NCBI GenBank assembly: GCA_031373665.1 | Contig: JANMMZ010000085.1 | Coordinates: 1,389 to 65,388, forward strand | Source of the DNA: Saprospiraceae bacterium | GTDB taxonomy: Bacteria; Bacteroidota; Bacteroidia; Chitinophagales; Saprospiraceae | Direction of reading: 5' to 3' | Length of the DNA: 64,000 bases | Shown here: piece after piece, positions 1 through 64,000 of the stretch | How positions within the stretch are numbered: the first letter of the stretch is position 1 | Layout: each line of letters opens with the position of its first letter | Translations under genes and position numbers: made by a program | The notes under the pieces: generated by a model | The model's database searches: none | Told to the model about the DNA's origin: nothing | The model's input: the letters and a program-made list of their open reading frames with translations, nothing else

Positions 1-985
1 GAAAAGATTGGGCGGTACTGAGGTTGATAAAATTGATGGCTGCCAACAGCAAGATAAAAGCCGCAATGCCCATCAGGCCGTACAAAGTGGGCAAATGTGC
101 CTTGCGCGAATAATTGTCTTGGCAATCCGCATCGAAATGCAAATCGGACAATGGCTGCAAGTCGGGTGTGAAAATAAATTCACCCGTAACATGCGCTTTG
201 GAAAACGCTGGGAATTGTGCCTCGATTTGCCCAAGGCTCGCGTTTTGATCTAATTTTACAAAAGCCTGTGAAGCCGACCAAACATCGTTCCATTGGGTCA
301 GATTGGTTTGATCTTTCAAAAAACTATTGGAAATGGTGCTGTAGGATAGAAAATCGGTGAATGTCAGGTCAGAATGCTGAGTCCAATCGCGCACGATGCC
401 TGCCACGCTCATCCGCAAAGAATCTTGATAAATGACTGTTTTGCCGATACATTCATCTGGCGAAAGATCACCAAAATACTGCTTTGCCTTTTTTTCAGAA
501 AGCACGACTTGGTGCGGCTCAATCAAGGCCGTTTTTGGGTTTCCGGCCAGCCATTCGTACTGAAATATCTTGAAATATTCAGGCTCCGCCAGAACGATTT
601 CGGCGGGGTCAGTATCCATGTTGCGGCGGTCAAACACCTTATTGGGCTTGTCCGTGTTGGGCACAGTGACCGCCGATTCAAAATTGATAAAGGCTGCCAA
701 ATGCTCCAAACCTGAAATTTCCGCCCGCATGGACTTCGGCAAAGCATATGGCACAAAACCTACCTTTTCTTCGTTGGTGTTGGCATCAAATTTCATGCGA
801 CCGACCACGCGATAAATCCGCTCCTTGTCAGGGTGAAAACGGTCAAAACTAAGTTCAAAACTCGTGATGCAATAAATAGCCAAGCACGCACTCACGCCAA
901 GCGTAAGACTCAATAGGTTGATAGCGGTGCTGGTTTTCCGCTTTTGGAGGTTGCGGAATGCGAGTTTGAAATGGTTTTGTAGCAT
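1..985 (-). CDS. ABC-transporter permease, duplicated FtsX/MacB type. N-terminal ~328 codons only; the 3' end lies beyond the window start.
   Basis: Not in the supplied ORF track because it is open at the window edge. My translation of the minus strand from the ATG at 985-983 gives MLQNHFKLAFRNLQKRKTSTAINLLSLTLGVSACLAIY...FDRFHPDKERIYRV...LMGIAAFILLLAAINFINLSTAQ. This is colinear with the N-termini of the full-length paralogues in the window. I saw no in-frame stop down to position 2. Confidence 0.75.
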   Translation of the reverse strand, partial: MLQNHFKLAFRNLQKRKTSTAINLLSLTLGVSACLAIYCITSFELSFDRFHPDKERIYRVVGRMKFDANTNEEKVGFVPYALPKSMRAEISGLEHLAAFINFESAVTVPNTDKPNKVFDRRNMDTDPAEIVLAEPEYFKIFQYEWLAGNPKTALIEPHQVVLSEKKAKQYFGDLSPDECIGKTVIYQDSLRMSVAGIVRDWTQHSDLTFTDFLSYSTISNSFLKDQTNLTQWNDVWSASQAFVKLDQNASLGQIEAQFPAFSKAHVTGEFIFTPDLQPLSDLHFDADCQDNYSRKAHLPTLYGLMGIAAFILLLAAINFINLSTAQSF

Positions 986-1061
986 GAGATATCGTTTTTT
1001 ATGTTTGATTGCTATTTGAAAAATGAATGACCAGAAAGGGCTTATCAGATGACTTCATAGA

Positions 1062-3443
1062 TCATTCGCTCCGCAAACTTTTCACCGGATTGGCCAAAGC
1101 CGCCCTCACACTCTGAAAGCCCACGGTGACCACCGCCACCAAAAAAGTAGTCAGCAAGGAGAGGCTAAAAATGCCAACACCGATAGATATTCGGTATTCA
1201 TAGGTCGCCAGCCAACCGTTCATCGCCCACCAAGCCACAGGGGCGGCCACCAAAAATGCAATAACGATCAGTCGAAGGTATTCTTTGCTAAAAAGCCAAA
1301 GTACCCCACCGACTGTTTCGCCCAAGGATTTTCGGATACCAATTTCTTTGCGTTTGCGAGCAACCATAAAGGCTGAAAGTCCATATAATCCTAGGCAACC
1401 GACAAAAATTGCAATGCCGGCAAAAGTACTTATCAAGCGCATAATCATGGTTTCTGTTTCCAAGAACTCTGCTAATTCTGCTTCCATAAATTTGGATTCA
1501 AAGCAATGGTTGGTATAATTATTTTCCCATATTTCTTTTATTTTAGCCAATGCTAGATTGGGATTACCGGGCTGCAACTCCACGGCACAAGTCGAAAAAC
1601 GCTCCATGTCGCTACCAATAGCAATCGCCGAAATCGGCATCGAAAGACTCCAGTTGTGGAAGTCGCGCACCACGCCAACAATGGGTGCACATACGCCATC
1701 TACACAGGCTTTTTTATTCAGTACTTCTTCTGGTGAAGCGAGGTTAAGTTTTTTTATAAATGTCTCATTGACAAGATATTCCCGGATAGTATCACTAATT
1801 TGAATGTTGCGGCCAGCCACAAGTTGCAGGCCAAATGTCTGCACATAATCGGCATCAGCAGGTTTGGTATTGAGCATCCATTTTTCACCTTCAGGGCGGT
1901 TGTCAAATGTTATACCCGTTTGATTATTGGAGCTGGAGGCAGGTGGCTGAAAGCACAAAGTCACGCTTTTTACCTCTGCTATGGCGGATAATTGTTGTTT
2001 TAGGGTTTTCATATTTGCGGGTTCGGGTACTTCCAGCGTCAGTATCGCGCCGGGTCGGAAACCCCAGTCGGCCTCCTGTGCAAAACGCATTTGAGCAATA
2101 ACGACCGCCGCTCCAATAATAAGCATTTGCGAAATAGCGAATTGAGAAGTCACTAAAACCCGTCGCAAAGAAAAACCGCCTATTTGTTGCGAGTTAATGG
2201 AGCCTTTTAGTGACTCGACCGTGCGGAAGCGTGCTTGCAAGAGGCCCGGATAAAATCCCGCCAAAATCGTAAGCAATACCCCAAGTGTTATTATAAATGG
2301 TACCAATACTTTCATACCCGCAACATCAAATAATAGATCAGTTTTTGTCCATGTATTGAGATACGGTAGTGCGAAAATGCTCAAAAGGCCGCCGATAAAT
2401 AAAGCCACCGTCACAATTATACCCGTCTCGAACATAAATTGCCAAAATAATTGCCCCCGTGTACTGCCCAAGGATTTTCGCACCCCCACTTCGCGCATCC
2501 GACCGAGCGCCTGTGCAGTAGCCATGTTGATAAAATTAACACACGCTGTCACTAGTAAAAACAAACCAATGAGTGCCAATGCCCAAAGGTGTTTTTTAGC
2601 CATTCCAGCACCATAATCTGTATCGAAATGCATCCCTAAAAAGGGTTTTGCTAAGTATTTGAATAAATCCAAACTCTCTGGATGTGGATGTTTTTTATTA
2701 AATTCAAGCAGCGCGCTTTCCAATTCACCGATACCATGACCCGCTCGAAGCAAGGCAAAACAGTAAGTACTGCTATTGATGCCACTCCAACGTTCGAGGC
2801 TGGGAGCATATTCCGGCATGGTATTGCGCGTGCTCCAAGAAACCAATATTTCTTGTGGATAATCGGTTGTTTTAGGTAGATTTTGCAGGATACCGACCAC
2901 GCGTACTTCCACTTTGTTGTCAAACTTGAAAGTCTTACCAATGGGGTCTTCGCTTTTAAAATATTTTAGGGCGATTTGTTCACTCAGAATAGCCGTATTA
3001 GGTTCTTGCATGGCTTGGAGGTCACCACGCAAGAGCGAGTAGTCCAATATTTCAAATATATTGGGCTGGACAAAAGCCATTTTACCACTTTCCCTATACT
3101 TTTCGGCGGTAGAACCGGCTTTAGGGATACTAATGACTACTTCATCCAGACTGGCAATCATCGCAGATTTTTCCACGCACGGCACTTCTGATTGTAAAGT
3201 AGTTGCCATCGGATTGGGTACACCCGGAATTGGAAACACCGTTTCGACATGGACTTCGGTAACAATCCTTGCAATGCGATCTCCCTTAATATGAAAAGTA
3301 TCGAAACTCAAATGATGCCGCAGCAACATGAAAATGAGTATGCATGAAGTGACACTTAGCCCCAACCCCATCACATTTAGCATGGCGTATGTGCTGTTTT
3401 TTCGGACGTTCCGAAGGGCGATGGTGAGGTAATTGGATATCAT
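1062..3443 (-). CDS. ABC-transporter permease, duplicated FtsX/MacB type
   Basis: 793-aa ORF. N-terminus MISNYLTIALRNVRKNSTYAMLNVMGL. Two FtsX-type signatures: MREVGVRKSLGS mid-protein and RKEIGIRKSLGE near the C-terminus. Large non-membrane domains follow TM1 and TM5. C-terminal ANPVKSLRSE. Confidence 0.9.
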   Translation of the reverse strand: MISNYLTIALRNVRKNSTYAMLNVMGLGLSVTSCILIFMLLRHHLSFDTFHIKGDRIARIVTEVHVETVFPIPGVPNPMATTLQSEVPCVEKSAMIASLDEVVISIPKAGSTAEKYRESGKMAFVQPNIFEILDYSLLRGDLQAMQEPNTAILSEQIALKYFKSEDPIGKTFKFDNKVEVRVVGILQNLPKTTDYPQEILVSWSTRNTMPEYAPSLERWSGINSSTYCFALLRAGHGIGELESALLEFNKKHPHPESLDLFKYLAKPFLGMHFDTDYGAGMAKKHLWALALIGLFLLVTACVNFINMATAQALGRMREVGVRKSLGSTRGQLFWQFMFETGIIVTVALFIGGLLSIFALPYLNTWTKTDLLFDVAGMKVLVPFIITLGVLLTILAGFYPGLLQARFRTVESLKGSINSQQIGGFSLRRVLVTSQFAISQMLIIGAAVVIAQMRFAQEADWGFRPGAILTLEVPEPANMKTLKQQLSAIAEVKSVTLCFQPPASSSNNQTGITFDNRPEGEKWMLNTKPADADYVQTFGLQLVAGRNIQISDTIREYLVNETFIKKLNLASPEEVLNKKACVDGVCAPIVGVVRDFHNWSLSMPISAIAIGSDMERFSTCAVELQPGNPNLALAKIKEIWENNYTNHCFESKFMEAELAEFLETETMIMRLISTFAGIAIFVGCLGLYGLSAFMVARKRKEIGIRKSLGETVGGVLWLFSKEYLRLIVIAFLVAAPVAWWAMNGWLATYEYRISIGVGIFSLSLLTTFLVAVVTVGFQSVRAALANPVKSLRSE

Positions 3444-3645
3444 ATTTTTAGATATTTAAACTGAGTTAATTTACTTTGGCTTCAGTGATTAATCCGATAA
3501 GCAAAGTCGGAGAGCCATTTATTCATGAAGTAGTAAGCATAATGATGTTATATTTTTGTTTGATAAATGTACTATCTTATTCAGGCAAGCCTTGAGCCAT
3601 TTATTCAAATAAATGATAATCATTATTTTATAAAATATTTTTTTG

Positions 3646-3696
3646 CATCATTGTGTTCACTTTCGCTCATCATGTGCGAAAGTGAACACAATGATG
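3646..3696. repeat. Perfect 21-bp inverted repeat with a 9-nt loop
   Basis: catcattgtgttcactttcgc (3646-3666) is the exact reverse complement of gcgaaagtgaacacaatgatg (3676-3696). The track ORF 3567..3761 is just a translation of this palindrome. Confidence 0.9.
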
Positions 3697-3896
3697 GGGA
3701 GGGGATTAGAGGCGGGCTTTTAGTACTACACAAGATAAAACGGGCTTTCCTAATTTTTTAATAAAATTTGGTTTTTTTCGTTAATGAATGTATGTATATG
3801 AGCAACCGGGCATATATCCACTGCATTTTTCAGTATCGCACAAGCATTTCTCAACCGATTCAATCAGAACTAGGGGGAAAACATACTATTTGACGG

Positions 3897-3971
3897 TTCA
3901 ATGATGGTGCAAATCCTACCCATCTGATGACTTCGAGTCATCAGATGGGTAGGATTTGCACCATCATTGAA
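3897..3971. repeat. Perfect 36-bp inverted repeat with a 3-nt loop, 20 nt downstream of the NTPase gene stop. Possibly a terminator or a REP-like element.
   Basis: Checked base by base: 3897-3932 pairs perfectly with 3936-3971 around the loop tcg. The arm ends carry CAATGATGG / CCATCATTG, a motif shared with the 3646-3696 palindrome. Confidence 0.9.
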
Positions 3972-3990
3972 TCATTATTTTCCCAGTTCC

Positions 3991-6504
3991 TTAAACCAAC
4001 CCAAATTTCCCCGATTGCTTCACTTTTTCCACGATTTCATGTACTGTTGGTAACACTTCGGGCGGGATCCGGAGCAAAAGGTTATCCTCTGTTTTATTGG
4101 TGAGGATCAAGGTCGCGTAATAGATCAATTCATAGCGACTTTTGAGCATCTTACCATGCGCGGCAGATTCAAACAATGATAACACAAGGTGCTTTTGTTC
4201 CAAACAGAGTAGATCAGTGAAGAACGCTTCAAGGTATTCACCTGCACTGATTTCAAGGACATGCGCTATTTTTTCGGGCAAACCATCCATTATGCCGTTC
4301 CAAATTTCGACGAGTACTACATGTTGATATCTACTCTTATCGCCAGATTGGGCATAATATGCCCGGATATACTCTAAGGCTTGGGGGGCTTGTTGATTGG
4401 TTGAGTAATACAAAATGGCCAAATTATTTAAGGCATTTACATGACCTTTTTCAATAGATTTTAAATACCAGGATTCTGATTCTGTGTTTTTGCCTTGTTC
4501 TCTATACAAGTTTGCCAAATTATACAGGGCATTTATATCGCCTTTTTCAATAGATTTTAAATACCAGGATTCTGATTCTGCGTTTTTGCCTTGTTCGCTA
4601 TACAAGTTTGCCAAATTATTCAAGGCATCTACATGACCTTTTTCAATGGCTTGTAAATAATAGGACTCCGATTCCGCGTTTTTGCCTTGTTCGCGGTACA
4701 AATTTGCCAAATTATACAAGGCATCCACATGACCTTTTTCAATGGCTTGTAAATAATAGGATTCCGATTCCGCTTTTTTGCCTTGATCGCGGTACAAGTT
4801 TGCCAAATTATACAAGGCATTCACATGACCTTTTTCAATGGCTTGTAAATAATAGGATTCCGATTCCGCTTTTTTGCCTTGATCGCGGTACAAAATGGCC
4901 AAATTATTCAAGGCATCTACATTGCCTTTTTTAATGGCTTGTAGATAATGGGATTCCGCTTCCTTATACTTTTTTAATTCATGGTAACAATACGCCTGTA
5001 AAAAGAACTTCACCCCGTCGGCTTCATTTTCGATTTCATCTATTTTTTTTAAGGCCGCTTCGTAGCGATTTTCATCCCAGAGTTGATCTATTTCTGCTTT
5101 GATTTCACTGTATTTTCTCGGCAGTTCGCTATCCAGTCCCATTTCTTGCTGGAGTGCTAAGGTCTTATCAATCAGTGCATCGCGCTCCTGAGTACTGATG
5201 TATTTTGATTGAGACAACCCTTTACTCAACACAAAAGCCTTGTCGTAGCGCAATTGCCCTGATCCCAAAGCGGTTAGGTGCTGGGTTGTTAGGTCTTTGA
5301 GTTCGGTCGCATCGTACCAAGATTCCAAAAAATGGGTTAGGTATTTAGCCCGTCTCTTTTGATCGGGATTGCCTTGGGTAACAATCAGCCACATATTGAA
5401 AAATCGCTCCGAGATTCGGTACAAATGATTTTTTTTGCCTGTCGCAATGGTTTCTACGATCCCATATTGCTCCAATTGTCGGAGGTAAGAAGCGATGAGT
5501 TTGCTTTCCATTCGGCATTTTTCTACCAATACCTTAGTAGGAGCGGCCTCCCACCAAAAAGCCATTTCTTGGACGATTTTGCGCTGGGCAGCCGTCAGGG
5601 TGTTGAGCCGCTCTTGGTAAAGCGGCGAGGCGTTGTCCATCACTTTGCGCAGGTAGTCGAAGCCGAACTGCTTGGCATCGTGGAGGAGGAGTTGGATAAA
5701 AACCTGAAGGGCGCGGGGGAGTCCGTCAGTCAGGATACGGATGGCCTCTATCCGCCCCCGATACTGTAGGGCGTAATCGTGTAACACAGGCAAGTCCATC
5801 TCCGCACTCCAATGATTGAGCAGTCGGTGTATCTCTTCAAATTGTAATCCTTCTAAGCGGTGTCGCCTGAAAAACTCGTAAAAAGGCTTATCATACTGCC
5901 AAAAATGTTCGTCCATGCGGGTGCTACCACCGATGATTTGTAGGTCGTTGTAGTTGAGCAGGGTTTCGCGCAGCAAGTTTCCGTCGTCGTCGAAGTTTTC
6001 GAGGATGCGATCCAAGTTGTCCAACAGTAACACAACCCTTTTGCCAGAACCTTGCAGCAATTGGTGTATCTCGGCATAGAGGTAGCGGGTATAAGCCGAA
6101 TTGTCTTCAAAATCGTCAAAGTCGCGTAGTTTGGGGGCTTTGCCAAACCGCAATTGGAGTTCATGCAATACTTCAAACCACAAATCGGAGAGCCGATAAA
6201 TAGATGCCTGTTCCTCGGCTAAATTGATGGCGATATAACGACTGGCGAGGTCAGTATCTTCGTCAATCTCGATTTGGATGCGGCGGAGGAGGGTTGATTT
6301 TCCGCTGCCGCGTCGCCCCAATATCAACTCATGCTGTACGGGATCGGCGGGCTTTTTGCGCCGCAATTCCGCCGTGATGAGTTCAAATTCAGCGATTCGG
6401 ATTAAAAAGTTGCGTTTAATAACCTCTGGGCTGCTATTGGCCGACTGGTATAGGCTGAGCCTGTCCAGAAAAGAGGTAGGGCCGCTTAGCGCATGGTTGC
6501 TCAT
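3991..6504 (-). CDS. STAND-like P-loop NTPase with a winged-helix-like segment and C-terminal Sel1/TPR-like repeats
   Basis: Walker A LGRRGSGKSTLL and Walker B VVLLLDNLDR. The C-terminal half has six 32-aa repeats, YYLQAIEKGHV(D/N)ALYNLANLYR(D/E)QGK(K/N)AESES. Start moved from 6708 to the ATG at 6504 (MSNHALSGP...). The longer ORF would overlap the upstream gene, whose stop is at 6524-6526. Confidence 0.8.
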   Translation of the reverse strand: MSNHALSGPTSFLDRLSLYQSANSSPEVIKRNFLIRIAEFELITAELRRKKPADPVQHELILGRRGSGKSTLLRRIQIEIDEDTDLASRYIAINLAEEQASIYRLSDLWFEVLHELQLRFGKAPKLRDFDDFEDNSAYTRYLYAEIHQLLQGSGKRVVLLLDNLDRILENFDDDGNLLRETLLNYNDLQIIGGSTRMDEHFWQYDKPFYEFFRRHRLEGLQFEEIHRLLNHWSAEMDLPVLHDYALQYRGRIEAIRILTDGLPRALQVFIQLLLHDAKQFGFDYLRKVMDNASPLYQERLNTLTAAQRKIVQEMAFWWEAAPTKVLVEKCRMESKLIASYLRQLEQYGIVETIATGKKNHLYRISERFFNMWLIVTQGNPDQKRRAKYLTHFLESWYDATELKDLTTQHLTALGSGQLRYDKAFVLSKGLSQSKYISTQERDALIDKTLALQQEMGLDSELPRKYSEIKAEIDQLWDENRYEAALKKIDEIENEADGVKFFLQAYCYHELKKYKEAESHYLQAIKKGNVDALNNLAILYRDQGKKAESESYYLQAIEKGHVNALYNLANLYRDQGKKAESESYYLQAIEKGHVDALYNLANLYREQGKNAESESYYLQAIEKGHVDALNNLANLYSEQGKNAESESWYLKSIEKGDINALYNLANLYREQGKNTESESWYLKSIEKGHVNALNNLAILYYSTNQQAPQALEYIRAYYAQSGDKSRYQHVVLVEIWNGIMDGLPEKIAHVLEISAGEYLEAFFTDLLCLEQKHLVLSLFESAAHGKMLKSRYELIYYATLILTNKTEDNLLLRIPPEVLPTVHEIVEKVKQSGKFGLV
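4375..4950 (-). repeat. Six tandem 96-nt (32-codon) near-identical coding repeats of Sel1/TPR-like type
   Basis: Unit phase read directly: HY at 4950-4945 and the next YY at 4854-4849, so the period is 96 nt. Units are nearly identical at nucleotide level. The antisense track ORFs 4608..4934 and 4629..4820 are periodic shadows of this array. Confidence 0.9.
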
Positions 6505-6523
6505 ATTTGTCTGATGTGGGTAT

Positions 6524-7711
6524 TTATGCTTCATATACTGGGTTGTCGCGCTTCCAAAATGCTTGTAAAAAAGGAGAAATAAATACAAATCGGCCGCCCA
6601 AGTCAGTGATGTAACCGTCCTGTTCGAGGCCGCCCACCAATTCCATATATGTGTCTTTTTTGTTGTGCTTGATGGCCAAATCGTACAATTGTCGCGGGTT
6701 GATCTCATTTCGATGAGCGATATACACCAGTGTTTCCATCAAAAATGCGACATCCTCCTTGGTAAAATAGTCAGAGAGGCGGTTTTTCCATTCCTTGAAA
6801 TGGTCGCTGTTTTTGACCACCTTCTCAAAGGCATCATCAATATGTTGTGGCGTAATGACGATATTGTTTGCTTTTCGCGCAGCCCGGTTGATCTCATCCA
6901 ACATCAGGTTGAGAAAATAAGGAATGAAATAGTTGATCTTAGAAAGCAAGTGTTGGGTAAGAGGATCATCGTATTGAACACTAGCACTTTGGGTGGCCCA
7001 GTTGACATAATCGGCCGCTTCGCTAGGTGTCAATGCCTCGAAGGGTACGATCCCAAAGTCATTGATATCGGAAGTGCGCCCTTCTATAGTCTTCACGATG
7101 TGGTGAATGCCGACCGAACCTGCCAATACCAAACTAAAATGTTGTCGGATTTCTGGGTTTTGTCGCCACTCGCGCAGGCGATCCAAAATGCCGCTCGCTT
7201 CATTTTGTTTGCCTTTTTTATATAGATTGTTCAATATTTCGGGCAATTCATCCAAAAGCAGCACGACCTTTACCTTGTTTTGACCAATTTTGGGCAGAAT
7301 CTTATTGATTTCTTCCACGTAATTGATGGGCTTCTTTTCGCCAAATTTTACGCCCTCCAAGGTGATTTCTTCCACAGTAAGGTGTTTGAGGAGGTCGCCG
7401 AGCCAGTTTTTACCTTTTTCAAACTTGCTCAAACATTGTACGATCAGTTCAAAAAACTCTTTGTAAAACTCCGCTTCTGATTGTACGCCTTGTATATTTT
7501 TGAAAATACAACGGGTGTCCTGCGGGCAGTTTTTTTGCATGGCCAGCATGACCGATGATTTGCCCACCCTACGCGGGGCGGCCAAAAGCACATGATTGCC
7601 CTTCTGGGTTTCGGCCCATATTTGCGCCTCTATATCTGGGCGTGGGAAGTAATAATCTCCGATGGCGGTGTTTCCGATGATGATTTTCGGGTCTTTCCAA
7701 GTGGTGCTCAT
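6524..7711 (-). CDS. P-loop ATPase (archaeal-ATPase/AAA-like) with a C-terminal winged-helix-like region
   Basis: Walker A LLAAPRRVGKSSVM and Walker B VVLLLDELPE. Start placed at the ATG at 7711 (MSTTWKDPKIIIGN); the 17-codon upstream extension is unsupported. The gene ends 19 nt before the start of the next NTPase gene. Confidence 0.75.
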   Translation of the reverse strand: MSTTWKDPKIIIGNTAIGDYYFPRPDIEAQIWAETQKGNHVLLAAPRRVGKSSVMLAMQKNCPQDTRCIFKNIQGVQSEAEFYKEFFELIVQCLSKFEKGKNWLGDLLKHLTVEEITLEGVKFGEKKPINYVEEINKILPKIGQNKVKVVLLLDELPEILNNLYKKGKQNEASGILDRLREWRQNPEIRQHFSLVLAGSVGIHHIVKTIEGRTSDINDFGIVPFEALTPSEAADYVNWATQSASVQYDDPLTQHLLSKINYFIPYFLNLMLDEINRAARKANNIVITPQHIDDAFEKVVKNSDHFKEWKNRLSDYFTKEDVAFLMETLVYIAHRNEINPRQLYDLAIKHNKKDTYMELVGGLEQDGYITDLGGRFVFISPFLQAFWKRDNPVYEA

Positions 7712-7822
7712 TTTAGCAATAAATTTGTTGTTAAAAATATTTGACCGCAAAGTTATTGCCAATAATTTATAACAACAAATTTATTGCTAAAAATTATTAT
7801 TATTTTTTGAAACTTAGATTCC

Positions 7823-8029
7823 CTACTCACTCCGCAACGCCCTCACCAGATCCATCAAAGCCGCTCGCACCGCCTGACCACCTACCGTCAAAAACGTAAT
7901 CACCACCGCGATCAAACCCGCCACTACGAACATCCACCATTGAATATCAGTGCGATAGGCAAAATCGGAAAGCCATTGGTTCATAAAATAATACGCAATC
8001 GGCAAAGCGATGACAATAGCGTAAGACCA
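7823..8029 (-). pseudogene. 3' remnant (last ~69 codons) of a duplicated-FtsX permease paralogue
   Basis: Translation is ..AIVIALPIAYYFMNQWLSDFAYRTDIQWWMFVVAGLIAVVITFLTVGGQAVRAALMDLVRALRSE*. This matches the last TM helices and tail of the intact paralogues. The in-frame stop TAG lies at 8032-8030, so no upstream ~730 codons exist. Confidence 0.85.
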
Positions 8030-8057
8030 CTATAAGAAAATTGGTTTGTACGTTATC

Positions 8058-8522
8058 CTATTTGTCTTTGATTTTTTCTTCATTTTTAGGAAATGGTCGC
8101 CAAGTATAACTTTTCTGGACGATCTTCCAAGCACCTTGGTATTTGAGTAGCAAAAAATAGTCCGTAAAAATCCGCCAATTGGGCACTACTATTTCCGCTT
8201 TGGCCATGGCTGCGTTGTGCTCATAATCTATCGAAATAATCCTTCCAATTCGGTTCGCTTTTTCACCCGCCTTGATATTTGCAATGTATACCTCTCCTGA
8301 CCGAATCCTCAAACTATCCGTTTCGGTGACGGTATATAGGTTAAAATCAGGATGAAATGCCTTTTTTAACCGCTCCGGTTCGCCATTTGCGGTTCCTTCA
8401 ATATAGTCCATCAGCGTTTCGGAAATCTGTTGGATTTCTGATTTGCTATTTTCGGTTTGGGCATTCACGCCCACTGCTGCAGTGAGCATTAAACCAATGA
8501 GTACAATTTTAAATAATTTCAT
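8058..8522 (-). CDS. Secreted NTF2-fold (lumazine-binding-like) family protein
   Basis: ATG at 8522 gives MKLFKIVLIGLMLTAAVGVNAQ, a signal peptide. The ~130-aa body has the family-typical C-terminal WKIV. The assignment rests on recollection of family patterns only. Confidence 0.45.
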   Translation of the reverse strand: MKLFKIVLIGLMLTAAVGVNAQTENSKSEIQQISETLMDYIEGTANGEPERLKKAFHPDFNLYTVTETDSLRIRSGEVYIANIKAGEKANRIGRIISIDYEHNAAMAKAEIVVPNWRIFTDYFLLLKYQGAWKIVQKSYTWRPFPKNEEKIKDK

Positions 8523-8526
8523 TTTT

Positions 8527-9771
8527 TTAATTACTTTTTCGTTTAAGTAACACAATAGTCACCAGAAGTACCCCTAAAAAGGAACCTACTCCAATGCCAA
8601 TTTTTTTGAAGGCGGACTGTTTGGTTTCCAATGAACGATTCATTAAACTGTTGGGTTTAAGATAGATAAAGCCCTGTTCATTGTCTATCAAAACATTGAA
8701 GCGATTCAGGATAGCATTGCCGATGATACCCAATTCGCCTGCGGGTACGGTGGATTGCGGTTTTTCAAGCGTAAAGATAAGGTCTTTAAAAACATAGCCG
8801 TTCACGATCAATTGAGGCAATATGCCCACTTTATGATGGCTCAATCCTATAAGTTTTGTTATGTTATCATAGATGGCCGGAATAGAGGTTACTGTTTTTG
8901 AAAGTCGCCCATTACTCGTATTCCCTGTATCAAATACATACCAGTGTGTGTAGGTTTTGTCATGCACACCAATCGAAAACTGCATACAAGGCCGAACGCC
9001 GCCATCCAGAAACATGCCATGTTTTGTATAACCTGAATCTATGGCGGGCATTTTTTCATGGACAATCAAACGCTTGTTGTCGTAGTCAATTTCTAGGTAC
9101 TTATCCAAAAATAGGGTATTGCCAACAATGGCGTCTTCCCAACGTTCCATATTTTTGGTTTCTACCAAATACTCATTTTCCCACGTCAAGTGCCCGATTT
9201 CAAGCGTGTTTTTGGTGCTGGCACGCGCTTTATTTCCCCCTTGGGAATTGACTAAATAGGTTTCAGTGTCAAATTTTATAGGAATCTTGTCTGTGGAATG
9301 GTGATTGATGTTCGTAGCCCCAGCACCTAAATCAAATTGAACTAACACATCCGATCTACCATTGATTTTGCCTTTCAAAAAAATTCGATTGTTGCGCAGC
9401 TCGAAAGGGATCGTATCACGACCGTCGAGCGCACAATTTTTGGGGCCATTCGTCGGACGAGGCTGGGCGGAAATCCTTAAACGGCAACTGTCCCGATCAT
9501 TCAGCAGAATGATAAAGTCGTAATTTTGACCAAATTTGGAAATCCAAACAATCGAATCGGTGTCGGTATAGATACTGATTCTTTGTCCTTTCTTTGGCAT
9601 TTCTACCCAATACACATCCGGGTTGGCTTCTGGAACGATCACTCCCCTGATGGTGTGCGAACCATCTTGGATCACCAAATCTTTGGATTGGGCGCGGATG
9701 ATTGCAGGTTGCTGCGCTTGTATTCCAACAATAAGGAGAAATAGGGCAAAAACGCTCAATAAATAATGCAT
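8527..9771 (-). CDS. Putative retropepsin-like aspartyl protease with a signal peptide and a C-terminal TM anchor
   Basis: Two D-(L/T)-G motifs, FDLGAGAT and VFDTGNTS. N-terminal signal MHYLLSVFALFLLIVGIQAQ. C-terminal hydrophobic segment IGIGVGSFLGVLLVTIVLL. Confidence 0.45.
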   Translation of the reverse strand: MHYLLSVFALFLLIVGIQAQQPAIIRAQSKDLVIQDGSHTIRGVIVPEANPDVYWVEMPKKGQRISIYTDTDSIVWISKFGQNYDFIILLNDRDSCRLRISAQPRPTNGPKNCALDGRDTIPFELRNNRIFLKGKINGRSDVLVQFDLGAGATNINHHSTDKIPIKFDTETYLVNSQGGNKARASTKNTLEIGHLTWENEYLVETKNMERWEDAIVGNTLFLDKYLEIDYDNKRLIVHEKMPAIDSGYTKHGMFLDGGVRPCMQFSIGVHDKTYTHWYVFDTGNTSNGRLSKTVTSIPAIYDNITKLIGLSHHKVGILPQLIVNGYVFKDLIFTLEKPQSTVPAGELGIIGNAILNRFNVLIDNEQGFIYLKPNSLMNRSLETKQSAFKKIGIGVGSFLGVLLVTIVLLKRKSN

Positions 9772-9850
9772 AAATAGGGTAAAATATTGATAGAATCTGC
9801 TGTCTTTAGCAGCACCCGCCTCAAGATAAACAGCAAAGTATAATAGTTAA

Positions 9851-9912
9851 GATGCCCGTTTCCACTCGCTCCGCAACGACCTCATCCCGAAAAAAAATCG
9901 GGATTACGTGCT
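9851..9912 (-). repeat. Conserved hairpin plus a vestigial permease 3' coding end (site A)
   Basis: Hairpin: atcccga (9884-9890), loop a7, tcgggat (9898-9904). On the minus strand it is followed by ATG AGG TCG TTG CGG AGC GAG TGG, which reads MRSLRSE-W, with the former stop mutated. Confidence 0.85.
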
Positions 9913-12324
9913 TTATTCGCTGCGCAGGCTCTTAACTGGATTGGACAACGCCGCTTTCACCGCCTGAAAACCCACCGTCAAAAACGCAATAACCGCCGCC
10001 GCCACACCTACTGCGACGAACACCCACCACGAGATTTCGATGCGATACGCGAAGTCAGCCAGCCATTTGTTCATGAAGTAATAAGCAATCGGAGATGCAA
10101 TGACAATGGCGACAATAACCAATTTCAAAAAATCTTTGGCCAAAAGACTTGTGATACCCGCTACCGAGGCGCCGAGTACTTTACGGATGCCGATTTCCTT
10201 CGTCCGTTGTCCAATTACAAATGCTGACAAAGCCAGTAATCCCAAGCAAGCGATGCAAATAGATAACAATGTGGCAAAAAGTAGGGCTTGCGCAAGCCGA
10301 TTTTCGCTTTCGTATATCTGTGCAAAATGCTCATCCATAAATGTGTAGTCAAACGGACGGTCTTTCACATGCCGCATCCAAACCTCCCGTGACTGGCTCA
10401 AAACCGCTTGCATATTGGCCGCGCCGACCTTCATCGAAATCACCGACGACACCTGTGAGGCTTGCATACAAATCGGTGAAATGGCGTGTCGCAGCGTATT
10501 GTGGTGCATATCGCGGATAATGCCGACTACTCGGCCAGGGGTGCTTTGGCCAAAAGTGGCACGCATGATTTCTTTGCCGATAGGGTCGTCCTTCCAGCCC
10601 ATTTTTTTTACAAACGCCTCATTTACAATGTATTCTGTCTCGTTTAATGCGCCTTCGTACGTGGGTGCCCGACCTGCCACAAATTGCATCCCGTACAAAC
10701 CGAAGTAATTGTGGTCGGCTCGGATAATGCTCATCGGGTGGTTTTCCCATTGACGGGTTTCGGGATTGCGCACCATCAAACCGTTTTGGCGGTCAATGGT
10801 GCCGAGCGATTGGTCGCTGCTGCTGACCGCTTCGACCCCGGGGATGGCCGCAAGTTCCGTTTTCAGGGCGGTTGCGTGCATCCAATTGCCGTTGCCGATG
10901 TCCATTTCCACGACCTGCGCAAAACTAAAACCCAAGTCTTTGTTTTTCAAAAAACTCAATTGCTGATAACAAATCAGCGAGCCTAACATCAATATCCCCG
11001 ACAAGGCAAATTGCACCACCACAAGGTTTTGAATGAATGGGCGTTTCAGCGAAACGGCTGTCCTGTGCTGCTGAAAGGTTTGTGTAACACCATGTCGGGC
11101 AGCTTGAATGGCAGGGTAAATGCCTGACAATAGACCGAGCAAAATAACTATCGCAGCAAACCCCAACAACACTTCTGTTGGGAAAGGCAAATCAACATCG
11201 CGCCCGAGCAGGCTCAAAAAAGGCTTGCGGATCAGGGTTGCCCAAAGCAAACCCAATGCGCCCGCTAACACTGTCATCATCAAGGATTCGCTCAAAAAAT
11301 TGCCCATAATATCGCCGCGTGATGCGCCGAGCGAGCGGCGAACCCCTACTTCTCGCCCTCGTTTTAGGGCTAATACAGTGGATAAATTAGCAAAATTGAT
11401 GCTGCTGATAAGCAAGATGAACAAGGCCAACAAGCCAAGCACACCCACGTACGCCCGATTGGAGCGAAGGTGGTTGTTTTCGTCCTCTAGGTGCATCGAA
11501 CCGAGGTGAATATCGGCAAAGGGCTGCATGGAGAGCGCGATCATTTCCGAGTTGGGCATTTCTTTTTTCAACAATTCGGCAAAAACAGGCTCTAAGGCGG
11601 CTCCATTTTGCACCGAAGGGTGGCATTGGAAATAAGTGGACGACACCACGCCATGCCAACGCGAACCGACATCCCAAGCGTCAAATCGCTGTGCATCAAG
11701 TGGAAATAAGGCATCAAATTGCAAGTGGCTGTTGGCTGGTAAATCCTTCAAAACACCCGAAACCGTGAAAAAAATCGTCGTGTCCTGACCCGAAGGCAGG
11801 GTAAAAGTGTTTTCCACGATTTTGCCGAGCGGCATTTCTGTGCCGAACAAAGCCACGCTGACCGGGAGGGTCAACAGAATGTTTTCAGGCCGTGCAAAAA
11901 CCGTTGAGGGGTCGCCCAATTGGAGCGCGTAATTGAAAAAGGAAAAAAATGAAGTATCCACTTCTAGGCACTTTTGAAGCGTCGTTTCGCGGCTGCCACT
12001 ACGGCAGAGAATGTTTTCGCTTGAAGGGAGCACCCGCAAAAAACGCTCGATGTCACCACATTCCCGGTGTAAAAAAGGCCCCATCATCGCCGATGAAAGC
12101 GCGTGGGTGCTTTCTGGCGAATTGGGATATTTGAAGGCCGTATTCAAGCGGTACAGGCTCGGATGAGCCGGGTTTATTCGGTCAAAATTGAATTCAAAAT
12201 GCAGATACACGCCGATCAACACACAAATGGCAAGGCTGACTGACAGCCCGAAAATGTTGATGGCCGAAAAATTGGCGTTTTTCCAGAGATTTCGGAAGAT
12301 GAGTTTTATTTTATGTATATACAT
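9913..12324 (-). CDS. ABC-transporter permease, duplicated FtsX/MacB type
   Basis: 803 aa. N-terminus MYIHKIKLIFRNLWKNANFSAINIFGL. Signatures GREVGVRRSLGAS and TKEIGIRKVLGAS. Ends SNPVKSLRSE. Confidence 0.9.
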   Translation of the reverse strand: MYIHKIKLIFRNLWKNANFSAINIFGLSVSLAICVLIGVYLHFEFNFDRINPAHPSLYRLNTAFKYPNSPESTHALSSAMMGPFLHRECGDIERFLRVLPSSENILCRSGSRETTLQKCLEVDTSFFSFFNYALQLGDPSTVFARPENILLTLPVSVALFGTEMPLGKIVENTFTLPSGQDTTIFFTVSGVLKDLPANSHLQFDALFPLDAQRFDAWDVGSRWHGVVSSTYFQCHPSVQNGAALEPVFAELLKKEMPNSEMIALSMQPFADIHLGSMHLEDENNHLRSNRAYVGVLGLLALFILLISSINFANLSTVLALKRGREVGVRRSLGASRGDIMGNFLSESLMMTVLAGALGLLWATLIRKPFLSLLGRDVDLPFPTEVLLGFAAIVILLGLLSGIYPAIQAARHGVTQTFQQHRTAVSLKRPFIQNLVVVQFALSGILMLGSLICYQQLSFLKNKDLGFSFAQVVEMDIGNGNWMHATALKTELAAIPGVEAVSSSDQSLGTIDRQNGLMVRNPETRQWENHPMSIIRADHNYFGLYGMQFVAGRAPTYEGALNETEYIVNEAFVKKMGWKDDPIGKEIMRATFGQSTPGRVVGIIRDMHHNTLRHAISPICMQASQVSSVISMKVGAANMQAVLSQSREVWMRHVKDRPFDYTFMDEHFAQIYESENRLAQALLFATLLSICIACLGLLALSAFVIGQRTKEIGIRKVLGASVAGITSLLAKDFLKLVIVAIVIASPIAYYFMNKWLADFAYRIEISWWVFVAVGVAAAVIAFLTVGFQAVKAALSNPVKSLRSE

Positions 12325-12423
12325 AAGTCATATTTTTTAAAAATTGCTTATACAATCGGGTTTCGTTCGCTTTCCTTCAAAAAGAAAGCTCAGAAAAGAA
12401 ATTTTTTTACAAACGGTCTTTTT

Positions 12424-14829
12424 TCACTCACTCCGCAAAGACTTCACGGGATTCATCAACGCCGCCTTCACGCTCTGCAACCCAATCAAAATCGAAGTCA
12501 TCAAGGCCAGCCCCGCAATGGAACCGACAAAAAATAAAGGTGAAAGTTCGATCCGATAAGCATAAGCGTCCAACCAACCGCGTAGCAAATACCACGCGAG
12601 CGGGCAAGCCAACACCCCTGCGACCAGCAAAATGAGCAAAAACTCCCGCAAAAACAGTCCGATGATACCCAGTACAGAAGCGCCCAAGACCTTGCGAACG
12701 CCGACCTCTTTCATCCGCCGTTGCAAGTTGAGCGACACCAAACCCAGAACGCCAAGCAGCGCGATGAGTAAGGCCAAACCCGAAGCGGCGTAGGCTGATT
12801 TTTTCAATTGCAATTCTGTGGCGTAGATTTTTGCCAAGGCATCATCCATAAAAGCGTACTCGAACGCGCTGCCAGGCAGGAGTTCGGCCCATTTTCGTTG
12901 CAGGGCTGCCATGCTCTCGCCCACGTTTTCGGGTTGGATTTTGAAAGACAAATAGCGGTAGGTGGTGTTGTCGTTGACTGAAAGGAACAAAATCGGTTGG
13001 ATTTGCGCCGCCATTGATCCAAAATGGAAATCTTTCACCACACCCTTGATTGGAAACTGGGTAGCCCCATTGATGATATGCACCGATTGGCCGACAGCAG
13101 ATTCCGCATCCGGGAAACCGAGGGCAAGTGCGGCGCGTTCATTCAGCACCACATGTCCAGAATCGAGCCCTCGTTGCGCAAAGAATTTTCCCGCCACCAA
13201 GGGAATGTGGTAAGTGTCTAAGAATTTGTCGTCGGTCGTGAGTTGTTGGCAAACAATGGCCATCGTGGAGTCTTTTCCACTCTGAAAGACTGGGAGTTGG
13301 TTGCCGTTGTTGCCGTTCGGGATTTCAAAGGAGAGGCAGGCACTGTGTACTTGGGGCAGTTTGGCCATTTCGTCGTGCACGGTCAGCATTTTGGCCGTTC
13401 CTGCGGGTGTCCAATCGCGTGGCACTTGCGCGGACACCACAAATTCCTTGTCGTAGCCGATGTTTTTGCCAAAAAAATGGTTGACTTGCGCCGCTACGAC
13501 CACCGCTGCCACGATGACCAAATTGGCGATGCCAAACTGAAAGCCGACCAAATATTTGCGAAGCCAAAGGCTTTCGTTGGCAGAGCGCAGTTTGCCTTTC
13601 AGGGAATCCACCGTTTTCATCGAAGACAACACAAGCGCGGGGTACATGCCCGCCAAAAGGCCGATCGCAATCACCATCCCAATGGGCAACAAGACAAAAT
13701 AGCGGGGAAAGTCAGCAAAAGCAGGCAGTTTTTTGCCCACTATTTGCTCAAAATACGGTTGTGCGAGCGGGTACGCCAAAAAAGCAAGTCCCGTAGCCAC
13801 CGCCACCAAAAGCAGCGATTCGGCCAAAAACTGGGTCGCCAATTGTTGTTTCAAACCGCCAAGTGCCTTGCGCACCCCGATTTCGCGGATGCGCGTGCCA
13901 GAACGTCCAATGGACAAATTGATGAAATTCAAAATCGCCATAAACAGAATGAACAACCCCACCGACGATAAGGTGAGCAACATCCGCTTGACCAATGCCT
14001 TGTTTTTTTGGAGATAATATTCGGTGAGAGCGATGGGGCGCACAGTAAGATTTTCCTTTTCAACGTCCGTCCCCTCTTGTTGGATGAGTTGTTGGATGGG
14101 TTTTTCGAGGTCGGCGGCGACAATACCTGGTTGCAATTCGAGGTAGGTCGGGATGATGACGTTCGACCATCTATCCACGTCGTCACGACCAAAATAGGAA
14201 GCAGTATTCAGGGGTACAAACAAACAATTGGGGTCGTTGCCGAGCAATTGTGTGACAGAATTTTCAGGCAATTCCCGCAACACGCCCGTGATTTGGAATT
14301 CGCGCTTGCCGCCCGAAAAATTCTGGATCGTGAGTGTTTGGCCGACAACATCGGTTTTTCCGAAATATTTGATTGCCTTTTTTTCCGTGACGACCACCGA
14401 ATAAGGGGCAGTTAGTGCGCTGTTGGGGTCTCCGTGCAGCAGTTCAAAGCCAGACATGGGCAACAAAGTGCTGTCGCCAATCTGAATGCCCTCGCGGAAA
14501 ATCTTGTCGCCCGTAGCCACGCCCGACGTGATGCCGTCCCAACGGTAATAATTGGACACCAAATGCGGGTAAACTTCCTTCAAACGCTTGCCCAAAGGAC
14601 CAGCTGTGGTAAGATCCATGCCGAGGTCGGGATTTTTCCAGATACTGGTCAAAAAATATTGCTGGTCAGCGTGGCGAAGGTTATGGTTCACCTGCAACTC
14701 GCCCCAAACAAATACCCCGATGAGCAGGACAAAGAGCATACCTGCCCACAACCCAAATACGTTAAGCGCGGAGTAGAACGCGTTTTTTTGGAGGTTGCGA
14801 AGGGCGAGTTTAAGATGATTTTGCAGCAT
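12424..14829 (-). CDS. ABC-transporter permease, duplicated FtsX/MacB type
   Basis: 801 aa. N-terminus MLQNHLKLALRNLQKNAFYSALNVFGL. Signatures IREIGVRKALGG and MKEVGVRKVLGAS. Ends MNPVKSLRSE. Confidence 0.9.
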   Translation of the reverse strand: MLQNHLKLALRNLQKNAFYSALNVFGLWAGMLFVLLIGVFVWGELQVNHNLRHADQQYFLTSIWKNPDLGMDLTTAGPLGKRLKEVYPHLVSNYYRWDGITSGVATGDKIFREGIQIGDSTLLPMSGFELLHGDPNSALTAPYSVVVTEKKAIKYFGKTDVVGQTLTIQNFSGGKREFQITGVLRELPENSVTQLLGNDPNCLFVPLNTASYFGRDDVDRWSNVIIPTYLELQPGIVAADLEKPIQQLIQQEGTDVEKENLTVRPIALTEYYLQKNKALVKRMLLTLSSVGLFILFMAILNFINLSIGRSGTRIREIGVRKALGGLKQQLATQFLAESLLLVAVATGLAFLAYPLAQPYFEQIVGKKLPAFADFPRYFVLLPIGMVIAIGLLAGMYPALVLSSMKTVDSLKGKLRSANESLWLRKYLVGFQFGIANLVIVAAVVVAAQVNHFFGKNIGYDKEFVVSAQVPRDWTPAGTAKMLTVHDEMAKLPQVHSACLSFEIPNGNNGNQLPVFQSGKDSTMAIVCQQLTTDDKFLDTYHIPLVAGKFFAQRGLDSGHVVLNERAALALGFPDAESAVGQSVHIINGATQFPIKGVVKDFHFGSMAAQIQPILFLSVNDNTTYRYLSFKIQPENVGESMAALQRKWAELLPGSAFEYAFMDDALAKIYATELQLKKSAYAASGLALLIALLGVLGLVSLNLQRRMKEVGVRKVLGASVLGIIGLFLREFLLILLVAGVLACPLAWYLLRGWLDAYAYRIELSPLFFVGSIAGLALMTSILIGLQSVKAALMNPVKSLRSE

Positions 14830-14897
14830 AATTTTTATGTTTTGTGATGTTCACAGCATCTAACTTGATTTAAGTTCATTTTTCAAGATTTTAATAA

Positions 14898-17276
14898 TCA
14901 CTCACTCCGCAGCGACTTCACCGGATTCGCCAAAGCCGCCTTCACACTCTGAAAACCCACCGTTAAAAACGCGATCCCCATCGCCGCCGCGCCCGCTGCC
15001 GCAAACATCCACCATTGAATATCAATGCGATAGGCAAAGTCGGAGAGCCATTGATTCATGAAATAATACGCGACTGGGGAGGCGATGACGATGGCGATGA
15101 GCACCAATTTCAAGAAGTCTTTGGCCAAAAGACTTGTGATAGATGCAATGGATGCACCGAGTACTTTGCGGATACCGATTTCTTTGGTGCGCTGCTCGGC
15201 AGCAAAAACAGTTAGGCCAAACAGTCCTAAACAGCCAACAAAAATGGTCAGACAGGCAAACAGAAAAATAATGCTTGCCATCTGTTGGTCATTTTTGTAC
15301 GAATCATGGATGGCTGCGTCCACGAAACTAAATTCCATCGGTGTTTCCGTTTCGTAGTTTTTGTAGGTTTTTTCCAATTGCGTGATGGCTTCTTCGGTTT
15401 TGCCCACCGCTGTTTTTACAAACATAGAAAAATACGGTGCCCAAGGTTGGTAGCGAAAAATAAAGGGTTCGATACCCGAATTGAGCGATTTGAAATGAAA
15501 ATCTTTTACCACGCCAATGACAGGGCCTGTTGCGCCCCAAAAAGTGACTTGCTTGCCGATCACCTCATTGACCGTAAAGCCCATCCGCTTGACGGCGGTT
15601 TCATTGAGGATATAATTGTTGATCGTATCGGTTATCTCTTGCGGCGGGAAATTAGTACCGCTCATCAACTGCATCCCAAGCGCGGGGATAAAGGTCGGGT
15701 CAACGTTTGCACCGACGGTTAAAAACACCTCCGACGCTTGCATCCCTTTCCATTTCAAATCCGCAGAATTGTCCACGTTTACAAGCGACATCGTAGCGGG
15801 TGCGGCAGTGACAATCGCACTTTGTTTTTCCAAATCTTGCTTCAACAACGCGGATTTGTCTCTCAAACCACCTTTCAAACGCAGCGTTATCAGTTGTTCT
15901 TTGTTGAATCCAAGGTCGTATTGTTGCATAAATCGCAGTTGATTATACATCAAAAACGAGCAAATCATCAAGACGATGGAAATGCCAAACTGAAAAACCA
16001 CCAAGCCCTGTTGGAGGGTTTTACCCGATTGTTTGGTATTCGTATTTTTTAAATTTCTAAGAGGCTTGAAAGCCGACATGATAAAGGCGGGATAAATACC
16101 TGCCACCAACCCGATGATAAAGACAAATGCAAGGAAAAATCCGAGCAATAAAGACGGAGTAAATGAAATAGACACGACCTTATCAGTCAGATCATAGACG
16201 AGCGATTGTAATCTCTGAAACGGCACAATCGCAACAATACCCGCAAGGCTTGTAATCAGCAAGGATTCGCATAAAAACTGGACAATCAATTGTTTGCGCG
16301 ATGCACCATTGACTTTTCGCACGCCTACTTCCAACGATCTTTTCAAAGAACGCGCTGTCGAAAGATTGATAAAATTGAAGCATGCAATCAGCAACAAAAG
16401 CAATCCAACGGCGGCGAATATCTTGACATATTTCGCATTGCTGCGTTTGCCCCAATCGGTTTGAAAATCAAATTTAGAATACAGGTATTGCGCTTTCAGC
16501 GGCTGCAATTGCAGTAAATCCTCTGTTTTGTCGTTATAAACGTGTAGTTGGTTTTTTATCTTTTCCGCAAATGCTGGCACATCCGCTTTCGGATTTAGTT
16601 GGACGTAGGTGTGCCAACTATTGCTGCCCCATTTGTTCGACCATTCATCTATTTTGAGCAGAAGAGGTTTCGGCAACAACACTTGGAACTGAATGCTTGA
16701 ATTTTCAGGCGGGTTTTGGACAATACCCGCTAATTTGAAGTTAAATTCATTGTTCAGTACAAAAATCTGTCCCAACAGGGAGGGCTTGCTTTGCCAATCT
16801 TGACCGAAGTATTTTTCCGCGACGTTTTCTGTTATCACAATGTCGTCAAGCGATTGCAAAGCCGTTTTGCTATCGCCTTGGAGCAAAGGAAAATTGAAGA
16901 CACTAAACAGGCTGTTTTCGGTTATCAATATCTTTTTTTCCTCAAAAACATTTATGTCGTTCTTCAACGTACCGCTCCATTGCATGAAACTAACGGTGTT
17001 CACAACCTCTGGAAAATCCTTTTGCAAAGCCGGCGCCAATGGGCCTGGCGTAACGGCTACATCATAAAGTTTCCCTGCTTGAATTTGCTTTTCCGTTACG
17101 CGATAGATGTTGTCAACATTAGAGTGAAAAGTATCATAATGCACTTCATTCCAAATAAAAACACCAATCACCAAGCAACAAGCCATGCTTAATGCCAAGC
17201 CAATGATATTGACCAGAGAATACACTTTGTTGTTCCAGATATTGCGAAAGGCAATTTTTAAGTTGAAGGTAAACAT
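14898..17276 (-). CDS. ABC-transporter permease, duplicated FtsX/MacB type
   Basis: The track ORF extends to 17426. The paralogue-consistent start is the ATG at 17276 (MFTFNLKIAFRNIWNNKVYSLVNIIGL). The 50-codon extension runs through the hairpin/pseudo-end region. Signatures SLEVGVRKVNGAS and TKEIGIRKVLGAS. Ends ANPVKSLRSE. Confidence 0.9.
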   Translation of the reverse strand: MFTFNLKIAFRNIWNNKVYSLVNIIGLALSMACCLVIGVFIWNEVHYDTFHSNVDNIYRVTEKQIQAGKLYDVAVTPGPLAPALQKDFPEVVNTVSFMQWSGTLKNDINVFEEKKILITENSLFSVFNFPLLQGDSKTALQSLDDIVITENVAEKYFGQDWQSKPSLLGQIFVLNNEFNFKLAGIVQNPPENSSIQFQVLLPKPLLLKIDEWSNKWGSNSWHTYVQLNPKADVPAFAEKIKNQLHVYNDKTEDLLQLQPLKAQYLYSKFDFQTDWGKRSNAKYVKIFAAVGLLLLLIACFNFINLSTARSLKRSLEVGVRKVNGASRKQLIVQFLCESLLITSLAGIVAIVPFQRLQSLVYDLTDKVVSISFTPSLLLGFFLAFVFIIGLVAGIYPAFIMSAFKPLRNLKNTNTKQSGKTLQQGLVVFQFGISIVLMICSFLMYNQLRFMQQYDLGFNKEQLITLRLKGGLRDKSALLKQDLEKQSAIVTAAPATMSLVNVDNSADLKWKGMQASEVFLTVGANVDPTFIPALGMQLMSGTNFPPQEITDTINNYILNETAVKRMGFTVNEVIGKQVTFWGATGPVIGVVKDFHFKSLNSGIEPFIFRYQPWAPYFSMFVKTAVGKTEEAITQLEKTYKNYETETPMEFSFVDAAIHDSYKNDQQMASIIFLFACLTIFVGCLGLFGLTVFAAEQRTKEIGIRKVLGASIASITSLLAKDFLKLVLIAIVIASPVAYYFMNQWLSDFAYRIDIQWWMFAAAGAAAMGIAFLTVGFQSVKAALANPVKSLRSE

Positions 17277-17305
17277 AATTTTATATTTATATTTTTTTAA
17301 ATGTG

Positions 17306-17403
17306 TTATTCGCTCCGCAAACTTTTCATCCCGAAGAAGAATCGGGATTCCATCACTCTGAACGGAGCGACTTGATCCCGAAAAAAAATCGGGATTTCGT
17401 GCC
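17306..17403 (-). repeat. Two conserved hairpins, each followed by a vestigial KSLRSE-stop coding end (site B)
   Basis: Hairpins at 17375-17395 (loop a7) and 17328-17348 (loop agaagaa). The minus strand reads TAA ggcacgaa HAIRPIN c AAG TCG CTC CGT TCA GAG TGA tgga HAIRPIN g AAA AGT TTG CGG AGC GAA TAA. Confidence 0.9.
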
Positions 17404-19839
17404 TTATTCGCTGCGCAGGCTCTCAACAGGATTCGCCAATGCTGCTTTCACACTCTGAAAACCCACCGTCAAAAACGCAATCAGCATGGCTGCTAAACCC
17501 GCAGTTACGAACATCCACCATTGAATATCAATGCGATACGCGAAATCGGCGAGCCATTTATTCATAAAGTAGTAGGCAATGGGCGAAGCGATGACAATGG
17601 CGATGACGACGAGTTTTAGGAAGTCTTTGGCTAACAAGCCCGTGATACCCGCTACCGAGGCACCGAGCACTTTTCGGATGCCGATTTCTTTGGTGCGTCT
17701 TTCGGCGGTGAAAGCAGCCAAGCCAAACAAGCCCAGACAGGCCACAAAAATGGCGATGCCAGCGGCAAGCAATGCCAACACGCCTGTGCGCCTGTCGCTC
17801 CGGTACATCTGATCGAACTGCTCGTTCATGAACTCGTAATCGAAGGGCAGTCCCGGCCCGTTTTTTTGCCAAATAGCCTGGATTTCTGCCAACGTGCCTT
17901 GCACATCGCCGTTTTGAAGGCGAAAACTGATGTTACCCGAGTAATTGCTTTGAATCAGCACCAACGGCTCCACTTTGTTGCGGAGGTTTTCAAAATTGAA
18001 ATCTTCCACCACGCCAATGATTTTCCAATCGGTGAGGCCCTTTGATGCGCCGTCGGACACATCCACTGTGTACAAATTTTGATCAATGGGATTGGCAAAA
18101 CCGAGCATTTTGGCCGCCGATTGGTTGATAATGACGGCATTGGAATCCGCCGGGGAGCCTTCCCTGAAATTGCGGCCAGCCGCCATTCGGATGCCGAGGG
18201 TTGGGATGTAGCCAGCGTCCACTTTCCAGTCGTTTAAGGAAATTGCGTTCTCAGCACTGGTATTTCTGTCCTTGAAAAAGCCGTTGTTGTTGCCATTGCC
18301 ATTGGTCGGCAAATAACCGGTGACTGTGCAGTGTGTGACTTTTGGCAATTGTAATATTTCGTTTTTGAGGATTTGGGCTTTATCGCCCAAAGATTGGGTG
18401 CCGTTGAGGATCAAAACTTGTTCGCGATCGTAGCCGAGGTCTTTGTGCTGTATGAAATCCAATTGTCTATACACGACCAAAACGCCCACAATAAGGAGTA
18501 TGGAGGTCGAAAACTGGAAGGTGACGAGGCCATTGCGCAATAGCTTGCCGCCCGCCCCGCTCGTTAATTGCCCCTTGAGCACGCGCACCGGACTAAAGGC
18601 CGACAGGAAGAATGCCGGATAAAGACCCGACAAAAGACCCGTCAAAATCGTGAAGCCGATCAAAATGGCTATCAACCAAGGGCGTTGGATAAAATCGAAG
18701 GCGATGTGTTTTTCTGTCAAATTATTGAATGCGGGTAACAAAGTCGCTGTCGCCAGCACCGCAATACTCATGGCAAGGCTGCTCACCAATAGTGATTCGG
18801 ACAAAAACTGGCTTACCAATTGGTTTTTTTGCGAACCCAATGCCTTCCGAACGCCTACCTCCCGTGCCCGCATCGAGGAGCGGGCTGTGCTTAGGTTCAT
18901 AAAATTAACCACAGCCAGTACCAAAACAAATAAAGCAATAGCCGAAAACACCCATACCAATTCGATACTCCCAGGGGGACGCAAAGCCCCCGATTGTGCG
19001 CCTGCATACAGGTGGATGTCGGTCAGAGGTAGCAACTTGAACTCGTAGCGGGTGCCAGCCTTCAGCATGTCATCCCAAGAAGTATTAAGTATTTGTTGGG
19101 CCTGTCCGCCGATGTGTTTTCGGACGATTTTGGGCAGTTCCGGGGCAAAAGCAACAGCATCCGCGCCTTTTTGGAACAAAATATAGGTGTGAAAATTGCT
19201 ACTTAACCATGCATCCTCTGCACTCTCGGCAAGCGTGGACATGCTCATCAAAAAATCGAATTGAAAATGACTATTTTCCGGCATGTCGCGCACGACTCCG
19301 CTGATTTCGTACTGGTCTTCCTTACTGTTCAAGGAAAGTGACTGACCAAGTGCATCGCCTTTTGGGAAATATTTGTTGGCAATCGTCTCGCTGATGACCA
19401 GGGTGTACGGTCGTACCAAAGCCGTTTTCGGGTCGCCTGCCACCAAGGGCAGGCTGAATACCCGAAACAAAGTGCTGTCCGCTAAAATCGCCTGGTTTTC
19501 TTCAAACAATTGGTCGCCCTTCCAGACGGGCAAATGTCCAAAATTGCGCAAACGGCAGGTTGTTTCCACCTGCGGATATTCTCGCGCCAGCAAAGGGCCG
19601 AGCGGCGCCGGAGCCTCAATGACGTTGGACTCGGCACCCCCAAAATTGATCTCGGAATCAATCCGGTAAATGCGGTTTGCATGGACATTGAAGCGGTCGA
19701 AACTTAGTTCGTCCAGCACCCACAACGCGATGAGTAAGCAACAAGTGAGGCCTAACGCCAAGCCGAGAATGTTGATGGCCGCAAAACCACGCTGTTTGCG
19801 GAGATTGCGCCAGGCGAGTTTGAAATAGTTAGTTAGCAT
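17404..19839 (-). CDS. ABC-transporter permease, duplicated FtsX/MacB type
   Basis: 811 aa. N-terminus MLTNYFKLAWRNLRKQRGFAAINILGL. Signatures AREVGVRKALGS and TKEIGIRKVLGAS. Ends ANPVESLRSE. Confidence 0.9.
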   Translation of the reverse strand: MLTNYFKLAWRNLRKQRGFAAINILGLALGLTCCLLIALWVLDELSFDRFNVHANRIYRIDSEINFGGAESNVIEAPAPLGPLLAREYPQVETTCRLRNFGHLPVWKGDQLFEENQAILADSTLFRVFSLPLVAGDPKTALVRPYTLVISETIANKYFPKGDALGQSLSLNSKEDQYEISGVVRDMPENSHFQFDFLMSMSTLAESAEDAWLSSNFHTYILFQKGADAVAFAPELPKIVRKHIGGQAQQILNTSWDDMLKAGTRYEFKLLPLTDIHLYAGAQSGALRPPGSIELVWVFSAIALFVLVLAVVNFMNLSTARSSMRAREVGVRKALGSQKNQLVSQFLSESLLVSSLAMSIAVLATATLLPAFNNLTEKHIAFDFIQRPWLIAILIGFTILTGLLSGLYPAFFLSAFSPVRVLKGQLTSGAGGKLLRNGLVTFQFSTSILLIVGVLVVYRQLDFIQHKDLGYDREQVLILNGTQSLGDKAQILKNEILQLPKVTHCTVTGYLPTNGNGNNNGFFKDRNTSAENAISLNDWKVDAGYIPTLGIRMAAGRNFREGSPADSNAVIINQSAAKMLGFANPIDQNLYTVDVSDGASKGLTDWKIIGVVEDFNFENLRNKVEPLVLIQSNYSGNISFRLQNGDVQGTLAEIQAIWQKNGPGLPFDYEFMNEQFDQMYRSDRRTGVLALLAAGIAIFVACLGLFGLAAFTAERRTKEIGIRKVLGASVAGITGLLAKDFLKLVVIAIVIASPIAYYFMNKWLADFAYRIDIQWWMFVTAGLAAMLIAFLTVGFQSVKAALANPVESLRSE

Positions 19840-19914
19840 TTTTTTATATTTTACTGAAAATCAATTTTTTGTGTGTTATTGATCTTGTTTTTTGAAAAAA
19901 TAGCATTGCTGACC

Positions 19915-19965
19915 CTACTCACTCCGCAGCGACTTCATCCCGAAAAAAAATCGGGATTTCGTGCC
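19915..19965 (-). repeat. Conserved hairpin plus a vestigial KSLRSE-stop coding end (site C)
   Basis: Hairpin at 19937-19957 (atcccga a7 tcgggat). On the minus strand it is followed by ATG AAG TCG CTG CGG AGT GAG TAG. Confidence 0.9.
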
Positions 19966-22389
19966 TTATTCGCTGCGCAGGCTCTCAACAGGATTCGCCA
20001 ATGCTGCTTTCACACTCTGAAAACCCACCGTCAAAAACGCAATCAGCATGGCCGCCGCACCCGCAGTTACGAACATCCACCATTGAATATCAATCCGATA
20101 CGCGAAATCGGCGAGCCATTTATTCATAAAGTAGTAGGCAATGGGCGAAGCGATGACAATAGCGATCACAACCAATTTCAAAAAGTCTTTGGTTAGCAAG
20201 CCCGTGATGCCTGCTACCGAAGCACCAAGTACTTTTCGGATACCCATTTCCTTTACTTTTGATTCGATTGTGAATGATACCAACCCAAACAAGCCCAAGC
20301 AAGCAATAAATATGGCCCACAAGGACGCTGCCGCAAACAACCAAGAGTATTGCTGTTCACTGAGGTATGCTTTTTGAAAATTATCGTCGGCAAAAAAGTA
20401 TTCAAATGGATTTCCACTAAAATACTGCCCATATATTTTTTCTAAGGCAGCGATTTTTGCTGGTAAATCGTTGGCCGTAAGCCTTACGGTAAAGTAGGCA
20501 CTGTTGTTTTGCGGGTAATACAAGATCGGCTCGATCGGTTTTTGTAAACTTGTATGATGGTAATCTTTCACCACGCCCACAATGTCTAGGTACCGCTCGT
20601 CCCATTTTATTTTTGTCGTAAGGGCCTCTTCCGCTGTTAATCCCAGCGAAGCGAGGGCCTTTTCATTGACCAAAATTTTGCTATTGTCATTCCATTCTAT
20701 ATTGCATTCGGCACCAGTGAAATTGCGCCCTGTACGCAAGGGCAATCCATATACATCTAAGAATCGCTCGCCGATGATGGCAAAATTGTACGATTTTTCC
20801 TCGTCATTGGGCTTAGATTTTGGAGAGGTAAACCCAGCGGTAGCAAAATTATAACCCTCACTTGGCACACTACCCGTCGCACAATAATCCTGTACAAAAT
20901 TCTGGGTAGCGATGGCGTTCCCAAACCCTGTTTTTCTAAACTTGTAGGTGCTGTCACGGCCTATTTCAGGCCCTCTGATCACCAGCAATTGCTCGGTATT
21001 GATGCCCAACTCTTTGTTTTGCATGTATTTTAATTGGCTATATATAACCACCGTAAATAAGATCAATACCGTGGAAATGCCAAATTGTGCCACCACCAAT
21101 GTTTGGCGTAACCGCAGTCCACTGACGGATTTGGTCAGTTTGCCTCTTAGGGTTTCTATAGGATTGTAGCGTGCAATAGCATTGGCTGTAAAAGCACCAG
21201 ATAAAAGAGAGCCTAAGAACAACGCACCCAAACCATAAAGCCAGACACGGGTTTGGAATAGTGCGGATAGGTCAAGGGTTTTGCCGATGACAAGGTTGAA
21301 AAGCGGTTGCAATGCGACAATTAATATAACTGCCAAGGTTAGGGCCAATAAGTTAACGACCAGTGTTTCGCTCAGAAACTGGGCAATCAACGTGCCTTTA
21401 CTTGCACCGATGGCCTTTCGAACGCCCACCTCTTTGGCTCTGCGGAGGGCATTGGCAGTGCTTAAATTGACGTAGTTAAACCAAGCAATGAGCAGGATCA
21501 AGAATCCAATACCAGCCAGCATGTAAACGTACCGAACATTGCCAGTGTGGAACAAGTTATCGGTGAAATTATTAGCCAAATGTGTTTCCCCAAATGCTTG
21601 AAGTCGGAAAGACACCGCATCTTTTTCAGGTTGAAGGTTGCGACGTAGGGCTGTCAATTTTTGCTCCAATGCTACCGGATCAGAATGCTGATCGAGGAGG
21701 AAAAACATATTGGTGAATTGAGAATCTAGGTTATCCAACCTAGCCCAACCGTTTTCGTTCAGATTGGCTTCATTTTTCAAGGTTTCCAAGGAAAAAACCA
21801 TGTCAAAACGGATATCTGAATTTTCACCCATGTCTTCAAAAACACCTCCCACGATGTAGCGATGGTTTCCAAATTGATTATATAAGGTCAAGGATTTTTC
21901 CAAAGGATTTTCTTGCCCAAAATACTTTTTAGCGTATGATTTTGAAATAAAAACCACATCAGGCTGTTTTAATGCGGCAGCGTCTCCTTGGATCACTGGG
22001 AAACTGAAGAACTCAAAGAAATTGCCTTCTCCATAGCAGACATTCTTCTCCCGATAAGATAGGTTTTTTGCCTCGTTTTTGACAATCCCTTGGCCAATCC
22101 CTTCCCCAAATCGGCAAAATGCCTTGATTTCAGGGAAATTCTCCGTTGATTTTGTTGCCCAACCAGGTTCTACCTCCGGCCATGATTTTCCGTCTGAACT
22201 TTGGCACAAAACACGGTACATCTGGGGTAGTTTTGTATGAAACCGATTGACACTTTGCTCCAAACTAACGTATTGTAGGATCAAAGCAAAGGCAGTAATG
22301 CCCAAAGCCAATCCAGCAATGTTGAGCGCACTATACATACGGCGGCTGCTTAGGCTGCGCCATGCCATTTTGAAATGATTGTATATCAT
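19966..22389 (-). CDS. ABC-transporter permease, duplicated FtsX/MacB type
   Basis: 807 aa. N-terminus MIYNHFKMAWRSLSSRRMYSALNIAGL. Signatures AKEVGVRKAIGAS and VKEMGIRKVLGAS. Ends ANPVESLRSE. The start lies only 4 nt after the stop of the upstream paralogue. Confidence 0.9.
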   Translation of the reverse strand: MIYNHFKMAWRSLSSRRMYSALNIAGLALGITAFALILQYVSLEQSVNRFHTKLPQMYRVLCQSSDGKSWPEVEPGWATKSTENFPEIKAFCRFGEGIGQGIVKNEAKNLSYREKNVCYGEGNFFEFFSFPVIQGDAAALKQPDVVFISKSYAKKYFGQENPLEKSLTLYNQFGNHRYIVGGVFEDMGENSDIRFDMVFSLETLKNEANLNENGWARLDNLDSQFTNMFFLLDQHSDPVALEQKLTALRRNLQPEKDAVSFRLQAFGETHLANNFTDNLFHTGNVRYVYMLAGIGFLILLIAWFNYVNLSTANALRRAKEVGVRKAIGASKGTLIAQFLSETLVVNLLALTLAVILIVALQPLFNLVIGKTLDLSALFQTRVWLYGLGALFLGSLLSGAFTANAIARYNPIETLRGKLTKSVSGLRLRQTLVVAQFGISTVLILFTVVIYSQLKYMQNKELGINTEQLLVIRGPEIGRDSTYKFRKTGFGNAIATQNFVQDYCATGSVPSEGYNFATAGFTSPKSKPNDEEKSYNFAIIGERFLDVYGLPLRTGRNFTGAECNIEWNDNSKILVNEKALASLGLTAEEALTTKIKWDERYLDIVGVVKDYHHTSLQKPIEPILYYPQNNSAYFTVRLTANDLPAKIAALEKIYGQYFSGNPFEYFFADDNFQKAYLSEQQYSWLFAAASLWAIFIACLGLFGLVSFTIESKVKEMGIRKVLGASVAGITGLLTKDFLKLVVIAIVIASPIAYYFMNKWLADFAYRIDIQWWMFVTAGAAAMLIAFLTVGFQSVKAALANPVESLRSE

Positions 22390-22393
22390 AACT

Positions 22394-24829
22394 TTATTCA
22401 GATTTTAAAGATTTGGCTGGATTGGCTAGTGCGGCCTTCATGGCCTGTCCACCAACTGTTACCAGTGCGATGATCATTGCTGCCGCGCCTGCTGCTGCAA
22501 ACATCCACCAAGCAATGTCAATGCGGTAGGTGAAATCAGAGAGCCATTTTTGCATGGCCCACCACGCCAAAGGCGTAGCCAATGTTAAGGCGATCAAAGC
22601 CAACTTCAAGAAATCGAGGGTCAAAAGCCCCGTAATACTCGCTATAGATGCGCCCAGCACTTTTCGAATCCCAATTTCTTTGGTCTTGGCCTCCACCACA
22701 AATACCGTCAGGCCGATCAGCCCCAATGCATTGATGAGTAGGGCCAATAAGGCTACCAGTTTGAAAATAGAAAAGACGCGCCTTTCTTCCTGATAAAGGC
22801 TGACAAGAAATTCATCTAAGAAAGAAGCAGTGAACAAGTCGGCGGGGAAAATAGTTTTCCAAGCCGATTCTATTTTTGAGAGCGTTGCGGTATTGGCCGC
22901 CGCAGGGTCGAGGCGAATACCCAAGGAGTTTTTGAAATTGTGGAGGGGTAATATCGCCACCGATTGAAGCGGGCTGCGCAACGATTGGGTATGGAAATCG
23001 CGCACAACGCCTACGATGGTCGCTACAATTCCGTTGGCTCCAGTTTTTACCGGATTGCCTATGGCGAGTGCAGTGGTCGTATAACCGAGGTTTTTTACAG
23101 CGGTTTCATTCAGTACACATACGTATTTACGTGCATCTTTGGCTACTGATTCCGCTGCTTGTGCCATATCGGCATCGGTCAAAAAACGACCATCCACCAG
23201 TTCTAAACCGTAGGTTTCGAGGTATTGTGGATCGGCAACTTTCATGGCTACTTCCAATTTCTGTTGTTCGTATAGTTCTGGGCGATTGAATCTGGTTGTA
23301 AATCCAGACCGAGAAGTGGGCGCCCCAATGCAATAAGTAGTGGTCTGTACACCCGAAATACGGGCTACTTCAGAGCGAAACGCAGAGATTTGTTCAGGTT
23401 TTGCCTCTGGTAAACGGAGATTCACCACACCTTCTTTATTAAATCCAAGTGGTTTGGAGCGGATGAATTGCATTTGCATGGCCGCCACGATCACCGCTAC
23501 TATAAACACTTGTGCCACCATGAATTGGAAAGCCACCAAACTCCGACGTAGGATCAGAGAATTGCCCATGCCTTTAGTGGAAAGTTTTCCGCGAAAGGCT
23601 TCTACCGGACTAAAACCCGCTAATACAAAGGCTGGGTAGAATCCTGCTGCCAACGTAGTGAGCAAACAAAGCGCAGCCATGAATCCCAGCATTTGGGGTG
23701 ACAACCAATCCGATACAATGTGTTTGTCCAAAAAATTATTAAGGACAGGGAGTATTAAATGGGCTGCAATAGCCGAAAAAGCGGCAGCACCTGCCACCAA
23801 TACAAAGGTTTCAAACCAGAAACGCAGTGCTAACTGAGCCCTACTTGCACCGAGGGTTTTGCGTACGCCTACTTCGCGGGCTTTGCGCTGGGCAATGGCC
23901 GTAGCCAAGTTTACGTAGTTGACCACCGCAATCAGCAACAAGAATAAGGTAATGGCTCCAATCCAATAAAACTGCTCAAAATCGGCGGTATAAGTGGCAT
24001 TGCCATCGGCATAATCCAAGTTGGTATGAATATCAGCCAGTGGTTGAAGGGTATAAGTGTATTTGCTGGGATCCTCTTTGTCTTTGCGAGTATTGGCTAG
24101 GTTCGTGATTCGCTCGCCGATTTGGGCAGCATCCATCTTGGCGCCTGTTTTTACATACAAAAATTGTCCACTCATAAACCACCCCCAACTAGCATCAGGA
24201 TTGGGTGTTCGAGAAGCCGCCGATATAAGCATATTGAATGGCAAATGTGAATTGGCTGGTGCATCGGCCATGATACCCACTACTTCAAACTCCTTTACCA
24301 GACAATCCTCCAATTCGAGGATGATTTGCTTGCCGATAGGGTCTTCTTTTAGAAAATACTTGGCAGCCGTGGTTTCGGTCAGCATCACCACATTGGGCTG
24401 GGTAAGTGCCGTACGCGCATTTCCTTTTTTAGTTTCAAAATGAAATAAATCAAAAAACGCGGTATCCACAAAAACCAAGTCTTTTTCCGTGAAAAATTGG
24501 GTGGCTGATAGCCGCACCAATGCTTGATCAGAGTAAATAACTTCGGCAAATTGGCCATTTTCTCCCAATTCTGCCTTTGCAACCGAAGGCATTATCGTAG
24601 CCCCTTGGGCAAATTTGTCTATTTCTCCATTGGGGCTATCCATCCGTGTTACAACTCGAAAAATCCGCTCGCCATCAGGGTGAAAATCATCAAAACTACG
24701 CTCATGAAAAACCATAAGCCCAATCAGTAAACTGATGGTGAGTGCTACAGATAAGCCTACAAAATTGAGTGCAGCGAAGCCTTTTTGACGGCTCAGGCTG
24801 CGGAATGTATTTTTTAGTAACTCTTTCAT
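22394..24829 (-). CDS. ABC-transporter permease, duplicated FtsX/MacB type
   Basis: Start set at the ATG at 24829 (MKELLKNTFRSLSRQKGFAALNFVGL), because the track start at 24847 is a GTG. Signatures AREVGVRKTLGAS and TKEIGIRKVLGAS. Ends ANPAKSLKSE. Confidence 0.9.
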   Translation of the reverse strand: MKELLKNTFRSLSRQKGFAALNFVGLSVALTISLLIGLMVFHERSFDDFHPDGERIFRVVTRMDSPNGEIDKFAQGATIMPSVAKAELGENGQFAEVIYSDQALVRLSATQFFTEKDLVFVDTAFFDLFHFETKKGNARTALTQPNVVMLTETTAAKYFLKEDPIGKQIILELEDCLVKEFEVVGIMADAPANSHLPFNMLISAASRTPNPDASWGWFMSGQFLYVKTGAKMDAAQIGERITNLANTRKDKEDPSKYTYTLQPLADIHTNLDYADGNATYTADFEQFYWIGAITLFLLLIAVVNYVNLATAIAQRKAREVGVRKTLGASRAQLALRFWFETFVLVAGAAAFSAIAAHLILPVLNNFLDKHIVSDWLSPQMLGFMAALCLLTTLAAGFYPAFVLAGFSPVEAFRGKLSTKGMGNSLILRRSLVAFQFMVAQVFIVAVIVAAMQMQFIRSKPLGFNKEGVVNLRLPEAKPEQISAFRSEVARISGVQTTTYCIGAPTSRSGFTTRFNRPELYEQQKLEVAMKVADPQYLETYGLELVDGRFLTDADMAQAAESVAKDARKYVCVLNETAVKNLGYTTTALAIGNPVKTGANGIVATIVGVVRDFHTQSLRSPLQSVAILPLHNFKNSLGIRLDPAAANTATLSKIESAWKTIFPADLFTASFLDEFLVSLYQEERRVFSIFKLVALLALLINALGLIGLTVFVVEAKTKEIGIRKVLGASIASITGLLTLDFLKLALIALTLATPLAWWAMQKWLSDFTYRIDIAWWMFAAAGAAAMIIALVTVGGQAMKAALANPAKSLKSE

Positions 24830-24843
24830 GTTTGTTGTTTTTA

Positions 24844-25470
24844 TCACTTGTTATCTTGTTGTTTATTGTTCAAGGCTGGGTCTGACCATCCAAATTTTAA
24901 GGTAAGCATACCAAATGCTCCTGACAATTTTTGATTGTTTAAATCGGCCAACTGGACATCGGTCACGGCACGGTACCCGCCTTCTAAGGACAGGTGAAAC
25001 CATCGGTATAAATTCAACTCAATGCCAACACTAGGGCTGGCAATGAATAACCTGTCTTTGCCAATGTCATTCATTTTGACGCGACCAATGCCCAAATCTA
25101 GCTCAATAATGGGGTGTACTACTCGGTGCGCAGCCAGCATATAACCCAATTGGAGCGAATGCCACCGCAGTTTGATATTTTGCACTTTTTGTTCAAACCG
25201 ATAAGGCACATCATTGGATACCCAATTGAAATTATACCCCGCGATGAACTTGCGTTCATACTCGCCTATAAAAGTAAAACTTGAAATCCGCGCCTCTTGA
25301 TCCGCAATATTTCCTGCCTGCAACCGGTATCCACCCCAACCGCCACTACTTTTCAATTTTCGGGTACCGAACAGTGTTTTTTCACTTTGGGCAGAACAAA
25401 CGCCTGCGTACAAAAACATCATTAAAAATAAGGTTGCCGAATGTCGGGCAAAAGTTTGAATTAATCGCAT
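24844..25470 (-). CDS. Small outer-membrane beta-barrel-like protein with a signal peptide
   Basis: 208 aa. Signal ATLFLMMFLYAGVCSAQ. Alternating hydrophobic beta-strand pattern with aromatic residues, and a C-terminal strand MLTLKFGW. It ends ~14 nt upstream of the next permease start. Confidence 0.5.
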   Translation of the reverse strand: MRLIQTFARHSATLFLMMFLYAGVCSAQSEKTLFGTRKLKSSGGWGGYRLQAGNIADQEARISSFTFIGEYERKFIAGYNFNWVSNDVPYRFEQKVQNIKLRWHSLQLGYMLAAHRVVHPIIELDLGIGRVKMNDIGKDRLFIASPSVGIELNLYRWFHLSLEGGYRAVTDVQLADLNNQKLSGAFGMLTLKFGWSDPALNNKQQDNK

Positions 25471-25506
25471 ATTATTATTTATTTTTATTATAAAATATCT
25501 TTTTTG

Positions 25507-27915
25507 TTACTCTGAGCGAAGCGACCTGATTGGATTATCCACCGCTGCTTTATAGGTCACAACGCCGACAATCACAGCCGTCAGAACAAACGTAAGAATA
25601 CCGATAATAAGCATCATGAAATATTGAATGTCAACTTGATATGCAAAATTACTTAGCCAAGTATTTGTAACGTACAGAGCAATTGGTATGCTTATAATCA
25701 TGGCAATACTCACCATATAAATGTATTCTTTTGTTAAAATCTGGATAATAGAAAAAGGCGATGCGCCGAGAACTTTGCGGATGCCTATTTCTTTGATGCG
25801 TGCCACCGTCAAAAATAGCGTGATGCCAATGATGCCTAAAGAAGCCAAAAAGACAGCAATGATGTTGAAGTAGAGCAAAAGATGCGCTGTACGCTGGTCT
25901 TGAGTATATAATTTTGCTAAATTTTCGTCCAAAAATTCTATATCCAACGGCGTGGTTTGATTGAGTTCCGCATGAATGGCACTGATATTTTTGACCACGT
26001 TAGCCGTATTCTTTGCATCAAATAAAACAATGCTGCGCCCGTCCATACGTACCCTTTCGGATACGGTGATAAAATAAGGCTCAATTTTATTGTGCAATGA
26101 AAACAGATTAATGTCTTCAAATATGCCCGCTATGGTGAAAGGTACGCCAACCTGACCTGTTGCTGCATTGGTGTATTCTGGCTCGGTGATGATGGTTGTG
26201 CCAATCAATTTATCGGCGGAAACGCCCTTGGTTTTTGCCAACTTTTCAGCCGCCGTCCGATTGATGAGCGTTGTGGCAGTAGTCGTGGGCGCGTTTAAAG
26301 TTGTTTTTAAATCATAGGCTTTTACGCCTTCATAATCGAGATATAATTGGTTGGCATCGTCGAAAACGACATCTATTCCTTCCATTTTGTACGTCATTTG
26401 GTTAAACGGTTCGATACCAAAAGTTGAACCGTTCCCAACCGCTTTTATTTCGGGAATTTGACGCAATTTTTCTTGAAAAACAGCTTGGCTTTCTTCGGTT
26501 GTGTAGGCGTATAAAATCCCGTTTTTTCGGAATCCAATATTTTTATTATCAATAAAATTGATTTGCTGATGGATAAAATAAGAAATCGAAGTAATGGAAA
26601 TGAGTATGACAAATTGACTGGCAACCAAGTATCGTCGAATTGGAAAACGTTGAAAATTATTGCTTTTTAAGCCTTCTTTAAACAGCGTAACCGTATCTTT
26701 TTTTGATAAATAGAAAGCAGGGAAAAGGCTCGCCAACGTACCAACCGATACGGCCAACACAAAGAGCAACAGAAACGTTTGTGGATTAGCCAAAACGTTT
26801 GCGCTGATGTCGGTTGCCATAAATGTATTGAAAAAAGGCATTAATACGTGTATCAGTACCGCCGTTATGGGCAAAGCAATCAAGGATAGCAAGACACTTT
26901 CGACAATAAATTGAGCCGTAATGCCCGAACTTTTAGCCCCAATAACTTTTCTAATGCCAATGGTTTTACTTTGTTTTGATTTAATTGCAAGCGTTAAATT
27001 GGCATAATTGAATAAAGTAATGAGCGTGATAAACAAAGCAAAAAAACCGATGAGCGTGATGTACAGACTATTACCGGTCGGTTTTAGTTCATATAACACA
27101 TTTTCTCTGAAATGAATATTGGCGATCGGTTGTAAAGAATGTTTTTTATACAAAACATCTTTGGCAACTTTTGGATTGAACGCTGCGAAAGCAATATTCA
27201 ATTGATTTTCAACGGTTTGTACATCACTGACTTTATCTTTTTGTACGTACACATGACAGCCCCAATAATTGATTGTAGGATTATTCAACGCGACACTAAA
27301 ATCAAAATTGGCATTTAGGGGAACGTCTTCAATGATGGCAGCTACCGCATAATCTTCTCCCCCAATTTTCACCAATTTATTAATCGCCGTACCGTTATTA
27401 AGTCCGTCTTTACCGTACAATTTTTCCGCTACGGAAGCCGTCAAAAGGGCTTTTTTTGTTCCTTCGCCAAAATTTTTAAAACTGCCGTGCTTCAATGTCC
27501 ACGTAAACATGGCGGTAAAAGCGGTGGGTGTATTGGTCGTCAATACATCTTTTACCTCAATTTTTTTATCGTCTGACTGAATAAACGCCACCGTTGGCGA
27601 CACCACAAACTGAACCACCTCCTTGACACCCGTTGCAGATTTGAAGGCTTGGGCTTGCCGAGCCTGTTCATCAGCATTTAGTCCTGACCCTGGGAAGCCA
27701 ATTATACTGTAATCCTGAGAGCGGTACGTCCACTCAACCCGATAAATATTGTCCGAATTTTGGTGAAACTTATCGTAGCTCCATTCGAATCCGATGTAAC
27801 TAATAGCCGTATAGGCCACAAAAAGACCAATTACCAAACTGGTCAGATTTAGCAACGTAAACGTGCGGTTTCTAAGGTATCCCCGTAGGATCATCTTCAA
27901 ACTGTTCGCAATCAT
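25507..27915 (-). CDS. ABC-transporter permease, duplicated FtsX/MacB type (most divergent member)
   Basis: 802 aa. N-terminus MIANSLKMILRGYLRNRTFTLLNLTSL. Signatures SKTIGIRKVIGAK and IKEIGIRKVLGAS. Ends DNPIRSLRSE. Confidence 0.9.
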   Translation of the reverse strand: MIANSLKMILRGYLRNRTFTLLNLTSLVIGLFVAYTAISYIGFEWSYDKFHQNSDNIYRVEWTYRSQDYSIIGFPGSGLNADEQARQAQAFKSATGVKEVVQFVVSPTVAFIQSDDKKIEVKDVLTTNTPTAFTAMFTWTLKHGSFKNFGEGTKKALLTASVAEKLYGKDGLNNGTAINKLVKIGGEDYAVAAIIEDVPLNANFDFSVALNNPTINYWGCHVYVQKDKVSDVQTVENQLNIAFAAFNPKVAKDVLYKKHSLQPIANIHFRENVLYELKPTGNSLYITLIGFFALFITLITLFNYANLTLAIKSKQSKTIGIRKVIGAKSSGITAQFIVESVLLSLIALPITAVLIHVLMPFFNTFMATDISANVLANPQTFLLLFVLAVSVGTLASLFPAFYLSKKDTVTLFKEGLKSNNFQRFPIRRYLVASQFVILISITSISYFIHQQINFIDNKNIGFRKNGILYAYTTEESQAVFQEKLRQIPEIKAVGNGSTFGIEPFNQMTYKMEGIDVVFDDANQLYLDYEGVKAYDLKTTLNAPTTTATTLINRTAAEKLAKTKGVSADKLIGTTIITEPEYTNAATGQVGVPFTIAGIFEDINLFSLHNKIEPYFITVSERVRMDGRSIVLFDAKNTANVVKNISAIHAELNQTTPLDIEFLDENLAKLYTQDQRTAHLLLYFNIIAVFLASLGIIGITLFLTVARIKEIGIRKVLGASPFSIIQILTKEYIYMVSIAMIISIPIALYVTNTWLSNFAYQVDIQYFMMLIIGILTFVLTAVIVGVVTYKAAVDNPIRSLRSE

Positions 27916-28004
27916 TATTCTATTTTATTTGTGCATCCAATACATTATAAATCAAATGCTTGTGGATAAAATTTAATCTTTTCTTACAAAATACGAAGGG
28001 GGTA

Positions 28005-30407
28005 TCATTCACTCCTGAGTGATTTCACTGGATTCACCAAAGCCGCCTTCACCGACTGGAAACCTACGGTCAAAAATGCGATCAATACCGCCACCAAACC
28101 TGCGATGGCAAACATCCACCACTCCACTTCAATGCGATAGGCAAAATCAGCCAGCCACTTATCCATTAAATAATAGGCAATCGGAGAAGCGATGACAATG
28201 GCGATGACCACGAGTTTCAAAAAATCCTTAGCAAGCATACCCGTAATACCCGCGACCGAGGCTCCGAGTACTTTTCGGATGCCGATTTCTTTGGTGCGTT
28301 GCCGCGTGGTATAGGTAGCCAGCCCAAATAGCCCGATACCGGCAATGAAAACTGCCAGCAGGGCAAATAAAGTGGCTATACTGCCCGATTGCTGTTCGGT
28401 GCGATACATTTCGTCAAACTCTTGATCAAGAAACTCATAGTTGAAAGGACGATGAGGCGCCACCTTTTTCCACGTGCTTTCGATACTGCTCAGGGTGGCT
28501 TGTATGTCGTCGCCATTAAATTTGATGAGCAATTTATTCACCTCCTGATCGGTAAGGAATAGGGCCAGTGGGCCAATGTTTTCGTGCAATGAAGCGATAT
28601 GGAAATCTTTGCTGACTCCCTTCACCGTGCCGTCTCTCCCGTTGAGGCTCAACCGCTTACCAATAGCCATTTGGGGTGTCCAGCCCAGTGTTTTCGCTGC
28701 TGACTCATTGATGATGAAGCAATAACGTCGTAGTTCTGCACTGTCCATAGCAATCTGAGCGATGTCTGATTCGACAAAGTCTTGCCCCGCTACCAGTTGG
28801 ATGCCCAGTGTTTTGATATAGTCATAGTCTGTACCCACCGCGCTGATGCCCAACTGAAAGTCTTCGGGTTTGCCCTCTGCCCACACACTGTAGCCTCCCT
28901 TTACCAAGGTGGGGGTCTCGGAGCCTGCCGCCACCTGTTGGATTCGGGAGTCAGATTTTAACTCATTTTTGATGCTGGTAAGGTTTTTTCTCACTATCCG
29001 ATCCATGGGTAGTACCACGACTCGCTCTTTGTCGTAGCCCAATTTTCGGTTTTGGATATAGGTCATCTGTTGGTTGATGACGAAGGTGCCAATAAACAAT
29101 AGGATGGATACTACAAACTGAAACACCACCAAGCCTCGACGGAGACCGCCTCCGCTTCCGGTGGTTTTAAAATTGCCTTTTAGTACTTTCACTGGTTGAA
29201 AATTGGACAGCACAAAGGCCGGATATCCGCCTGCAAGAAGGCTGACCACTACACCTAGACCCAGAAATCCAGCCAGTGCAAGGGGGCTTTCCATAAAAAC
29301 AAAACTGAGATCACGTCCACTCAATCTGCTGAAAGCAGGGAGCAATAAGAAGGTGGTCAGTGAAGCGAGTGCCAAGGCAATGCTGGTAAAAAAGACTGAT
29401 TCGCCAATGAATTGCCGCACCAATTGTCCACGGAAGGCGCCCACTACTTTGCGGATACCTGTTTCGCTGGCTCGCTCAATGGCTTGCGCAGTGGTCAAGT
29501 TGATGTAGTTGATACAGGCAATCAGTAAGATCAGGAGTGCAATAGCCGAAAAAATATAGAGGTACTGGATATCATTACCCGGCTCCAGCCCACCTGCTAC
29601 GCGGGCCTTTAGGTGTACTTCGCGCATGGGTTGCAACACGTAAGTAAGATAACTGCCTGCCGTAAAATCACCCTTCATCACTTGAGCCATATGGTCTTTG
29701 ATTTTGGCTTCTATCGGTACCGCTGCCATCGGATCGGTGAGCAGTAGGTAGGTATAAAAATTGGCCGAACCCCAAATGTGCTCGCGCCAGTTTTCCAAGG
29801 TATGGAATGAAGCCACAAAGTCGAACTTGATTTGCGAGTTTTGGGGTGGATCGGCTACCACGCCACTCACTGTCAGGTCAGTGCTGGCTCCCAACCGCAA
29901 AGTCTTGCCCATCGGGTCTTCTTTACCAAAATACTGGTTGGCCATCTGCTCAGTCAGTACCACGGTGTTCATCTGATCGAGCATCGTACGCGGGTCACCT
30001 TTGATTACTTTGAAAGAAAAGATGTCAAAAAATGTTGAATCTGCCCATAAAAAGCCTTTTTCTTCCCGTGCCTCGTCATGATACCGCAGCACCGCAGGTG
30101 AAAAATCTGAAGTGCTATAAATCCGAACACCCGACTCCACTTCGGGAAAAACTCGCTTAAATTCAGGATAAGCGGCAGTGGGAGTCGTGCTAAATTCGGA
30201 GGTCTCTCCACTATCTTGAACCAGTGTGGTTAGCCTGAAAATTCGGTCGCCTTGCTGTTGGAAGCCATCGTAACTCAACTCGGACACCACATAAGTAGCG
30301 ATGAGCATAAAACAAGCCAACCCAACGCTCAGGCCAGCGATATTGATGAATGCGTACATCTTATTTCGTCGCATCCGTCGCATCATAGTGCGAAAAAAAA
30401 TGGCCAT
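28005..30407 (-). CDS. ABC-transporter permease, duplicated FtsX/MacB type
   Basis: The track start at 30425 is a TTG. ATGs occur at 30416 and 30407, and 30407 (MAIFFRTMMRRMRRNKMYAFINIAGL) aligns best with the paralogue N-termini. Signatures ASETGIRKVVGAF and TKEIGIRKVLGAS. Ends VNPVKSLRSE. Confidence 0.85.
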   Translation of the reverse strand: MAIFFRTMMRRMRRNKMYAFINIAGLSVGLACFMLIATYVVSELSYDGFQQQGDRIFRLTTLVQDSGETSEFSTTPTAAYPEFKRVFPEVESGVRIYSTSDFSPAVLRYHDEAREEKGFLWADSTFFDIFSFKVIKGDPRTMLDQMNTVVLTEQMANQYFGKEDPMGKTLRLGASTDLTVSGVVADPPQNSQIKFDFVASFHTLENWREHIWGSANFYTYLLLTDPMAAVPIEAKIKDHMAQVMKGDFTAGSYLTYVLQPMREVHLKARVAGGLEPGNDIQYLYIFSAIALLILLIACINYINLTTAQAIERASETGIRKVVGAFRGQLVRQFIGESVFFTSIALALASLTTFLLLPAFSRLSGRDLSFVFMESPLALAGFLGLGVVVSLLAGGYPAFVLSNFQPVKVLKGNFKTTGSGGGLRRGLVVFQFVVSILLFIGTFVINQQMTYIQNRKLGYDKERVVVLPMDRIVRKNLTSIKNELKSDSRIQQVAAGSETPTLVKGGYSVWAEGKPEDFQLGISAVGTDYDYIKTLGIQLVAGQDFVESDIAQIAMDSAELRRYCFIINESAAKTLGWTPQMAIGKRLSLNGRDGTVKGVSKDFHIASLHENIGPLALFLTDQEVNKLLIKFNGDDIQATLSSIESTWKKVAPHRPFNYEFLDQEFDEMYRTEQQSGSIATLFALLAVFIAGIGLFGLATYTTRQRTKEIGIRKVLGASVAGITGMLAKDFLKLVVIAIVIASPIAYYLMDKWLADFAYRIEVEWWMFAIAGLVAVLIAFLTVGFQSVKAALVNPVKSLRSE

Positions 30408-30458
30408 TTCATACATATACAACAAGTTTATTTTTTAATAAATATAGACATCGGCAAA

Positions 30459-30556
30459 TCACTCGCTGCGCAGGCTCTTCATCCCGAAGGAAAATCGGGA
30501 TTCCATCACTCACTTCGGAGTGATTTTATCCCGAAGAAAAATCGGGATTTCGTGCC
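30459..30556 (-). repeat. Two conserved hairpins, each followed by a vestigial KSLRSE-stop coding end (site D)
   Basis: Hairpins at 30528-30548 (loop agaaaaa) and 30481-30501 (loop aggaaaa). The minus strand reads TAA ggcacgaa HAIRPIN a AAA TCA CTC CGA AGT GAG TGA tgga HAIRPIN g AAG AGC CTG CGC AGC GAG TGA. Confidence 0.9.
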
Positions 30557-33016
30557 TTATTCGCTGCGCAGGCTCTTAACTGGATTGGCCAAAGCCGCTT
30601 TCACCGACTGGAAACCTACTGTCAAAAACGCAATCAATACCGCTGCCAAGCCAGCCACTGCGAATATCCACCACGAAATATCAATCCGATAAGCGAAGTC
30701 GGCAAGCCAATTATTCATAAAGTAATAAGCAATTGGCGAAGCAATTAGGATCGCAATGACAACTAATTGTAGGAAATCTTTGGCCAAAAGCCCCGTGATG
30801 CCCGCAATAGATGCACCTAGTACCTTTCGGATGCCTATTTCTTTGATTCGCTGCTCCGCAGCATAGGTAGCCAGACCAAACAAGCCAATGCAAGCGATGA
30901 AAATCGCCGCTATTGCCGCCCAAATCAACATGGCTTCACGGCGGGCATCTTCGGTATAAAAAAGAGCCAATTGCTGGTCGAGGTAATGGTATTCAAACAG
31001 TTCATCAGGATCAATTTTTGCTAAAATACCTTCCATCGCTTTTATGGTGGTGGCAGCGTCTTTTGATTCGATTCTTGAAGTATAATAATCAATGTTTTGA
31101 ACGGGATTTTGCCGATACGCCAAGACCAAAGGGGCAATTTTTTCTCTTAATGTCTGAAAATTGAAATCTTTTACTATCCCAATCACCCGGGCTTTAAATG
31201 CCTGATTGCCACGAAGCGGGACATACGTTCCGCCGTATGATGCAGCCGGAATTTCAATCAATTGATCAGATGGCTCTGTGATATTTAGGAGTTTGGCCGC
31301 CGTTTCATTTAATAAAACAGAGGAAGTATCGCCCAAACCGCTGAAATTTTTGCCTTTCAATAATTCTACCTCAAAGGTATTGGAAAAATGCTCATCCACG
31401 CCTAACAAATATGAAACTTTCTGTTCATCAGGATAGCCCATTTGCCTTATTTTAACACTGGGAATATTTTTCCATTCACCTGGCACCCGTGAAGTAGTGG
31501 ATACATTTTTTACATTGGGTATTTTTTCAAATTCTGAAACGATGGTGGAGGCTGCTCTTCTTATCGTGCCACTGTTGATATCCACGACCACCAAAAGGTC
31601 TTTATTGAACCCCAAATCTTTGCTGTTGACGAAACGAACTTGCAAAAACATCACGATGGTTGCAATGATCATAAATACAGATACCGAAAATTGGAAAACA
31701 ACCAAGCCTTTTCGCAAAGAAAAACCTGATTTGTCTTGAATTTTTAGACTTTTCAATAACATATTAGGGCTAAATTGGGAAAGCATCAATGCTGGATAAG
31801 AGCCTGATAATATACCTGTCAAGATAGCCACACTAAATGATGCAACCCAAATCCTATAATCGGTTGAAAAACCAAGTGAGAGTTGTTTGTTGGTAAATTC
31901 ATTGAAAAACGGGATCATTAAATTGACCAATAAAATAGCCAAAACAAAAGAAAATAGCGTTACCAATACTGATTCTACCAGAAATTGTGTTACCAATTGC
32001 CCTTTAAATGCACCCACAACCTTTTTTATCCCAATCTCTTTGCTGCGATTGGAGGCTTTAGCAGTAGTGAGATTCATATAGTTGATACAAGCAATCATCA
32101 ATACAAAAAGAGCGACCAACGCAAATATTTTCACGTACAAAAGATACCCTGTGCCGGCTCCCAATTGATTGAAGTTTCTGGCACCATCCGTAATGCTTTC
32201 GGAATGAAGGTGAACATCTTTGAGTGGCTGAAGGCTATAGGCCAATGATACACCCAGTGCTGGCTTATAGTTGGCATTGACCAATTGCCCTAGTTTTTGT
32301 GAAACAGCGACAAGGTTGGCATCTTTTCGGAGCAGCGTATAAACGGAATATTCGCTTGAGCCCCAATCGCTATTCACCTCATTTACATAACTGGAATCAG
32401 CATAATAGGTGCTTTCGGAATAAACAGAACTAAAATCAAAACTTGAATTCCGAGGATGATTTTTAAGCACTGCGGTAACAGTAAATGGTTGTTCATAGCC
32501 TTGCCATTTCAACGTCTTTCCGGCTACTTGTGTACTGCCAAAAAGTTGAAGGGCCAACGCTTCCACAATGACAATGGAGTTGGGAGCCGTCAAAGCCGTT
32601 TTGGGATTACCATCAAGGGCTTCAAAATCAAATATCTCCATTAAACCATTGTTGGCAACCGTGATTTCTTCATTCACTTTTTTCTGATCTGCCAAGTTTT
32701 CAAGCATATCTCTACCCCCTTGTGCCATGCGGGCTGTATTTTCAATTTCTCCAATACTGATTTTCGATGCTTCCGCCAGTTTGTAACTTGCTCCTGCTAT
32801 TTTAACATCCTCATCGGGTGATTTTCTGTGCTTGATAACACGGCATATTCGATCAGCATTGGTATGATGACTGTCGTAGGTAATCTCATCAATGACGTAA
32901 AGGCCTAATATCAAAAAACAGGCAAGACCGAAGGTCAGGCCAGCGATGTTTAGCACTGCGTGGAGTTTGTTTCTGAAGAGATTTCGGACAGCGATTTTTA
33001 GATAATTGGATACCAT
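30557..33016 (-). CDS. ABC-transporter permease, duplicated FtsX/MacB type (first gene of the array in transcription direction)
   Basis: Start set at the ATG at 33016 (MVSNYLKIAVRNLFRNKLHAVLNIAGL). Signatures SKEIGIKKVVGAF and IKEIGIRKVLGAS. Ends ANPVKSLRSE. Confidence 0.9.
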   Translation of the reverse strand: MVSNYLKIAVRNLFRNKLHAVLNIAGLTFGLACFLILGLYVIDEITYDSHHTNADRICRVIKHRKSPDEDVKIAGASYKLAEASKISIGEIENTARMAQGGRDMLENLADQKKVNEEITVANNGLMEIFDFEALDGNPKTALTAPNSIVIVEALALQLFGSTQVAGKTLKWQGYEQPFTVTAVLKNHPRNSSFDFSSVYSESTYYADSSYVNEVNSDWGSSEYSVYTLLRKDANLVAVSQKLGQLVNANYKPALGVSLAYSLQPLKDVHLHSESITDGARNFNQLGAGTGYLLYVKIFALVALFVLMIACINYMNLTTAKASNRSKEIGIKKVVGAFKGQLVTQFLVESVLVTLFSFVLAILLVNLMIPFFNEFTNKQLSLGFSTDYRIWVASFSVAILTGILSGSYPALMLSQFSPNMLLKSLKIQDKSGFSLRKGLVVFQFSVSVFMIIATIVMFLQVRFVNSKDLGFNKDLLVVVDINSGTIRRAASTIVSEFEKIPNVKNVSTTSRVPGEWKNIPSVKIRQMGYPDEQKVSYLLGVDEHFSNTFEVELLKGKNFSGLGDTSSVLLNETAAKLLNITEPSDQLIEIPAASYGGTYVPLRGNQAFKARVIGIVKDFNFQTLREKIAPLVLAYRQNPVQNIDYYTSRIESKDAATTIKAMEGILAKIDPDELFEYHYLDQQLALFYTEDARREAMLIWAAIAAIFIACIGLFGLATYAAEQRIKEIGIRKVLGASIAGITGLLAKDFLQLVVIAILIASPIAYYFMNNWLADFAYRIDISWWIFAVAGLAAVLIAFLTVGFQSVKAALANPVKSLRSE

Positions 33017-33266
33017 AGTCGTAATTTTTAGTAGCCAATATAGGTTCAATCATTAAGCCATTTTTGTAATATGCTGAATATCAAGGCTTTAAAATATTTA
33101 TTTGAAACTAGAAGTGTCCGAACGCGAACTAATGATGTTCGGTTTCGGACATGATGGAGGGGGGAGTGATGTTATCGTGGGTGAAGCCGTGGTATCCATT
33201 AATATTATGAGATTGAATCTATATTGCTAAAAATAGTTGGGGTAACATAAAAAAATCCCTAGATTA

Positions 33267-33297
33267 TTGCGAGTTATAGAAACTTGACATATATTTG
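33267..33297 (+). promoter_or_regulatory. Candidate Bacteroidetes-type promoter (-33 TTG, -7 TATATTTG)
   Basis: TTG at 33267-33269 and TATATTTG at 33290-33297, with a 20-nt spacer. This matches the TTTG-N(19-21)-TAnnTTTG consensus known for Bacteroidetes primary-sigma promoters. Confidence 0.35.
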
Positions 33298-33364
33298 TGC
33301 CATCAAAATATCATCACTTGAACCACTCGTACCAAATATCATTCAATCTTGCCTTGCATACAGT

Positions 33365-33406
33365 GCGGATACTTGGCCTTTGGGGCTGGGTATCCGCATT
33401 TTTTTT
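33365..33406 (+). terminator. Candidate intrinsic terminator or attenuator
   Basis: gcggatac (33365-33372) pairs with gtatccgc (33390-33397) around a 17-nt loop. It is followed by a and then eight T (33399-33406). Confidence 0.45.
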
Positions 33407-33566
33407 GGGGTTGTTTGGGTGGGTAGTTGCGGGAATCTGACTAGATTTGGTTGGATTGCCGCAACTGGACTGGTGATATGGCGGATTTTTGTGCAACTTG
33501 GGGTATGTGGGGCGTTGCGGGAAACCATAGTTAGACGTAACAAAAACAATATAAAAATAAATAAAC

Positions 33567-34646
33567 ATGGCGAAGTCAAATATTGAAAATGACGATATCA
33601 CTATCCTCAAACAGAAGGTTGATTTTTTAGAAAAGCGTCTAAGTAGTTATGAAGATATTAATAAAACACTATCAACGCAAGTTTTAGGAAAATGGAATGT
33701 AATTGGGCATACGACCAAATTTTTACAATGGGCAGCCGGAATCGTATTCGCTGTTACATTTGGACTATATTGGTTGGTTTATGATAATTTAAGAGATTTT
33801 AAAGAAGAATCAAATCAAAATAAGATAGAAATTACAAAATTGTCAAAACTTTCAAGTTCACTAATTTCTGTTACATCAGATTTACATACAATGAACCTTG
33901 ATTACAATCGTAAACAGTATGAAAGGGTTTTAGACAAAGCAAAAAAGTCTCTTGAAAAGATTGAAGAGGCAAAAAATAATTTATTTTTAAATAATTATGA
34001 CGAACTTAAAATGACATTACTATCTTTTAGGGGAGTAGCTTACTATCAAAAATACCTAGATGATAAAAAAAATAGCTACCCGAATAAAAACGACTTGATC
34101 AATATGATTTCAATTGGGGATACCATGGTAGCACTTAACCCGAATCATTGGAAGGGTTATCAAATTCGTGGGTTTGGCAACTGGGAGAACTCCTCTATAA
34201 ACGGAAGAATATCTAATGATAATGATTACAATAAAATAAAAAGTGATTTGGATAGGTCGGTACAACTAGGAGAAGAATTTAATACAAATACTATAAATTT
34301 AATCGAATTGTCATTTGTAAACTTTCGTTTTGATGAATCTAAATATTATATTACTATCTTTGAAGATAACTTTGGCAATAAGTTTCAAAGATATCGAGAT
34401 AAAAATGGTCAAGTCGCTTATTTATTTTATAAACACATGACTAACTACATTTTATCCAAAGACAAAAATGAACTTAAGGAATTAGATAAGAGCATTGCTG
34501 CTTTGAAAAATAAAGGAGTTCAAAATTTCGATAACACGAATTTAGAAGCATGGTTCATTAATGCCGAAGATAATCCCAATTTACTTCGAGGGATTAATCC
34601 AAATTTACTAAAAACCTGGCGCAAAAAAATATTTAAAACCCCCTAA
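33567..34646 (+). CDS. Hypothetical membrane-anchored protein with an N-terminal coiled-coil segment, one TM helix and a helical repeat-like body
   Basis: 359-aa ORF with AT-rich codon usage like the neighbouring R-M genes. One hydrophobic helix, FLQWAAGIVFAVTFGLYWLVY. I recognise no family. Confidence 0.6.
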   Translation: MAKSNIENDDITILKQKVDFLEKRLSSYEDINKTLSTQVLGKWNVIGHTTKFLQWAAGIVFAVTFGLYWLVYDNLRDFKEESNQNKIEITKLSKLSSSLISVTSDLHTMNLDYNRKQYERVLDKAKKSLEKIEEAKNNLFLNNYDELKMTLLSFRGVAYYQKYLDDKKNSYPNKNDLINMISIGDTMVALNPNHWKGYQIRGFGNWENSSINGRISNDNDYNKIKSDLDRSVQLGEEFNTNTINLIELSFVNFRFDESKYYITIFEDNFGNKFQRYRDKNGQVAYLFYKHMTNYILSKDKNELKELDKSIAALKNKGVQNFDNTNLEAWFINAEDNPNLLRGINPNLLKTWRKKIFKTP

Positions 34647-34997
34647 ACATCTAACAATGCACTGTCTAAAATGTCCGACTAAGCGCGTCCACGTAGCCAG
34701 TGCCCCCGTTAGTTAGCACCAACCATAGGGGCAGCCAAGCATAGTTCCAGATAATAATATTGATTTTCACCAGTTTTTAAGAATAGCGGACAGGCTGAGC
34801 GGAGACAGTAAAGCTTGTGCCCGCAGGCCCCCGCTCCAATTTTGGCAGGTAACCCGGCGCGGCATTGAATATAATATTGACTTACAAGTGGTACACTTTT
34901 CGTGATTAGTGGCAAAATGGAAAACTGTACCTCAACTTTTGACAATAACCAAATTATAAATTGTACCTTAGCAGCCTAAAAAATAAAGACATTCAGC

Positions 34998-36659
34998 ATG
35001 AGTGAAGATTATAAAAGGGGGTTGGAATCGCAACTTTGGAACATTGCCAATACGCTACGTGGCAAAATGAATGCAGACGAATTTCGTGACTACATTTTGG
35101 GTTTCATTTTCTATAAATACCTAAGCGAGAAAATGAACATTTTCGCTGACGAAATCTTGAAACAAGACAATATCAAGTTTCAAGAAATAACACCAAAGAC
35201 TACAGACGGGGCAGCATTTATTGAAGCCATAAAAGAAGAAGCCTTGGAAAAATTGGGCTACTTTCTAAGACCTGAAGAACTGTTTACAGAAGTTGCCAAA
35301 CGAGGAAATTTAATTACGAATGACGAATTAGAAGTGACGAATGAAAAAGAAGACTCAAAAAAAGTAATTCGTAATTCTCAATTCGTAATTAATGAAACCA
35401 ATTTCATTTTAGAAGATTTACAAAAAATCCTGATCAATATCCAGTTGAGTACCATGGGTACTGAAAGCGAAGAAGATTATGAGAATCTCTTTGAGGATAT
35501 GGATTTGAATAGTTCAAAATTAGGCAAAACTCCAGAGGCAAGAAATGCAATCATTGCAAAAGTGCTAACGCACCTTGACAAAATTGATTTCATGTTAGTT
35601 GATCAACATGGCCGTGCTCATCAACATGAAAATGATGTTTTGGGCGATGCTTACGAATATTTGATTGGACAATTTGCCAGTGGTGCAGGAAAAAAAGCAG
35701 GTGAATTTTATACACCGCAACAAGTCTCTACAATTTTGGCAAAAATAGTAACCACAGGAAAACAAAAACTAAAATCAGTTTATGACCCTACTTGTGGTTC
35801 GGGTTCTTTGTTGCTTCGTGTGGCAAGGGAGGTAGAAGATGTAAGTAATTTTTACGGACAAGAAATGAACCGTACTACTTACAACCTTGCCCGCATGAAT
35901 ATGATTTTGCACGGGGTGCATTACCGCCAATTTGATATTAAACAGGACGATACACTCGAACACCCACAGCATATTGACCAACAATTTGAAGCCATTGTAG
36001 CCAATCCACCATTTTCGGCTCAATGGAGTGCCAACCCATTGTTTACCAGTGACGACCGTTTTAGCCAATACGGACGACTTGCACCCAGTAGTAAAGCCGA
36101 CTTTGCTTTTGTGCAACACATGATTTACCATTTGGCAGACAATGGCACGATGGCCATTGTTTTGCCGCACGGTGCTTTGTTTAGAGGTGGTGCAGAGCAA
36201 CACATTCGAACGTATTTGATAGAAAACAAAAACTTTTTAGATGCCGTCATTGGCTTGCCAGCCAATATATTTTATGGTACCAGTATTCCAACGTGTATTT
36301 TGGTTTTCAAAAAGTGTAGAGAAAACCCTGATGACATTTTGTTCATAGATGCCAGCCAGCATTTTGAGAAAGTGAAAACCCAAAATGTTTTAAGGCCCAA
36401 AGACATTGATTTAATTATTGACACGTACCGTAAGAGAACGGAATTGCCAAAGTACAGCAAGAAAGCAACATTAGAGGAAATTGCTAAAAACGATTACAAC
36501 CTGAATATACCAAGGTATGTAGATACCTTTGAGGCAGAAGAAAATATAGACATTGAAGCCATCGCCACAGCACTCAAAGCATTGGATGAATCAATGGCGG
36601 ATACTGACAAAACCATTGCACAGTTTTGTAAGGAATTGGGTATTTCAACACCTTTTTAA
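34998..36659 (+). CDS. hsdM: Type I restriction-modification system, DNA methyltransferase subunit M
   Basis: 553 aa. AdoMet motif I VYDPTCGSGSLLL and catalytic motif IV IVANPPFSAQW. N-terminal HsdM_N-like LWNIANTLRGKMNADEFRDYILGFIFYKYLSE. Confidence 0.95.
   Translation: MSEDYKRGLESQLWNIANTLRGKMNADEFRDYILGFIFYKYLSEKMNIFADEILKQDNIKFQEITPKTTDGAAFIEAIKEEALEKLGYFLRPEELFTEVAKRGNLITNDELEVTNEKEDSKKVIRNSQFVINETNFILEDLQKILINIQLSTMGTESEEDYENLFEDMDLNSSKLGKTPEARNAIIAKVLTHLDKIDFMLVDQHGRAHQHENDVLGDAYEYLIGQFASGAGKKAGEFYTPQQVSTILAKIVTTGKQKLKSVYDPTCGSGSLLLRVAREVEDVSNFYGQEMNRTTYNLARMNMILHGVHYRQFDIKQDDTLEHPQHIDQQFEAIVANPPFSAQWSANPLFTSDDRFSQYGRLAPSSKADFAFVQHMIYHLADNGTMAIVLPHGALFRGGAEQHIRTYLIENKNFLDAVIGLPANIFYGTSIPTCILVFKKCRENPDDILFIDASQHFEKVKTQNVLRPKDIDLIIDTYRKRTELPKYSKKATLEEIAKNDYNLNIPRYVDTFEAEENIDIEAIATALKALDESMADTDKTIAQFCKELGISTPF
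35312..35392. mobile_element. 81-nt palindromic AATTACGAAT-family element embedded in frame in hsdM
   Basis: taattacgaat (35312-35322) and attcgtaatta (35382-35392) are exact reverse complements. Internal gacgaat/attcgta repeats are present. 81 nt is 27 codons, translated as ITNDELEVTNEKEDSKKVIRNSQFVIN. Confidence 0.8.
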
Positions 36660-36660
36660 T

Positions 36661-37255
36661 TGTCTGAATCACAGATTTAATGGATTTAATGATTTCACGG
36701 AATATGAACACAGCATTAAAATACAAGGACATAACCGAAAAAATATTAGGTGCTTCGTTTGAAGTGCATAAATTTTTAGGCAACGGCTTTCAAGAAGTCA
36801 TTTATCAGAGAGCATTGGCTTGGGAAATGAAGCAGAAAGGATTAGAATTTGCCAGAGAAATAGAACAAGATATTTTTTATAAGGATTTGCCAGAACCTAT
36901 TGGTACAAGAAGAGCAGATTTTGTAGTAGAGGGAAAAATTTTGGTGGAGTTAAAAGCCGTTATTCAATTAGAAGACGTGCATTTAGCACAAGCTTTGAAC
37001 TACCTCAAAGCCTATAAATTAGAAGTTGGTTTATTAATAAATTTTGGGAGCAAATCGCTCACTTTTAAACGTATTGTACTATGATAAAACAAAATAGTCA
37101 GCATCACGGATTGAAAAATAGTCAGCATCACGGATTAAAAAATAGTCAGAATCACGGATTAAACGGATTAAAGGATGACACTGATTTAAAATCGGAAAAT
37201 AATCAAAAAAAATCCGTGAAATCTGTGCAATCCTTTAAAATCCGTGATTCAGACA
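36661..37255. mobile_element. Composite of a GxxExxY ORF bracketed by TGTCTGAATCAC(G/A)GATT-family repeats
   Basis: The left end tgtctgaatcacagattt begins at 36661, 2 nt after the hsdM stop. The right side has three 24-nt tandem repeats (agtcag(c/a)atcacggatt at 37096, 37120 and 37144). It then carries a full element body ending aatccgtgattcagaca at 37239-37255, the reverse complement of the left end. Confidence 0.7.
36680..37084 (+). CDS. GxxExxY family protein (PD-(D/E)XK nuclease-like fold)
   Basis: Contains the GFQEVIY (G-x-x-E-x-x-Y) motif. Family-typical ILGASFEVHKFLG and ADFVVEGKILVELKAV (D...ExK-like) segments, and C-terminal LINFG. An alternative start is the ATG at 36704 (MNTALKYKD). 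The stop TGA overlaps the hsdS ATG as ATGA at 37081-37084. Confidence 0.85.
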   Translation: MDLMISRNMNTALKYKDITEKILGASFEVHKFLGNGFQEVIYQRALAWEMKQKGLEFAREIEQDIFYKDLPEPIGTRRADFVVEGKILVELKAVIQLEDVHLAQALNYLKAYKLEVGLLINFGSKSLTFKRIVL

Positions 37256-38532
37256 ACATTCCAGTATTGCGTTTTCCTGAGTTTAATGAGGAATGGAAAG
37301 AAAAGAAGTTGGGGGAAGTAGCGACCAATAAGTCAGGTAAATATAATCCTGAAAAAGAACGAGAATCTGTGAAATGTATTGAATTAGAACATTTATCTTC
37401 GGATTCAAGCCAATTACTGGGATATATTGATGGAAAAAATTCAGGAAGTATTAAGAATAAATTTGATAAAGGCGATGTGCTTTTTGGAAAATTAAGACCT
37501 TATCTAAAAAAGTATTTACTAGCACCTTTTGAAGGAGTTTGTTCGTCAGAAATTTGGGTATTGAAAGGGCTGAATATTTCAAATGACTTTTTATTTAGGA
37601 TAGTGCAAACAGATTCATTTATTGATTTAGCAAATCAATCAAGTGGCTCTAAAATGCCAAGAGCAGATTGGAATGTTGTTGAAAATGGAATATTCTCTTT
37701 CCCCACCCTACCCGAACAAACCAAAATCGCCACCTTCCTCACCGCAGTAGATGAAAAAATCCAAGCCCTCAAAAAGAAAAAAGGCCTTTTAGAAGATTAC
37801 AAAAAAGGGGTGATGCAAAAACTCTTCTGTCTGAATCACGGATTAGATGGATTTAAAGATGACACAGATTTTGACAATGAATCCGTGGAATCTGCGCAAT
37901 CCTTAAAAATCCGTGATTCAGACAATGTACGCTTCAGACAAAAAGATGGCAGCAACTTTCCAGATTGGGAAGTGAAGAAGTTGGGGGAGGTGGCAAAAAG
38001 GAAAACATTGAAAAATAAAGAAGGGAATACAAATGTTCTTACAATTTCTGCACAATATGGATTGATAAGCCAATTAGAATTTTTCAATAAATCTGTTTCT
38101 GCGAAAGATGTAACAGGGTATTATTTATTAGAAAATGGAGATTTTGCATACAATAAAAGTTATTCAAATGGTTATCCAATGGGTGCAATTAAGTGTTTAA
38201 ATAGATATGGAAAAGGTGTAGTTTCAACATTGTATATCTGTTTTAAATTTAATGAAGTGATAAATAATTCATTTATGGAGCATTTTTTTGAAACAGGTAT
38301 TCATAATAGTGAAATTGAAAAAGTAGCACAGGAAGGAGCAAGAAATCATGGTTTGTTGAATATTGGATTAGAAGATTTTTTCAATATTGCAATATCAATC
38401 CCCTGCCTCAAAGAACAAACCGCCATCGCCAATTTCCTATCCGCCCTAGACGAAAAAATAAACCATACGCAAACCCAAATAACCCAAACCGAAACGTGGA
38501 AAAAGGGGCTTTTACAAAAAATGTTTTGTTAA
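37081..38532 (+). CDS. hsdS: Type I restriction-modification system, specificity subunit S
   Basis: Two target-recognition domains. Each is preceded by (L)RFPEF..W..KKLGEV or FPDWEVKKLGEV and followed by the conserved helices LPEQTKIATFLTAVDEKIQALKKK and LKEQTAIANFLSALDEKINHTQ. The first ~60 codons and codons ~250-282 are translations of the repeat element. Confidence 0.9.
   Translation: MIKQNSQHHGLKNSQHHGLKNSQNHGLNGLKDDTDLKSENNQKKSVKSVQSFKIRDSDNIPVLRFPEFNEEWKEKKLGEVATNKSGKYNPEKERESVKCIELEHLSSDSSQLLGYIDGKNSGSIKNKFDKGDVLFGKLRPYLKKYLLAPFEGVCSSEIWVLKGLNISNDFLFRIVQTDSFIDLANQSSGSKMPRADWNVVENGIFSFPTLPEQTKIATFLTAVDEKIQALKKKKGLLEDYKKGVMQKLFCLNHGLDGFKDDTDFDNESVESAQSLKIRDSDNVRFRQKDGSNFPDWEVKKLGEVAKRKTLKNKEGNTNVLTISAQYGLISQLEFFNKSVSAKDVTGYYLLENGDFAYNKSYSNGYPMGAIKCLNRYGKGVVSTLYICFKFNEVINNSFMEHFFETGIHNSEIEKVAQEGARNHGLLNIGLEDFFNIAISIPCLKEQTAIANFLSALDEKINHTQTQITQTETWKKGLLQKMFC
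37828..37924. mobile_element. 97-nt solo MITE-like copy of the TGTCTGAATCACGGATT-family element, in frame inside hsdS
   Basis: tgtctgaatcacggatt (37828-37844) and aatccgtgattcagaca (37908-37924) are exact reverse complements. The body aligns with 37144-37255. It is translated as CLNHGLDGFKDDTDFDNESVESAQSLKIRDSDN, at the junction between the central conserved helix and TRD2. Confidence 0.85.
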
Positions 38533-38544
38533 AATTAATTACAA

Positions 38545-39336
38545 ATGAAGAATTACAAATTACAAATAATACCCACTGATTTGCTCCCTGTTTATTTGGA
38601 GCAAGTGCCTAAGGGTTTGCAGAAAGCATTTGATGCCTTGAAGGACGCAGAGATTTCTACTGATACTTTTAGTTTTTACACTTCGGTATCAGCTATGGCA
38701 TCGAGCAAAATTGAGGGCGAACAAATGGAAATTGACAGCTACATCAAACACAAAATGTTGAATATTGAGTATCTGGAAGACTTGGTTGAAAAACCAAACG
38801 ATTTGTATAATGCTTATCTGTTTGCCCAAAAAAATGAACTCACCGAAAAAAATTTTTTAGAAACCCATAAATTATTGTCAGCACATCTTTTAGCCCCCAA
38901 TAAAAGAGGCGTTTGCAGAACAGGCAATATGGTGGTAATGGAGCATAAAACATTCCGCATACAATATGAAGCTGCCTTGGGGAGCGAAGTAAAACCCTTG
39001 TTTGCCAGACTTTGGAAAGATATTGAGCAACTAAAAAAAGAAAGATTAAGCATAGAAGAAACATTCTTTTTTGCATCATTCATTCATATTGTTTTTGTAA
39101 ATATTCACCCTTTTGAAGATGGAAACGGAAGAGCAGGAAGATTATTAGAAAAATGGTTTTTGGCTCAAATGCTGGGCGAAAAAGTTTGGTATATACAAAG
39201 TGAATTGAATTATTATAAAAACGTAAACAACTATTACAAAAATCTGAACAGGCTCGGAATTTTTTACGAAAAATTGGATTACAACCAAGCTATTCCATTT
39301 CTATTAATGCTACCAAGTTCAATTACGAATATTTAA
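38545..39336 (+). CDS. Fic family protein (AMPylase-type fold)
   Basis: Fic motif HPFEDGNGRAGR, matching HxFx(D/E)GNGRxxR. An upstream SSKIEG matches the [S/T]xxxE[G/N] inhibitory-helix motif. The last codons (SSITNI*) are encoded by the first AATTACGAAT repeat. Confidence 0.9.
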   Translation: MKNYKLQIIPTDLLPVYLEQVPKGLQKAFDALKDAEISTDTFSFYTSVSAMASSKIEGEQMEIDSYIKHKMLNIEYLEDLVEKPNDLYNAYLFAQKNELTEKNFLETHKLLSAHLLAPNKRGVCRTGNMVVMEHKTFRIQYEAALGSEVKPLFARLWKDIEQLKKERLSIEETFFFASFIHIVFVNIHPFEDGNGRAGRLLEKWFLAQMLGEKVWYIQSELNYYKNVNNYYKNLNRLGIFYEKLDYNQAIPFLLMLPSSITNI

Positions 39337-39372
39337 TTACGAATGTTTAATTACGAATATTTAATTACGAAT
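39321..39372. repeat. Four AATTACGAAT repeats with a 14-nt period, upstream of the four-helix-bundle ORF
   Basis: aattacgaat occurs at 39321, 39335, 39349 and 39363. Confidence 0.9.
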
Positions 39373-39379
39373 CACAAAA

Positions 39380-39805
39380 ATGAAAACTGACAATATTATA
39401 CAACAAAAAAATTATGCTTTTGCAGTGAGAATTGTAAAAGTGTATCAATATTTATGTGACGAGAAAAAAGAGTTTACTTTAAGCAAACAGCTTTTAAGAT
39501 GCGGCACATCGGTTGGTGCAAATGTTGAAGAAGCCATTGGTGGGCAAAGTGAAAAGGATTTTTTTGCCAAACTAACCATTTCATACAAAGAAGCAAGGGA
39601 AACACATTATTGGATACGGTTATTGACAGACACTGGTTATTTAACAAAAGAGCAAAGCGAAAGTCTGTTGAATGACATAACAGAAATTCAAAAAATAATT
39701 GGAAGTATTCAACGCACAATCAAATCTCGTAATTCAAAATTAATTACGAATGACGAATTCAAAATTACGAATGACGAATTTAAAATTACGAATGAAAAAT
39801 CATAA
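39380..39805 (+). CDS. Four-helix-bundle protein (family formerly called 23S rRNA intervening-sequence protein)
   Basis: Family-typical AFAVRIVKVYQYL..., LSKQLLRCGTSVGANVEEAIGGQSEKDFFAKLTISYKEARETHYWIRLL. The C-terminal LITNDEFKITNDEFKITNEKS is encoded by AATTACGAATGACGAATT repeats. Confidence 0.85.
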   Translation: MKTDNIIQQKNYAFAVRIVKVYQYLCDEKKEFTLSKQLLRCGTSVGANVEEAIGGQSEKDFFAKLTISYKEARETHYWIRLLTDTGYLTKEQSESLLNDITEIQKIIGSIQRTIKSRNSKLITNDEFKITNDEFKITNEKS

Positions 39806-39923
39806 TAAAAATATAAAAACTATAACTCAATTAAAATACAAAATCGTAATTCGTAATTCACAATTCGTAATTAAAAATTCGTAATTCGTAATTAAAAATT
39901 CGTAATTAAAAATTCGTAATTAA
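39727..39923. mobile_element. Palindromic AATTACGAAT / ATTCGTAATT repeat block between the four-helix-bundle ORF and hsdR
   Basis: aattacga at 39743, 39763 and 39784 forms the left arm, with a ~20-nt period. Seven tcgtaatt copies lie between 39844 and 39921 and form the right arm, in inverse orientation. The last repeat abuts the hsdR ATG at 39924. Confidence 0.8.
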
Positions 39924-42869
39924 ATGAGCAGACAGTCGGAACAAATATTAGAAGAACAACTCATTGCCCAGTTGCAAAAATTGGGGTACGGCTATATTGT
40001 CATCAATAGTGAAAAAGATGTATTGCTCAACCTCAAAGGGCAATTGGAAAAACACAACCAATCCGCCCTAACTAAAACAGGCAATGCACAATTTACCCAA
40101 ACAGAGTTTGAGAAGATTTTAAACCTGTTGAGCAAAGGGTCTGTTTTTGAAAAATCAAAAATGCTTCGCCAAAAGCAACACCTTGTTCGGGAGCATGGAG
40201 ACAACCTGTATTTTGAATTTTTGAATACGGAGCATTGGTGTCAAAATGAATATCAAGTAACCAACCAAGTAAGCCAGGAAGGAAAATTCAAAAACCGTTA
40301 TGATGTAACCATTCTCATCAACGGTTTGCCATTGGTGCAAATAGAACTGAAGCGCAGAGGCTTAGAATTGAAAGAAGCGTTCAATCAAATCAACCGTTAT
40401 CAACGGCATTCGTTTGGTGCAAACGCTGCTTTGTTTCAGTATGTTCAAATCTTCATTATCAGCAATGGCGTAAATACAAAGTACTACGCCAACAACCGCA
40501 ACCAAAGTTTCAAACAAACTTTCTATTGGACAGATGCAGCAAACAAAAGGGTTTCTAATATACTAAATGGCTTTACGGATACATTTTTAGAGCCTTGCCA
40601 CTTGAGCAAAATGATATGCAAGTACATTGTGCTGAACGAAGCCTATAAAATTCCAATGGTACTTCGTCCGTATCAGTTCTATGCTGTGGAAGCTTTAATA
40701 GAAAGAGTAAAGTCACAAGGCCTTACGAGTCAACCCAAAAACGGTTATATATGGCATACCACAGGTTCGGGTAAAACCCTCACAAGTTTTAAAGCCAGTC
40801 AGATTTTAATGGCTTTGCCACAAGTTCATAAAGTGGTTTTTGTGGTGGATAGAAAAGATTTGGATTACCAAACGACTAAAGAATTCAACAGTTTTCAAGA
40901 AGGTTGTATTGACGGAACAGACAATACGCAAAACTTAGTAAAGCAATTTACAGGCACTTATGTTGACAAAAAAGGAGAGGCCAAAAATTCCAAACTCATA
41001 GTAACCACCATTCAAAAACTCAATACTGCAATCAGCAAATTGAAGTATGAGGCTAAAATGGCTGAACTGAAAGACAAACGCATCATTTTTATTTTTGACG
41101 AGTGCCACAGAAGCCAATTTGGCGATACTCACAAAAGAATAAAGGACTTTTTCAATAATGCTCAATTGTTTGGGTTTACAGGCACTCCCATTTTTGCAGA
41201 CAATGCTGCTAAAAACGAACACGGCAAGCGAACCACCAAAGATTTATTTGAAGACTGTTTGCATAAGTATGTAATTACAGATGCTATCAAAGACGAAAAT
41301 GTATTGAAGTTTTCGGTTGAATATGTAGGCAGATATAAGCATAAAGACGGACGAGAGACCAATATTGATATTGAGGTAGAAGACATTGACACTAAAGAGT
41401 TGATGGAAGATGAAACCCGTTTAGAAAAAATAACAGATTACATTATTGCACACCACAACCGCAAAACACACAGCCGAGCGTTTACGGCTATGTTTTGTAT
41501 CAATAATGTGCCTACGCTTATCAAATACGTTGATTTATTCAAAAAGAAAAAAGCCGAAGGATTACACAATTTGAACATTGCAACCATATTCAGTTATGGG
41601 GCAAATGAAGATGATGCAGATGCCAACGGCTTTATCAACTTTGAACAAGATTTTGACAATGTTGATTTGAATCTAGTGGCAGAATCAAAGCCCGAATATA
41701 AAATCAATTCGCATAGCAGAGACAAGTTAGAAGAATTTATAGGTGATTACAACAAACTATTTGGTGATAATTTCACGACCAAAGACAGCCAAAGTTTTTA
41801 CAACTATTACAACGACATTTCAAAGAAAGTCAAGGAACGCAAAATTGACATTTTAATAGTGGTAAATATGTTCCTTACGGGTTTTGACAGCCCAACATTG
41901 AACACCATGTATGTGGACAAAAACCTACGATATCACGGACTAATACAAGCATATAGCCGAACCAACAGAATTTTAAACGAGCAAAAAAGCCAAGGAAATA
42001 TTGTTGCGTTTCGCAACCTCAAAAACCGCACAGACGAAGCGATTACTTTATTTAGCAACAAAGAAGCGATTGAAGTAATCATCATGAAACCGTATGAAGA
42101 CTACACAGCCAAGTTTGACGAAGCCTTTGAACATTTAATTTCTTTGACACCAACTACAGACAGCGTTGATGATTTACAAACAGAAGATGACGAACTTGAA
42201 TTCATAAAGGCTTTCAGAGATTTGATGAGAATAAAAAATGTTCTCACTGCATTTTCAGACTTCAAATGGGAAGACTTGGAAATGACCGAGCAACAATTTG
42301 AAGATTTTAAAAGCAAGTATCTCGACCTTTACGACAAAGTAAAAAGCAACCACCAAAAAGAGAAGGTTTCCATTTTAGAAGATGTGGATTTTGAGTTGGA
42401 ATTAATTCACCGTGACGAAATAAATGTTGCTTATATCATTCAACTTTTAATCAAACTAAAAGCACAAGCTCAAAAAGACACGACAAAAGCAGAACAAGAA
42501 ATATTCAACTTGTTAAGCACCGAAACGACTTTACGTAGCAAACGAGAGTTGATAGAAAAATTTATACAAGAGAATTTGCCAGTAATTGTGGATACAGACG
42601 AAGTTGCACCGGCGTTCGACAAATATTGGAACGAAGAACAGCAAAAGGCATTTTCTAAATTGGTGATTGAAGAAAGCCTTTCACCCGACAAGACAGAAAA
42701 ATTAATTGAAGACTATTTGTTTGCAGAAAGGCCACCATTAAGAGACGAAGTTTTAGAACTCATTGAAGGCGAAAAACCAAGTTTGCTTCAAAGAAAAAAA
42801 CTGGGTGAAAGAATTTTAAAACGTATCATGGACTTTGTAGAAACGTTTATAAACGGAATGGCAGGATAG
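39924..42869 (+). CDS. hsdR: Type I restriction-modification system, endonuclease/translocase subunit R
   Basis: 981 aa. N-terminal nuclease-like region, helicase motif I WHTTGSGKTLTSF, motif II IFIFDECHRSQ, and later motifs TGTPIF and VNMFLTGFDSP. Confidence 0.95.
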   Translation: MSRQSEQILEEQLIAQLQKLGYGYIVINSEKDVLLNLKGQLEKHNQSALTKTGNAQFTQTEFEKILNLLSKGSVFEKSKMLRQKQHLVREHGDNLYFEFLNTEHWCQNEYQVTNQVSQEGKFKNRYDVTILINGLPLVQIELKRRGLELKEAFNQINRYQRHSFGANAALFQYVQIFIISNGVNTKYYANNRNQSFKQTFYWTDAANKRVSNILNGFTDTFLEPCHLSKMICKYIVLNEAYKIPMVLRPYQFYAVEALIERVKSQGLTSQPKNGYIWHTTGSGKTLTSFKASQILMALPQVHKVVFVVDRKDLDYQTTKEFNSFQEGCIDGTDNTQNLVKQFTGTYVDKKGEAKNSKLIVTTIQKLNTAISKLKYEAKMAELKDKRIIFIFDECHRSQFGDTHKRIKDFFNNAQLFGFTGTPIFADNAAKNEHGKRTTKDLFEDCLHKYVITDAIKDENVLKFSVEYVGRYKHKDGRETNIDIEVEDIDTKELMEDETRLEKITDYIIAHHNRKTHSRAFTAMFCINNVPTLIKYVDLFKKKKAEGLHNLNIATIFSYGANEDDADANGFINFEQDFDNVDLNLVAESKPEYKINSHSRDKLEEFIGDYNKLFGDNFTTKDSQSFYNYYNDISKKVKERKIDILIVVNMFLTGFDSPTLNTMYVDKNLRYHGLIQAYSRTNRILNEQKSQGNIVAFRNLKNRTDEAITLFSNKEAIEVIIMKPYEDYTAKFDEAFEHLISLTPTTDSVDDLQTEDDELEFIKAFRDLMRIKNVLTAFSDFKWEDLEMTEQQFEDFKSKYLDLYDKVKSNHQKEKVSILEDVDFELELIHRDEINVAYIIQLLIKLKAQAQKDTTKAEQEIFNLLSTETTLRSKRELIEKFIQENLPVIVDTDEVAPAFDKYWNEEQQKAFSKLVIEESLSPDKTEKLIEDYLFAERPPLRDEVLELIEGEKPSLLQRKKLGERILKRIMDFVETFINGMAG

Positions 42870-43228
42870 CCCATGCTTTTGGTGGCACATTTGCAAAGCC
42901 GCACGACCTGTCCCGCTGCTGCGGGAATGAACTAGGCAAATAGATAAATCGCTCAACTTTGCACAGATGTCCATCCCTCCTAAACGTCGGTACGGGCAGA
43001 GAGGCAACCAATATATCTTACTAAGTTCTACCCAATCTGCAAGCAGCCCAATTTGTAAATAGGGTTTTGTTTCAGGTTGCGCCACCACCTATTAATTTTG
43101 AGCAGGCTTCGCCCATCACTGTATCAGTTATCAAATTAAATCGGATGTTTTTTCAATGAACTAATTATTTTTTTCAAGGCTTTTCAAGGAAACATAGCCA
43201 AAACTAACATTAAAATTTTAAAATTAAC

Positions 43229-44362
43229 ATGGACAACAAACCTGAGATAATTCAAACAATCATTGAAAATATTTTTTTCGCTATACGTGATACATTAAAC
43301 AAAATAATACTTTTTATCTTGTTGACAATCATTAGTTCTTGCAACGCGCAAGAAAAAACAAACACATTTAATCCCCCCAATATTTCCAAATCAAGTCCAA
43401 CAGTAATAAAAAACTTTAAGTCCATTGCTGTAGCTCCTGATTTTGATACCACCTTAGTCAGTCAATATATCCGAAGTATTTTTCAGGATTCTAAAGGGAA
43501 TTTATGGTTTGGTACGTTAGGCGAAGGCGTAGTGAGATATGATGAAAAAACATTGACCTACTTTTCCAATCCTGATGGTTTTAATAACAACACAGTTTAT
43601 GCCATCAATGAAGATAAAAATGGTAATCTTTGGTTTGGGACTGACCAAGGCGTTTATAAATATGATGGAAAAACTTTTAAAAATTACAATCAAAAAGATG
43701 GACTAAACCATATAGACATAAGTCGAAAAAGCATCCTTGTTGACAAATCAGGTACTATTTGGGTGGGCACACATGGCGGCGTTTACCAATATGACCCGTC
43801 TGCCGATAGCAAAGGCGGTCAAAGTTTTTCATTATTTCAACTACTTCCTTCTATAAATATTGCTGGCATCATGGAAGACAAAAGTGGCAACATTTGGTTT
43901 GCTTCTTCGAATAAAGGTGTCTTTCGCTATGATGGAAAAACAATTACCAATATTGCAGAAAAGGAAGGTTTGGGAGAGAACTATGCAGGAGGAATCGCAG
44001 AGGATAAAGATGGAAATGTGTGGTTTACTATGAAAAACGGCATTTGCAAATATGATGGAAAAACCTTAACAGAATATACCCCCAAAGACGGATTAGGCGG
44101 AACTGAATTTTGGGGAATGATTATAGAACAGTCAGGTATTGTTTGGGTTACAGCCCGAGGCAGTACTACTAGATTTGATCCTTCTATTCCCTTACCAAAT
44201 CCCAAAGCATTTACGGTGTTTACAGTAAAAGATGGTCTTAATTGCTGTGTTCAAAGTATGTATCAAGATAAGTCAGGAAATATGTGGTGGGGTGCAGGAT
44301 CAGGTCTTTTCCGGTTTGATGGAACGCGCTTTTATCAAGTTAAACAGAATGGCCCTTGGTAG
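43229..44362 (+). CDS. Two-component-regulator-propeller (Reg_prop) repeat protein, probably a lipoprotein
   Basis: At least six repeats of the form GN(L/I/V)WFGT..GV..YDGKT(F/L/I)(T/K)(N/Y). N-terminal hydrophobic segment ending IISSC, lipobox-like. Confidence 0.8.
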   Translation: MDNKPEIIQTIIENIFFAIRDTLNKIILFILLTIISSCNAQEKTNTFNPPNISKSSPTVIKNFKSIAVAPDFDTTLVSQYIRSIFQDSKGNLWFGTLGEGVVRYDEKTLTYFSNPDGFNNNTVYAINEDKNGNLWFGTDQGVYKYDGKTFKNYNQKDGLNHIDISRKSILVDKSGTIWVGTHGGVYQYDPSADSKGGQSFSLFQLLPSINIAGIMEDKSGNIWFASSNKGVFRYDGKTITNIAEKEGLGENYAGGIAEDKDGNVWFTMKNGICKYDGKTLTEYTPKDGLGGTEFWGMIIEQSGIVWVTARGSTTRFDPSIPLPNPKAFTVFTVKDGLNCCVQSMYQDKSGNMWWGAGSGLFRFDGTRFYQVKQNGPW

Positions 44363-44368
44363 TACAAA

Positions 44369-44415
44369 AAGAGGCCGTCACATAAGTTCAACTTACATGA
44401 CGGCCTCTTTTTGTT
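44369..44415 (+). terminator. Intrinsic terminator
   Basis: aagaggccgtca (44369-44380) pairs with tgacggcctctt (44398-44409), followed by a T-run. It lies immediately after the stop at 44362. Confidence 0.75.
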
Positions 44416-44647
44416 AACCCTCTTCTGCAACAGTCCTACAACCCATCAAAACAAATCTTCCCGTTTTGGTGGAATGTCTTTGTTGCTCAACACAACCTAG
44501 TGGCGGGCAGGATTAGGCGATACTTGCCATATTTGCCCTGCACTCAATGAAACAAATTTTTATAGGAAAACCATGATTCTTTAAATAGGCATCGTTTATA
44601 CTTCATAAAATATATGTATATTTGCCCTTCATAAAAATATTAGTAAC

Positions 44648-45703
44648 ATGAAAAAAACAACAATCATTCTTCTTTTTACGCTAGGCCTTCTTCGCCTACA
44701 TGCACAAACACTGCCCGTTTCTGTATTACCCAAACCTGCACAGAAAATGCTGGTTGACTTCGCCTTTGTGAAAGGTGATTCACTGCTTACAGGGGTGTAT
44801 TTCGGTTGGGATAGTCTGCAATTTCATCTGCCAAAAACACTTGCGGTGTCCGCTTTTTACATCAACCGATATGAGGTTTCGGTGAAGGCTTATCATAAGT
44901 TTTGTCGGGGAAACACGGCCTCAACAGATTGCCCAGATACTACTGTTTGGCTCTCGGAGTTCCCATACTCTTTTAACAAACCGATAGCCGATAAGTATTT
45001 TAAGCATCCAACCTTTCATCAGCATCCCGTTATTTGTGTCACTTGGGATCAAGCCGTTCGGTATTGCGCCTGGCAGACCAAGCAAATCAATGCCTTACTA
45101 GACAATAGCGAATACAGTGTCGAAATACGGCTGCCTACTGAAGCGGAGTGGGAATTGGCGGCATTGGGCCCTGATTTGTATGCAAAAGATAGGCAAGGGA
45201 GTAGGTACAGAAGAATGTTTCCTTGGGATTTAGAATACTTTAAAATAGATAAAAATGGCCTTCATTTTCAATGCAACGCTGGCCCTACGAGAACACCTCA
45301 AGCAGATTTTACTTTATTAGGATATCGGGAAGATGGTTATACCTACACTGCTCCAGTTCAATCCTACGAACACAATGGTGCTGGATTGTATCAAATGGCA
45401 GGCAATGCTGCGGAGTGGACTTCTGACCGCTTTTCTATTGATTCTATTGCCCTTGCAGAGATAATAGAAAAAAAACTAGAAAAAAAGCCAGATCTTTTGT
45501 ACAACTCAAAGTTGTTGAATCGGTTTCGGCCTCCATTTCCGACGCATCAATACGACGATTATATGATTGTGAAAGGTGGTTCTTGGGTAGATGAGCCGTT
45601 TTATATGCAAATCAGTGTACGCAAAATCCAACACCCCACCCAGGCGAGTGCGACCATTGGTTTTCGGCCAGTTTGTGTGGTGAGGCGGAAGAAGCAAGAG
45701 TGA
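44648..45703 (+). CDS. Formylglycine-generating-enzyme (SUMF1/FGE) family protein with a signal peptide
   Basis: HPVICVTWDQAVRYCAW, MAGNAAEWTSD and VKGGSW are family hallmarks. Signal MKKTTIILLFTLGLLRLHAQ. Confidence 0.8.
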   Translation: MKKTTIILLFTLGLLRLHAQTLPVSVLPKPAQKMLVDFAFVKGDSLLTGVYFGWDSLQFHLPKTLAVSAFYINRYEVSVKAYHKFCRGNTASTDCPDTTVWLSEFPYSFNKPIADKYFKHPTFHQHPVICVTWDQAVRYCAWQTKQINALLDNSEYSVEIRLPTEAEWELAALGPDLYAKDRQGSRYRRMFPWDLEYFKIDKNGLHFQCNAGPTRTPQADFTLLGYREDGYTYTAPVQSYEHNGAGLYQMAGNAAEWTSDRFSIDSIALAEIIEKKLEKKPDLLYNSKLLNRFRPPFPTHQYDDYMIVKGGSWVDEPFYMQISVRKIQHPTQASATIGFRPVCVVRRKKQE

Positions 45704-45792
45704 GCGTTAGGGCAATGTCGTTAAGTTAATTTTATTTTGTCACTTTAAAAAATCAGGAATACTTGAATCTGGTATTTTTTATCTTGCTTTTC

Positions 45793-46078
45793 TTGGTAAA
45801 AGGCTGTTGCCATTTACCCTACTTCAATGGCCTTATCTAAATTCCGACGGAGCACTCAAAAAAATGCGTGCCGCAGGCAAAACTTGGCTTTTTAAAAACT
45901 GTTTGAGCCATGATCAAGTGTCGGGGCGCAGCCCCCGCTCCATCATGCGGCGAGTTTTTTTAAAAAGATAAGTTTTAGCGTTTTTTTGAGTAGCGCAGTC
46001 GTGGAATTTAGATAAAGCCAAGTCTTTTGGGTTACTTTTTTGACGAAAAAAGTGACAAAAGCAAGGAAGCCTGTAGTG
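45793..46078 (+). repeat. ~286-bp structured (rod-like hairpin) repeat, copy 1
   Basis: Aligns at roughly 90 percent by eye with 49575-49860 in the same orientation. Internal inverted repeats: aattccgac..ctcaaaaaaatgc versus gc.tttttttgag..gtcgtggaatt, plus the cggggc...gcccc hairpin. A 15-nt exact direct repeat ttttatcttgctttt lies at 45777-45791 and 46138-46152. Confidence 0.85.
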
Positions 46079-46336
46079 ATTTTAACTAGTGAATATTATG
46101 CTGCTGTACTTTATACTCATTTTTAAATCATTCCTACTTTTATCTTGCTTTTTACCTCTAAAGTGGAGGAAGTTATTTAATCCGTATTACTAAGAATGAC
46201 GCCGAAATCATCAATAAAACCAATGGATTTAACAAATGGAGGACCTCATCCGAGGTCGAGATTGTGGTAAAATGTAAACTCCTACAAATGGGAAGCCTCT
46301 CCGAGGCTGGTTTTGCGACAACCGATCAACCCTGCC

Positions 46337-47869
46337 CTATTGGCTCCGCAAAAACATCACCGACCGCTCAATATCCACACTCAATATCCGATCCTCTTTC
46401 AAGCGCGGCACCACCTGACGGTATTGTACATACAAGGCTTCCGTTTGGGGCGAAGACCGTTGTGGCCTCCTGAAATCAAGGGCTTGCATCACAATCATCA
46501 ATTCTATCGCCAACAAACGCTCCAAATTGAGTACCACCCGCATGGCTTTGGTAGCCGCATTGGCGGCCATACTTACGTGGTCTTCTTGTCCATTGCAACT
46601 CACAATACTATCTGCGGAGGCAGGCATACAAAGCGTTTTGTTTTGACTCACAATGGAAGCGGCGGTATATTGAGCGATCATCATGCCAGAGTGCAGGCCT
46701 GGGTTTTCGGTCAGAAAAGCAGGCAGCCCCCTAGTGCCGCTGATGAGTTGATAGACCCGCCGTTCGGAGATGCTGCCCAATTCGGACAAAGCCAAAGCCA
46801 TATAATCCAAGGGCAATGCCAAGGGCTGCGCGTGGAAATTACCACCAGAGACAATGAGGTCTTCTTCTGGAAATAAATTTGGGTTGTCCGTCACAGAATT
46901 GACTTCGGTGGTAATCACTTGTGCTATATAACGGAGGGCATCATGGCTGGCTCCATGCACCTGTGGTACGCAACGGAAAGCATAGGGGTCTTGCACGGTC
47001 GTCTTAGGAGTCTGGGCTATCTCGCTGCCTTCGAGCCAATGGCGGAGGTTGCGAGCAGTATCCACCTGACCTTGGTGAGGCCTGATCCGGTGTATGCCCT
47101 CGTGGAGGGGCGAGAGACTGCAATGAAAAGCATCATAACCTACAGCCGCGTTGATATCTGCTTGGCGCGCCAATGTACGCGCTTTCAAAGCGCACCATAC
47201 GGCATAAGCCGCTGAAAACTGGGTGCCATTGAGGAGGGCTAATGCCTCTTTTTCTTTAAAAACTAAGGGGTTCCACCCTTGCAATTTCAATGCCTCATTG
47301 GAGGGTATTCGTTGGCCTCGATACCATACTTCACCCAGCCCAATGAGGGGCAGGCTCAAGTGTGCCAAAGGAGCCAGATCGCCAGAGGCACCCAAGGATC
47401 CCAACTCAAAAATAACGGGCAATACATCAGCATTGTAAAAATTAATCAATCGCTCCACCAAGGCCAATCGAATACCGGAATGTCCGTAAGAAAGGCTTTG
47501 TATTTTGAGCAAAAGCATGATCTTAACCACCGCTGGCGGCACGGTATCGCCAGTGCCAGCGGCATGGCTCACGACAAGGTTATACTGCAACTGTTCTATA
47601 TCGGCAGCGGAGATTCGGATATTGCAAAGGGAACCGAAACCAGTATTGATCCCATAATGAAGGTGATCGGTATTCGATATTTTTTGCTCCAAAAAAGCCC
47701 TGCAAGCATTGATCTGCTGAGTGGCGGCCTCCGATAAGGCCAGTGATCCCGATCCCGTTATCAGGTGCTCAATTTGGTCGAGGGTTATGTGGTCGGGCGA
47801 AATTAGGTGTGTCAAGTGTGGTGCTATTTCTAAAATTTCAGACAATAATGGTTCGGAATGTTGCATCAA
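46337..47869 (-). CDS. hutH: Histidine ammonia-lyase
   Basis: 510 aa. MIO-forming GSLGASGDLAPLAHL, YGINTGFG, and NLVVSHAAGTG. The S-H at the selectivity position is the HAL type. Confidence 0.9.
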   Translation of the reverse strand: MMQHSEPLLSEILEIAPHLTHLISPDHITLDQIEHLITGSGSLALSEAATQQINACRAFLEQKISNTDHLHYGINTGFGSLCNIRISAADIEQLQYNLVVSHAAGTGDTVPPAVVKIMLLLKIQSLSYGHSGIRLALVERLINFYNADVLPVIFELGSLGASGDLAPLAHLSLPLIGLGEVWYRGQRIPSNEALKLQGWNPLVFKEKEALALLNGTQFSAAYAVWCALKARTLARQADINAAVGYDAFHCSLSPLHEGIHRIRPHQGQVDTARNLRHWLEGSEIAQTPKTTVQDPYAFRCVPQVHGASHDALRYIAQVITTEVNSVTDNPNLFPEEDLIVSGGNFHAQPLALPLDYMALALSELGSISERRVYQLISGTRGLPAFLTENPGLHSGMMIAQYTAASIVSQNKTLCMPASADSIVSCNGQEDHVSMAANAATKAMRVVLNLERLLAIELMIVMQALDFRRPQRSSPQTEALYVQYRQVVPRLKEDRILSVDIERSVMFLRSQ

Positions 47870-48217
47870 ATGAATAAGGTATTATTGACGCATTCTTTAG
47901 GGCGGGCAAAATTACGAATTAGTAATGGTGAAACAATCAGATAAAAAGGATAAGTTATTATTTCGCCGTTACTTGGCTCGGAAGGAATAACCACGTTAAA
48001 ATTAATTTAAAAGCGGTTAAGCAGTGGTTAATGTTTAGCAAAGCCTTTGGATGTTCATTTTAATAAGATATTGACAATCAATTTATTATAAAAAAAACAT
48101 TCAAAAAACCAAGAAATACTAAGCAACTTTACTACACATTGTTACGTCTAATCACTGCAAGGAACTAGAAATACTAGTACTTTTGCCTTATTCACCATCA
48201 AATAATATTAATCAATT

Positions 48218-48733
48218 ATGTTTAAGAAGATTTTTTCATCCGTTCTATTTGTATTGGCTGTTGCTTTGACTGCTCAAGCCCAACGTATCGCTTTTGTAGA
48301 TGTCACCGACGTTTTAGAAAGCCTACCAGATTATCAAAAAGCCCAAGAGCAATTGGATAAAGTGGCCACACAATGGCGACAAGAAATTGCGCAAGAGCAA
48401 GACAAAGTAAAAGGTATGTACAGCAAGTACCAAGCAGAACAAGTGTTGCTCAGCGATGAAATGAAAAAACAACGTGAAGAGGAAATTCTAACCAAAGAAA
48501 AAGAAGTGCGCGAAATGCAACGCCAAAAATTTGGTTCTGAAGGCTCTCTATTCAAAAAGCGCGAAGAACTTGTAAAGCCCATCCAAGACAAAGTGTATGG
48601 TGCCATTGAGCGTTTTGCTACTGAGAAAGGCTATGAATTTATCTTTGAAAAAGGCAGCGCGTCAGGTATGATCTTTGCAGACAAGCGCAACGATAAAACA
48701 GAAGATATCAAAACGATGCTTAAAAAAGGCTAG
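48218..48733 (+). CDS. OmpH/Skp family periplasmic chaperone
   Basis: 171 aa. Signal peptide ending AQAQ. Family-typical IAFVDV...LESLPDYQKAQEQL, and a K/E/Q-rich coiled-coil body. Confidence 0.85.
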   Translation: MFKKIFSSVLFVLAVALTAQAQRIAFVDVTDVLESLPDYQKAQEQLDKVATQWRQEIAQEQDKVKGMYSKYQAEQVLLSDEMKKQREEEILTKEKEVREMQRQKFGSEGSLFKKREELVKPIQDKVYGAIERFATEKGYEFIFEKGSASGMIFADKRNDKTEDIKTMLKKG

Positions 48734-48825
48734 ACCGTGTGAATACCTATCGAAACTTTACTTAATCGTTACTTAATTCCCTATCTTTGCGGTTTCATTC
48801 TTTAAATTTTAGAAACACATTAATT

Positions 48826-49335
48826 ATGAATAAGACTTTTTTGCTGGCACTGAGCCTGCTTTTAAGTATCACAACCCTTGCAAGTGCCCAAAAATTTGGG
48901 TTTTGCAACTCTGCTCTTCTTATGACCCAATTGCCCGAAGTGAAGGCTGCCGATAGCGATTTGCAAGCATTTCAGACTCAATTGACTAAAGTAGGCCAAC
49001 AGCGTGTAAAAAACTTGCAGGATAAGGCTGCCGAACTGAAATCTAAACAAGATCGCGGTGCTATTTCGCGAGTAGATGGCGAAACCCAGACGGCATTGTT
49101 GCAAGCCGAACAGGAATCTATCGCTGATTATGAGCAAGAGGTTTACTCTAAATTAGCGCAAAAACGCCAAGAATTGTATAAGCCAATCTTTGATAAAGTA
49201 AACGAAGCCATGAAAGTGGTGGCTGCCGAAAATGGTTTTCAATTTGTATTTGACTCCAGTACCCAAGTGGTGCTTTACGGCCATGAATCGCTGGATGTCA
49301 CTTCGCTCTTGAAGGTAAAATTGGGCCTCAACTAA
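48826..49335 (+). CDS. OmpH/Skp family periplasmic chaperone (second copy)
   Basis: ATG at 48826 gives MNKTFLLALSLLLSITTLASAQ; the track start at 48787 is a TTG. Same coiled-coil architecture as the first copy. Confidence 0.85.
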   Translation: MNKTFLLALSLLLSITTLASAQKFGFCNSALLMTQLPEVKAADSDLQAFQTQLTKVGQQRVKNLQDKAAELKSKQDRGAISRVDGETQTALLQAEQESIADYEQEVYSKLAQKRQELYKPIFDKVNEAMKVVAAENGFQFVFDSSTQVVLYGHESLDVTSLLKVKLGLN

Positions 49336-49383
49336 GCCTTTATCAATAGTTTAAGAAGTGCATCACATCGGCTGCACTATATA

Positions 49384-49430
49384 AAAAATAGCACACCTAA
49401 CACGACGCTTGTTAGATGTGCTATTTTTTT
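49384..49430 (+). terminator. Intrinsic terminator
   Basis: aatagcacacctaaca pairs with tgttagatgtgctatt with one mismatch, followed by T7. It lies ~50 nt after the stop at 49335. Confidence 0.75.
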
Positions 49431-49574
49431 ACTGTTTTTAAATAAAAACCCCGCCTAAATCCGCGTTTTGTAGATCTTACGACGTGGCGTGGTTTCTATT
49501 CGCATTTCCATGTGTAGGCCATCAGGCTAAGGTCAATAAATTGATGCTTGTACCTCCATCGTTGTTGGCTAAAA

Positions 49575-49860
49575 GGTTGTTGCTATTTACCCTACTTCAA
49601 TGGCCTTATATAAATTCCGACGGAGCACTCAAAAAAATGCTTGCCGCAGGCAAAAATTGTCTTTTTAAAAACTTTCTGAGCCATGACCAAGAGACGGGGC
49701 AAAGCCCCGCTCTATCATGCGGCGAGTTTTTTAAAAAAGATAAGTTTTAGCATTTTTTTGAGTAGCGCAGTCGTGGAATTTATATAAAGCCAGGTCTTTT
49801 TGGTTACTTTTTTGACGAAAAAAGTGACAAAAGCAAGGGAAAATGTAGTGTTTTTTCTAA
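49575..49860 (+). repeat. ~286-bp structured repeat, copy 2
   Basis: See copy 1. The track ORF 49484..49750 is a translation artefact of this repeat. Confidence 0.85.
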
Positions 49861-49927
49861 ACTGAAAATCAAATACGAATCACAATTTTAGGCTTAGTCA
49901 GACGGTTATGATGCAATAATCTCAACC

Positions 49928-52900
49928 CTACCGCACCACCAAAATTTCCCCCGGCTTCCACTCATACAAGTCAGTAACCCTGCCTCGGAGTCCCAAAGTG
50001 ACAGGTAAGGGCTTGAAACCTCCCTTCCCATCGCCAACCAACAATTGCCCATCTCCAGCGTCTATACGCCCGATATAGGGCTGCACTTCCAGCATATTGC
50101 CAGCCACCAGTATATCAGGATGGCCATCGTTTTGATAATCAAATATCAGCGCGGCAGTCACGTTACTCATTTGTGCTTCGATCGGGAGTAAGTGCATTTC
50201 AAATTGGCCTCCACCCTTGTTTTCAAGCCACGCAGAGCCGAGGGTATTAGCCCTGTAATGCACTGTATTTTGGAGCATATCCTTCGTGAATATCCCATTA
50301 AAATCACTATCAGCGTATTTTTTATAAGTCACAAATCGCTTTTTAAGCATGGGTATTTGACTGACCAACAGGTCTTTATCCACTAGAACATGCGACTTCC
50401 CTTGGCGATAGTAAGTCAAGATAGGATCAAAAGACCCATTTCCATCAAAATCTTTGACCCAAAGTTCCAGTGGTGCCGCTATACTAGCACTCAAATTGGA
50501 ATTAAAGCCTCTATTACCGGCCACTATATCCAAATCCCCATCGTGGTCAAGGTCTGCGGGGACGGAAAGGCAGTTCCATAAACCCTCCGAATTGGAGAGT
50601 TCATGGTGTTCAAAACCACTAGGTTTATTCAAATAACACACAATGGGCGACCAATCGCCCGCCACCATCAAGTCAAGGCGACCATCGCCATCCATATCGG
50701 CCCAACGAGCATCCTTGATGGAAGGAGGCAGGTTAGGCAGGGCTACTCCTTCTGGTAGATAAGCCCCTGTGCCAGTACCTCTCAACAAAGTCGAATTAGT
50801 AGGAATTCCGTAGGCTGCACTGGCAAAATGTGTTCCTAGAAACCGATCCTCACAGCCATTGTTGTCGAAATCTGCGCACCGCACCACACTTTCTTGGCTA
50901 TGGGCTTCAACGGTAATCCCAAAGGCGGTGGGTTGAGCCGCAAATTTTCCATTTTTTCCTTGAAAAATGAACCCCTTGGTCGTAATAATGTCGAGGAGAC
51001 CATCATGGTTAGCATCCCGATAATCAATCGGTTTTACGCCTTGATACATGCTCCAAGGGAGCAATTTTTCTTGAAGTATATCCGTGCCGATGGTAGAATC
51101 TAAGGTGACGAAAGTCGTTTTTACCGAGTGGCCAATCCCACGATTTGCAAGGTCAGGGTAGGGTAGTGCGGCACCTGATTTTTCAAAGGTCAGTACCTGA
51201 TCGGCGGTGATATTCCGATGGGCTTCATATTGGCCATTAGGCCAAATCACCCATAAAGAATCAATGTTGTGGGCGATACCTAATCCAATATAAAGACAAC
51301 CCGGCTCCACACTACTTTGGAATCCACGCACAGGTTGGTTTTCCACTTTTTGCACGACCCCATTGGCCCAAACCTGAATTTTTGCACCAATTGCAAAGGG
51401 GTTTTTGCCTTTTTGACGCAATTTTACCTTCAAATAGTGCGCGTTAGCAACGTTGTTTTCATAGACAGTTGCTTTCGCGTTCAGGTTATTGACCACCAAA
51501 TCCAAGTCGCCATCTTGATCAAAATCAGCGTAAGCAGCACCATTTGAAAACCCGATTTTATCCAAGCCCCAATCAGCCGACTTATCCTTAAAACACAGAT
51601 TTTTTTGATTCTGAAAAACATAGTTGGCCGCCGCTCCGCTAGGCATTTGAGTGATGAGTTCCAGATCGGAGGCCTTCTTTTGAACGGCTGCCGAAGAGAT
51701 GAATTTATTGTACTCTATGTCGTTGGGTCGGTGCGGAATCCCATTGGTGATCCAAAGGTCTTTGTATCCATCCAAATCGAGATCGGCGAATAAGGCACTC
51801 CATGACCAATCGGTGGTGGCTACCCCCGCCAATTGCCCGATTTCAGCAAATTGCACCTTGTTGGGATCATGGGTTTGGTTGAGTTGTAAGTTGTTGCGGG
51901 CAAACTGCCAATGATACCCGTAATCATGTTTGAATTGATAGATCTGGTATGGATCGGCTGGGGCAGAGGCTTTCAAAATGGACTCTTGTTCTGGTTTCAT
52001 GTCCAAGGTGATGATGTCGGGCAACAGGTCATTGTTGAAATCAGCAATATCGCAACCCATAGAGAAATTAGAACTATGACCAACTGCCTCCGATGATTGC
52101 TCTTTAAAATATTTTCCGCCCACGTTCATATACACAAAATCTTGCTCATGAAAATCATTGGCTACATAAATATCTGGGTATCGGTCATTGTTCAAGTCGC
52201 TGACACATACCCCCAATCCGTAACCTGATTTGCCATCACGAAGGCCCGATTTTGGGGTAATATTGGTGAATACATGACCGTCATTTCTAAACAAACGATC
52301 GCTCGAAAGCGGATCATATACCCTCGAAATACTGCTATCTTTATAAGAATCTGGAGAGTGTACACTGTGACAGAGCAAAAAACAATCAAGGTCGTCATCT
52401 AAATCATAATCAAAAAATGCCGCTTGGGTACTAAAGGCAGATACCGCCAACCCATAGGCCGCTGCGGCCTCTTCGTAGCCTTGCCAACTGCCTTGGGGGC
52501 TGTTTCCTCGGTTGATAAATAATTGATTTTTGCCTTGAAATTGCTTGTATTGCCCTACCTGACACACGTAAATATCCAACCAACCATCACCATTTACATC
52601 AGCCATGGTGATCCCCGTTTTCCATGATCCTTGGCCGCCTACCCCTGATTGGGCAGTGGCATCTTCAAACCCAAACCCACCTTTGTTCAGAAATAACTGA
52701 TTCTGATTGATATTAGAACTAAAGTAAATATCTATCCATCCGTCATTGTTGACATCGCCCGTGGCTACGCCCCCGCCATTGTAATAATAGAGGTATTGTA
52801 TGATATTCATCCCATTGGGGCTTTGCTCCGGCAAGGTATTTTCAAAGGCAATGCCTGTTTTTTCAGGAGCCAATTCTACAAAAAGCGGCGGCACGGGTCG

Positions 52901-52978
52901 GTTGCACTGCCAACCCATCACCGATCCTACCCAAATCAAGAGGTTTATTTTCAATAAATTGCGATGTATCAATAGCAT
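49928..52978 (-). CDS. FG-GAP/VCBS repeat protein with an ASPIC/UnbV domain (CRTAC1-like)
   Basis: At least nine calcium-loop-like repeats, including DVNNDGWIDIY, DVNGDGWLDIYV, DLNNDRYPDIYVAN, DFDQDGDLDLVVNN and DLDHDGDLDIVAGN. ASPIC/UnbV-like NPFAIGAKIQVWANGVVQKVENQPVRGFQSS. The start codon is uncertain. Confidence 0.85.
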   Translation of the reverse strand: MLLIHRNLLKINLLIWVGSVMGWQCNRPVPPLFVELAPEKTGIAFENTLPEQSPNGMNIIQYLYYYNGGGVATGDVNNDGWIDIYFSSNINQNQLFLNKGGFGFEDATAQSGVGGQGSWKTGITMADVNGDGWLDIYVCQVGQYKQFQGKNQLFINRGNSPQGSWQGYEEAAAAYGLAVSAFSTQAAFFDYDLDDDLDCFLLCHSVHSPDSYKDSSISRVYDPLSSDRLFRNDGHVFTNITPKSGLRDGKSGYGLGVCVSDLNNDRYPDIYVANDFHEQDFVYMNVGGKYFKEQSSEAVGHSSNFSMGCDIADFNNDLLPDIITLDMKPEQESILKASAPADPYQIYQFKHDYGYHWQFARNNLQLNQTHDPNKVQFAEIGQLAGVATTDWSWSALFADLDLDGYKDLWITNGIPHRPNDIEYNKFISSAAVQKKASDLELITQMPSGAAANYVFQNQKNLCFKDKSADWGLDKIGFSNGAAYADFDQDGDLDLVVNNLNAKATVYENNVANAHYLKVKLRQKGKNPFAIGAKIQVWANGVVQKVENQPVRGFQSSVEPGCLYIGLGIAHNIDSLWVIWPNGQYEAHRNITADQVLTFEKSGAALPYPDLANRGIGHSVKTTFVTLDSTIGTDILQEKLLPWSMYQGVKPIDYRDANHDGLLDIITTKGFIFQGKNGKFAAQPTAFGITVEAHSQESVVRCADFDNNGCEDRFLGTHFASAAYGIPTNSTLLRGTGTGAYLPEGVALPNLPPSIKDARWADMDGDGRLDLMVAGDWSPIVCYLNKPSGFEHHELSNSEGLWNCLSVPADLDHDGDLDIVAGNRGFNSNLSASIAAPLELWVKDFDGNGSFDPILTYYRQGKSHVLVDKDLLVSQIPMLKKRFVTYKKYADSDFNGIFTKDMLQNTVHYRANTLGSAWLENKGGGQFEMHLLPIEAQMSNVTAALIFDYQNDGHPDILVAGNMLEVQPYIGRIDAGDGQLLVGDGKGGFKPLPVTLGLRGRVTDLYEWKPGEILVVR

Positions 52979-53074
52979 GATCTTTGTGCTGGTACTGGAT
53001 AAGCGGCAAAGATACCTTTTTTAAGACTCTACAAGGCGGTGATGATGAGCGTACACTGCGTGGTGAAACCCCTC

Positions 53075-54106
53075 TCACCTTCTCTCCCTCCAAGCCAACA
53101 CCAAAGGAATCACCTTGCTGTAATTTTGCATCCCCTCCGATATGCCTTGTGCTTTCAAAAAATGGTCATAAGCCTTGTACCGAAACACCTCAAAAAATTC
53201 AGGATATCGGTCGTTTTGTCGGTATATTGCTTCCAAATCTCCGATGAGTCCTGCCGGCAACGCCTTGCGGAAATCGGCATATAAATCGGGCTGCAAATGG
53301 CGGTAAGCCCCCGCCAGTTCGCGCCAAAAATCAAAAGCAGCCGAATACCTCAAGAAGGGGTCCTGAGCCTGTTCTAAGGCAATATACGCCAAAAAGTTGC
53401 AAGTACCTTCATCGCCGAACCCATACCCATGGCAGAATTCATGGGCCAGATTGTAAGGTTTGGTTAAAAAATACAGTCCTTGATCTATGTTACACTCTCC
53501 CGTAAACGGATTGTAAATACCCGCCGCTCCAAATCGGAGCAGAAACCCATCCCAAAATGGTTGTCGGCCTCGTGGCGCACCCGTGGTCGGATACCCCAAG
53601 GCTTTCAATTGGGATACCACCGCACTGCGAATAGCCCCCTCCGTACTACCACTCGAAACAGCCGCATCAATGACTTGACTGCTGTCGGGTTGGATAGATT
53701 TTCGGAGATCTAACACCAATTTGGTCTGCACCTCCAAAGCATCTTTAATATCCGCTTCTGTGAGCGTGATACTTGGTATGGAGAGTTGTTGGGTTATCGG
53801 AATACGGTTATAATTGAATCCCCATAAGGCATAAAACAAGGCTATTATTCCACAAACAAAGGTAAATACTTGGATGATGGATTGAAATACTCGTTTTTTT
53901 AAAGGAATGGCCTTCGTAAATACCAGCGTATAAAAGCCTTTGGATAGATGCCAAATCAGGTATCCAAAAAACAAATAAGTGAGGGGGAAAGGCAACCAAC
54001 CCAACCCAACATCAAATACCCACCGAACCCCTTGAAAAAAGCCACGGCTGTACCATCGCTCCGCCCAATCGGGAAACGCTTGGAATAAAAACCTTAATGC
54101 CAGCAT
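53075..54106 (-). CDS. DUF3810-like putative zinc-dependent membrane protein
   Basis: N-terminal TM helices and LAHEFCHGYGFGDEGTCNFLAY (HExxH plus an E-x-x-x-N-F pattern). The frame stays open and hydrophobic for a further 25 codons upstream with no ATG, so the start is uncertain. Confidence 0.55.
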   Translation of the reverse strand: MLALRFLFQAFPDWAERWYSRGFFQGVRWVFDVGLGWLPFPLTYLFFGYLIWHLSKGFYTLVFTKAIPLKKRVFQSIIQVFTFVCGIIALFYALWGFNYNRIPITQQLSIPSITLTEADIKDALEVQTKLVLDLRKSIQPDSSQVIDAAVSSGSTEGAIRSAVVSQLKALGYPTTGAPRGRQPFWDGFLLRFGAAGIYNPFTGECNIDQGLYFLTKPYNLAHEFCHGYGFGDEGTCNFLAYIALEQAQDPFLRYSAAFDFWRELAGAYRHLQPDLYADFRKALPAGLIGDLEAIYRQNDRYPEFFEVFRYKAYDHFLKAQGISEGMQNYSKVIPLVLAWRERR

Positions 54107-54618
54107 CGAGCACGCAAAAAAGAACCAGAAAATGGATTGCTTCTTGATTGTTGTTATGTTTAGAGGTGCAAATCTACGTACTTATTTTGCTTGATTGCTT
54201 TTTGATGTTGCCTTTGGTGAGTCATATTCTACTTTGGCATTTTAGAAAACACTGAAAGGGTAGAACGATGCCCAAATATAATTTTTTCAAACCATTACGC
54301 TCCCTCTTGCTAGGCTTTGCTCGACCTACACAAAACCGAATAACCCAATTATTCAATATATAAATCTGCATTTTTTTTATAAATATTTTTTTGTTTTGAT
54401 ATTTTTGGATTTCTCCATAAGAATGAGGTTGAAAAATTATATTTGGTCATTTCAGAAACCTGACTTATCCAAAAACAAGTATTTGGTGGTCTCAGATTTA
54501 GTACTTATATTTGTATCTTGTTTCGTTGCAACGTTCATACACTTTCATTTAATCCCTCCATTTATCACCATGAGTCACCCGCAAACGAGCGTTTGACCCA
54601 AAAATTCTTTTATAAAAA

Positions 54619-57483
54619 ATGTTACAATCTATTTATCTTTGCCAGCGCAGCAACCACCGCGCAGCAACCACCGCGCGTAGCTTTATTCTAGTTGCCCTTA
54701 TGCTATCATTTCTTTGGGATTTAAATGGGCAGAGTTGCAATCCGCTCCCGACATTTAACAGGACATTTACCAATACAACGGTCACTACAGCCGCTACGTT
54801 CACATCGGAAAATATTCGCATCACTGGGACGGTGAACTTCAATGCCAACATTACCTTGGCTTACTGTACTGTATTAATGGATCCTGGTGCCATTTTAAAC
54901 ATCAATAACGCTACTTTTGGATTACTTTACGGTAGTAGAATATATGGGTGCGATGGCATGTGGAAGGCTATCAAGGTGAATGATAAAAGTTCGATTGTTT
55001 TTGAAAACAGTGTCATTCGTGATGGTCAGCAAGGGATTGTATTTGGGCCAAAATTTAACAATGAAAATACACGGATAACAGGGTGTTATTTCGGGCGCAA
55101 TTCGTGTTCAATCACTGCCAATCATTTGGACAATCTTACTTTTGCTGCTTTTACAGGGAATATTTTTAAAAGTAACATTAGTATGAGTGTTGATCCACCA
55201 TTTCTTTCACCACATATAATGGGTGTTACGCCTATCAACGCGATGAGATTGAACGACTGTACAGGTACTATTGGTACAAGTGGTGCAGTAAACAATATAG
55301 AATGGATGACTACTGGTGTCAGAATAACCGGTGGTTCAAACATCACCATCAAAAATTGCGTTTTTAAAGACTGTGTAAGGCCAGACAATGAAAATAGTTT
55401 TTCGGTTGGAATTCACTCCAGACATTCTTCACTGACCATGCAAAGCATTTTCAGCAATAATGTTAGCTGTTCCTTTGTCAATAACCATCGAGGGATCCGT
55501 TCAGAGCAAACCCAACAACTGATTATTCAAGATGCCTTATTTGACGGAAACACAAAATCTGATATTGAAGTCATAAACTCTACCAACCCATACAAGGTTG
55601 ATATCAGTAGAAATATTATGAAACTATTACCCCCTTCTGAGCAATCTATTTTATTAAACCGCGCAGCCAACACCGGCTCCACGGCAATCAATACCCGTAT
55701 TCGAGGTAATGTTATGACGATGCCTACTGCTACGCTGCCCAGTTCGATACGAGTCATAAACATCACCACCCAACCAGGGGCTACTGATCGGGCAGTGATT
55801 GACGAAAACCAAATCACCTGCCCGGGAGTAACAGTAACACAAGCAAGTGGCGCTGTGGATGGGATATGGGTATCTGGTGATGCGGATGGGTATCAATTGT
55901 CTGGCAATATCATCAATTATGTTTTTGCTACGGCACCCACCTCTGATGTGACCAGTGTTGGTATTTCGATGCAAAATGTTGATGGAGTCAGTAATATAGT
56001 CGGCCCTGATAATACGATCACGAGTACTCGTTTTCCCGGTCTGAACAGTCTCCGAGACTCTTGGCTGCGTTGTGGGATTCATACAGAAGGGTCACTGAAT
56101 GTAGCCATATGCAAAAATGACGTCGATGATACCAGGCATAGTTACCATTTTATGAAAAATTGTGCCAACATTGAGTTCGGTCGCAATATCATTCAGGATG
56201 CCATTATTGGTTTAGAGGTTTGGGATCAAATACCAAATAACCACAATTATAGGATGAACCGATGGATAGGGGATTATTATTTTATACAGGCAGCGAATAA
56301 TACTGCTCCTAATGCTCAAAGTATAACATGGCAAGTTGATAACTCGAATGGAGACCCATATAGATTTAGACCACCCTCATTTAGTCCAGCCACATGGTTT
56401 GTTTCCCTTGCTAACGGCCAAACCTCTGGCACCCCCTTTTGTGATGCCGTTGTTCCTCCCCCCCTCCCCCCCGGTGGATTTGGAACACCCCCTACAGGTG
56501 ACATGGTTCACCAGTTTTTGAACAACGAGTATGGAGCGATGAGTGCCGCCGCCGCCTGGGATTTTGAGCGCAATCTTTTATCTCAGATGATCCGATTCCC
56601 GGCCACTTTTGCAGGGAATACCGAGGCAGAACAATACTATGCCACCAAAGTGAATGGATTCCATTGGAAGTTTGCCAAAGCCGAGCGCCTGCTCCATGAG
56701 GCCGCAGTGATGACTCCGACAGAGCAGGCAGGATTAAGTCAGGCATATACCAATCTACAATCACTGGCAGAGAGCCTGAATCAGATAGAAGTATGGGAAG
56801 GTGCAGACACCCTTACGATCAATCCAGCCTGGCAAACCTCTAAGACCAGCCTCTTAGAGCAGGTGAGTGGGCAACAGACACAACTAGAGACGCTGACTTC
56901 TTCCATCCTCTCCGCCCGATACGCCAAACTGGAACCTGCCCTGGAATTCATCAGATTGCTACCTCAAACCACCAGTTTGGAAACCAATTTCAGGACTTTA
57001 CTTCTCCTCAAAGTTAAACAACAAATTCAATCCGATTGGACTGCTGCGGACAGTGTCTCCCTGCGTGCTATTGCTTACTCCTGCCCTGCCACAGGGGGCG
57101 AAGCGGTCACCATCGCCAGGGAAATGCTTCCCTCCCCAGAGTCTTATAAATTTGGTCGGGAAGGATTTGATCCGTTGTGTGGTCAGGGTATCGGTGCTGG
57201 AGGTGAAGAGCGGGAAACGCCGGTGACACGACACCAACCTCACCCTGCATCCATTTGGCCCAATCCAGCCAATGATGTATTGGTAGTTGATTTTGGAGGG
57301 CATTCATTCTCAGGAATCTTAGAAATATTGAATGTATCCGGTACTGTCGTCAGTACAACCTCAGTAAAAGAAATGACTCAGGAAAGCCTGAACACCACAG
57401 GTCTTTCCAATGGGGTTTACTTCCTTCGGATGGTGGGTACTGGCCAACCAGCCCAGACCCATAAATTCACCATTCTTAAATAA
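54619..57483 (+). CDS. T9SS-sorted secreted protein with right-handed parallel beta-helix-like repeats
   Basis: 954 aa. Repeated short segments such as NSVIRDG, ITGCYF, NCVFKDC and GNIINY, typical of beta-helix proteins. The C-terminal ~80 aa, IWPNPANDVLVVDF...GVYFLRMVG...HKFTILK, matches the T9SS sorting-domain pattern. Confidence 0.75.
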   Translation: MLQSIYLCQRSNHRAATTARSFILVALMLSFLWDLNGQSCNPLPTFNRTFTNTTVTTAATFTSENIRITGTVNFNANITLAYCTVLMDPGAILNINNATFGLLYGSRIYGCDGMWKAIKVNDKSSIVFENSVIRDGQQGIVFGPKFNNENTRITGCYFGRNSCSITANHLDNLTFAAFTGNIFKSNISMSVDPPFLSPHIMGVTPINAMRLNDCTGTIGTSGAVNNIEWMTTGVRITGGSNITIKNCVFKDCVRPDNENSFSVGIHSRHSSLTMQSIFSNNVSCSFVNNHRGIRSEQTQQLIIQDALFDGNTKSDIEVINSTNPYKVDISRNIMKLLPPSEQSILLNRAANTGSTAINTRIRGNVMTMPTATLPSSIRVINITTQPGATDRAVIDENQITCPGVTVTQASGAVDGIWVSGDADGYQLSGNIINYVFATAPTSDVTSVGISMQNVDGVSNIVGPDNTITSTRFPGLNSLRDSWLRCGIHTEGSLNVAICKNDVDDTRHSYHFMKNCANIEFGRNIIQDAIIGLEVWDQIPNNHNYRMNRWIGDYYFIQAANNTAPNAQSITWQVDNSNGDPYRFRPPSFSPATWFVSLANGQTSGTPFCDAVVPPPLPPGGFGTPPTGDMVHQFLNNEYGAMSAAAAWDFERNLLSQMIRFPATFAGNTEAEQYYATKVNGFHWKFAKAERLLHEAAVMTPTEQAGLSQAYTNLQSLAESLNQIEVWEGADTLTINPAWQTSKTSLLEQVSGQQTQLETLTSSILSARYAKLEPALEFIRLLPQTTSLETNFRTLLLLKVKQQIQSDWTAADSVSLRAIAYSCPATGGEAVTIAREMLPSPESYKFGREGFDPLCGQGIGAGGEERETPVTRHQPHPASIWPNPANDVLVVDFGGHSFSGILEILNVSGTVVSTTSVKEMTQESLNTTGLSNGVYFLRMVGTGQPAQTHKFTILK

Positions 57484-57503
57484 TCTTTCATCCCAACATA
57501 GTC

Positions 57504-57549
57504 TTGCCACGCCGCGCCCTGACAGAATGGTCAGGGAATGGCGTGGCAA
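57504..57549 (+). terminator. Two-tier hairpin downstream of the 954-aa gene
   Basis: ttgccacgcc (57504-57513) pairs with ggcgtggcaa (57540-57549). ccctgac (57517-57523) pairs with gtcaggg (57530-57536). No clear T-run follows. Confidence 0.5.
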
Positions 57550-57569
57550 AACTATATATCAAACACAAA

Positions 57570-59207
57570 ATGGCCTTTAATATGCAAAAAACACTAATAT
57601 TGCTGCTTATACTTTGTAATACCTCCTTACTATATAGCCAGGCCAAAAATGATTATACTTGGATACTGGGTTATCCAACATTAATACCCGGAATGCCCAA
57701 TAACGAAGAGTTTGGAGGTATGTTTATGAAATTTACAGATAAGGGTTACACCGTCGAAAAGTTTGATATTTTCGGAGGTCCTATCTCCGCCGTAGCAAAC
57801 GACGAGGGCGGCAACCTGCTTTTTTACACCAATGGTTGTTCCATATTTAATAAAGAACATAAATTGATGGAAAATGGAGATGAAATCAATCTGGGTGCGA
57901 CTGATTATGAGTACAACTGCGAAGAAAACATAGGAATATTTTATATACGCAGTGGAAATATGACCCTCCCTATGCCAGGCGATAATAAACGACATTTTCT
58001 CTTACATTTGAGATTGATTGAAACCTCAGATACCAGTATCTATGATTTGGTAAATGACCGCTTTTACTTTTCTGAAATAGACATTCAGGCAAACAACGGT
58101 CTAGGCAGGGTGGTACAAAAAAACCAGACTCTGGTGGCTGACAGCCTGCACGACGCTGTTGCTGCGGTACGGCATGGAAACGGGCGCGATTGGTGGGTAG
58201 TGATGCCCAGGGGAAGAAACAGGGCTTTTTGGAAAATATTACTAACACCCGAAGGATTCCAGGAGCCGGTGTTACAGACCTTCGCACCCCCTTATTTTCC
58301 ATATACGGTCAAATATATAGTCCCTACCGATACGCCTCCACTCTATGAAGAAGAAGTGATCCCCGACGAGTATGGGCACGAGTGCTGGGGTGGGCAGGCT
58401 ACCTTTTCTCCGGATGGTACTAAATACTGTCGGGTCATCAAAGCAGGAGAAGTAGAAATTTATGATTTTGACCGGTGTTCCGGGGAACTCACCCTTAGAA
58501 GGGCGTTTGCCCTGCCACCCTATATTAAGTACCCAAAAATACCTGTACAGGCCTGTGGATTAGCCGTATCTCCCAACAATAGATATTTATATTTTAACAA
58601 TAATGAAGCCCTGTACCAATTTGATATTTGCGAAGAGCATATAGAAAATGGAGATTACGAACTGATTGCGGAATGGGATCGATATTTAGATGATGATTTT
58701 TTTGCGACTAATTTTTTCCAGATGCGCAATGCCCCTGACGGAAAGATATATGTAAATCATTCAAATAGTACGCGCTATCTCCACGTCATACATGAACCCA
58801 ACAAGGCTGGCCAAGCCTGCAATTTTGAGCAACGGGGAGTGACATTGCCACGATATTCTGCTTTTGTCATCAACTATTTTCCCAACTTCAATTTGTTTGA
58901 TTTGAAAGACAGCCCTTGCGATTCCTTGGGCATTGATAATCCAAATCAATCATATTATACTTTTGAGCAATTCAGGGTATTTCCCAATCCTGCCAATCAG
59001 GAGGTATTGCTCTATGTCCCACAGTGCGAAGGCATTAGGATACAGGTATGGAATGTGGCTGGGCAACTAGTTAGAGAAATCCCCTTTATCGCTGGTATGG
59101 AAGCCTATCGCTTGGATGTATCTGACTGGGCAGCAGGGGCTTATATTATTGCGGCTTATATTGATGCGCGGGAGCCTATTATTCAGAAACTTATTGTGGT
59201 GCATTGA
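57570..59207 (+). CDS. T9SS-sorted secreted protein, function unknown
   Basis: ATG at 57570 (MAFNMQKTLILLLILCNTSLLYSQ) or at 57582. The track TTG at 57504 lies inside the hairpin. C-terminal FRVFPNPANQEVLLYV...GAYIIAAY...QKLIVVH matches the T9SS sorting-domain pattern. Confidence 0.75.
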   Translation: MAFNMQKTLILLLILCNTSLLYSQAKNDYTWILGYPTLIPGMPNNEEFGGMFMKFTDKGYTVEKFDIFGGPISAVANDEGGNLLFYTNGCSIFNKEHKLMENGDEINLGATDYEYNCEENIGIFYIRSGNMTLPMPGDNKRHFLLHLRLIETSDTSIYDLVNDRFYFSEIDIQANNGLGRVVQKNQTLVADSLHDAVAAVRHGNGRDWWVVMPRGRNRAFWKILLTPEGFQEPVLQTFAPPYFPYTVKYIVPTDTPPLYEEEVIPDEYGHECWGGQATFSPDGTKYCRVIKAGEVEIYDFDRCSGELTLRRAFALPPYIKYPKIPVQACGLAVSPNNRYLYFNNNEALYQFDICEEHIENGDYELIAEWDRYLDDDFFATNFFQMRNAPDGKIYVNHSNSTRYLHVIHEPNKAGQACNFEQRGVTLPRYSAFVINYFPNFNLFDLKDSPCDSLGIDNPNQSYYTFEQFRVFPNPANQEVLLYVPQCEGIRIQVWNVAGQLVREIPFIAGMEAYRLDVSDWAAGAYIIAAYIDAREPIIQKLIVVH

Positions 59208-59232
59208 GGGAGGGGGCATGATAGCCCCCTCA

Positions 59233-59260
59233 CACCCGCTCCCAAATTTGGGAGCGGGTG
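59233..59260. terminator. Perfect 28-nt palindrome between convergent genes, a candidate bidirectional terminator
   Basis: cacccgctcccaaa/tttgggagcgggtg, checked base by base. Confidence 0.6.
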
Positions 59261-59297
59261 CGTGTTGCGCTTGAGCGATCCAATGATGATAGCCCCC

Positions 59298-62200
59298 TCA
59301 CAACCGCTCCCAAATACGATGCTTCACTCCAGTATTCGTCTGTAGCCGAACAATATAAATACCTTGAGATAATTGCGCCGTATCTATAATCCATTGATCT
59401 TGGCCTTCTATATTTAAAACATCTTGAGATGACACTACTTGACCCGTAACTGAGACAATACTAATGGTTGCTTGTGTGGTTTCTGGGCCGAAATAAGTCA
59501 AGATCAACCGATCTTTACCCGGATTGGGCTGAATCTGGAATTGGAGATCATCTTGAGCAGGCGTACGCACACTTTCATTTAAATCGCCATTGTCACGACC
59601 CATTAGGTTAGCCGATAAAGCACACGGCGTTACAATTCCGGAACACAAAACCGTGGCAGTGGTATTAGAAACTGGATTGGGGTAACTATTGGACCAACAA
59701 AAGAATAACCTAAGCGTTTGGGTAGGGCCATTGGCGGCATTTACCTTCCACCGATAACTGGTATTGGTGATAAAGGCTAGGTTATAGTTGAAGGTCGCGG
59801 TATTAAGTGCCACGTTGTTCAGGCTCGACATGTCTGTGCTGATTCCACCGGAAGGAAGACCACTGATGATGACCTCATCAGAGACGGTTACATTGGCCAT
59901 CACAATTTCAAAATAATAGTCACCTGCTGCGTTACACCCAACATTCGTATGAGGCCGACGCAAGAATGAGGCTATATTGGAGCAAAGCCCAGTAATTTGG
60001 ATGGCAATAGAAGGGGTGTAAACATAGTCATTGCAAATGGTTCGCTTGGCTGCCCGCCTATAATAAGTGGTTTGGGTAAGTGCTGGTGGATCAAAAACAA
60101 GACCTGTTTCATTAGAAATATCTACAAAGGTACTGTTATTAGAGGATTGTTGCCACTGATATACCACAACACCACCCGTTCCGCCACTAGCGGGCGTACT
60201 GCTTGCGATCAAACCCGGATTAAATCCACTTGACCCGCTGGTTGGTACAGGTGCCACTATCTGGCCGGCTTGGGTAACATTGGTGCAGGCATTGCAAGCA
60301 ACCAACTGAATAAAAGCGGGGTTTTTCCGAATGGTGGTTAAGGTAGTGGTGCCACACATAACGCCAGATGCTGATGAAAATACCTGTCCGGGCGAAGTGC
60401 TTTCCGCAAATACCTGTGCATTGGTGGTGTTAACGCTATAACTACCCGGTAGTATTTCTGACCAAGTGATCGTTTTACTGATGGGTATATCCGTATTGAT
60501 ATCGGCATCGGTGGTTCGTTGTGGTGCCCAAAAGATCAGGTATGGATCAGTCCCATCACTTTTTGCGATCAAATATACAAAAGCATCTTGGTCTTCATAC
60601 AATGCTTTGTAAAAGACATGGTTGTTGAATCGGTTTTTTAAATCCATCATACCATGCCATGATGGTTTGGGGGTGGCGCCGTGGGCTATAAATGGGGATG
60701 CCCAAGCACTATTGTTAGGATTAGTACCTAACTTCCAGAACCCTGAACTTTGGAATAAACCACTATATGCGGCATCTGTAGCCTTCGAATGATCATAACC
60801 ATTATAGAAAAACACCTTGGAGAAGTGGTACCTACTGTGCAACATTAAGCCCCTGATTAAGTAAGCCGACTGGGTTTTTTCTCCAACTCCTGTATTCGGA
60901 TTACTGTCAAATCCGAACTCTGACGACCATAACTGTACATTGCTCAAAATGCCAGAACTGGCGTTCTTATTAGCATCTCGCCATCCTGCAAGATTTCGGA
61001 TTTGGCGGGTTTCAGAACTGGGATTTTCTGGATAAGTCCACTGCAAGGTACCAGCACCAAGGCTATAAGGATGGCAATCAATAGCATCTAAATCTTTGAG
61101 CACTTCGCAATCGGCAACATTCAAGTAATCGCCAATAAAATCATGTCGCTCTAGCGATCCCCCGCAGTTTGAATAATCCCGGAGGGCCGAACCGCAATCA
61201 TTTTCCTTGATGGCCTGAAATGCTCCAACCACCAACTTCATTTTCCACCCACCCAATGATTTTGCGCCATATTTTCCCACAAAAGCATTCCGTGCGCCTG
61301 TCAATAGGGCGTGGTAATCTGATTTTACTGGATAGTCCCATAGTTCGTTGCCTATCTGATAATTGTGTACCAGTATTTGGGCACTTGTGCCATTTGGTGG
61401 GGCATACTCGTCTATGAATTTTTTGGTATAGTTCTCAAAAGCGTTTCTTATACCCGCAGGTCCAGCATTAGACCATTCGCTTTCATTGTATATTTTTTCT
61501 TTCCAAGTGTATGGGTAAAATAACAACTCCGTAGCGGCTGTGATATTCATAAAGCCATGCGTATTCCTATATATATTGTAAAGCCCTTTATTAAACGCAG
61601 TGAAGGCGGGGGTACCTTCCGGCGTGGTGTTTTTGGGCTTTATGGTTTGATTATAAAATGGCAAAATTTGATCTGCCCCCCAAGGATAAGGCACACTGTT
61701 CATCAGGCTAGTCAAGGTGGTCTTACTGTTGAAATCCTCATCCATCACATGAAAGTTCCTATACTGAGTAGTCAGTTGAGTGATCTGGTTGAAAGCCTCA
61801 TTTTGAAACGCCCTAAATATCAGTCCGCCGTCATTGACGGCAATCATAGAACCGAGGTTAAAAGGACTTGGAGCATTATAATTGTTATTTATTTGTGCTA
61901 TTTCAGTAGGGGTTAATTGCTTTCCAAAATTTTTATTGGCCAAACAAGATATCGCCTCCTGCGTAGTAAAAGTACTTGAAGGGGAGTAGGCACTGGTGCC
62001 CGACGGACATATTGCTTGAGTTTGTACCTGATAAACCGTAGAAGGCTCCAGCGGTGGATTCAGCGTATATACGGGAGTGGTGATATTGGTGCCAGCGGTT
62101 ATCCATCCGCCACTGTTGCCCTGCCGGTACTGCACATGATACCCTGTGACACCGCTGGCCGCTGGTAACACGACCGTTGCATTGGTGCTGCCAGCAGTCA

Positions 62201-62858
62201 CCGCAGGGGCAGATGGGGTAGCGCACCCACCTATGTGGGCTATTACTTGTACGTACGTACTGGAGGTAGCGTTACAGTTGCTTTTTACTTCTACTTGATA
62301 AGTGCCTGATGGCAGACCTGCAATTGAAAATGGAGATGCCATTACCGATAACCCCCCCGCTGGGATCAACCAATCGCCCGATGTACCGGGGCGATACCTA
62401 ATGGTGTGGGCTCCAGAAGATGACCAAGAAACAAGGATATTTGAAAGACCTGTACTTGCGGTCACTCCCGTAGGAGGGCTACACATCCCAGACCCATTTG
62501 AAGTCAAGTAATGAACTGCCGTACCCCAATCAGAGAAACCAGTGCTACATTTGGATCGAATTTGAATCGTATAATTGGTATTTCTATTTAACCCACTTAA
62601 CGTGTAAGGTGGTGGCCCAAAATTGTCAACAATGGTCTTTACAGACGGAACTGCCGTCTCGTAGTATCTGATTTGATACTGGGTGGCTTCTGAAACCGCT
62701 ACCCACTTCAACGTGAATGAGGTAGAAGTTTGGAATGTATGAAGCCAGATTGAACTTGGAGGATTGCATTGTGCGTGTAAAAAATGGCAAACGAACCAAG
62801 GGGCAAGGAAAATCAATAGATTCCTTTTGCGGAGAAGGCGAAAAGCGTAATTTTTCAA
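59298..62858 (-). CDS. T9SS-sorted multidomain protein with N-terminal Fn3-like modules and a central clan GH-A-like glycoside-hydrolase domain
   Basis: 1186 aa. Three or more CxPP...Y(Q/H)(I/V)(R/Q)Y modules, such as TQYQIRYYE, HTIRYRP and GYHVQYRQ. YQIGNELWDYP and LWSSEFGFD resemble the acid/base NE and nucleophile E strands of clan GH-A. The C-terminal QIQPNPGKDRLILTY...GIYIVRLQT matches the T9SS sorting-domain pattern. Confidence 0.7.
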   Translation of the reverse strand: MKNYAFRLLRKRNLLIFLAPWFVCHFLHAQCNPPSSIWLHTFQTSTSFTLKWVAVSEATQYQIRYYETAVPSVKTIVDNFGPPPYTLSGLNRNTNYTIQIRSKCSTGFSDWGTAVHYLTSNGSGMCSPPTGVTASTGLSNILVSWSSSGAHTIRYRPGTSGDWLIPAGGLSVMASPFSIAGLPSGTYQVEVKSNCNATSSTYVQVIAHIGGCATPSAPAVTAGSTNATVVLPAASGVTGYHVQYRQGNSGGWITAGTNITTPVYTLNPPLEPSTVYQVQTQAICPSGTSAYSPSSTFTTQEAISCLANKNFGKQLTPTEIAQINNNYNAPSPFNLGSMIAVNDGGLIFRAFQNEAFNQITQLTTQYRNFHVMDEDFNSKTTLTSLMNSVPYPWGADQILPFYNQTIKPKNTTPEGTPAFTAFNKGLYNIYRNTHGFMNITAATELLFYPYTWKEKIYNESEWSNAGPAGIRNAFENYTKKFIDEYAPPNGTSAQILVHNYQIGNELWDYPVKSDYHALLTGARNAFVGKYGAKSLGGWKMKLVVGAFQAIKENDCGSALRDYSNCGGSLERHDFIGDYLNVADCEVLKDLDAIDCHPYSLGAGTLQWTYPENPSSETRQIRNLAGWRDANKNASSGILSNVQLWSSEFGFDSNPNTGVGEKTQSAYLIRGLMLHSRYHFSKVFFYNGYDHSKATDAAYSGLFQSSGFWKLGTNPNNSAWASPFIAHGATPKPSWHGMMDLKNRFNNHVFYKALYEDQDAFVYLIAKSDGTDPYLIFWAPQRTTDADINTDIPISKTITWSEILPGSYSVNTTNAQVFAESTSPGQVFSSASGVMCGTTTLTTIRKNPAFIQLVACNACTNVTQAGQIVAPVPTSGSSGFNPGLIASSTPASGGTGGVVVYQWQQSSNNSTFVDISNETGLVFDPPALTQTTYYRRAAKRTICNDYVYTPSIAIQITGLCSNIASFLRRPHTNVGCNAAGDYYFEIVMANVTVSDEVIISGLPSGGISTDMSSLNNVALNTATFNYNLAFITNTSYRWKVNAANGPTQTLRLFFCWSNSYPNPVSNTTATVLCSGIVTPCALSANLMGRDNGDLNESVRTPAQDDLQFQIQPNPGKDRLILTYFGPETTQATISIVSVTGQVVSSQDVLNIEGQDQWIIDTAQLSQGIYIVRLQTNTGVKHRIWERL

Positions 62859-63602
62859 GATTAAAGTACATTAAAAATTAAATGAATGATTTTTAATATA
62901 CTGGCACGTTGTAATGGCGTTACAAGGTTTCTATTTCTGTTATTTACCACATAGATATACCTGCCAACACCTATGTAAAGTGCCAGTATATAATAGTGGG
63001 GGGTAAGATTAAAAGTGAAAATGCTATGGTGGCCTATAGCAGGAAATACCTCAACGGAAAGCGATAATAATGATTCATAAGACGATGTAATATTGATGAT
63101 TAAATAAGTTAAGAAGCAAATATACTAGTATTCTCTATGCACATTTATAGACAGTAGTGTTCAATATTTTCTTAGGAATGCAGTTTGTTTTTTGCGATAT
63201 ATTACACAGCCCAATGACTCTTTTAACGACCGATTCCAAAAATGAAATCAAAAATAAATATAAATAAATTAAAGTATTTATTATTAACTAATAATCAACT
63301 TGTTGCTGATTCTGAATACGGGAGAATGATCTAATGGAGGGCTAGAAAAAAGATATTTTATTACTTGTAAGTATAAGCAAATGTTTATAAATAATACATA
63401 AATTTTTGTGTATGTAATTGGCAATCAATTATTTATGAGAATATTTTAAAAATAAAACATACCAATATTTTAAATTTTAATTTAAGTATTTAATAGTTTA
63501 TTTTAACTAAAAAACAAAATATAATTTTTTAAATATCATAATATCGATTTCATGGGTGTCTTTTAGAAGGACACCAAATACATTATATTGCTTTTAGTCA
63601 AT

Positions 63603-63634
63603 AAAAAAAGCCACTCCAAATGAATGGAATGGCT
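63603..63634 (-). terminator. Intrinsic terminator
   Basis: On the minus strand agccattcca pairs with tggagtggct with one mismatch, followed by T6-7. It lies ~50 nt after the stop at 63687. Confidence 0.7.
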
Positions 63635-63686
63635 CGTGTTTTCTCGGTCGAATTCGGGTGTAATCAGGGTTTTGAAAATATAAGTG

Positions 63687-64000
63687 TTAGATCTTCACAA
63701 ATTTGAGTATTTCATTGATGCCCTTTCCATGGAGTCGGATAAGGTAAATTCCTGATGGCAATGCCGCTATATCAATCAAAGTTTGCACCTTCGAAACGAC
63801 TTGTTCTGTATATACATTTTTGCCGTCCATGTTATAAATGGCCAGCGAGTGGTAAGTATCGGCAGGCAGGTTTACCTGCAATTCATTGAAAGCAGGATTG
63901 GGTCTAATGGTTGTCAGGCCAGTATTGCTTGTTTCCATGTTGCGGTCGCCACCTCCGCCTCCCCAGAGGGTAGAGATGTTTACCGAAGCAGTATTGTTGC
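63687..64000 (-). CDS. C-terminal part of a T9SS-sorted protein; the 5' end lies beyond the window
   Basis: IRPNPAFNELQVNL...SGIYLIRLHGKG..ILKFVKI* matches the T9SS sorting-domain pattern. The frame stays open upstream of the track's Met (..NNTASVNISTLWGGGGGDRN-METS) to the window end. Confidence 0.75.
   Translation of the reverse strand, partial: NNTASVNISTLWGGGGGDRNMETSNTGLTTIRPNPAFNELQVNLPADTYHSLAIYNMDGKNVYTEQVVSKVQTLIDIAALPSGIYLIRLHGKGINEILKFVKI

Follow-up and report, generated by a model that had tools for sequence, protein, structure and literature searches.

The window, that is the whole stretch of 64,000 nucleotides of Saprospiraceae DNA that was analysed, contains a restriction-modification operon in which hsdM carries a short palindromic repeat within its coding sequence. 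Further copies of the repeat are found downstream in the same operon, around a four-helix-bundle gene situated between the Fic gene and hsdR. The features concerned, in window positions, are as follows.

34998..36659, + strand: hsdM, the host gene (553 aa), with HsdM_N and N6_Mtase domains intact
35310..35392, + strand: the hsdM hairpin, ORF-less, of the KACGAAT heptamer family, translated in frame as LITNDELEVTNEKEDSKKVIRNSQFVI(N)
35310..35330, + strand: left arm of the hsdM hairpin, TTAATTACGAATGACGAATTA, with heptamers TACGAAT and GACGAAT
35372..35392, + strand: right arm of the hsdM hairpin, TAATTCTCAATTCGTAATTAA
38537..38567, + strand: degenerate array of the same family, AATTACAAATGAAGAATTACAAATTACAAAT, with CA in place of CG, covering both the stop codon of hsdS and the start of Fic
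39318..39378, + strand: four tandem 14-nt units TTAATTACGAATAT, the left side of a long stem, supplying the Fic C-terminus and stop codon
39380..39805, + strand: four-helix-bundle gene (23S rRNA IVS protein, TIGR02436), in the loop of the repeat stem
39740..39895, + strand: nested local family hairpin with 52-nt arms, 81% complementary, the closest relative of the hsdM copy
39864..39925, - strand: array of ATTCGTAATTAA units on the right, which closes the long stem and ends directly at the hsdR ATG (39924)

The hsdM hairpin measures 83 nt end to end, which is not a multiple of 3. Its termini are perfect over 12 nt, with TTAATTACGAAT at 35310-35321 and the exact reverse complement at 35381-35392, and the arms reach 21 nt at 86% complementarity, each made of two to three head-to-tail KACGAAT units (K = T or G). 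The first-pass annotation had described an 81-nt element with exactly complementary ends at 35312-35392. The complementarity stands, but the coordinates were off by 1-2 nt: termini of 11 nt span 35311-35391 (81 nt), and the full element is longer. Both sub-repeats that it had listed are present in two copies, GACGAAT in the left half of the hairpin and ATTCGTA in the right.

Folded as RNA, the hairpin reaches -17.1 kcal/mol (z = -3.35), and none of 200 shuffles was equally stable. The exact 12-mer terminus occurs 10 times in the window, compared with 0.02 in shuffles, and all of these occurrences lie within the restriction-modification operon; the 10-mer with at most one mismatch occurs 31 times in the window against 8.7 expected. 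The pattern is beyond chance. A lone AATTACGAAT at 47910 was rejected as a chance single copy. An Rfam scan of 34900-40100 returned no family above chance level, with chance-level hairpin matches only, and a terminator scan found none at the hsdM hairpin.

The hsdM reading frame continues intact through the hairpin, as had been proposed, and translates it as L-ITNDELEVTNEKEDSKKVIRNSQFVIN. Only one of the six frames is free of stops, and that one is the frame in use. The predicted tryptic peptides of the insert are GNLITNDELEVTNEK and NSQFVINETNFILEDLQK. The N6_Mtase profile is covered from position 2 to 310 of 311, while positions 1-134 of the HsdM_N profile are scattered across HsdM residues 9-192. 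Alignments to solved HsdM structures are broken exactly at residues 105-138, a segment for which those structures have no counterpart, and relative to them the excess at the site is about 26-27 aa. An AlphaFold2 model (mean pLDDT 39.5) is too poor to place the loop, and the coil that it shows between helices 92-103 and 138-153 is no more than suggestive. The inserted product would be a hydrophilic stretch of about 27 aa in a 30-aa surface loop, and nothing indicates that it has a function of its own.

The four-helix-gene hairpin lies 4.4 kb downstream of the hsdM copy. The left arms of the two hairpins match at 20 of 21 positions, and a longer stretch of the hsdM left arm matches the inner part of the downstream hairpin at 32 of 37; on the other side, the 29 nt at 35364-35392 match 39847-39875 at all but one position (28/29). 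The left array side of the larger stem contributes 48 nt that are 92% complementary to 39878-39925, and this long-range stem, which encloses the whole four-helix ORF, folds at -141.7 kcal/mol (z -8.35). Arrays are translated here as well. The last ~21 codons of the four-helix-bundle gene are a translated array; its protein ends in ...LITNDEFKITNDEFKITNEKS and Fic in ...SSITNI. The ITND/ITNI-type C-termini pointed out earlier are thus seen, and the repeats encoding them belong to the same family as the hsdM copy. The arm has just one stop-free frame, the one read as ITNDE, which explains why this reading recurs.

The operon also contains a parallel pair: a PDDEXK_3 gene lies within TGTCTGAATC... 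inverted repeats, and an ORF-less hairpin lies inside hsdS. A Pfam scan of eight large neighbouring ORFs, about 10 kb either side of the operon, found no recombinase or transposase. A shufflon or phase-variable type I system was considered and rejected, since the neighbourhood has neither a recombinase nor a second hsdS.

A survey of 227 close HsdM homologues places the segment in context. The hairpin is missing from 223 of them, which have an unrelated loop of 9-31 aa instead, mostly acidic and of 15-17 aa; loop length at the site ranges from 9 to 32 aa across the sample, and in another clade the same loop is filled by a different repeat family (RDALQGVS...). The four carriers correspond to four 90%-identity clusters with one member sequence each. 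The earlier proposal that a foreign palindromic repeat is translated in the HsdM_N region is borne out, as a state that is rare among homologues (4/227). The alignment revealed no protein-level conservation of the segment without the DNA palindrome; since every carrier (4/4) has the palindrome, the condition under which the first-pass annotation would have been refuted does not apply. The nearest relatives, with 93-94% identity outside the loop, hold KGxNEDDVDKFDESK at the site, and the ancestral loop in place of the hairpin is KGDNEDDVDKFDESK. What had been taken for an insertion of exactly 27 codons is not a clean insertion. The hairpin displaced a 15-aa acidic loop, which was replaced by 30 codons, a net gain of 15 aa over the nearest homologue (94% identity outside the loop). 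The hsdM frame was kept only because the whole replacement, 30 codons for 15, is a multiple of 3.

In a tree based on the sequence outside the loop, carriers are interspersed among non-carriers. For example, the carrier P0120 is 95.7-95.9% identical to the element-free P0123 and P0125, and 93.9% identical to the carrier P0118. Because non-carriers with the ancestral loop still in place stand between the carriers, a single insertion into hsdM followed by vertical descent was rejected. Junctions and hairpin loops vary from carrier to carrier, and the copies in the window, L001 and L002 have only their arms in common. The outer 12-nt termini are identical in all four hsdM copies, and the interiors are fast-changing. 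Between the window and L001, the elements diverge by 15.6% and the host genes by 22.9%; between L002 and L001, the peptide interior diverges by 24.7% and the rest of the protein by 12.5%. Comparison of the junctions in the window, L001 and L002 with the empty alleles of L123, L004, L124 and L176 indicates the deletion of 13-14 resident codons, with no consistent direct repeat and no target-site duplication. The same replacement occurred independently in other hsdM lineages, probably with three separate origins. The empty loops of L004 and L123 contain TGACGAA, which is found neither in L176 nor in the empty allele nearest P0120; targeting by microhomology through this seed is no more than a weak idea. 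A metagenome scan for the hsdM/hairpin junction gave no matches, and hence no filled/empty polymorphic site in one strain background.

The KACGAAT family is not peculiar to the source genome. The exact 19-mer of the arm is present at at least 118 genome loci in more than 10 phyla, including Bacteroidota, Cyanobacteria, Chloroflexota, candidate-phyla-radiation lineages and Planctomycetota, in arrays of 2-19 in-phase heptamer units (three or more in 70/119). Nearly half of the occurrences (57/119) abut a stop or start, 33 following a stop codon and 24 preceding a divergent start. Another 11 of the 119 are in frame within long ORFs; the hosts in other genomes include LeuRS, LepA, XseA, TatD, an RlmI-like methyltransferase and an MqnA-like protein, several of which were confirmed by Pfam as real domains. 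The stem-loop arms of the family end in TTAATTA, and its compact hairpins are located between genes, the hsdM copy being the exception. Fifty intergenic hairpins with these termini have lengths of 62-89 nt, unrelated loops and a variable number of arm units. None of the 50 is inside a long ORF, any stop-free frame exists in only seven, and their lengths divided by 3 leave remainders of 0, 1 and 2 in 8, 16 and 26 cases, respectively. The in-frame stealth property that the first-pass annotation had ascribed to the element is thus not intrinsic to it. An exhaustive HMMER search with the 30-aa translated peptide recovered a single repeat-rich protein, a protein database search with a 51-aa composite of the translated element produced no candidates, and the repeat strings had no match in the literature searched.

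A copy closely related to the four-helix-gene/hsdR hairpin of the operon now occupies the hypervariable loop between the HsdM N-terminal helices, where it replaces the acidic loop. We think it probable that this segment is a passenger hairpin from a dispersed, cross-phylum KACGAAT family that has been filtered by selection. It may have arrived by a non-transposase route, in which break repair, template switching or ectopic conversion copied a resident hairpin; such copying would account for both the lost resident sequence and the absent target duplication. The hairpin would then persist as a passenger in a gene whose function is needed to protect the cell from HsdR. Since HsdM must stay functional, the only survivors would be events that hit a tolerant loop, introduce no stop codon and leave the reading frame intact. 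A modest influence of the mRNA hairpin on translation or stability is merely conceivable.

The element had initially been called MITE-like, and its terminal inverted repeats, small size and multiple copies agree with this. A classical MITE would be a non-autonomous IS derivative moved in trans by a transposase recognising the 12-nt termini, and both the larger ORF-bearing relative with the same ends and the repeated insertions at different sites and genomes would fit. However, the hsdM junctions have resident sequence deleted instead of a duplicated target, the 50 hairpins share their termini with no conserved core between them, the ORF enclosed by the repeats encodes a four-helix-bundle protein and not a transposase, and no transposase is found among the eight scanned neighbouring ORFs. 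Identical repeats in more than 10 phyla would also be unusual for a single IS family, and we regard this origin as improbable. It is far less credible still that the hairpin grew in place, from acidic-loop codons (GAC GAA = Asp-Glu), by heptamer slippage and local inverted duplication with no import. The TGACGAA in the empty loops of L004 and L123 would offer a starting point, and heptamers are the commonest long simple repeats in prokaryotes, attributed to slippage by Mrazek 2007, as cited in PMC4679880. Against this, the hairpin has the very termini and arms that the family shows elsewhere in the operon and in other phyla, the seed is lacking in the empty allele nearest P0120, and three lineages would have to converge on the same 12-nt termini. 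Just as remote is the idea that the hairpin is a functional module under selection, either as a new HsdM surface loop (subunit contacts, anti-restriction evasion) or as an expression-tuning or phase-variable hairpin. The same HsdM loop has been remodelled repeatedly, and a changed number of 7-base units would shift the frame. The constancy of the outer 12 bp of the stem in the four hsdM copies, next to diverging interiors, suggests that the stem could be under selection, which would argue for function over a pure passenger. Yet two tandem units per arm do not suffice for efficient slippage, the interior of the peptide is diverging more rapidly than the remaining protein in the L002-L001 comparison, the carriers are four single-member clusters, and the usual location of the family is intergenic.

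A different kind of mobility is suggested by the four-helix-bundle gene. The KACGAAT stem with its four-helix (Avd-like, S23p) gene might be an autonomous cassette of the IVS type, with the ORF-less hairpins as miniature derivatives; spread would depend on the four-helix protein, possibly via RNA, and RNase III would act on the stems as it does on 23S rRNA IVSs. In the window and at four genome loci of unrelated taxa (L118, L032, L075 and L025), a forward and a reverse array bracket a four-helix gene. Such a gene adjoins an array at five of the 118 array loci (the four bracketed ones and L011), compared with two others that are kilobases away. The long-range stem around the whole ORF and the parallel arrangement of the PDDEXK_3 gene and the hsdS hairpin point in the same direction. 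On the other hand, over 90% of the array loci lack a nearby four-helix gene, and unrelated heptamers flank four-helix genes too (L120, L048 and the right side of L011), so that the link may merely reflect a shared preference for intergenic niches. We know of no catalytic activity of the four-helix bundle. The IVSs known from 23S rRNA are stem-loops that contain an S23p ORF; RNase III cleaves them, and their mobility has long been suspected (PMC4990558). On balance, such a cassette is an unlikely source of the hsdM hairpin. A broader version, which we would put at scarcely better than unlikely, holds that both the KACGAAT hairpins and the GGATT-type hairpins around the PDDEXK_3 gene are miniature forms of cross-phylum IVS-like cassettes. 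Their autonomous forms would carry a four-helix-bundle (Avd/S23p-like) or GxxExxY nuclease gene, and non-transposase copying, possibly RNA-mediated or nuclease-triggered, would place them in intergenic junctions, rRNA and occasionally protein loops.

In-frame palindromic repeats have mainly been regarded as a peculiarity of Rickettsia. Here, a heptamer-repeat hairpin whose exact sequence recurs in many phyla gives the same in-frame outcome, including insertions in essential proteins. KACGAAT is a concrete, searchable family with which to follow how short repeats cross phyla and enter genes, and its physical link to four-helix-bundle (23S-IVS-protein) genes gives the long-standing question of where rRNA intervening sequences come from a lead that can be tested. 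In annotation, tails and loops such as ITNDE...IRNS.FVIN in proteins from databases should be taken for translated repeats and not for conserved motifs.

Among known systems, the Rickettsia palindromic elements (Ogata et al. 2000, 2002) are the closest in outcome. As reviewed in PMC10969869, they are described in Rickettsia, measure about 100-150 bp, have conserved consensus sequences specific to each family, and are short dispersed palindromes, translated in frame at fold-compatible positions in unrelated genes, including housekeeping genes. The present family likewise has translated in-frame palindromes in conserved proteins (hsdM and the six hosts listed above). In contrast, the hsdM-type element is 77-83 nt long, its arms are 7-nt arrays and its loops are not conserved, and the family is mostly intergenic, occurs in more than 10 phyla and has stops in all frames of most copies. 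Given the differences in unit structure and host range, homology is not expected.

MITEs and REPIN/RAYT systems (PMC10969869, PMC3116915) are similar in being small, multi-copy, mostly intergenic hairpins with inverted termini and a larger ORF-bearing relative. The KACGAAT family has the terminal inverted repeats, but no target-site duplication at the hsdM junctions, no transposase among the eight neighbouring ORFs scanned, no RAYT partner, and no sequence conserved over its full length. In a homologous operon, L176, there is a genuine RAYT with REP-like repeats, and it is quite unlike the KACGAAT family.

In architecture, the family resembles the cyanobacterial STRR heptanucleotide repeats and the TAACTGA repeats common to Beggiatoaceae, Cyanobacteria and Bacteroidetes (PMC4679880). 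These also have a 7-nt unit in short arrays a few nt from start and stop codons, stops in some frames that limit gene overlap, and a patchy cross-phylum spread that suggests horizontal transfer with no known vehicle. The KACGAAT units are likewise head to tail and located at gene boundaries, the hsdM copy excepted. They differ in the unit itself, in the frequent pairing of inverted arrays into hairpins with TTAATTA ends, in the tie to four-helix-bundle genes, and in the in-frame copies in conserved proteins.

The 23S rRNA IVSs (PMC4990558) are matched by 39318-39925, where a four-helix-bundle gene is enclosed by a stem whose terminal inverted repeats consist of the repeat that also makes up the hsdM hairpin. 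Unlike an IVS, this structure lies in a protein-coding operon and not in rRNA, and its stems are heptamer arrays. The hsdM copy has no ORF, whereas the combination of stem and ORF is found at 39318-39925 and at the four bracketed loci of other genomes.

The hsdM gene of the window carries, in its HsdM_N region, a translated hairpin with arms made up of KACGAAT heptamer arrays (K = T or G). The first-pass annotation had placed a palindromic element here, and its existence is borne out by termini, fold, frame and an excess of its terminal 12-mer; the coordinates were 1-2 nt off, and the inverted repeats delimit 83 nt, not 81. The features concerned are as follows (window positions).

34998-36659, hsdM, the host ORF: an intact type I methylase subunit with HsdM_N and a full-length N6_Mtase domain
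35310-35392, the hsdM hairpin, sequence TTAATTACGAATGACGAATTAGAAGTGACGAATGAAAAAGAAGACTCAAAAAAAGTAATTCGTAATTCTCAATTCGTAATTAA, with the 12-mer TTAATTACGAAT at both ends
36660-36678 and 37238-37256, inverted repeat (95%) of the TGTCTGAATCACGGATT... family, enclosing the PDDEXK_3/GxxExxY gene
37828-37924, ORF-less 97-nt hairpin of the TGTCTGAATCACGGATT... family with perfect 17-nt arms, in frame in mid-hsdS
39318-39378, 12-mer site: tandem array of 14-nt units at the Fic gene's end
39380-39805, four-helix-bundle gene (Pfam 23S_rRNA_IVP, NCBIfam TIGR02436)
39740-39925, 12-mer site: a large palindrome with the four-helix-bundle gene's C-terminus at one end and the start codon of hsdR at the other

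The outermost 12 nt of each side are exact reverse complements, and complementarity is 86% when the arms are extended to 21 nt. The RNA fold has a free energy of -17.1 kcal/mol (z = -3.35), a stability that no sequence among 200 shuffles reached. The window has ten copies of the 12-mer, where shuffled sequence gives an expectation of 0.02, and every copy falls within the restriction-modification operon. Only one of the six reading frames is free of stop codons; this is the frame in use, and it reads L-ITNDELEVTNEKEDSKKVIRNSQFVIN.

The hairpin is not a clean 27-codon insertion, as had been proposed, but has replaced a resident loop. Among 227 close HsdM homologues (81-100% identity), the stretch separating the conserved KRG and TNFILEDL motifs ranges from 9 to 32 residues, and in most it is an acidic loop of 15-17 aa, e.g., KGDNEDDVDKFDESK. 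An ITNDE...FVIN segment is found in four proteins only (the window's HsdM and homologues P0118, P0120 and P0122), and each of these is encoded there by a hairpin whose perfect 12-nt termini are identical, so that the peptide was not seen without the palindrome. The nearest relatives of the window's HsdM (93-94% identity outside the loop, 10.6% DNA difference) have the acidic loop in the hairpin's place; the hairpin therefore took the place of approximately 13-15 resident codons, and with 30 codons against 15 in the nearest relative the net gain is 15. No target-site duplication is visible in this comparison. HsdM residues 105-138 are without counterpart in the solved structures 3LKD and 7BST (EcoR124 HsdM), and the site is thus a variable connection joining two conserved N-domain segments; the AlphaFold model is of too poor quality to inform on the loop.

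Replacement at this site has recurred. Carriers and non-carriers are intermixed in a tree of the positions outside the loop: P0120 and P0122 share 95.7-95.9% identity with the element-free P0123 and P0125 versus 93.9% with the carrier P0118, while the window's HsdM has just 83% identity to any of these five. Loss of the element cannot explain this pattern, because the non-carriers keep a homologous acidic loop. The junctions vary among carriers (after GN or GNGD; before ETNF, QTNF or NF), as do the hairpin loops, and between the window and locus L001 the elements differ by 15.6% and the host genes by 22.9%. The simplest reading of these sequences is three independent replacements at one HsdM loop. 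A fourth clade (P0185, P0195, P0197, P0217 and P0223) has a different repeat at the same loop, translated RDALQGVS...; hairpin repeats are therefore captured time and again at this HsdM loop, which is a permissive site. This other translated repeat, RDALQGVSLQGVS..., probably has its origin in a GAGACGCA...TGCGTCTC hairpin family that is present in several genome loci (e.g., L084, L092 and L112). The 12-bp termini are perfect in all hsdM copies while the interiors change fast; possible reasons are that the stem is under selection, that other copies convert the termini, or that the copies arose independently.

The exact arm 19-mer TTAATTACGAATGACGAAT occurs in at least 118 stretches of a species-representative genome collection, where base composition gives a chance expectation of ~4-12 matches. 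The matches listed come from many orders of Bacteroidota, from Nostoc and Aulosira, from Chloroflexota, Planctomycetota, Acidobacteriota, Verrucomicrobiota and Hyphomicrobiales, and from several candidate-phyla-radiation lineages, Margulisiibacteriota, Saganbacteria and others; among them, 20 loci of >=55% G+C carry this AT-rich repeat. The viral contig collection holds one occurrence only (L125 10899-10917, IMGVR_UViG_2524614876_000001), so phages do not stand out as its carriers.

The usual location of the family is intergenic. Among the 119 occurrences listed, 33 come immediately after a long ORF's stop codon (often the TAA within TTAATT itself), 24 precede a divergent start codon by 2-20 nt, and 26 have an inverted partner within 400 nt; 11 are in frame within long ORFs. 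Hosts of the latter include XseA, an RlmI-like methyltransferase (two genera), LepA, an MqnA-like enzyme, TatD and LeuRS, and all six hosts checked with Pfam have domain matches that extend across the insert or lie on either side of it. Two Chloroflexota genera (L040 and L044) share an in-frame KACGAAT array in the RlmI-like gene, followed by a CTCCCCTG-type array; such inserts can therefore pass through speciation. In the primase-like ORF of L107 there is a second in-frame hairpin, made of the related heptamer VTSYELQVTNDVPSVTRNSSLVTT.

When metagenomes were scanned for hairpins that are compact and complete (TTAATTACGAAT, 35-65 nt, ATTCGTAATTAA), 50 loci of 62-89 nt were obtained, with loops unrelated save at orthologous loci. 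Most are squeezed between a stop codon and a start or second stop, and none lies inside a long ORF; their lengths leave remainders of 0, 1 and 2 on division by three in 8, 16 and 26 cases, and only 7 have any stop-free frame. The family is therefore without built-in coding compatibility, and the in-frame stealth property once ascribed to it does not hold. The ITNDE reading recurs because the other frames of the arm contain stop codons.

In the window, the left 14-nt array pairs with the right array and encloses the four-helix-bundle gene in a stem of 48 nt (92% complementarity, arms 499 nt apart); 39300-39935 folds with -141.7 kcal/mol (z = -8.35). The order forward array, four-helix gene, reverse array is found at four loci from unrelated taxa (L118, L032, L075 and L025), the ATTCGTAATTAA end of the reverse array lying immediately before the start codon of the next gene. 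More than 90% of array loci among the matches listed have no four-helix-bundle gene nearby, and other heptamers flank some four-helix genes. Closest in sequence to the hsdM hairpin, whose loop is shorter, is the inner hairpin of the neighbouring four-helix element (32/37 over the left 37 nt, 28/29 over the right 29 nt), which suggests that copying into hsdM took place within the operon. A decayed array of the KACGAAT family with every CG changed to CA (AATTACAAATGAAGAATTACAAATTACAAAT) lies where hsdS stops and Fic begins (38537-38567), and includes the Fic start codon.

The operon (34000-44000), made up of hsdM, PDDEXK_3, hsdS, Fic, the four-helix gene and hsdR, has 31-37% G+C versus 42-50% in its flanks, a contrast suggestive of an island gained by horizontal transfer. 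A second repeat family here (36660-37256 and 37828-37924), with TGTCTGAATCACGGATT... termini and GGATTWA-type 7-nt units, supplies the hsdS N-terminus, and the same arrangement flanks the PDDEXK_3 genes of L001, L002, L004 and L123. A homologous operon without the hsdM element (L176 5970-6760) has a Y1_Tnp (RAYT-like) gene between hsdS and hsdR, with inverted REP-like GCTCCGTAGGAGCGACCTGT sequences on either side; the junctions of these operons gather several sorts of small selfish elements. Long near-perfect palindromes elsewhere in the window lie at 3897-3971 (36-nt perfect arms, 3-nt loop), 3646-3696, 7711-7792, 44364-44414 and 49383-49429, one of which, directly 3' of the gene at 43229-44362, could be a terminator.

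The hsdM element is best accounted for as a passenger hairpin. On this account a resident KACGAAT stem-loop would have been copied into hsdM, the native loop being removed in the same event; hsdM would be needed while HsdR is present, and the cell could not afford losing the protein. The insert would have survived because, all at once, the frame was kept, the sole stop-free frame was used and a tolerant surface loop was hit. The MITE-like nature first proposed fails on target duplication, conserved core and transposase partner, and a Pfam scan of eight neighbouring ORFs of the operon found no recombinase or transposase; for lack of duplication, core and transposase, transposition is judged not to be the route, and we infer another way of copying. 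A stronger MITE candidate is an unrelated, internally palindromic dispersed repeat (45810-46040 and 49583-49812; 96% identity over 231 nt) with 18-nt inverted termini TGGCCTTATCTAAATTCC / GGAATTTAGATAAAGCCA. The passenger hairpin itself would be neutral, and its single copy is probably inconsequential; more notable are the family's occurrence across phyla and its association with genes of the IVS type.

Rfam has no family matching the hsdM element, and KACGAAT-family repeat strings were not found in the literature searched. The outcome in hsdM is that of the Rickettsia palindromic elements (PMC10969869). In building blocks and positional habits, the family resembles the cyanobacterial heptamer repeats and the TAACTGA repeats, the latter common to Beggiatoaceae, Cyanobacteria and Bacteroidetes (PMC4679880). 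The relative that bears an ORF resembles the 23S rRNA intervening sequences, stem-loops carrying an S23p ORF and excised by RNase III (PMC4990558), whose architecture is the same as that of the stem-enclosed four-helix-bundle genes of the window and of the four loci from unrelated taxa.

Follow-up and report, generated by a model that had tools for sequence, protein, structure and literature searches.

The type I restriction–modification operon described here lies on the forward strand of a 64,000-nucleotide stretch of Saprospiraceae DNA (the window). Its genes include hsdM (34998–36659, 553 aa; TIGR00497, 447 bits, with relatives at loci L104–L183), hsdS and, as the last gene, hsdR (39924–42869; TIGR00348, 484 bits). 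Between hsdM and hsdS sits a 595-nt unit, the cassette (36660–37256), in which 44-nt inverted arms with the tips TTGTCTGAA...TTCAGACAA enclose a gene for a 126-aa GxxExxY protein. The hsdM stop codon, TAA at 36657–36659, immediately precedes the left arm, TTGTCTGAATCACAGATTTAATGGATTTAATGATTTCACGGAAT (36660–36703). This arm consists of ~9-nt GATT-type units, pairs along its full length with 37205–37256, and shows 81% identity with the left half of a 97-nt hairpin that lies within hsdS (repeat family D1).

A preliminary description of this DNA had placed the left terminus, TGTCTGAATCACAGATT, 2 nt past the hsdM stop at 36661–36677, where it is indeed found. The right end that it reported, AATCCGTGATTCAGACA at 37239–37255, is also correct, but the inverted repeat is 1–2 nt longer than described and spans 36660–37256. 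The GxxExxY reading frame that was said to follow the left terminus is present, but its start is probably not at 36680. The most likely start is ATG 36704, because more than 100 close homologues are nearly all 125–126 aa long and begin with MNTALKY or M..ELKY; the MDLMISRN codons upstream of this ATG belong to the left arm. The gene so defined (36704–37084), recognized by TIGR04256, PF13366 and its predicted fold, occupies the hairpin loop.

The stop codon of the gene overlaps an ATG (ATGA; ATG at 37081–37083) that is the first in-frame start of hsdS, and the same overlap occurs at L001 and L190. The terminus of the left arm is then repeated in tandem at 37091–37163 as three 24-nt units with the sequence AAAATAGTCAG[C/A]ATCACGGATT[G/A]A (family D2; TRF period 24, 3.0 copies, 95% matches). 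As previously described, they encode NSQ(H/N)HGLK; the third unit opens an internal hairpin that is complete in itself, lies downstream of the gene (37142–37256) and is predicted in both RNA folds (−40.3 kcal/mol, z −8.6) and DNA folds (−25.7 kcal/mol, z −7.5). The 3′ half of this hairpin, 37211–37256, serves as the cassette's right arm; it terminates in ...GATTCAGACAA and matches the right half of the 97-nt hairpin at 93% identity (family D5). Among the terminal inverted repeats (I3, I4), 19-nt arms agree at 95% and 17-nt arms at 100%, and pairing of the arms extends over ~44 nt. When joined, the outer arms give a DNA fold of −27.5 kcal/mol (z −8.6 versus shuffles).

The terminal similarity, whose significance had been a point of doubt, lies far beyond chance, as do the folds of the arms. 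With up to three mismatches, the 17-mer of the cassette end has 7 matches in the 64-kb window, all within 36661–37924; the chance expectation is 0.14, and none of 100 shuffles gives 7. Every copy of the cassette family in the window falls within the hsd operon. A scan of the operon for sigma-70 promoters and intrinsic terminators, which does not extend to Bacteroidota promoter types, gave no more hits than shuffles did, and an Rfam scan of 34500–43500 at E values up to 1 returned as its sole match a chance miRNA model on the hairpin.

The predicted GxxExxY nuclease

The GxxExxY protein scores 131.6 bits with TIGR04256 (cut-off 35) and 124.6 bits with PF13366, PDDEXK_3 (cut-off 22). Its GxxExxY motif is G28-F-Q-E31-V-I-Y34. 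Among 50 representatives that are 40–84% identical to the window protein, Tyr34 is invariant, and Gly28, Glu31, Asp72, Glu82 and Lys84 are at least 90% conserved. The ExK motif is followed by a QxxxY motif, Q96-A-L-N-Y100, in which Gln96 is invariant in close homologues; the A4 consensus of the representatives is AQxxNYL. The AF2 model from a diverse alignment (pLDDT 96.2) displays the order H-H-E-E-E-H-E-E and contains the alpha-beta-beta-beta-alpha-beta core, with D...(D/E)xK, of the PD-(D/E)XK fold. Foldseek matches to the model are all PD-(D/E)XK nucleases, with Cas4 SSO0001 at the top and Cas4, lambda-exonuclease/RecB-type enzymes, Hjc and tRNA-splicing endonuclease represented. Sequence searches of the PDB, whether by the protein alone or by a profile of 50 sequences, gave no meaningful match, and PADLOC found no defence-system match for the protein except weak similarity to a Cas4b HMM. 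The protein is thus predicted to fold as a minimal RecB/Cas4-like PD-(D/E)XK nuclease. Its 126-aa sequence has no cysteine, which precludes a four-cysteine Fe-S cluster of the Cas4/AddB type.

Values of dN between 0.03 and 0.14, with dS ranging from 1.2 to saturation, indicate that the GxxExxY protein is under strong purifying selection. Since synonymous sites are saturated between copies, these are old conserved genes rather than products of recent transposition. Purifying selection of this strength would be unusual for a purely selfish nuclease; a protein useful to the host would also fit.

Empty sites and the consequences for hsdS

Comparison of hsdM–hsdS junctions in relatives, as proposed in the preliminary description, reveals presence or absence of the cassette at exactly this junction. 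In the closest HsdM relatives the empty site reads hsdM-TAA-ATGGAAAAGCAAATG-AACATACC..., the five closest having TAA, 1–3 nt and ATGGAAAAGCAAATGAACATACC...; empty junctions are seen in L104–L108 and other loci. In the window, L001 and L190 the cassette sits between TAA and AAC/AAT. A GxxExxY gene of any kind occurs in only 4–5 of 80 related operons. The same junction holds a gene-less hairpin in L116/117 and a different subfamily, with its gene, in L125. The empty sites imply that the cassette replaced the native start codons of hsdS: about 17 nt bearing the start (MEKQM) have been replaced, and the native ATG GAA AAG CAA ATG is absent from all three occupied alleles.

Alignment of the junction with empty sites places the ancestral part of hsdS at 37255–38532, from Asn6 onward (NIPVLRFPEF...), within a called open reading frame of 483 aa (37081–38532). 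The protein has two PF01420 Methylase_S stretches, and its central YKKGVMQKLF and C-terminal KKGLLQKMF agree with relatives. The estimate of ~60 repeat codons at the head of this frame can be made precise: counted from ATG 37081, 58 codons derive from the repeats, the ancestral sequence begins with AAC 37255, and 62 codons precede LRFPEF. The repeat region is open in the hsdS frame only, the other two frames having 8–9 stops each. The earlier proposal that the hsdS frame runs from ATGA through the repeats also agrees with the diverged alleles of the window, L001 and L190, in all of which the native start is gone and the frame stays open despite indels. Other in-frame starts are present at GTG 37216/37225 and TTG 37267. 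Because the cassette took the start codon of hsdS, translation of hsdS must presumably begin within the cassette, and the open frames lend indirect support to a start at 37081. The simplest mechanism would be termination–reinitiation at the ATGA overlap, which would add a 58-codon, repeat-encoded N-terminal extension to HsdS.

A gene-less copy, the 97-nt hairpin at 37828–37924, is palindromic with perfect 17-nt termini, as had been reported; it folds at −44 kcal/mol as RNA (z −9.4) and −22.7 kcal/mol as DNA (z −7.2) and reads in frame as CLNHGLDGFKDDTDFDNESVESAQSLKIRDSD(N). In HsdS it has replaced the codons of the SQE linker, which joins the central conserved helix to TRD2 and is seen in more than 30 relatives as the usual ...QKLF-SQE-LRFKD...; the reading frame continues through the hairpin. 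Across alleles this central site holds four different hairpins in two reading frames. Just downstream, TTCAGACAA recurs at 37933–37941 inside the codons VRFRQ (I17); the right end of the L001 hairpin encodes RFRQ, and the motif is probably the scar of an older hairpin end. Gene-less hairpins are common among relatives, singly, paired around a gene, or in tandem, and those of the cassette family are also seen at the hsdM/hsdS junction and the hsdS central site of other alleles.

Repeat detection and folding identify a second hairpin family, one member of which, AATTACGAAT...ATTCGTAATT (35312–35390), lies in frame in hsdM. The HsdM of L001, 91% identical, has a shorter, unrelated loop at this position; a search for an empty site yielded no clean one, a length-variable loop having been replaced. 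Arms of the second family also enclose (39302–39924) a four-helix-bundle gene at 39380–39805, assigned to 23S_rRNA_IVP by profile matches. Same-sense units lie at 39302–39372 and 39742–39800, and inverted units at 39840–39924 stop at the ATG of hsdR.

Relatives of the cassette

The cassette was compared with 200 related loci. In all 20 loci that encode two near-identical homologues (L001–L020) the GxxExxY gene lies between the same arms, which begin 43–44 nt before the ATG, with a TGTCTG core at 43. The GxxExxY proteins of the window and L011 operons are 90.5% identical, versus 30% for HsdM. Elsewhere, copies of the cassette are found between histidine-kinase genes, at the hsdS/hsdR boundary, and beside permease, radA and sugar-metabolism genes; one site outside restriction–modification operons keeps hsd remnants of 52 and 30 nt with its cassette. 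The 80 genome loci at 63–92% identity cover at least 10 phyla, and about 16 of them adjoin hsd genes. That one fifth of the loci lie by type I restriction–modification genes could reflect a functional link instead of an insertion preference. Both neighbours are co-oriented with the GxxExxY gene in 48 of 61 loci. Viruses and plasmids seldom carry relatives (2 contigs and 7 records, respectively), a rarity that led us to reject phages or plasmids as vectors.

The inverted-repeat ends of the relatives are (C)ATTGTCTGAA...TTCAGACAAT(G), with invariant termini and compensatory changes at six stem pairs. Their left end carries TGA in one frame and leaves the other two open; at their right end an ATG is often provided by the end itself or lies directly next to it. 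In the relatives, therefore, judged by these end sequences, the cassette is built for survival of the host gene. Of 38 loci whose protein is at least 80% identical to that of the window, 29 are flanked by the 16-mer GTCTGAATCACGGATT with up to two mismatches, as against 2 of 34 loci below 72% identity; the far control gives 3 of 70. Two GxxExxY paralogues within the L011 operon have different arms, and members at 37–39% identity share the layout with different arms again. The association of arms with GxxExxY paralogues elsewhere, which the preliminary description had proposed to look for, holds for genes down to 34–39% identity, still flanked by inverted arms. Arm sequence co-varies with GxxExxY subfamily, a pattern that marks the arms as functional and cognate. 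Strand-specific RNA constraint was sought among arm mismatches and was not seen: sense-strand G·U pairs number 67 versus 86 A·C, no G·U excess.

The further claim that the gene belongs to an element bounded by terminal inverted repeats stands only in part. The unit does recur in unrelated contexts, but neither a short target-site duplication nor a common target motif is apparent among the junctions compared, 40 on the left and 44 on the right, and the cassette junctions in the window likewise lack a short duplication. Neither the window nor the typical loci contain a transposase, the only open reading frame of the cassette being that of the 126-aa PD-(D/E)XK protein. A classical transposon was consequently rejected; the inverted repeats are present, but a fixed short target-site duplication and a DDE, Y1 or serine transposase are not.

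Some copies are flanked instead by imperfect duplications, 22–100 nt long, of the end of the target gene. Histidine-kinase 3′ ends (~85–100 nt) are duplicated at nine loci, a permease 3′ end at L075, and the first seven hsdR codons at L184. These duplicated ends are decaying. An ungapped block comparison of the histidine-kinase genes, made for a co-conversion tract, was confounded by indels. We infer the origin of the duplications, which are present at some loci only: gene conversion or Campbell-type recombination into the conserved ends of multi-copy gene families would fit.

Proposed spread of the cassette and comparison with known systems

The structure at this locus is probably best described, with appreciable room for doubt, as a promoter-less, operon-embedded, hairpin-bounded GxxExxY cassette whose spread takes place at the DNA level, through homology-assisted insertion. 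The layout shared across many phyla suggests a kind of selfish mobile element that has not been described before. The cassette entered the hsdM/hsdS junction with its left end against the hsdM stop. Help from homology is suggested by the duplicated conserved gene ends, together with the presence of different cassette subfamilies at the same junction. It may be hypothesized that the predicted nuclease cleaves or processes the hairpin, a cruciform or the empty site and thereby triggers recombination.

It is conceivable, though unlikely, that the hairpins form a MITE/REP-like family of their own, mobilised in trans by another enzyme such as a Y1/RAYT-type or IS transposase encoded elsewhere in the genome, with GxxExxY as a passenger or a loop-colonising homing-type gene and the 97-nt copy as the primary element. 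The abundance of gene-less hairpins in single, paired and tandem arrangements would suit this idea, as would the invariable position of the gene at the hairpin apex, which is expected if the loop is its target; one related operon (L012) also contains a Y1_Tnp fragment with REP-like hairpins. However, arm class follows protein subfamily, across phyla and inside one operon, which is hard to explain if an unrelated enzyme moves the arms. Moreover, typical loci, like the window, have no transposase, and the GTAG/CGTC tags that mark REP families (PMC3733652) are missing from the arms. That the similarity of the inverted repeats is due to chance or low complexity, and that the N-terminus of HsdS is merely odd, is barely credible. 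The region is AT-rich, with a GC content of about 0.34, but this interpretation is refuted by 7 matches where 0.14 are expected, by fold z-scores of −7 to −9, and by the recurrence of the same arms in dozens of independent loci.

The cassette might also be a host-useful operon module whose arms, as RNA stems subject to RNase III-type processing or conferring stability, let a small nuclease be expressed within operons; the nuclease would perhaps be a defence or repair accessory, and patchiness would result from horizontal transfer of defence islands. Cleavage of the Coxiella intervening sequence by RNase III (PMC4990558) offers a precedent. The very strong purifying selection on GxxExxY, the enrichment of loci beside type I restriction–modification genes, the low GC of the island in the window, the orientation shared with neighbours and the lack of a conspicuous promoter or terminator are all compatible with such a module, and the neighbouring four-helix-bundle gene, of an rRNA intervening-sequence family, shares the layout. 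Nevertheless, the same cassette is found at histidine-kinase, permease, radA and sugar-metabolism genes, and it destroyed the native start of hsdS. Gene-less hairpins in frame inside coding sequence and decaying duplicated gene ends at the flanks are also difficult to reconcile with a host module, as are the lack of sense-strand G·U bias in the arms and a PADLOC result confined to weak Cas4b similarity. We regard it as quite improbable and prefer homology-assisted insertion of a cassette.

A bolder extension of the preferred reading, possible but decidedly tentative, is that GxxExxY proteins as a whole (14,439 clusters at 50% identity) represent the hallmark nuclease of a mobile-element class not yet described: a promoter-less gene in the loop of a sequence-specific hairpin, spreading across phyla by nuclease-triggered, homology-dependent copying. 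If so, GxxExxY elements would inhabit operons and even coding sequences, donating stops, starts, open frames and spare gene ends; copying would be directed at the conserved ends of genes from multi-copy families, such as histidine kinases, FtsX permeases and hsd genes, and gene-less hairpins would be left over. GxxExxY hairpins might then serve as portable crossover sites that shuffle HsdS target-recognition domains, and a parallel class would have the four-helix-bundle “23S rRNA IVS” proteins as its cargo.

GxxExxY/PDDEXK_3 ranks with the larger bacterial protein families that have no assigned role. Its link to a defined DNA architecture, for which empty sites, cognate arms and gene-less derivatives are available, opens its function to direct tests. 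The proposal would explain why small orphan genes, GxxExxY and four-helix-bundle alike, recur in operons for restriction, CRISPR and other functions, why unusual repeat-encoded peptides (NHGLNGLKDDTD..., KIRDSDN) are present in annotated Bacteroidota and Cyanobacteria proteins, and how an insertion can remove a start codon while the gene still apparently works. For annotation, genes beside cassettes should be flagged for errors in start codon and protein length.

In the searchable literature on GxxExxY, PDDEXK_3, TIGR04256, MITEs and homing we found no account of this architecture; a 2012 census of PD-(D/E)XK proteins gives the function of GxxExxY/PDDEXK_3 as unknown (PMC3424549). The hairpins resemble Rickettsia palindromic elements (RPEs) and other bacterial MITEs (Correia/NEMIS, ERIC, RUP) in being ~100-nt palindromic units with inverted ends that are co-transcribed with host genes. 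Like the hsdS hairpin, RPEs insert in frame in protein-coding genes that remain open (PMC3733652). These elements are gene-free, however, whereas the cassette has a nuclease gene specific to its family within the loop, the arms co-vary with this gene, and the cassette ends supply stop and start codons. The short TA duplication of Correia-type MITEs is absent from the cassette. RAYT-mobilised REP/REPIN sequences were rejected as well: the termini are GTCTGAA/TTCAGAC with no GTAG/CGTC tag, and the window has no Y1 gene.

Integron cassettes likewise combine a promoter-less open reading frame with an adjacent imperfect palindrome and are oriented with an upstream promoter, but they have attC at one side and form an array at attI, whereas GxxExxY has arms on both sides. 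Identity with an integron cassette was rejected, the arms being devoid of RYYYAAC/GTTRRRY cores and the operon reading frames including no integrase. Cas4 and RecB-family enzymes (lambda exonuclease, AddB, MGME1) provide the best structural matches, with D...ExK and QxxxY in common and the weak Cas4b HMM similarity, but GxxExxY is half their size, is devoid of cysteines and hence of an Fe-S cluster, and keeps no company with CRISPR or helicase partners. The Rpn/YhgA-like PDDEXK_2 proteins, linked to transposase-like families, are PD-(D/E)XK proteins proposed to stimulate recombination; they belong to another Pfam family, are ~290 aa long and are not hairpin-embedded.

Homing endonuclease genes, including the free-standing seg and mob genes of phage T4 and those for the PD-(D/E)XK enzymes I-Ssp6803I and I-Bth0305I (PMC2988022, PMC3239194), offer another parallel. 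In both cases a small nuclease gene lies between conserved genes, is present or absent at one site, and spreads in a manner best explained by recombination through flanking homology. Homing genes differ in having neither inverted arms nor gene-less derivatives, and the predicted GxxExxY protein consists of nothing beyond a 126-aa RecB/Cas4-like core, without a DNA-binding domain of its own.

The 23S rRNA intervening sequences of Leptospira and Coxiella that carry an open reading frame (PF05635) share with the cassette a small reading frame within a long inverted-repeat stem and a host gene that survives the insertion. They were acquired horizontally by a mobility mechanism that is not known (PMC4990558), and a member of the PF05635 family with the same layout lies 2.3 kb downstream in this operon. 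The cassette is not itself such a sequence, since it sits between hsdM and hsdS and has no Rfam match in 34500–43500. The rRNA insertions occupy helices 25/45, whereas the cassette is placed between or inside protein-coding genes and encodes another protein family; and while the Coxiella reading frame is decaying, GxxExxY is under strong purifying selection.

The cassette and its operon

The sequence features listed in the preliminary description are all present where it placed them. The inverted repeat also stands, though not with the limits first given; it reads TTGTCTGAA...TTCAGACAA. The 17-mer TGTCTGAATCACGGATT (up to 3 mismatches) occurs seven times in the window, always within 36661–37924, against a chance expectation of 0.14. 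The outer arms of the cassette, at 36660–36703 and 37205–37256, can base-pair along a stretch of ~44 nt (DNA −27.5 kcal/mol, z −8.6). Directly downstream of the enclosed GxxExxY gene lies a complete hairpin (37142–37256) preceded by two extra 24-nt copies of its own left terminus, and the gene-less 97-nt copy within hsdS (37828–37924) forms an almost perfect hairpin (RNA −44 kcal/mol, z −9.4; DNA −22.7 kcal/mol, z −7.2). The GxxExxY start proposed earlier is not kept: since close homologues measure 125–126 aa, the gene almost certainly begins at ATG 36704.

Gene calls and family profile matches define a single + strand operon (34998–42869) that comprises hsdM (34998–36659), the GxxExxY gene, hsdS (ORF 37081–38532), a SoFic-like Fic gene (38545–39336; PADLOC, 71.6 bits), a four-helix-bundle gene (39380–39805; TIGR02436/PF05635 23S_rRNA_IVP), and hsdR (39924–42869). 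GC content is 0.30–0.38 across the island at 33000–44000 and 0.45–0.50 in its surroundings, which suggests horizontal acquisition. The island holds the whole operon and an unannotated 359-aa ORF (33567–34646) without a family match; within the 64-kb window, copies of both hairpin families are confined to it.

The second of these families consists of AATTACG(AAT) units and their complement, unrelated to the cassette arms, at 35312–35390, 38537–38567, 39302–39372, 39742–39800, and 39840–39924. Its arms bracket the four-helix-bundle gene, again in a "gene in a hairpin" layout. One hairpin is in frame within hsdM, where the protein of comparison locus L001 (91% identical) has a shorter, unrelated loop. 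The repeat contains the Fic stop codon, surrounds the Fic ATG, and ends 0 nt upstream of the hsdR ATG. The first codons of the Fic gene are repeat-derived (MKNYKLQI, from AATTACAAAT units); SoFic is a defence protein. Elsewhere in the window, a 96-nt tandem repeat (4418–4963; 5.7 copies, 90% matches) looks ordinary: it encodes Sel1/TPR-like repeats (YYLQAIEKGHV.ALYNLANLY...) within a − strand ORF (3991–6708) for a 905-aa ATPase-like protein.

Occupied and empty sites

Eighty loci encoding relatives of the HsdM C-terminus (74–92% identity) were compared. In the five closest, hsdM-TAA is followed after 1–3 nt by ATG GAA AAG CAA ATG AAC ATA CCA CAA TTG CGT TTT CCT (= MEKQMNIPQLRFPEF), and most loci share this native hsdS start, down to 74% identity. 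In the window and in the related loci L001 and L190, the cassette fills precisely the interval from TAA to the Asn6 codon (junctions GAC/AAC ATT CCA, GACA/AAC ATA CCA, and GAC/AAT GTG CCT), and 17 nt with both native hsdS ATGs are missing. The comparison of relatives proposed in the preliminary description has yielded unoccupied junctions with boundaries at the cassette ends, and the loss of the native hsdS start is well supported by them. Because that start is deleted, the simplest reading is that hsdS initiates inside the cassette. The leader (37081–37254) is open in the hsdS frame only, with 8–9 stops in other frames, and L001 and L190 likewise preserve an open ORF from the ATGA overlap, even though they show indels and a frame that differs by 1 nt across the arm. 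In-frame start candidates are ATG 37081, GTG 37216, GTG 37225, and TTG 37267.

Only 4–5 of the 80 HsdM-related operons contain any GxxExxY gene. The same junction holds a gene-less hairpin of another arm class in L116 and L117, with an in-frame hsdS ATG inside the right arm. L125 has a paralogous gene at this position, in arms of a third class; the hsdM stop comes from the left end, and the hsdS ATG immediately follows the right end (GACAAATG).

A protein search gave more than 8000 matches, the top 120 of which are all 85–100% identical and come from MAGs labelled Bacteroidia, Phycisphaerales, and others. In each of the 20 loci that encode two near-identical homologues, the gene sits at the hsdM/hsdS junction, with the left arm TTGTCTGAATCAC[A/G]GATT starting 43–44 nt before the ATG and the right arm AAATCCGTGATTCAGACAA. 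These loci represent two operon types, between which HsdM is 30% and the GxxExxY protein 90.5% identical. Other copies occupy an hsdS/hsdR junction (L013), the space between two histidine-kinase genes (L021), and a non-R-M neighbourhood that retains 52 nt of an hsdM 3′ end and 30 nt of an hsdS 5′ end (L022). At least 574 relatives turned up when one genome per species was scanned, and the 80 best (63–92% identity) are spread over Bacteroidota, Cyanobacteria, Poribacteria, Latescibacterota, Spirochaetota, Nitrospirota, Fibrobacterota, Verrucomicrobiota, Ignavibacteria, Calditrichia, and others. About 16 of these 80 adjoin hsd genes, the remainder lying elsewhere. Because both neighbours are co-oriented with the GxxExxY gene in 48 of 61 loci, and a scan of the window shows no conspicuous promoter or terminator signal, a promoter-less, operon-embedded way of life fits the cassette.

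Two neighbouring structures were seen in related operons. Downstream of an hsd operon that also holds a GxxExxY gene, L112 (5126–5481) has six GTCTGAA arm termini at a regular 71-nt spacing, a tandem array of arm units. Between hsdS and hsdR, L012 (3700–4360) has a truncated Y1 (IS200/RAYT-like) transposase ORF accompanied by GC-rich REP-like hairpins (ccctttcagggc...).

Of 40 loci with a recognisable left end, 24 have an ORF of 80 codons or more that stops between 6 nt before and 28 nt inside it, and in 11 of the 24 GTCTGA itself provides the TGA stop. The downstream ATG directly follows the right end (GACAATG) in about a dozen loci. In nine histidine-kinase loci (L029, L030, L034, L037, L039, L041, L043, L049, and L066), the cassette lies exactly at the kinase stop (...FIIQLPV-V, stop), and after the right arm the last ~33 codons recur in frame as a decaying second copy (IQT.YDIVKAHGGEIKV...FIIQLPI, stop); the duplicated stretches lie about 50–150 nt to either side of the cassette. 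L034 has three successive kinase ends, with a gene-less hairpin and a gene-carrying cassette in between. In L075 the same kind of duplication affects the conserved 3′ end of an FtsX-type permease, and in L184 (2300–3000) the first seven hsdR codons. These duplications are imperfect and direct, and their downstream copies decay by frameshifts; at 40 left and 44 right junctions, neither a short fixed-length target duplication nor a target motif was found. The imperfect gene-end duplications, together with cassette-class replacement at one junction, suggest that gene conversion or Campbell-type homologous integration may be their source. They are not what a cut-and-paste transposase would be expected to leave.

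Arms, protein, and hsdS

Other GxxExxY genes are flanked by such repeats as well, and arms recur down to 37–39% protein identity; the preliminary description had named their absence as a refutation, and its reading survives that check. The median inverted-repeat score of the flanks is 14, versus 9 in distant controls. In 32 of 80 loci GTCT[GT][AG]A is present no more than 160 nt upstream (~2.5 expected from background), and in 40 of 80 its complement is present no more than 420 nt downstream (~6.7 expected). Most commonly the left arm begins 41–53 nt before the ATG and the right arm ends ~50 nt past the stop; the gene therefore occupies the hairpin loop. Among loci whose protein shares at least 80% identity with that of the window, 29 of 38 are flanked by the 16-mer GTCTGAATCACGGATT (up to 2 mismatches); below 72% only 2 of 34 are (far control, 3 of 70). 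Loci below 72% bear other arms instead, GTCTGAACC.TGATT or GTCTTAACTATGATT, and two paralogues within one operon (L011) have different arms. Members 37–39% identical, on Bacteroides and Bernardetia plasmids, have unrelated arms (CACAGAGGA units) in an unchanged layout and are likewise wedged between co-oriented genes. In 18 aligned hairpins, the termini GTC.GAA/TTC.GAC are invariant and six stem pairs show compensatory changes. Taken together, the arms are general, sequence-specific, and cognate to the protein.

Two modes of action are conceivable for the arms: an RNA stem, in the style of rRNA intervening sequences, where the stem is cut by RNase III (PMC4990558), or a DNA hairpin or cruciform. 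The mismatches of 48 arm pairs include 67 sense-strand G·U and 86 A·C, and the lack of a G·U excess speaks mildly against a constraint on sense RNA alone. Whichever role the arms play, it is at the DNA level that the insertions, empty sites, and duplications arise.

The GxxExxY family numbers 14,439 clusters at 50% identity (E up to 1e-3). The 2012 PD-(D/E)XK census listed PDDEXK_3 as of unknown function, with multiple transfers between divisions (PMC3424549). No solved structure matches by sequence. An AlphaFold model from a diverse alignment (pLDDT 96.2) matches only PD-(D/E)XK nucleases in Foldseek, first Cas4 SSO0001 (E 1.3e-3), then lambda-exonuclease/RecB-type domains, MGME1, tRNA-splicing endonuclease, Hjc, and I-Bth0305I. 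E31 (in GxxExxY), D72, E82, K84, and a RecB-type Q96xxxY100 are conserved. The protein is thus a predicted PD-(D/E)XK nuclease. A Cas4b HMM matches weakly, and a published pipeline labelled a cas4 gene GxxExxY by mistake (PMC8934634); Cas4 proper is ruled out because the protein has no cysteine. Pairwise dN of 0.03–0.14, with dS from 1.2 to saturated, points to strong constraint on the protein, and lineages whose synonymous sites are saturated still share the 16-nt arm terminus. Some members of 250–275 aa (P0123, P0159, P0167, and others) carry two tandem GxxExxY domains, which suggests that the single-domain protein works as a dimer.

The centre of HsdS reads ...YKKGVMQKLF-SQE-LRFKDENG... in more than 30 relatives. 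In the window, SQE is replaced by the 97-nt hairpin, translated as CLNHGLDGFKDDTDFDNESVESAQSLKIRDSDN; L104, L108, and L135 have a different hairpin at this site (ttgtctgaattaggattgg...aaattcagaca) in another frame (LSELGL...KFRQ). The hairpin of L001 is 5′-truncated and its right end itself encodes RFRQ; VRFRQ just past the 97-nt hairpin looks like the scar of such an end. DNA homology among the window, L001, and L190 alleles is limited to hsdM, the cassette, and the first ~60 nt of hsdS; to the central conserved region, hairpin, and start of TRD2 (37706–37992); and to the C-terminal conserved region (38408–38532). TRD1 and TRD2 differ in all three. The hairpins are therefore old in the lineage and lie within segments of domain shuffling, exactly where target-recognition domains swap. 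The interrupted hsdS evidently stayed in use, and the hairpins might be portable crossover sites for such swaps.

Comparison with known elements

The original observation is confirmed and its interpretation partly supported. The cargo-in-a-hairpin unit, its mobility, and its gene-less relatives are well supported and the loss of the hsdS start stands with them; the nuclease may be the mobility function, and the 97-nt copy may derive from the gene-carrying form or the reverse. Interest is high because a very large orphan family gains a testable role. Literature searches (GxxExxY, PDDEXK_3, TIGR04256, and related terms), incomplete in coverage, found no description of the cassette architecture, and an earlier one is possible.

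The cassette is best read as joining two kinds already known, a palindromic mobile element and a homing-type nuclease gene, and there is a fair chance that it is a distinct class of element. Each of the nearest precedents shares only part of the picture. Rickettsia palindromic elements are also in-frame palindromes but contain no gene. Correia-type MITEs have inverted ends and are co-transcribed, yet they make a TA duplication and also lack a gene. ORF-bearing 23S rRNA intervening sequences place an ORF in a stem, but within rRNA. Integron cassettes pair a promoter-less ORF with a hairpin but need an integrase and attC. Free-standing homing endonuclease genes resemble the cassette as nuclease genes between conserved genes, with presence/absence polymorphism, but they are without arms.

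What the first reader, a model, noticed from the sequence alone, without database searches (positions are those of the whole stretch)
37828..37924. ORF-less 97-nt palindromic element sitting in frame in the middle of hsdS, an RPE-like translated MITE
Seen: there are exact 17-nt terminal inverted repeats, and the body is homologous to 37144-37255. It lies precisely between the central conserved helix (..GVMQKLF) and the TRD2 entry motif (FRQKDGSNFPDWEVKKLGEV). The hsdS frame stays open through it and gains CLNHGLDGFKDDTDFDNESVESAQSLKIRDSDN. The N-terminal copy is translated in the same frame and yields the related peptide (N)HGLNGLKDDTDLK...SVKSVQSFKIRDSDN.

Established: the classical precedent is the Rickettsia palindromic elements, which insert in frame into protein-coding genes.

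Inference: the element is selected to be translation-neutral in at least one frame, and it targets the symmetric inter-domain joints of HsdS. The added linker may even alter TRD spacing and hence the gap length of the recognition sequence.
Basis: partly seen in the sequence, partly recalled or inferred. Interest (0 to 1): 0.8.

Follow-up and report, generated by a model that had tools for sequence, protein, structure and literature searches.

The report
Translated palindromic repeat inside hsdS
A 97-base hairpin-forming repeat from a family found in many bacterial phyla sits inside a restriction-enzyme specificity gene without breaking its reading frame, adding a floppy 33-residue loop to the protein; such events are known elsewhere, but I found no description of this repeat family or of its link to a small nuclease gene.

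Summary
Window 37828-37924 is a 97-nt palindrome with perfect 17-nt termini (TGTCTGAATCACGGATT / AATCCGTGATTCAGACA). It is read in frame in a 483-aa hsdS. The nearest HsdS homologues (400 aa, 79% identical) have only Ser-Gln-Glu at that point.

The termini recur in more than 120 genome stretches from many phyla. The arms are arrays of roughly 9-11-nt xCACGGATT units. Some copies carry a GxxExxY (PD-(D/E)XK) gene in the loop, as rRNA intervening sequences carry a four-helix-bundle gene. The window's own GxxExxY gene lies among such arms, and the right-hand arm supplies the HsdS N-terminus.

Related elements start at the same nucleotide of the helix/TRD2 joint in at least five other hsdS genes. 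An unrelated palindrome family occupies both HsdS positions in another.

Being stop-free is not a family trait: 7 of 100 orientation-frames are open in the frame used here, and 31 of 50 copies are closed in all six.

AlphaFold models put the insert in a disordered loop. The coiled-coil helices have the same length with and without it, so a change in TRD spacing is not supported.

Verdict: an insertion that persists as a linker. How it moves is unknown.

The parts
37828..37924 (+). ORF-less 97-nt palindromic element (the finding). It has perfect 17-nt termini and arms built of xCACGGATT / AATCCGTGx units. It is translated in frame as HsdS residues 250-282 (codons 37828-37926).
   Evidence: Absent from the closest homologues.
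37144..37255 (+). Second complete copy (112 nt) of the same element, translated in the same frame as part of the HsdS N-terminal extension. Its last base is the first base of the Asn59 codon, just before the conserved IPVLRFPEF.
   Evidence: The N-terminal extension is absent from the 400-aa homologues.
37091..37162 (+). Three tandem 24-nt copies of the left terminus (AAAATAGTCAG[C/A]ATCACGGATT..), giving NSQHHGLK x3 in the HsdS N-terminus. The third copy overlaps the start of the 37144-37255 element.
   Evidence: (family D2).
36661..36707 (+). Left-arm-only copy, 81% identical to the left half of the mid-gene element. It starts 1 nt after the hsdM stop codon and runs into the annotated start of the GxxExxY ORF.
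   Evidence: (D1, I2, I3).
36680..37084 (+). GxxExxY / PDDEXK_3 gene lying between the left arm at 36661 and the right arm at 37239-37255. The domain starts at residue 17, so the real start is probably Met9 at 36704. Its stop overlaps the hsdS ATG (ATGA).
   Evidence: The same arrangement of left arm, ORF and right arm is seen in L087, L080 and L038.
37081..38532 (+). hsdS host gene, 483 aa: N-terminal extension, TRD1, CR1 helix, insert, TRD2, CR2 helix.
34998..36659 (+). hsdM, upstream gene of the operon.
35310..35392 (+). In-frame ORF-less hairpin of a second family (ATTACGAAT units) inside hsdM. It encodes ..LITNDELEVTNEKEDSKKVIRNSQFVIN.. and is 15 residues longer than the loop in an 83%-identical HsdM.
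39318..39924 (+). Second ORF-carrying hairpin element. The 61-nt inverted arms (39318-39378 and 39864-39924, ATTACGAAT units) flank the four-helix-bundle (23S_rRNA_IVP / TIGR02436) gene 39380-39805. The right arm ends at the hsdR start codon.
38531..38567 (+). Arm-like run of ATTACAAAT units that begins at the end of the hsdS stop codon (38530-38532) and precedes the Fic gene.
   Evidence: (D1).

Best explanation
The 97-nt segment is a non-autonomous copy of a widespread family of palindromic repeat elements.

Anatomy of the family (shown):
- Conserved termini, (T)TGTCTGAATCAC[G/A]GATT ... AATC[C/T]GTGATTCAGACA(A).
- Each arm is an array of three or four roughly 9-11-nt subrepeats: xCACGGATT on the left and its complement on the right.
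- Longer relatives carry a small PD-(D/E)XK nuclease gene (GxxExxY, TIGR04256) in the hairpin loop. This is the architecture of the 23S rRNA intervening sequences that carry a four-helix-bundle gene.

What happened in this operon (shown):
- A GxxExxY gene lies among such arms between hsdM and hsdS, and the right-hand arm now provides the HsdS N-terminus.
- An ORF-less copy sits exactly between the central coiled-coil helix (CR1) and TRD2, replacing Ser-Gln-Glu.

Why it persists (inferred): this copy is stop-free in the host frame, keeps the frame, and lies at a structurally permissive joint. It is translated into an acidic 33-residue loop (9 Asp/Glu, 3 Lys/Arg) that is predicted to be disordered and leaves the coiled coil unchanged. 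No benefit to the restriction system is needed to explain it.

How it got there (inferred, and the weakest step): copying from the neighbouring GxxExxY-bearing copy. This could be driven by that nuclease or by an unidentified enzyme acting in trans, and/or by recombination between hsdS alleles through the conserved flanks.
For: Insertion:
- The closest HsdS homologues (P0002, P0006; 400 aa; 79% identity in the alignment) read GVMQKLF-SQE-LRFK where the window has 33 extra codons. They also lack the N-terminal 50-odd residues.

Family:
The taxa include Bacteroidota, Poribacteria, Desulfobacterota, Ignavibacteria, Patescibacteria, Spirochaetota, Chloroflexota and Planctomycetota.
- Copies from other phyla are about 79% identical to the mid-gene copy over its full length.
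- Several genomes contribute 2-4 stretches each.

ORF-carrying relatives:
- GxxExxY genes 80-91% identical to the window's lie next to or between the arms in L005, L016, L042, L074, L080 and L087. L038 carries a more divergent, broken copy.
- A clean left arm, ORF and right arm of about 480 nt is seen in L087, L080 and L038.

Unit type goes with the locus and its cargo gene in three hsd loci:
- Window: CACGGATT.
- L124: TAGGATT, GxxExxY 64% identical.
- L145: GTGATT, GxxExxY 58% identical.

Recurrence at the joint:
- 10 of the 120 best HsdS hits, counting the window, carry an insert of at least 28 aa there.
- The DNA of L002, L123 and L125 starts at the same nucleotide (TTY|TGTC[T/A]..), and L124 starts one base off (TTT|TTGTCAGA..). 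L145 has a decayed left end. All five end ..CAGACA[A/G]|TTG.
- Folding energies of the window, L124, L123, L002, L145 and L125 copies run -44.8, -27.1, -26.3, -25.5, -20.1 and -7.6 kcal/mol, a series of progressive decay.

Tolerance:
- In the AlphaFold models the core has pLDDT above 90, while residues 1-56 and 252-281 are below 50 and coil.
- The helices are 210-249 and 443-481 in the window protein, and 157-196 and 360-398 in insert-free P0002. Lengths are the same.
- The model matches solved HsdS structures.

Filter on these copies rather than design of the family:
- 7 of 100 orientation-frames of other copies are open in the frame used here, and both window copies are open only in that frame.

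Parallel case in the same operon:
- An in-frame hairpin of a second family sits in hsdM, and the ORF-bearing form of that family (four-helix-bundle gene) lies 4 kb away.
Against: - No target-site duplication, and no filled/empty pair at near identity. The best empty allele is only 79% identical, so the insertion event itself is not caught.
- No known transposase in the window. GxxExxY has no known function (PMC3424549).
- Only about 8% of the stretches with the terminus have a GxxExxY gene close enough for the window's protein to detect within the stretch held.
- The window holds copies only inside the RM locus. That fits arrival together with a low-GC island as well as it fits local spread.
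- The identical boundaries in different hsdS genes, always with Ser-Gln-Glu missing, could come from one old insertion passed on by recombination rather than from repeated targeting.
- Within an element the two arms do not co-vary. The hairpin as such may therefore not be the selected feature.
- Translation, stability and activity of the protein are untested. The hsdS start codon is assumed.
Confidence: 0.72

Rival explanations
1. The elements are kept because they serve the restriction system at the DNA level. As portable patches of homology at every module boundary (after hsdM, before TRD1, before TRD2, after hsdS), they would promote exchange or deletion of TRD-CR modules and so change specificity. 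For example, recombination between the two direct copies at 37144-37255 and 37828-37924 would leave a half-size hsdS.
For: - The two copies are direct repeats with a 46-nt stretch 91-93% identical.
- hsdS aligns to itself as two collinear [element-TRD-CR] modules.
- L124 shows the same occupation of every hsdS boundary by one element type.
- P0015 and P0018 share TRD1, CR1 and the element but have different TRD2s.
- From established knowledge: half-size HsdS proteins can dimerise and give new, symmetric specificities.
Against: - No silent hsdS cassettes and no recombinase in the window.
- Most family members lie outside RM loci.
- HsdS genes recombine through their conserved regions without any such element. 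The P0015/P0018 crossover lies downstream of the element, in the conserved TRD2 entry motif.
- An unrelated palindrome family sits at the same positions. That points to tolerance of the site rather than to a dedicated function.
Confidence: 0.12
2. The hairpin acts in the mRNA. It would be a processing or stabilising structure, an RNase III site like an rRNA intervening sequence or a REP-like barrier to 3' exonucleases. It would set the relative amounts of HsdM, HsdS and HsdR, or delay restriction after the system enters a new host.
For: - A very stable RNA hairpin: -44 kcal/mol, z -9.4.
- Hairpins of two families lie at or near every gene boundary of the operon.
- The architecturally similar rRNA intervening sequences are cut by RNase III (PMC4990558).
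Against: - No compensatory covariation between the arms.
- No U-tract, and no excess of promoter-like or terminator-like sites.
- No Rfam family matches.
- Cleavage inside the hsdS coding sequence would destroy the message for a full-length HsdS whose frame has been kept open.
- The older joint copies have lost most of their pairing while the frame stays open.
Confidence: 0.1
3. The acidic loop itself has been taken over for a protein function. It might act as a DNA-mimicking or auto-inhibitory tether near the DNA-binding face, or as a spacer that changes the geometry of the two TRDs.
For: - The peptide has 9 Asp/Glu against 3 Lys/Arg.
- Inserts at the joint in other HsdS proteins are also acidic in their first half.
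- The frame is kept open even in old, decayed copies.
Against: - The acidity follows from reading GAT-rich arms in this frame.
- Insert sequences and lengths differ widely (28-41 aa).
- The segment is predicted disordered with very low confidence, and helix lengths are unchanged.
- Most homologues work without any insert (65 of the 79 hits that could be parsed).
Confidence: 0.05
4. The segment is a native HsdS linker, or an assembly artefact, and not an inserted element.
For: None beyond the open reading frame.
Against: - Absent from the nearest homologues.
- The same 17-nt termini and the same body occur in over a hundred unrelated genome stretches.
- Independent contigs carry related elements at the same joint.
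Confidence: 0.01

Closest known systems
Rickettsia palindromic elements (RPEs)
   Same: Palindromic repeats of about 100-150 bp with no ORF of their own, inserted in frame into protein-coding genes and translated as extra peptide segments that the fold tolerates (review PMC10969869).
   Different: - An unrelated sequence family, with no sequence similarity claimed or found.
- Different and very broad taxonomic range, against one genus for RPEs.
- For RPEs, in-frame insertion into genes is frequent and several families are intrinsically open. Here nearly all copies lie outside genes and most carry stops.
- This family has ORF-carrying relatives with a GxxExxY gene.
Prokaryotic MITEs in general (Correia, ERIC, Coxiella QMITE and others)
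   Same: Small size, terminal inverted repeats, many copies, no transposase, and occasional in-frame fusions with host ORFs (PMC10969869, PMC5896051).
   Different: - No target-site duplication.
- No parent insertion sequence encoding a transposase was found.
- The termini are conserved at 17 of 17 bases across phyla, whereas MITEs are usually specific to a lineage.
- The arms are arrays of subrepeats.
23S rRNA intervening sequences (IVS), with or without the four-helix-bundle 'S23p' ORF
   Same: - A stem made of inverted repeats, with short forms of about 100 nt and long forms of 400-750 nt that carry a small ORF in the loop.
- Tandem short repeats next to the ORF (GACAGAT x3 in Coxiella).
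- Sporadic distribution that suggests horizontal transfer, and lower GC than the host (PMC4990558).
- The window has a PF05635 four-helix-bundle gene inside just such a hairpin.
   Different: - Not in rRNA. None of the loci carrying the terminus contains an rRNA gene.
- The cargo of this subfamily is a PD-(D/E)XK protein (PF13366), not PF05635.
- Here the element is translated as part of a protein. An IVS is cut out of the rRNA by RNase III.
REP / REPIN elements mobilised by RAYT (Y1) transposases
   Same: Hairpin-forming repeats without target duplications, mostly outside genes and often just after stop codons. RAYT-like Y1_Tnp genes sit in related hsd loci (L001, L002, L123).
   Different: - The elements are longer and have a different anatomy, with 17-nt termini and subrepeat arrays.
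- No RAYT gene in the window or in the genome stretches that carry the terminus.
- REP families are specific to a species, whereas this family spans phyla.

Membership tests
MITE (miniature inverted-repeat transposable element) | Small (under about 300 bp), with no coding capacity for a transposase | tested here: met
   97 nt. The only open frame is the host's.
MITE (miniature inverted-repeat transposable element) | Terminal inverted repeats | tested here: met
   17 nt, 100% complementary.
MITE (miniature inverted-repeat transposable element) | Multiple dispersed copies | tested here: met
   More than 120 genome stretches, with several genomes contributing 2-4 each. In this window there are only 3 copies, all in one locus.
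MITE (miniature inverted-repeat transposable element) | Target-site duplication flanking the element | tested here: not met
   No direct repeat at the 52 complete copies. There is only a preference for T at -1 (40 of 52) and A at +1 (34 of 52). In hsdS, 9 nt of the target are replaced.
MITE (miniature inverted-repeat transposable element) | A related autonomous element with the same termini that encodes a transposase | tested here: inconclusive
   Longer relatives with the same termini exist, but their ORF is a 125-134-aa GxxExxY PD-(D/E)XK protein of unknown function.
Rickettsia palindromic elements | Membership of one of the RPE sequence families of Rickettsia | not tested
   No RPE sequence was available to compare. 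The host range (Bacteroidota, Poribacteria and others) and the absence of any Rfam or literature match argue against membership.
Rickettsia palindromic elements | Frequent in-frame insertion into unrelated protein-coding genes | tested here: not met
   None of 50 complete copies elsewhere lies in a convincing ORF. In-frame use was seen only in hsdS genes, and for the second family in hsdM.
23S rRNA intervening sequence | Located in a 23S rRNA helix and removed by RNase III | tested here: not met
   The element lies in a protein-coding gene. No conserved rRNA motif occurs in the window or in any locus held at that point (L001-L125). RNase III cleavage cannot be tested with these tools.
23S rRNA intervening sequence | Inverted-repeat stem, with an optional small ORF (PF05635 family) in the loop | tested here: met
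   The stem is met. The loop ORF in relatives is PF13366. The neighbouring second family carries PF05635.
REP/REPIN-RAYT system | A RAYT (Y1 transposase) gene associated with, and flanked by, the repeats | tested here: not met
   No homologue of the RAYT-like proteins in the window or in L003-L122.
Type I R-M specificity subunit (host gene) | Two TRDs alternating with two conserved helices that form a coiled coil; Methylase_S domains; hsdM and hsdR as neighbours | tested here: met
   Pfam PF01420 matches twice. The AlphaFold fold matches 7vru_C, 1yf2, 3okg and 2y7c. hsdM and hsdR flank the gene.

The most novel reading that the evidence does not exclude
GxxExxY (PD-(D/E)XK) and four-helix-bundle genes are the resident genes, possibly the mobility or homing factors, of one superfamily of palindromic mobile elements built of subrepeat arrays. 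The classical 23S rRNA intervening sequences would then be only its rRNA-borne branch. Each protein variant would recognise its own subrepeat type. The elements would cross phylum boundaries, settle flush against gene and domain ends (restriction genes, histidine-kinase tails) and, where the frame allows, become new linkers in proteins.
Probability: 0.3. Interest if true: 0.8.

Novelty: new variant of a known kind. Interest (0 to 1): 0.55.

Why it matters
In-frame palindromic insertions are a known way for proteins to gain segments, so the event itself is not new. Three things would matter if they hold up.

1. A non-coding repeat of about 100 nt keeps its 17-nt termini, and about 75-80% identity over its length, across bacterial phyla. 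That implies a conserved partner protein or very active horizontal spread.
2. The repeat is physically tied to GxxExxY and four-helix-bundle genes. Both are large families of unknown function, and the second is known from rRNA intervening sequences whose origin has been open for decades. This suggests a concrete experiment: does the protein bind or cut its own arms?
3. The boundaries of HsdS domains take up palindromes of several families. This gives a natural map of where Type I specificity subunits tolerate insertions, which is useful for engineering them.

Tried and rejected
- Rfam, at gathering thresholds and then permissively, on the window and on 18 Poribacteria loci. Only sub-threshold microRNA-like hairpin matches came up.
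- Literature searches by sequence string, family names and concept. No description of this family was found.
- Protein database searches with the element-encoded peptides (42 aa and 69 aa). These results are uninformative because the word index is not suited to short queries.
- A metagenome DNA scan for the junction of CR1 and the element. It gave one hit, of a type already known, so there is no unbiased count of open against closed joint copies.
- Viral contigs: 17 hits, 16 of them chance matches in coding sequence (ATG-TCT-GAA-TCA-CAG-ATT) and one real element. Phage carriage is therefore not indicated.
- RNAalifold on 38 copies failed to recover the long stem, because length variation in the loops misaligns the arms. 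It was replaced by an own-arm against swapped-arm test, which showed no covariation.
- RAYT as the mobilising enzyme. RAYT-like genes are present in three related hsd loci but in none of the loci that carry the terminus.
- The idea that the element supplies the hsdS stop codon, as it does for histidine kinases. The hsdS genes of L001, L002 and the window end GTATAG, GTGTAA and TGTTAA, none of which derives from the TGTCTGA terminus.
- Integron attC sites, group I/II introns, terminators and promoters. None has matching features (and comparison of the sequences).
Full report
**1. The observation**

Its ends are a perfect 17-nt inverted repeat, TGTCTGAATCACGGATT ... AATCCGTGATTCAGACA. The whole 97 nt fold into one long imperfect hairpin: -44.0 kcal/mol as RNA with z -9.4, and -22.7 kcal/mol as DNA with z -7.2.

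The 17-mer, allowing up to 3 mismatches, occurs 7 times in the 64-kb window against 0.14 expected by chance. All 7 occurrences lie between 36661 and 37924. They resolve into three things:
- The mid-gene element.
- A second complete copy at 37144-37255. It is 76% identical overall, and its right arm is 91-93% identical. Two extra tandem 24-nt copies of the left terminus precede it.
- A left-arm-only copy at 36661-36707.

The ORF 37081-38532 (483 aa) is an HsdS. It has two Methylase_S stretches, and hsdM lies upstream and hsdR downstream. The ORF reads through both complete copies in the same frame. The mid-gene copy gives residues 250-282, CLNHGLDGFKDDTDFDNESVESAQSLKIRDSDN.

**2. It is an insertion**

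The best database homologues are 400-aa proteins from Saprospiraceae-type assemblies, 79% identical in the alignment. They lack both the N-terminal 50-odd residues and the internal segment.

At the DNA level the insert-free allele L001 reads ...CAAAAACTGTTT|TCGCAGGAG|TTGAGGTTTAAA, that is F-SQE-LRFK. The window reads ...CAAAAACTCTTC|TGTCTGAA...TTCAGACA|ATGTACGCTTCAGA. The element plus 2 nt replaces the nine bases for Ser-Gln-Glu. There is no target duplication.

The RM island is GC-poor, with 31-37% GC over 34-44 kb against mostly 40-50% in the rest of the window. Ordinary housekeeping genes flank it, and there is no transposase or integrase among them.

**3. The family**

- *Taxa.* Many Bacteroidota (Saprospiraceae, Chitinophagales, Sphingobacteriales, Cytophagales, Flavobacteriaceae) and many Poribacteria. 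Also Desulfobacterota, Ignavibacteria/Chlorobiota, Patescibacteria, Spirochaetota, Chloroflexota, Planctomycetota, Verrucomicrobiota, Fibrobacterota and others. A few hits are chance matches.
- *Anatomy.* In almost all stretches the terminus is followed by the same periodic body. The consensus is TGTCTGAATCACGGATTAAACGGATTAAAnGATnACACnGATTTT - loop - AAAATCCGTGnAATCCnTTAATCC..AAATCCGTGATTCAGACA.
- *Similarity.* Copies from an Ignavibacteria MAG and from a MAG labelled Bacillota are as similar to the mid-gene copy (79%) as the window's own second copy is (76%).
- *Flanks.* Fifty-two complete short copies (74-204 nt) were extracted, two of them the window's. They show no target duplication, only a preference for T before and A after the element.
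- *Viruses.* The family is practically absent from viral contigs, with 1 real copy among 17 hits.
- *Prior description.* No Rfam family matches. I found no paper that contains the sequence or describes the family.

**4. Long relatives carry a nuclease gene**

GxxExxY genes (TIGR04256, Pfam PDDEXK_3) that are 80-91% identical to the window's lie next to the arms in six stretches. The hosts include a spirochaete, Hydrotalea flava, Balneola, a Sphingobacteriales MAG, a Cyclobacteriaceae MAG and a Saprospiraceae MAG. A seventh stretch, L038, has a more divergent, broken copy.

In L087, L080 and L038 the gene sits exactly in the loop: a left arm of about 50 nt, the ORF, then a right arm of about 50 nt, about 480 nt in all. 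The window has the same layout:
- The left arm begins 1 nt after the hsdM stop.
- The GxxExxY ORF follows.
- A right arm ends at the Asn59 codon of HsdS, just before the conserved IPVLRFPEF.
- Extra left-terminus copies lie in between.
- The GxxExxY stop overlaps the hsdS ATG (ATGA).

The 97-nt element is therefore best read as the ORF-less form of this longer element.

This is the architecture of 23S rRNA intervening sequences: a stem of inverted repeats, tandem short repeats next to the ORF, a small ORF in the loop, and short and long forms (PMC4990558). The same operon contains a second example with the classical IVS gene family. The four-helix-bundle gene 39380-39805 (PF05635 / TIGR02436) is flanked by 61-nt inverted arms built of ATTACGAAT units, and the right arm ends at the hsdR start codon. 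An ORF-less hairpin of that second family lies in frame inside hsdM (35310-35392). There the window protein is 15 residues longer than an 83%-identical HsdM.

**5. The arms look like arrays of a sequence motif, not a co-evolving stem**

If base pairing were the selected feature, the variable positions of the two arms of one element should match each other better than they match the arms of other elements. They do not.
- An element's own right arm is the best partner for its left arm in 0-2 of 38 cases.
- Permutation p values are 0.76-0.98.
- Interior hairpin energy is -15.5 kcal/mol with an element's own arm against -16.3 with a swapped arm.

The pairing potential comes from the shared subrepeat. 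This is what one expects of repeated binding sites for a protein, as at transposon ends, rather than of a structured RNA.

In three hsd loci that also hold a GxxExxY gene, the subrepeat type of the arms next to that gene equals that of the element at the hsdS joint:

| Locus | Subrepeat type | GxxExxY identity to the window's |
|---|---|---|
| Window | CACGGATT | 100% |
| L124 | TAGGATT | 64% |
| L145 | GTGATT | 58% |

This is suggestive of a cognate pairing or of local spread, but three loci are too few to decide.

**6. Why this place in HsdS**

Among the 120 best HsdS hits, 10 including the window carry an insert of at least 28 residues at the CR1/TRD2 joint. Sixty-five have the short form, and the rest could not be parsed by my pattern.

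The DNA of five further occupied alleles (L002, L123, L124, L125, L145) shows elements of the same superfamily. The first three keep recognisable TGTC[T/A]GA left termini. L002, L123 and L125 begin directly after the Phe codon. L124 begins one base off, and L145 has a decayed left end. All five end ..CAGACA[A/G] directly before the Leu codon of LRFK.

Their subrepeat types differ: CATGATT, CAGGATT, TAGGATT and GTGATT. Their folding energies, together with the window's copy, fall from -44.8 to -7.6 kcal/mol. Old copies thus lose their pairing while the frame stays open.

The N-terminal position, just before N/x-P-x-LRFPEF, is also used repeatedly in frame (window, L124, L146). In L094 the element lies untranslated 18 nt upstream of the hsdS start.

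In L144 a completely different palindrome (GACGCGATTAATCGCGTC, read as DAINRV) sits in frame at both positions. The two boundaries are thus places where palindromes of several kinds persist. The use of the same nucleotide, always with loss of Ser-Gln-Glu, has two possible explanations that I cannot separate: sequence-specific targeting, or spread of one old occupied allele by recombination through the conserved flanks.

**7. Open frames are the exception**

Of 50 complete copies in other genomes, 2 in the forward and 5 in the reverse orientation are stop-free in the TGT-CTG-AAT frame. Thirty-one are closed in all six frames. None lies inside a convincing gene. Both window copies are open in that frame only. 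The simplest reading is a filter: closed copies at this site would destroy hsdS and are not seen in full-length proteins.

**8. Effect on the protein**

AlphaFold models were built from an 89-sequence alignment.

| | Window HsdS (483 aa) | Insert-free P0002 (400 aa) |
|---|---|---|
| Central helix | 210-249 (40 residues) | 157-196 (40 residues) |
| C-terminal helix | 443-481 (39 residues) | 360-398 (39 residues) |
| Low-confidence coil (pLDDT below 50) | 1-56 and 252-281 | 1-3 |

The core of the window model has pLDDT mostly above 90. The model superposes on solved HsdS structures (7vru_C, 1yf2_A, 3okg, 5ybb_D, 2y7c_A).

From established knowledge of Type I systems, the spacer of the recognition sequence depends on the length of the coiled coil. 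The models give no reason to expect a change. This is a prediction, not a measurement.

**9. Mechanism and how sure I am**

Shown:
- The segment is an insertion relative to its homologues.
- It belongs to a large family spread across phyla.
- Relatives carrying a GxxExxY gene exist.
- The HsdS joint and N-terminal position are used repeatedly.
- The family is not intrinsically open.

Predicted from models only:
- The insert is a disordered loop, and the helices are unchanged.

Inferred:
- The copy is a selfish or neutral passenger kept because it does no harm (about 0.7).
- It derives from the neighbouring GxxExxY-bearing copy.
- GxxExxY, or an unknown enzyme acting in trans, moves it (about 0.3 for GxxExxY).

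Rivals with some support:
- The elements serve as homology patches for shuffling or deleting TRD modules (0.12).
- The hairpins act on the mRNA (0.10).
- The acidic loop has been recruited for a protein function (0.05).

**10. Comparison and novelty**

The element works like an RPE or an in-frame MITE, which the 2024 MITE review treats as a known phenomenon (PMC10969869). It fails one MITE criterion (target duplication) and is inconclusive on another (a transposase-encoding parent). It is not in rRNA, so it is not an IVS in the strict sense, although its architecture and the company it keeps are IVS-like.

I rate it a new variant of a known kind. The event is ordinary. The family, with its conservation across phyla and its tie to GxxExxY and four-helix-bundle genes, is the interesting part.

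Noticed in passing
window 35310-35392 (inside hsdM 34998-36659): A second in-frame, ORF-less hairpin of a different family (ATTACGAAT units) encodes LITNDELEVTNEKEDSKKVIRNSQFVIN. The window HsdM is 15 residues longer here than an 83%-identical HsdM (L001). RNA fold -19 kcal/mol, z -3.0.
   Followed up: partly
window 39318-39924: The four-helix-bundle (23S rRNA IVS protein family) gene sits in the loop of a hairpin with 61-nt arms, 80% complementary, made of ATTACGAAT repeats. It lies between Fic and hsdR, and the right arm ends at the hsdR ATG. The C-terminus of the ORF (ITNDEFKITNDEFKITNEKS) reads through further copies of the same ATTACGAAT units (39743-39793).
   Followed up: partly
L114 6500-7350; L087 1576-2260; L049 4650-5130; L080 7100-7700; also L005, L074, L024, L075: The same element family, with or without GxxExxY, sits flush against the end of Bacteroidota histidine-kinase genes, and its terminus TGTCTGA supplies Val plus the stop codon. 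It is followed within 0-4 nt by a second, diverged copy (75-85% identical) of the last 85-90 nt of the kinase gene (SYDIVKAHGG...LP). L114 shows three stacked tails. This may be a long target duplication, or copying between paralogues through homology. It is unexplained.
   Followed up: partly
L004 5529-6401; L082 5209-5649; L021 6512-6810; L097 134-: Tandem arrays of the element. L004 has eight copies about 131 nt apart with conserved 23-nt spacers. L082 has five termini 106 nt apart. L021 has three copies 105 nt apart. L097 has a long run of the AAAAGATTACACAGATT subrepeat alone.
   Followed up: no
L144 2501-3802 (P0087): An unrelated palindrome family (GACGCGATTAATCGCGTC, read as DAINRV) is in frame at both HsdS positions: the N-terminus, and the CR1/TRD2 joint as a double copy (-44.5 kcal/mol). 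The same palindrome interrupts a RAYT-like gene upstream of hsdS in L002 and follows hsdS there.
   Followed up: partly
L001 7247-8065; L002 5415-6011; L123 2897-3505: RAYT-like Y1 transposase genes (NKYRI..W.Y ... HxH motif region) are embedded in related Type I R-M loci next to hsdS. None is in the window. The L001 copy has a long, low-complexity Pro/Ser/Ile-rich repeat insert.
   Followed up: partly
window 37091-37162: The left terminus of the element is triplicated as exact-register 24-nt tandem repeats, giving NSQHHGLK x3 at the HsdS N-terminus. L146 also has an extra upstream copy of the left terminus before its N-terminal element.
   Followed up: no
window about 32000-46000: The region around the R-M island is GC-poor (31-38% over 32-44 kb, against mostly 40-50% elsewhere in the window). 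The island (33.5-43 kb) is bounded by MacB/FtsX-type permease genes on one side and Reg_prop and FGE-sulfatase genes on the other. It contains a 359-aa ORF (33567-34646) with no Pfam or NCBIfam match and a Fic-family gene (38545-39336) between hsdS and the four-helix-bundle gene.
   Followed up: partly
L001 about 4057-5677: The hsdM of the closest insert-free locus aligns to the window's HsdM in two reading frames that switch near residue 65. This is a frameshift or a sequencing error in that MAG.
   Followed up: no
Poribacteria loci, for example L023, L032, L099, L115: In Poribacteria the terminus is often preceded by a conserved GAGGGGTG[C/T]..CAT[A/C]AT[A/T]AT. Read on the other strand this is the start of a divergent gene (ATGAGCACCCCTC...) a few bases from the element. 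Many of these copies are left arms followed by unrelated sequence, not complete hairpins.
   Followed up: no
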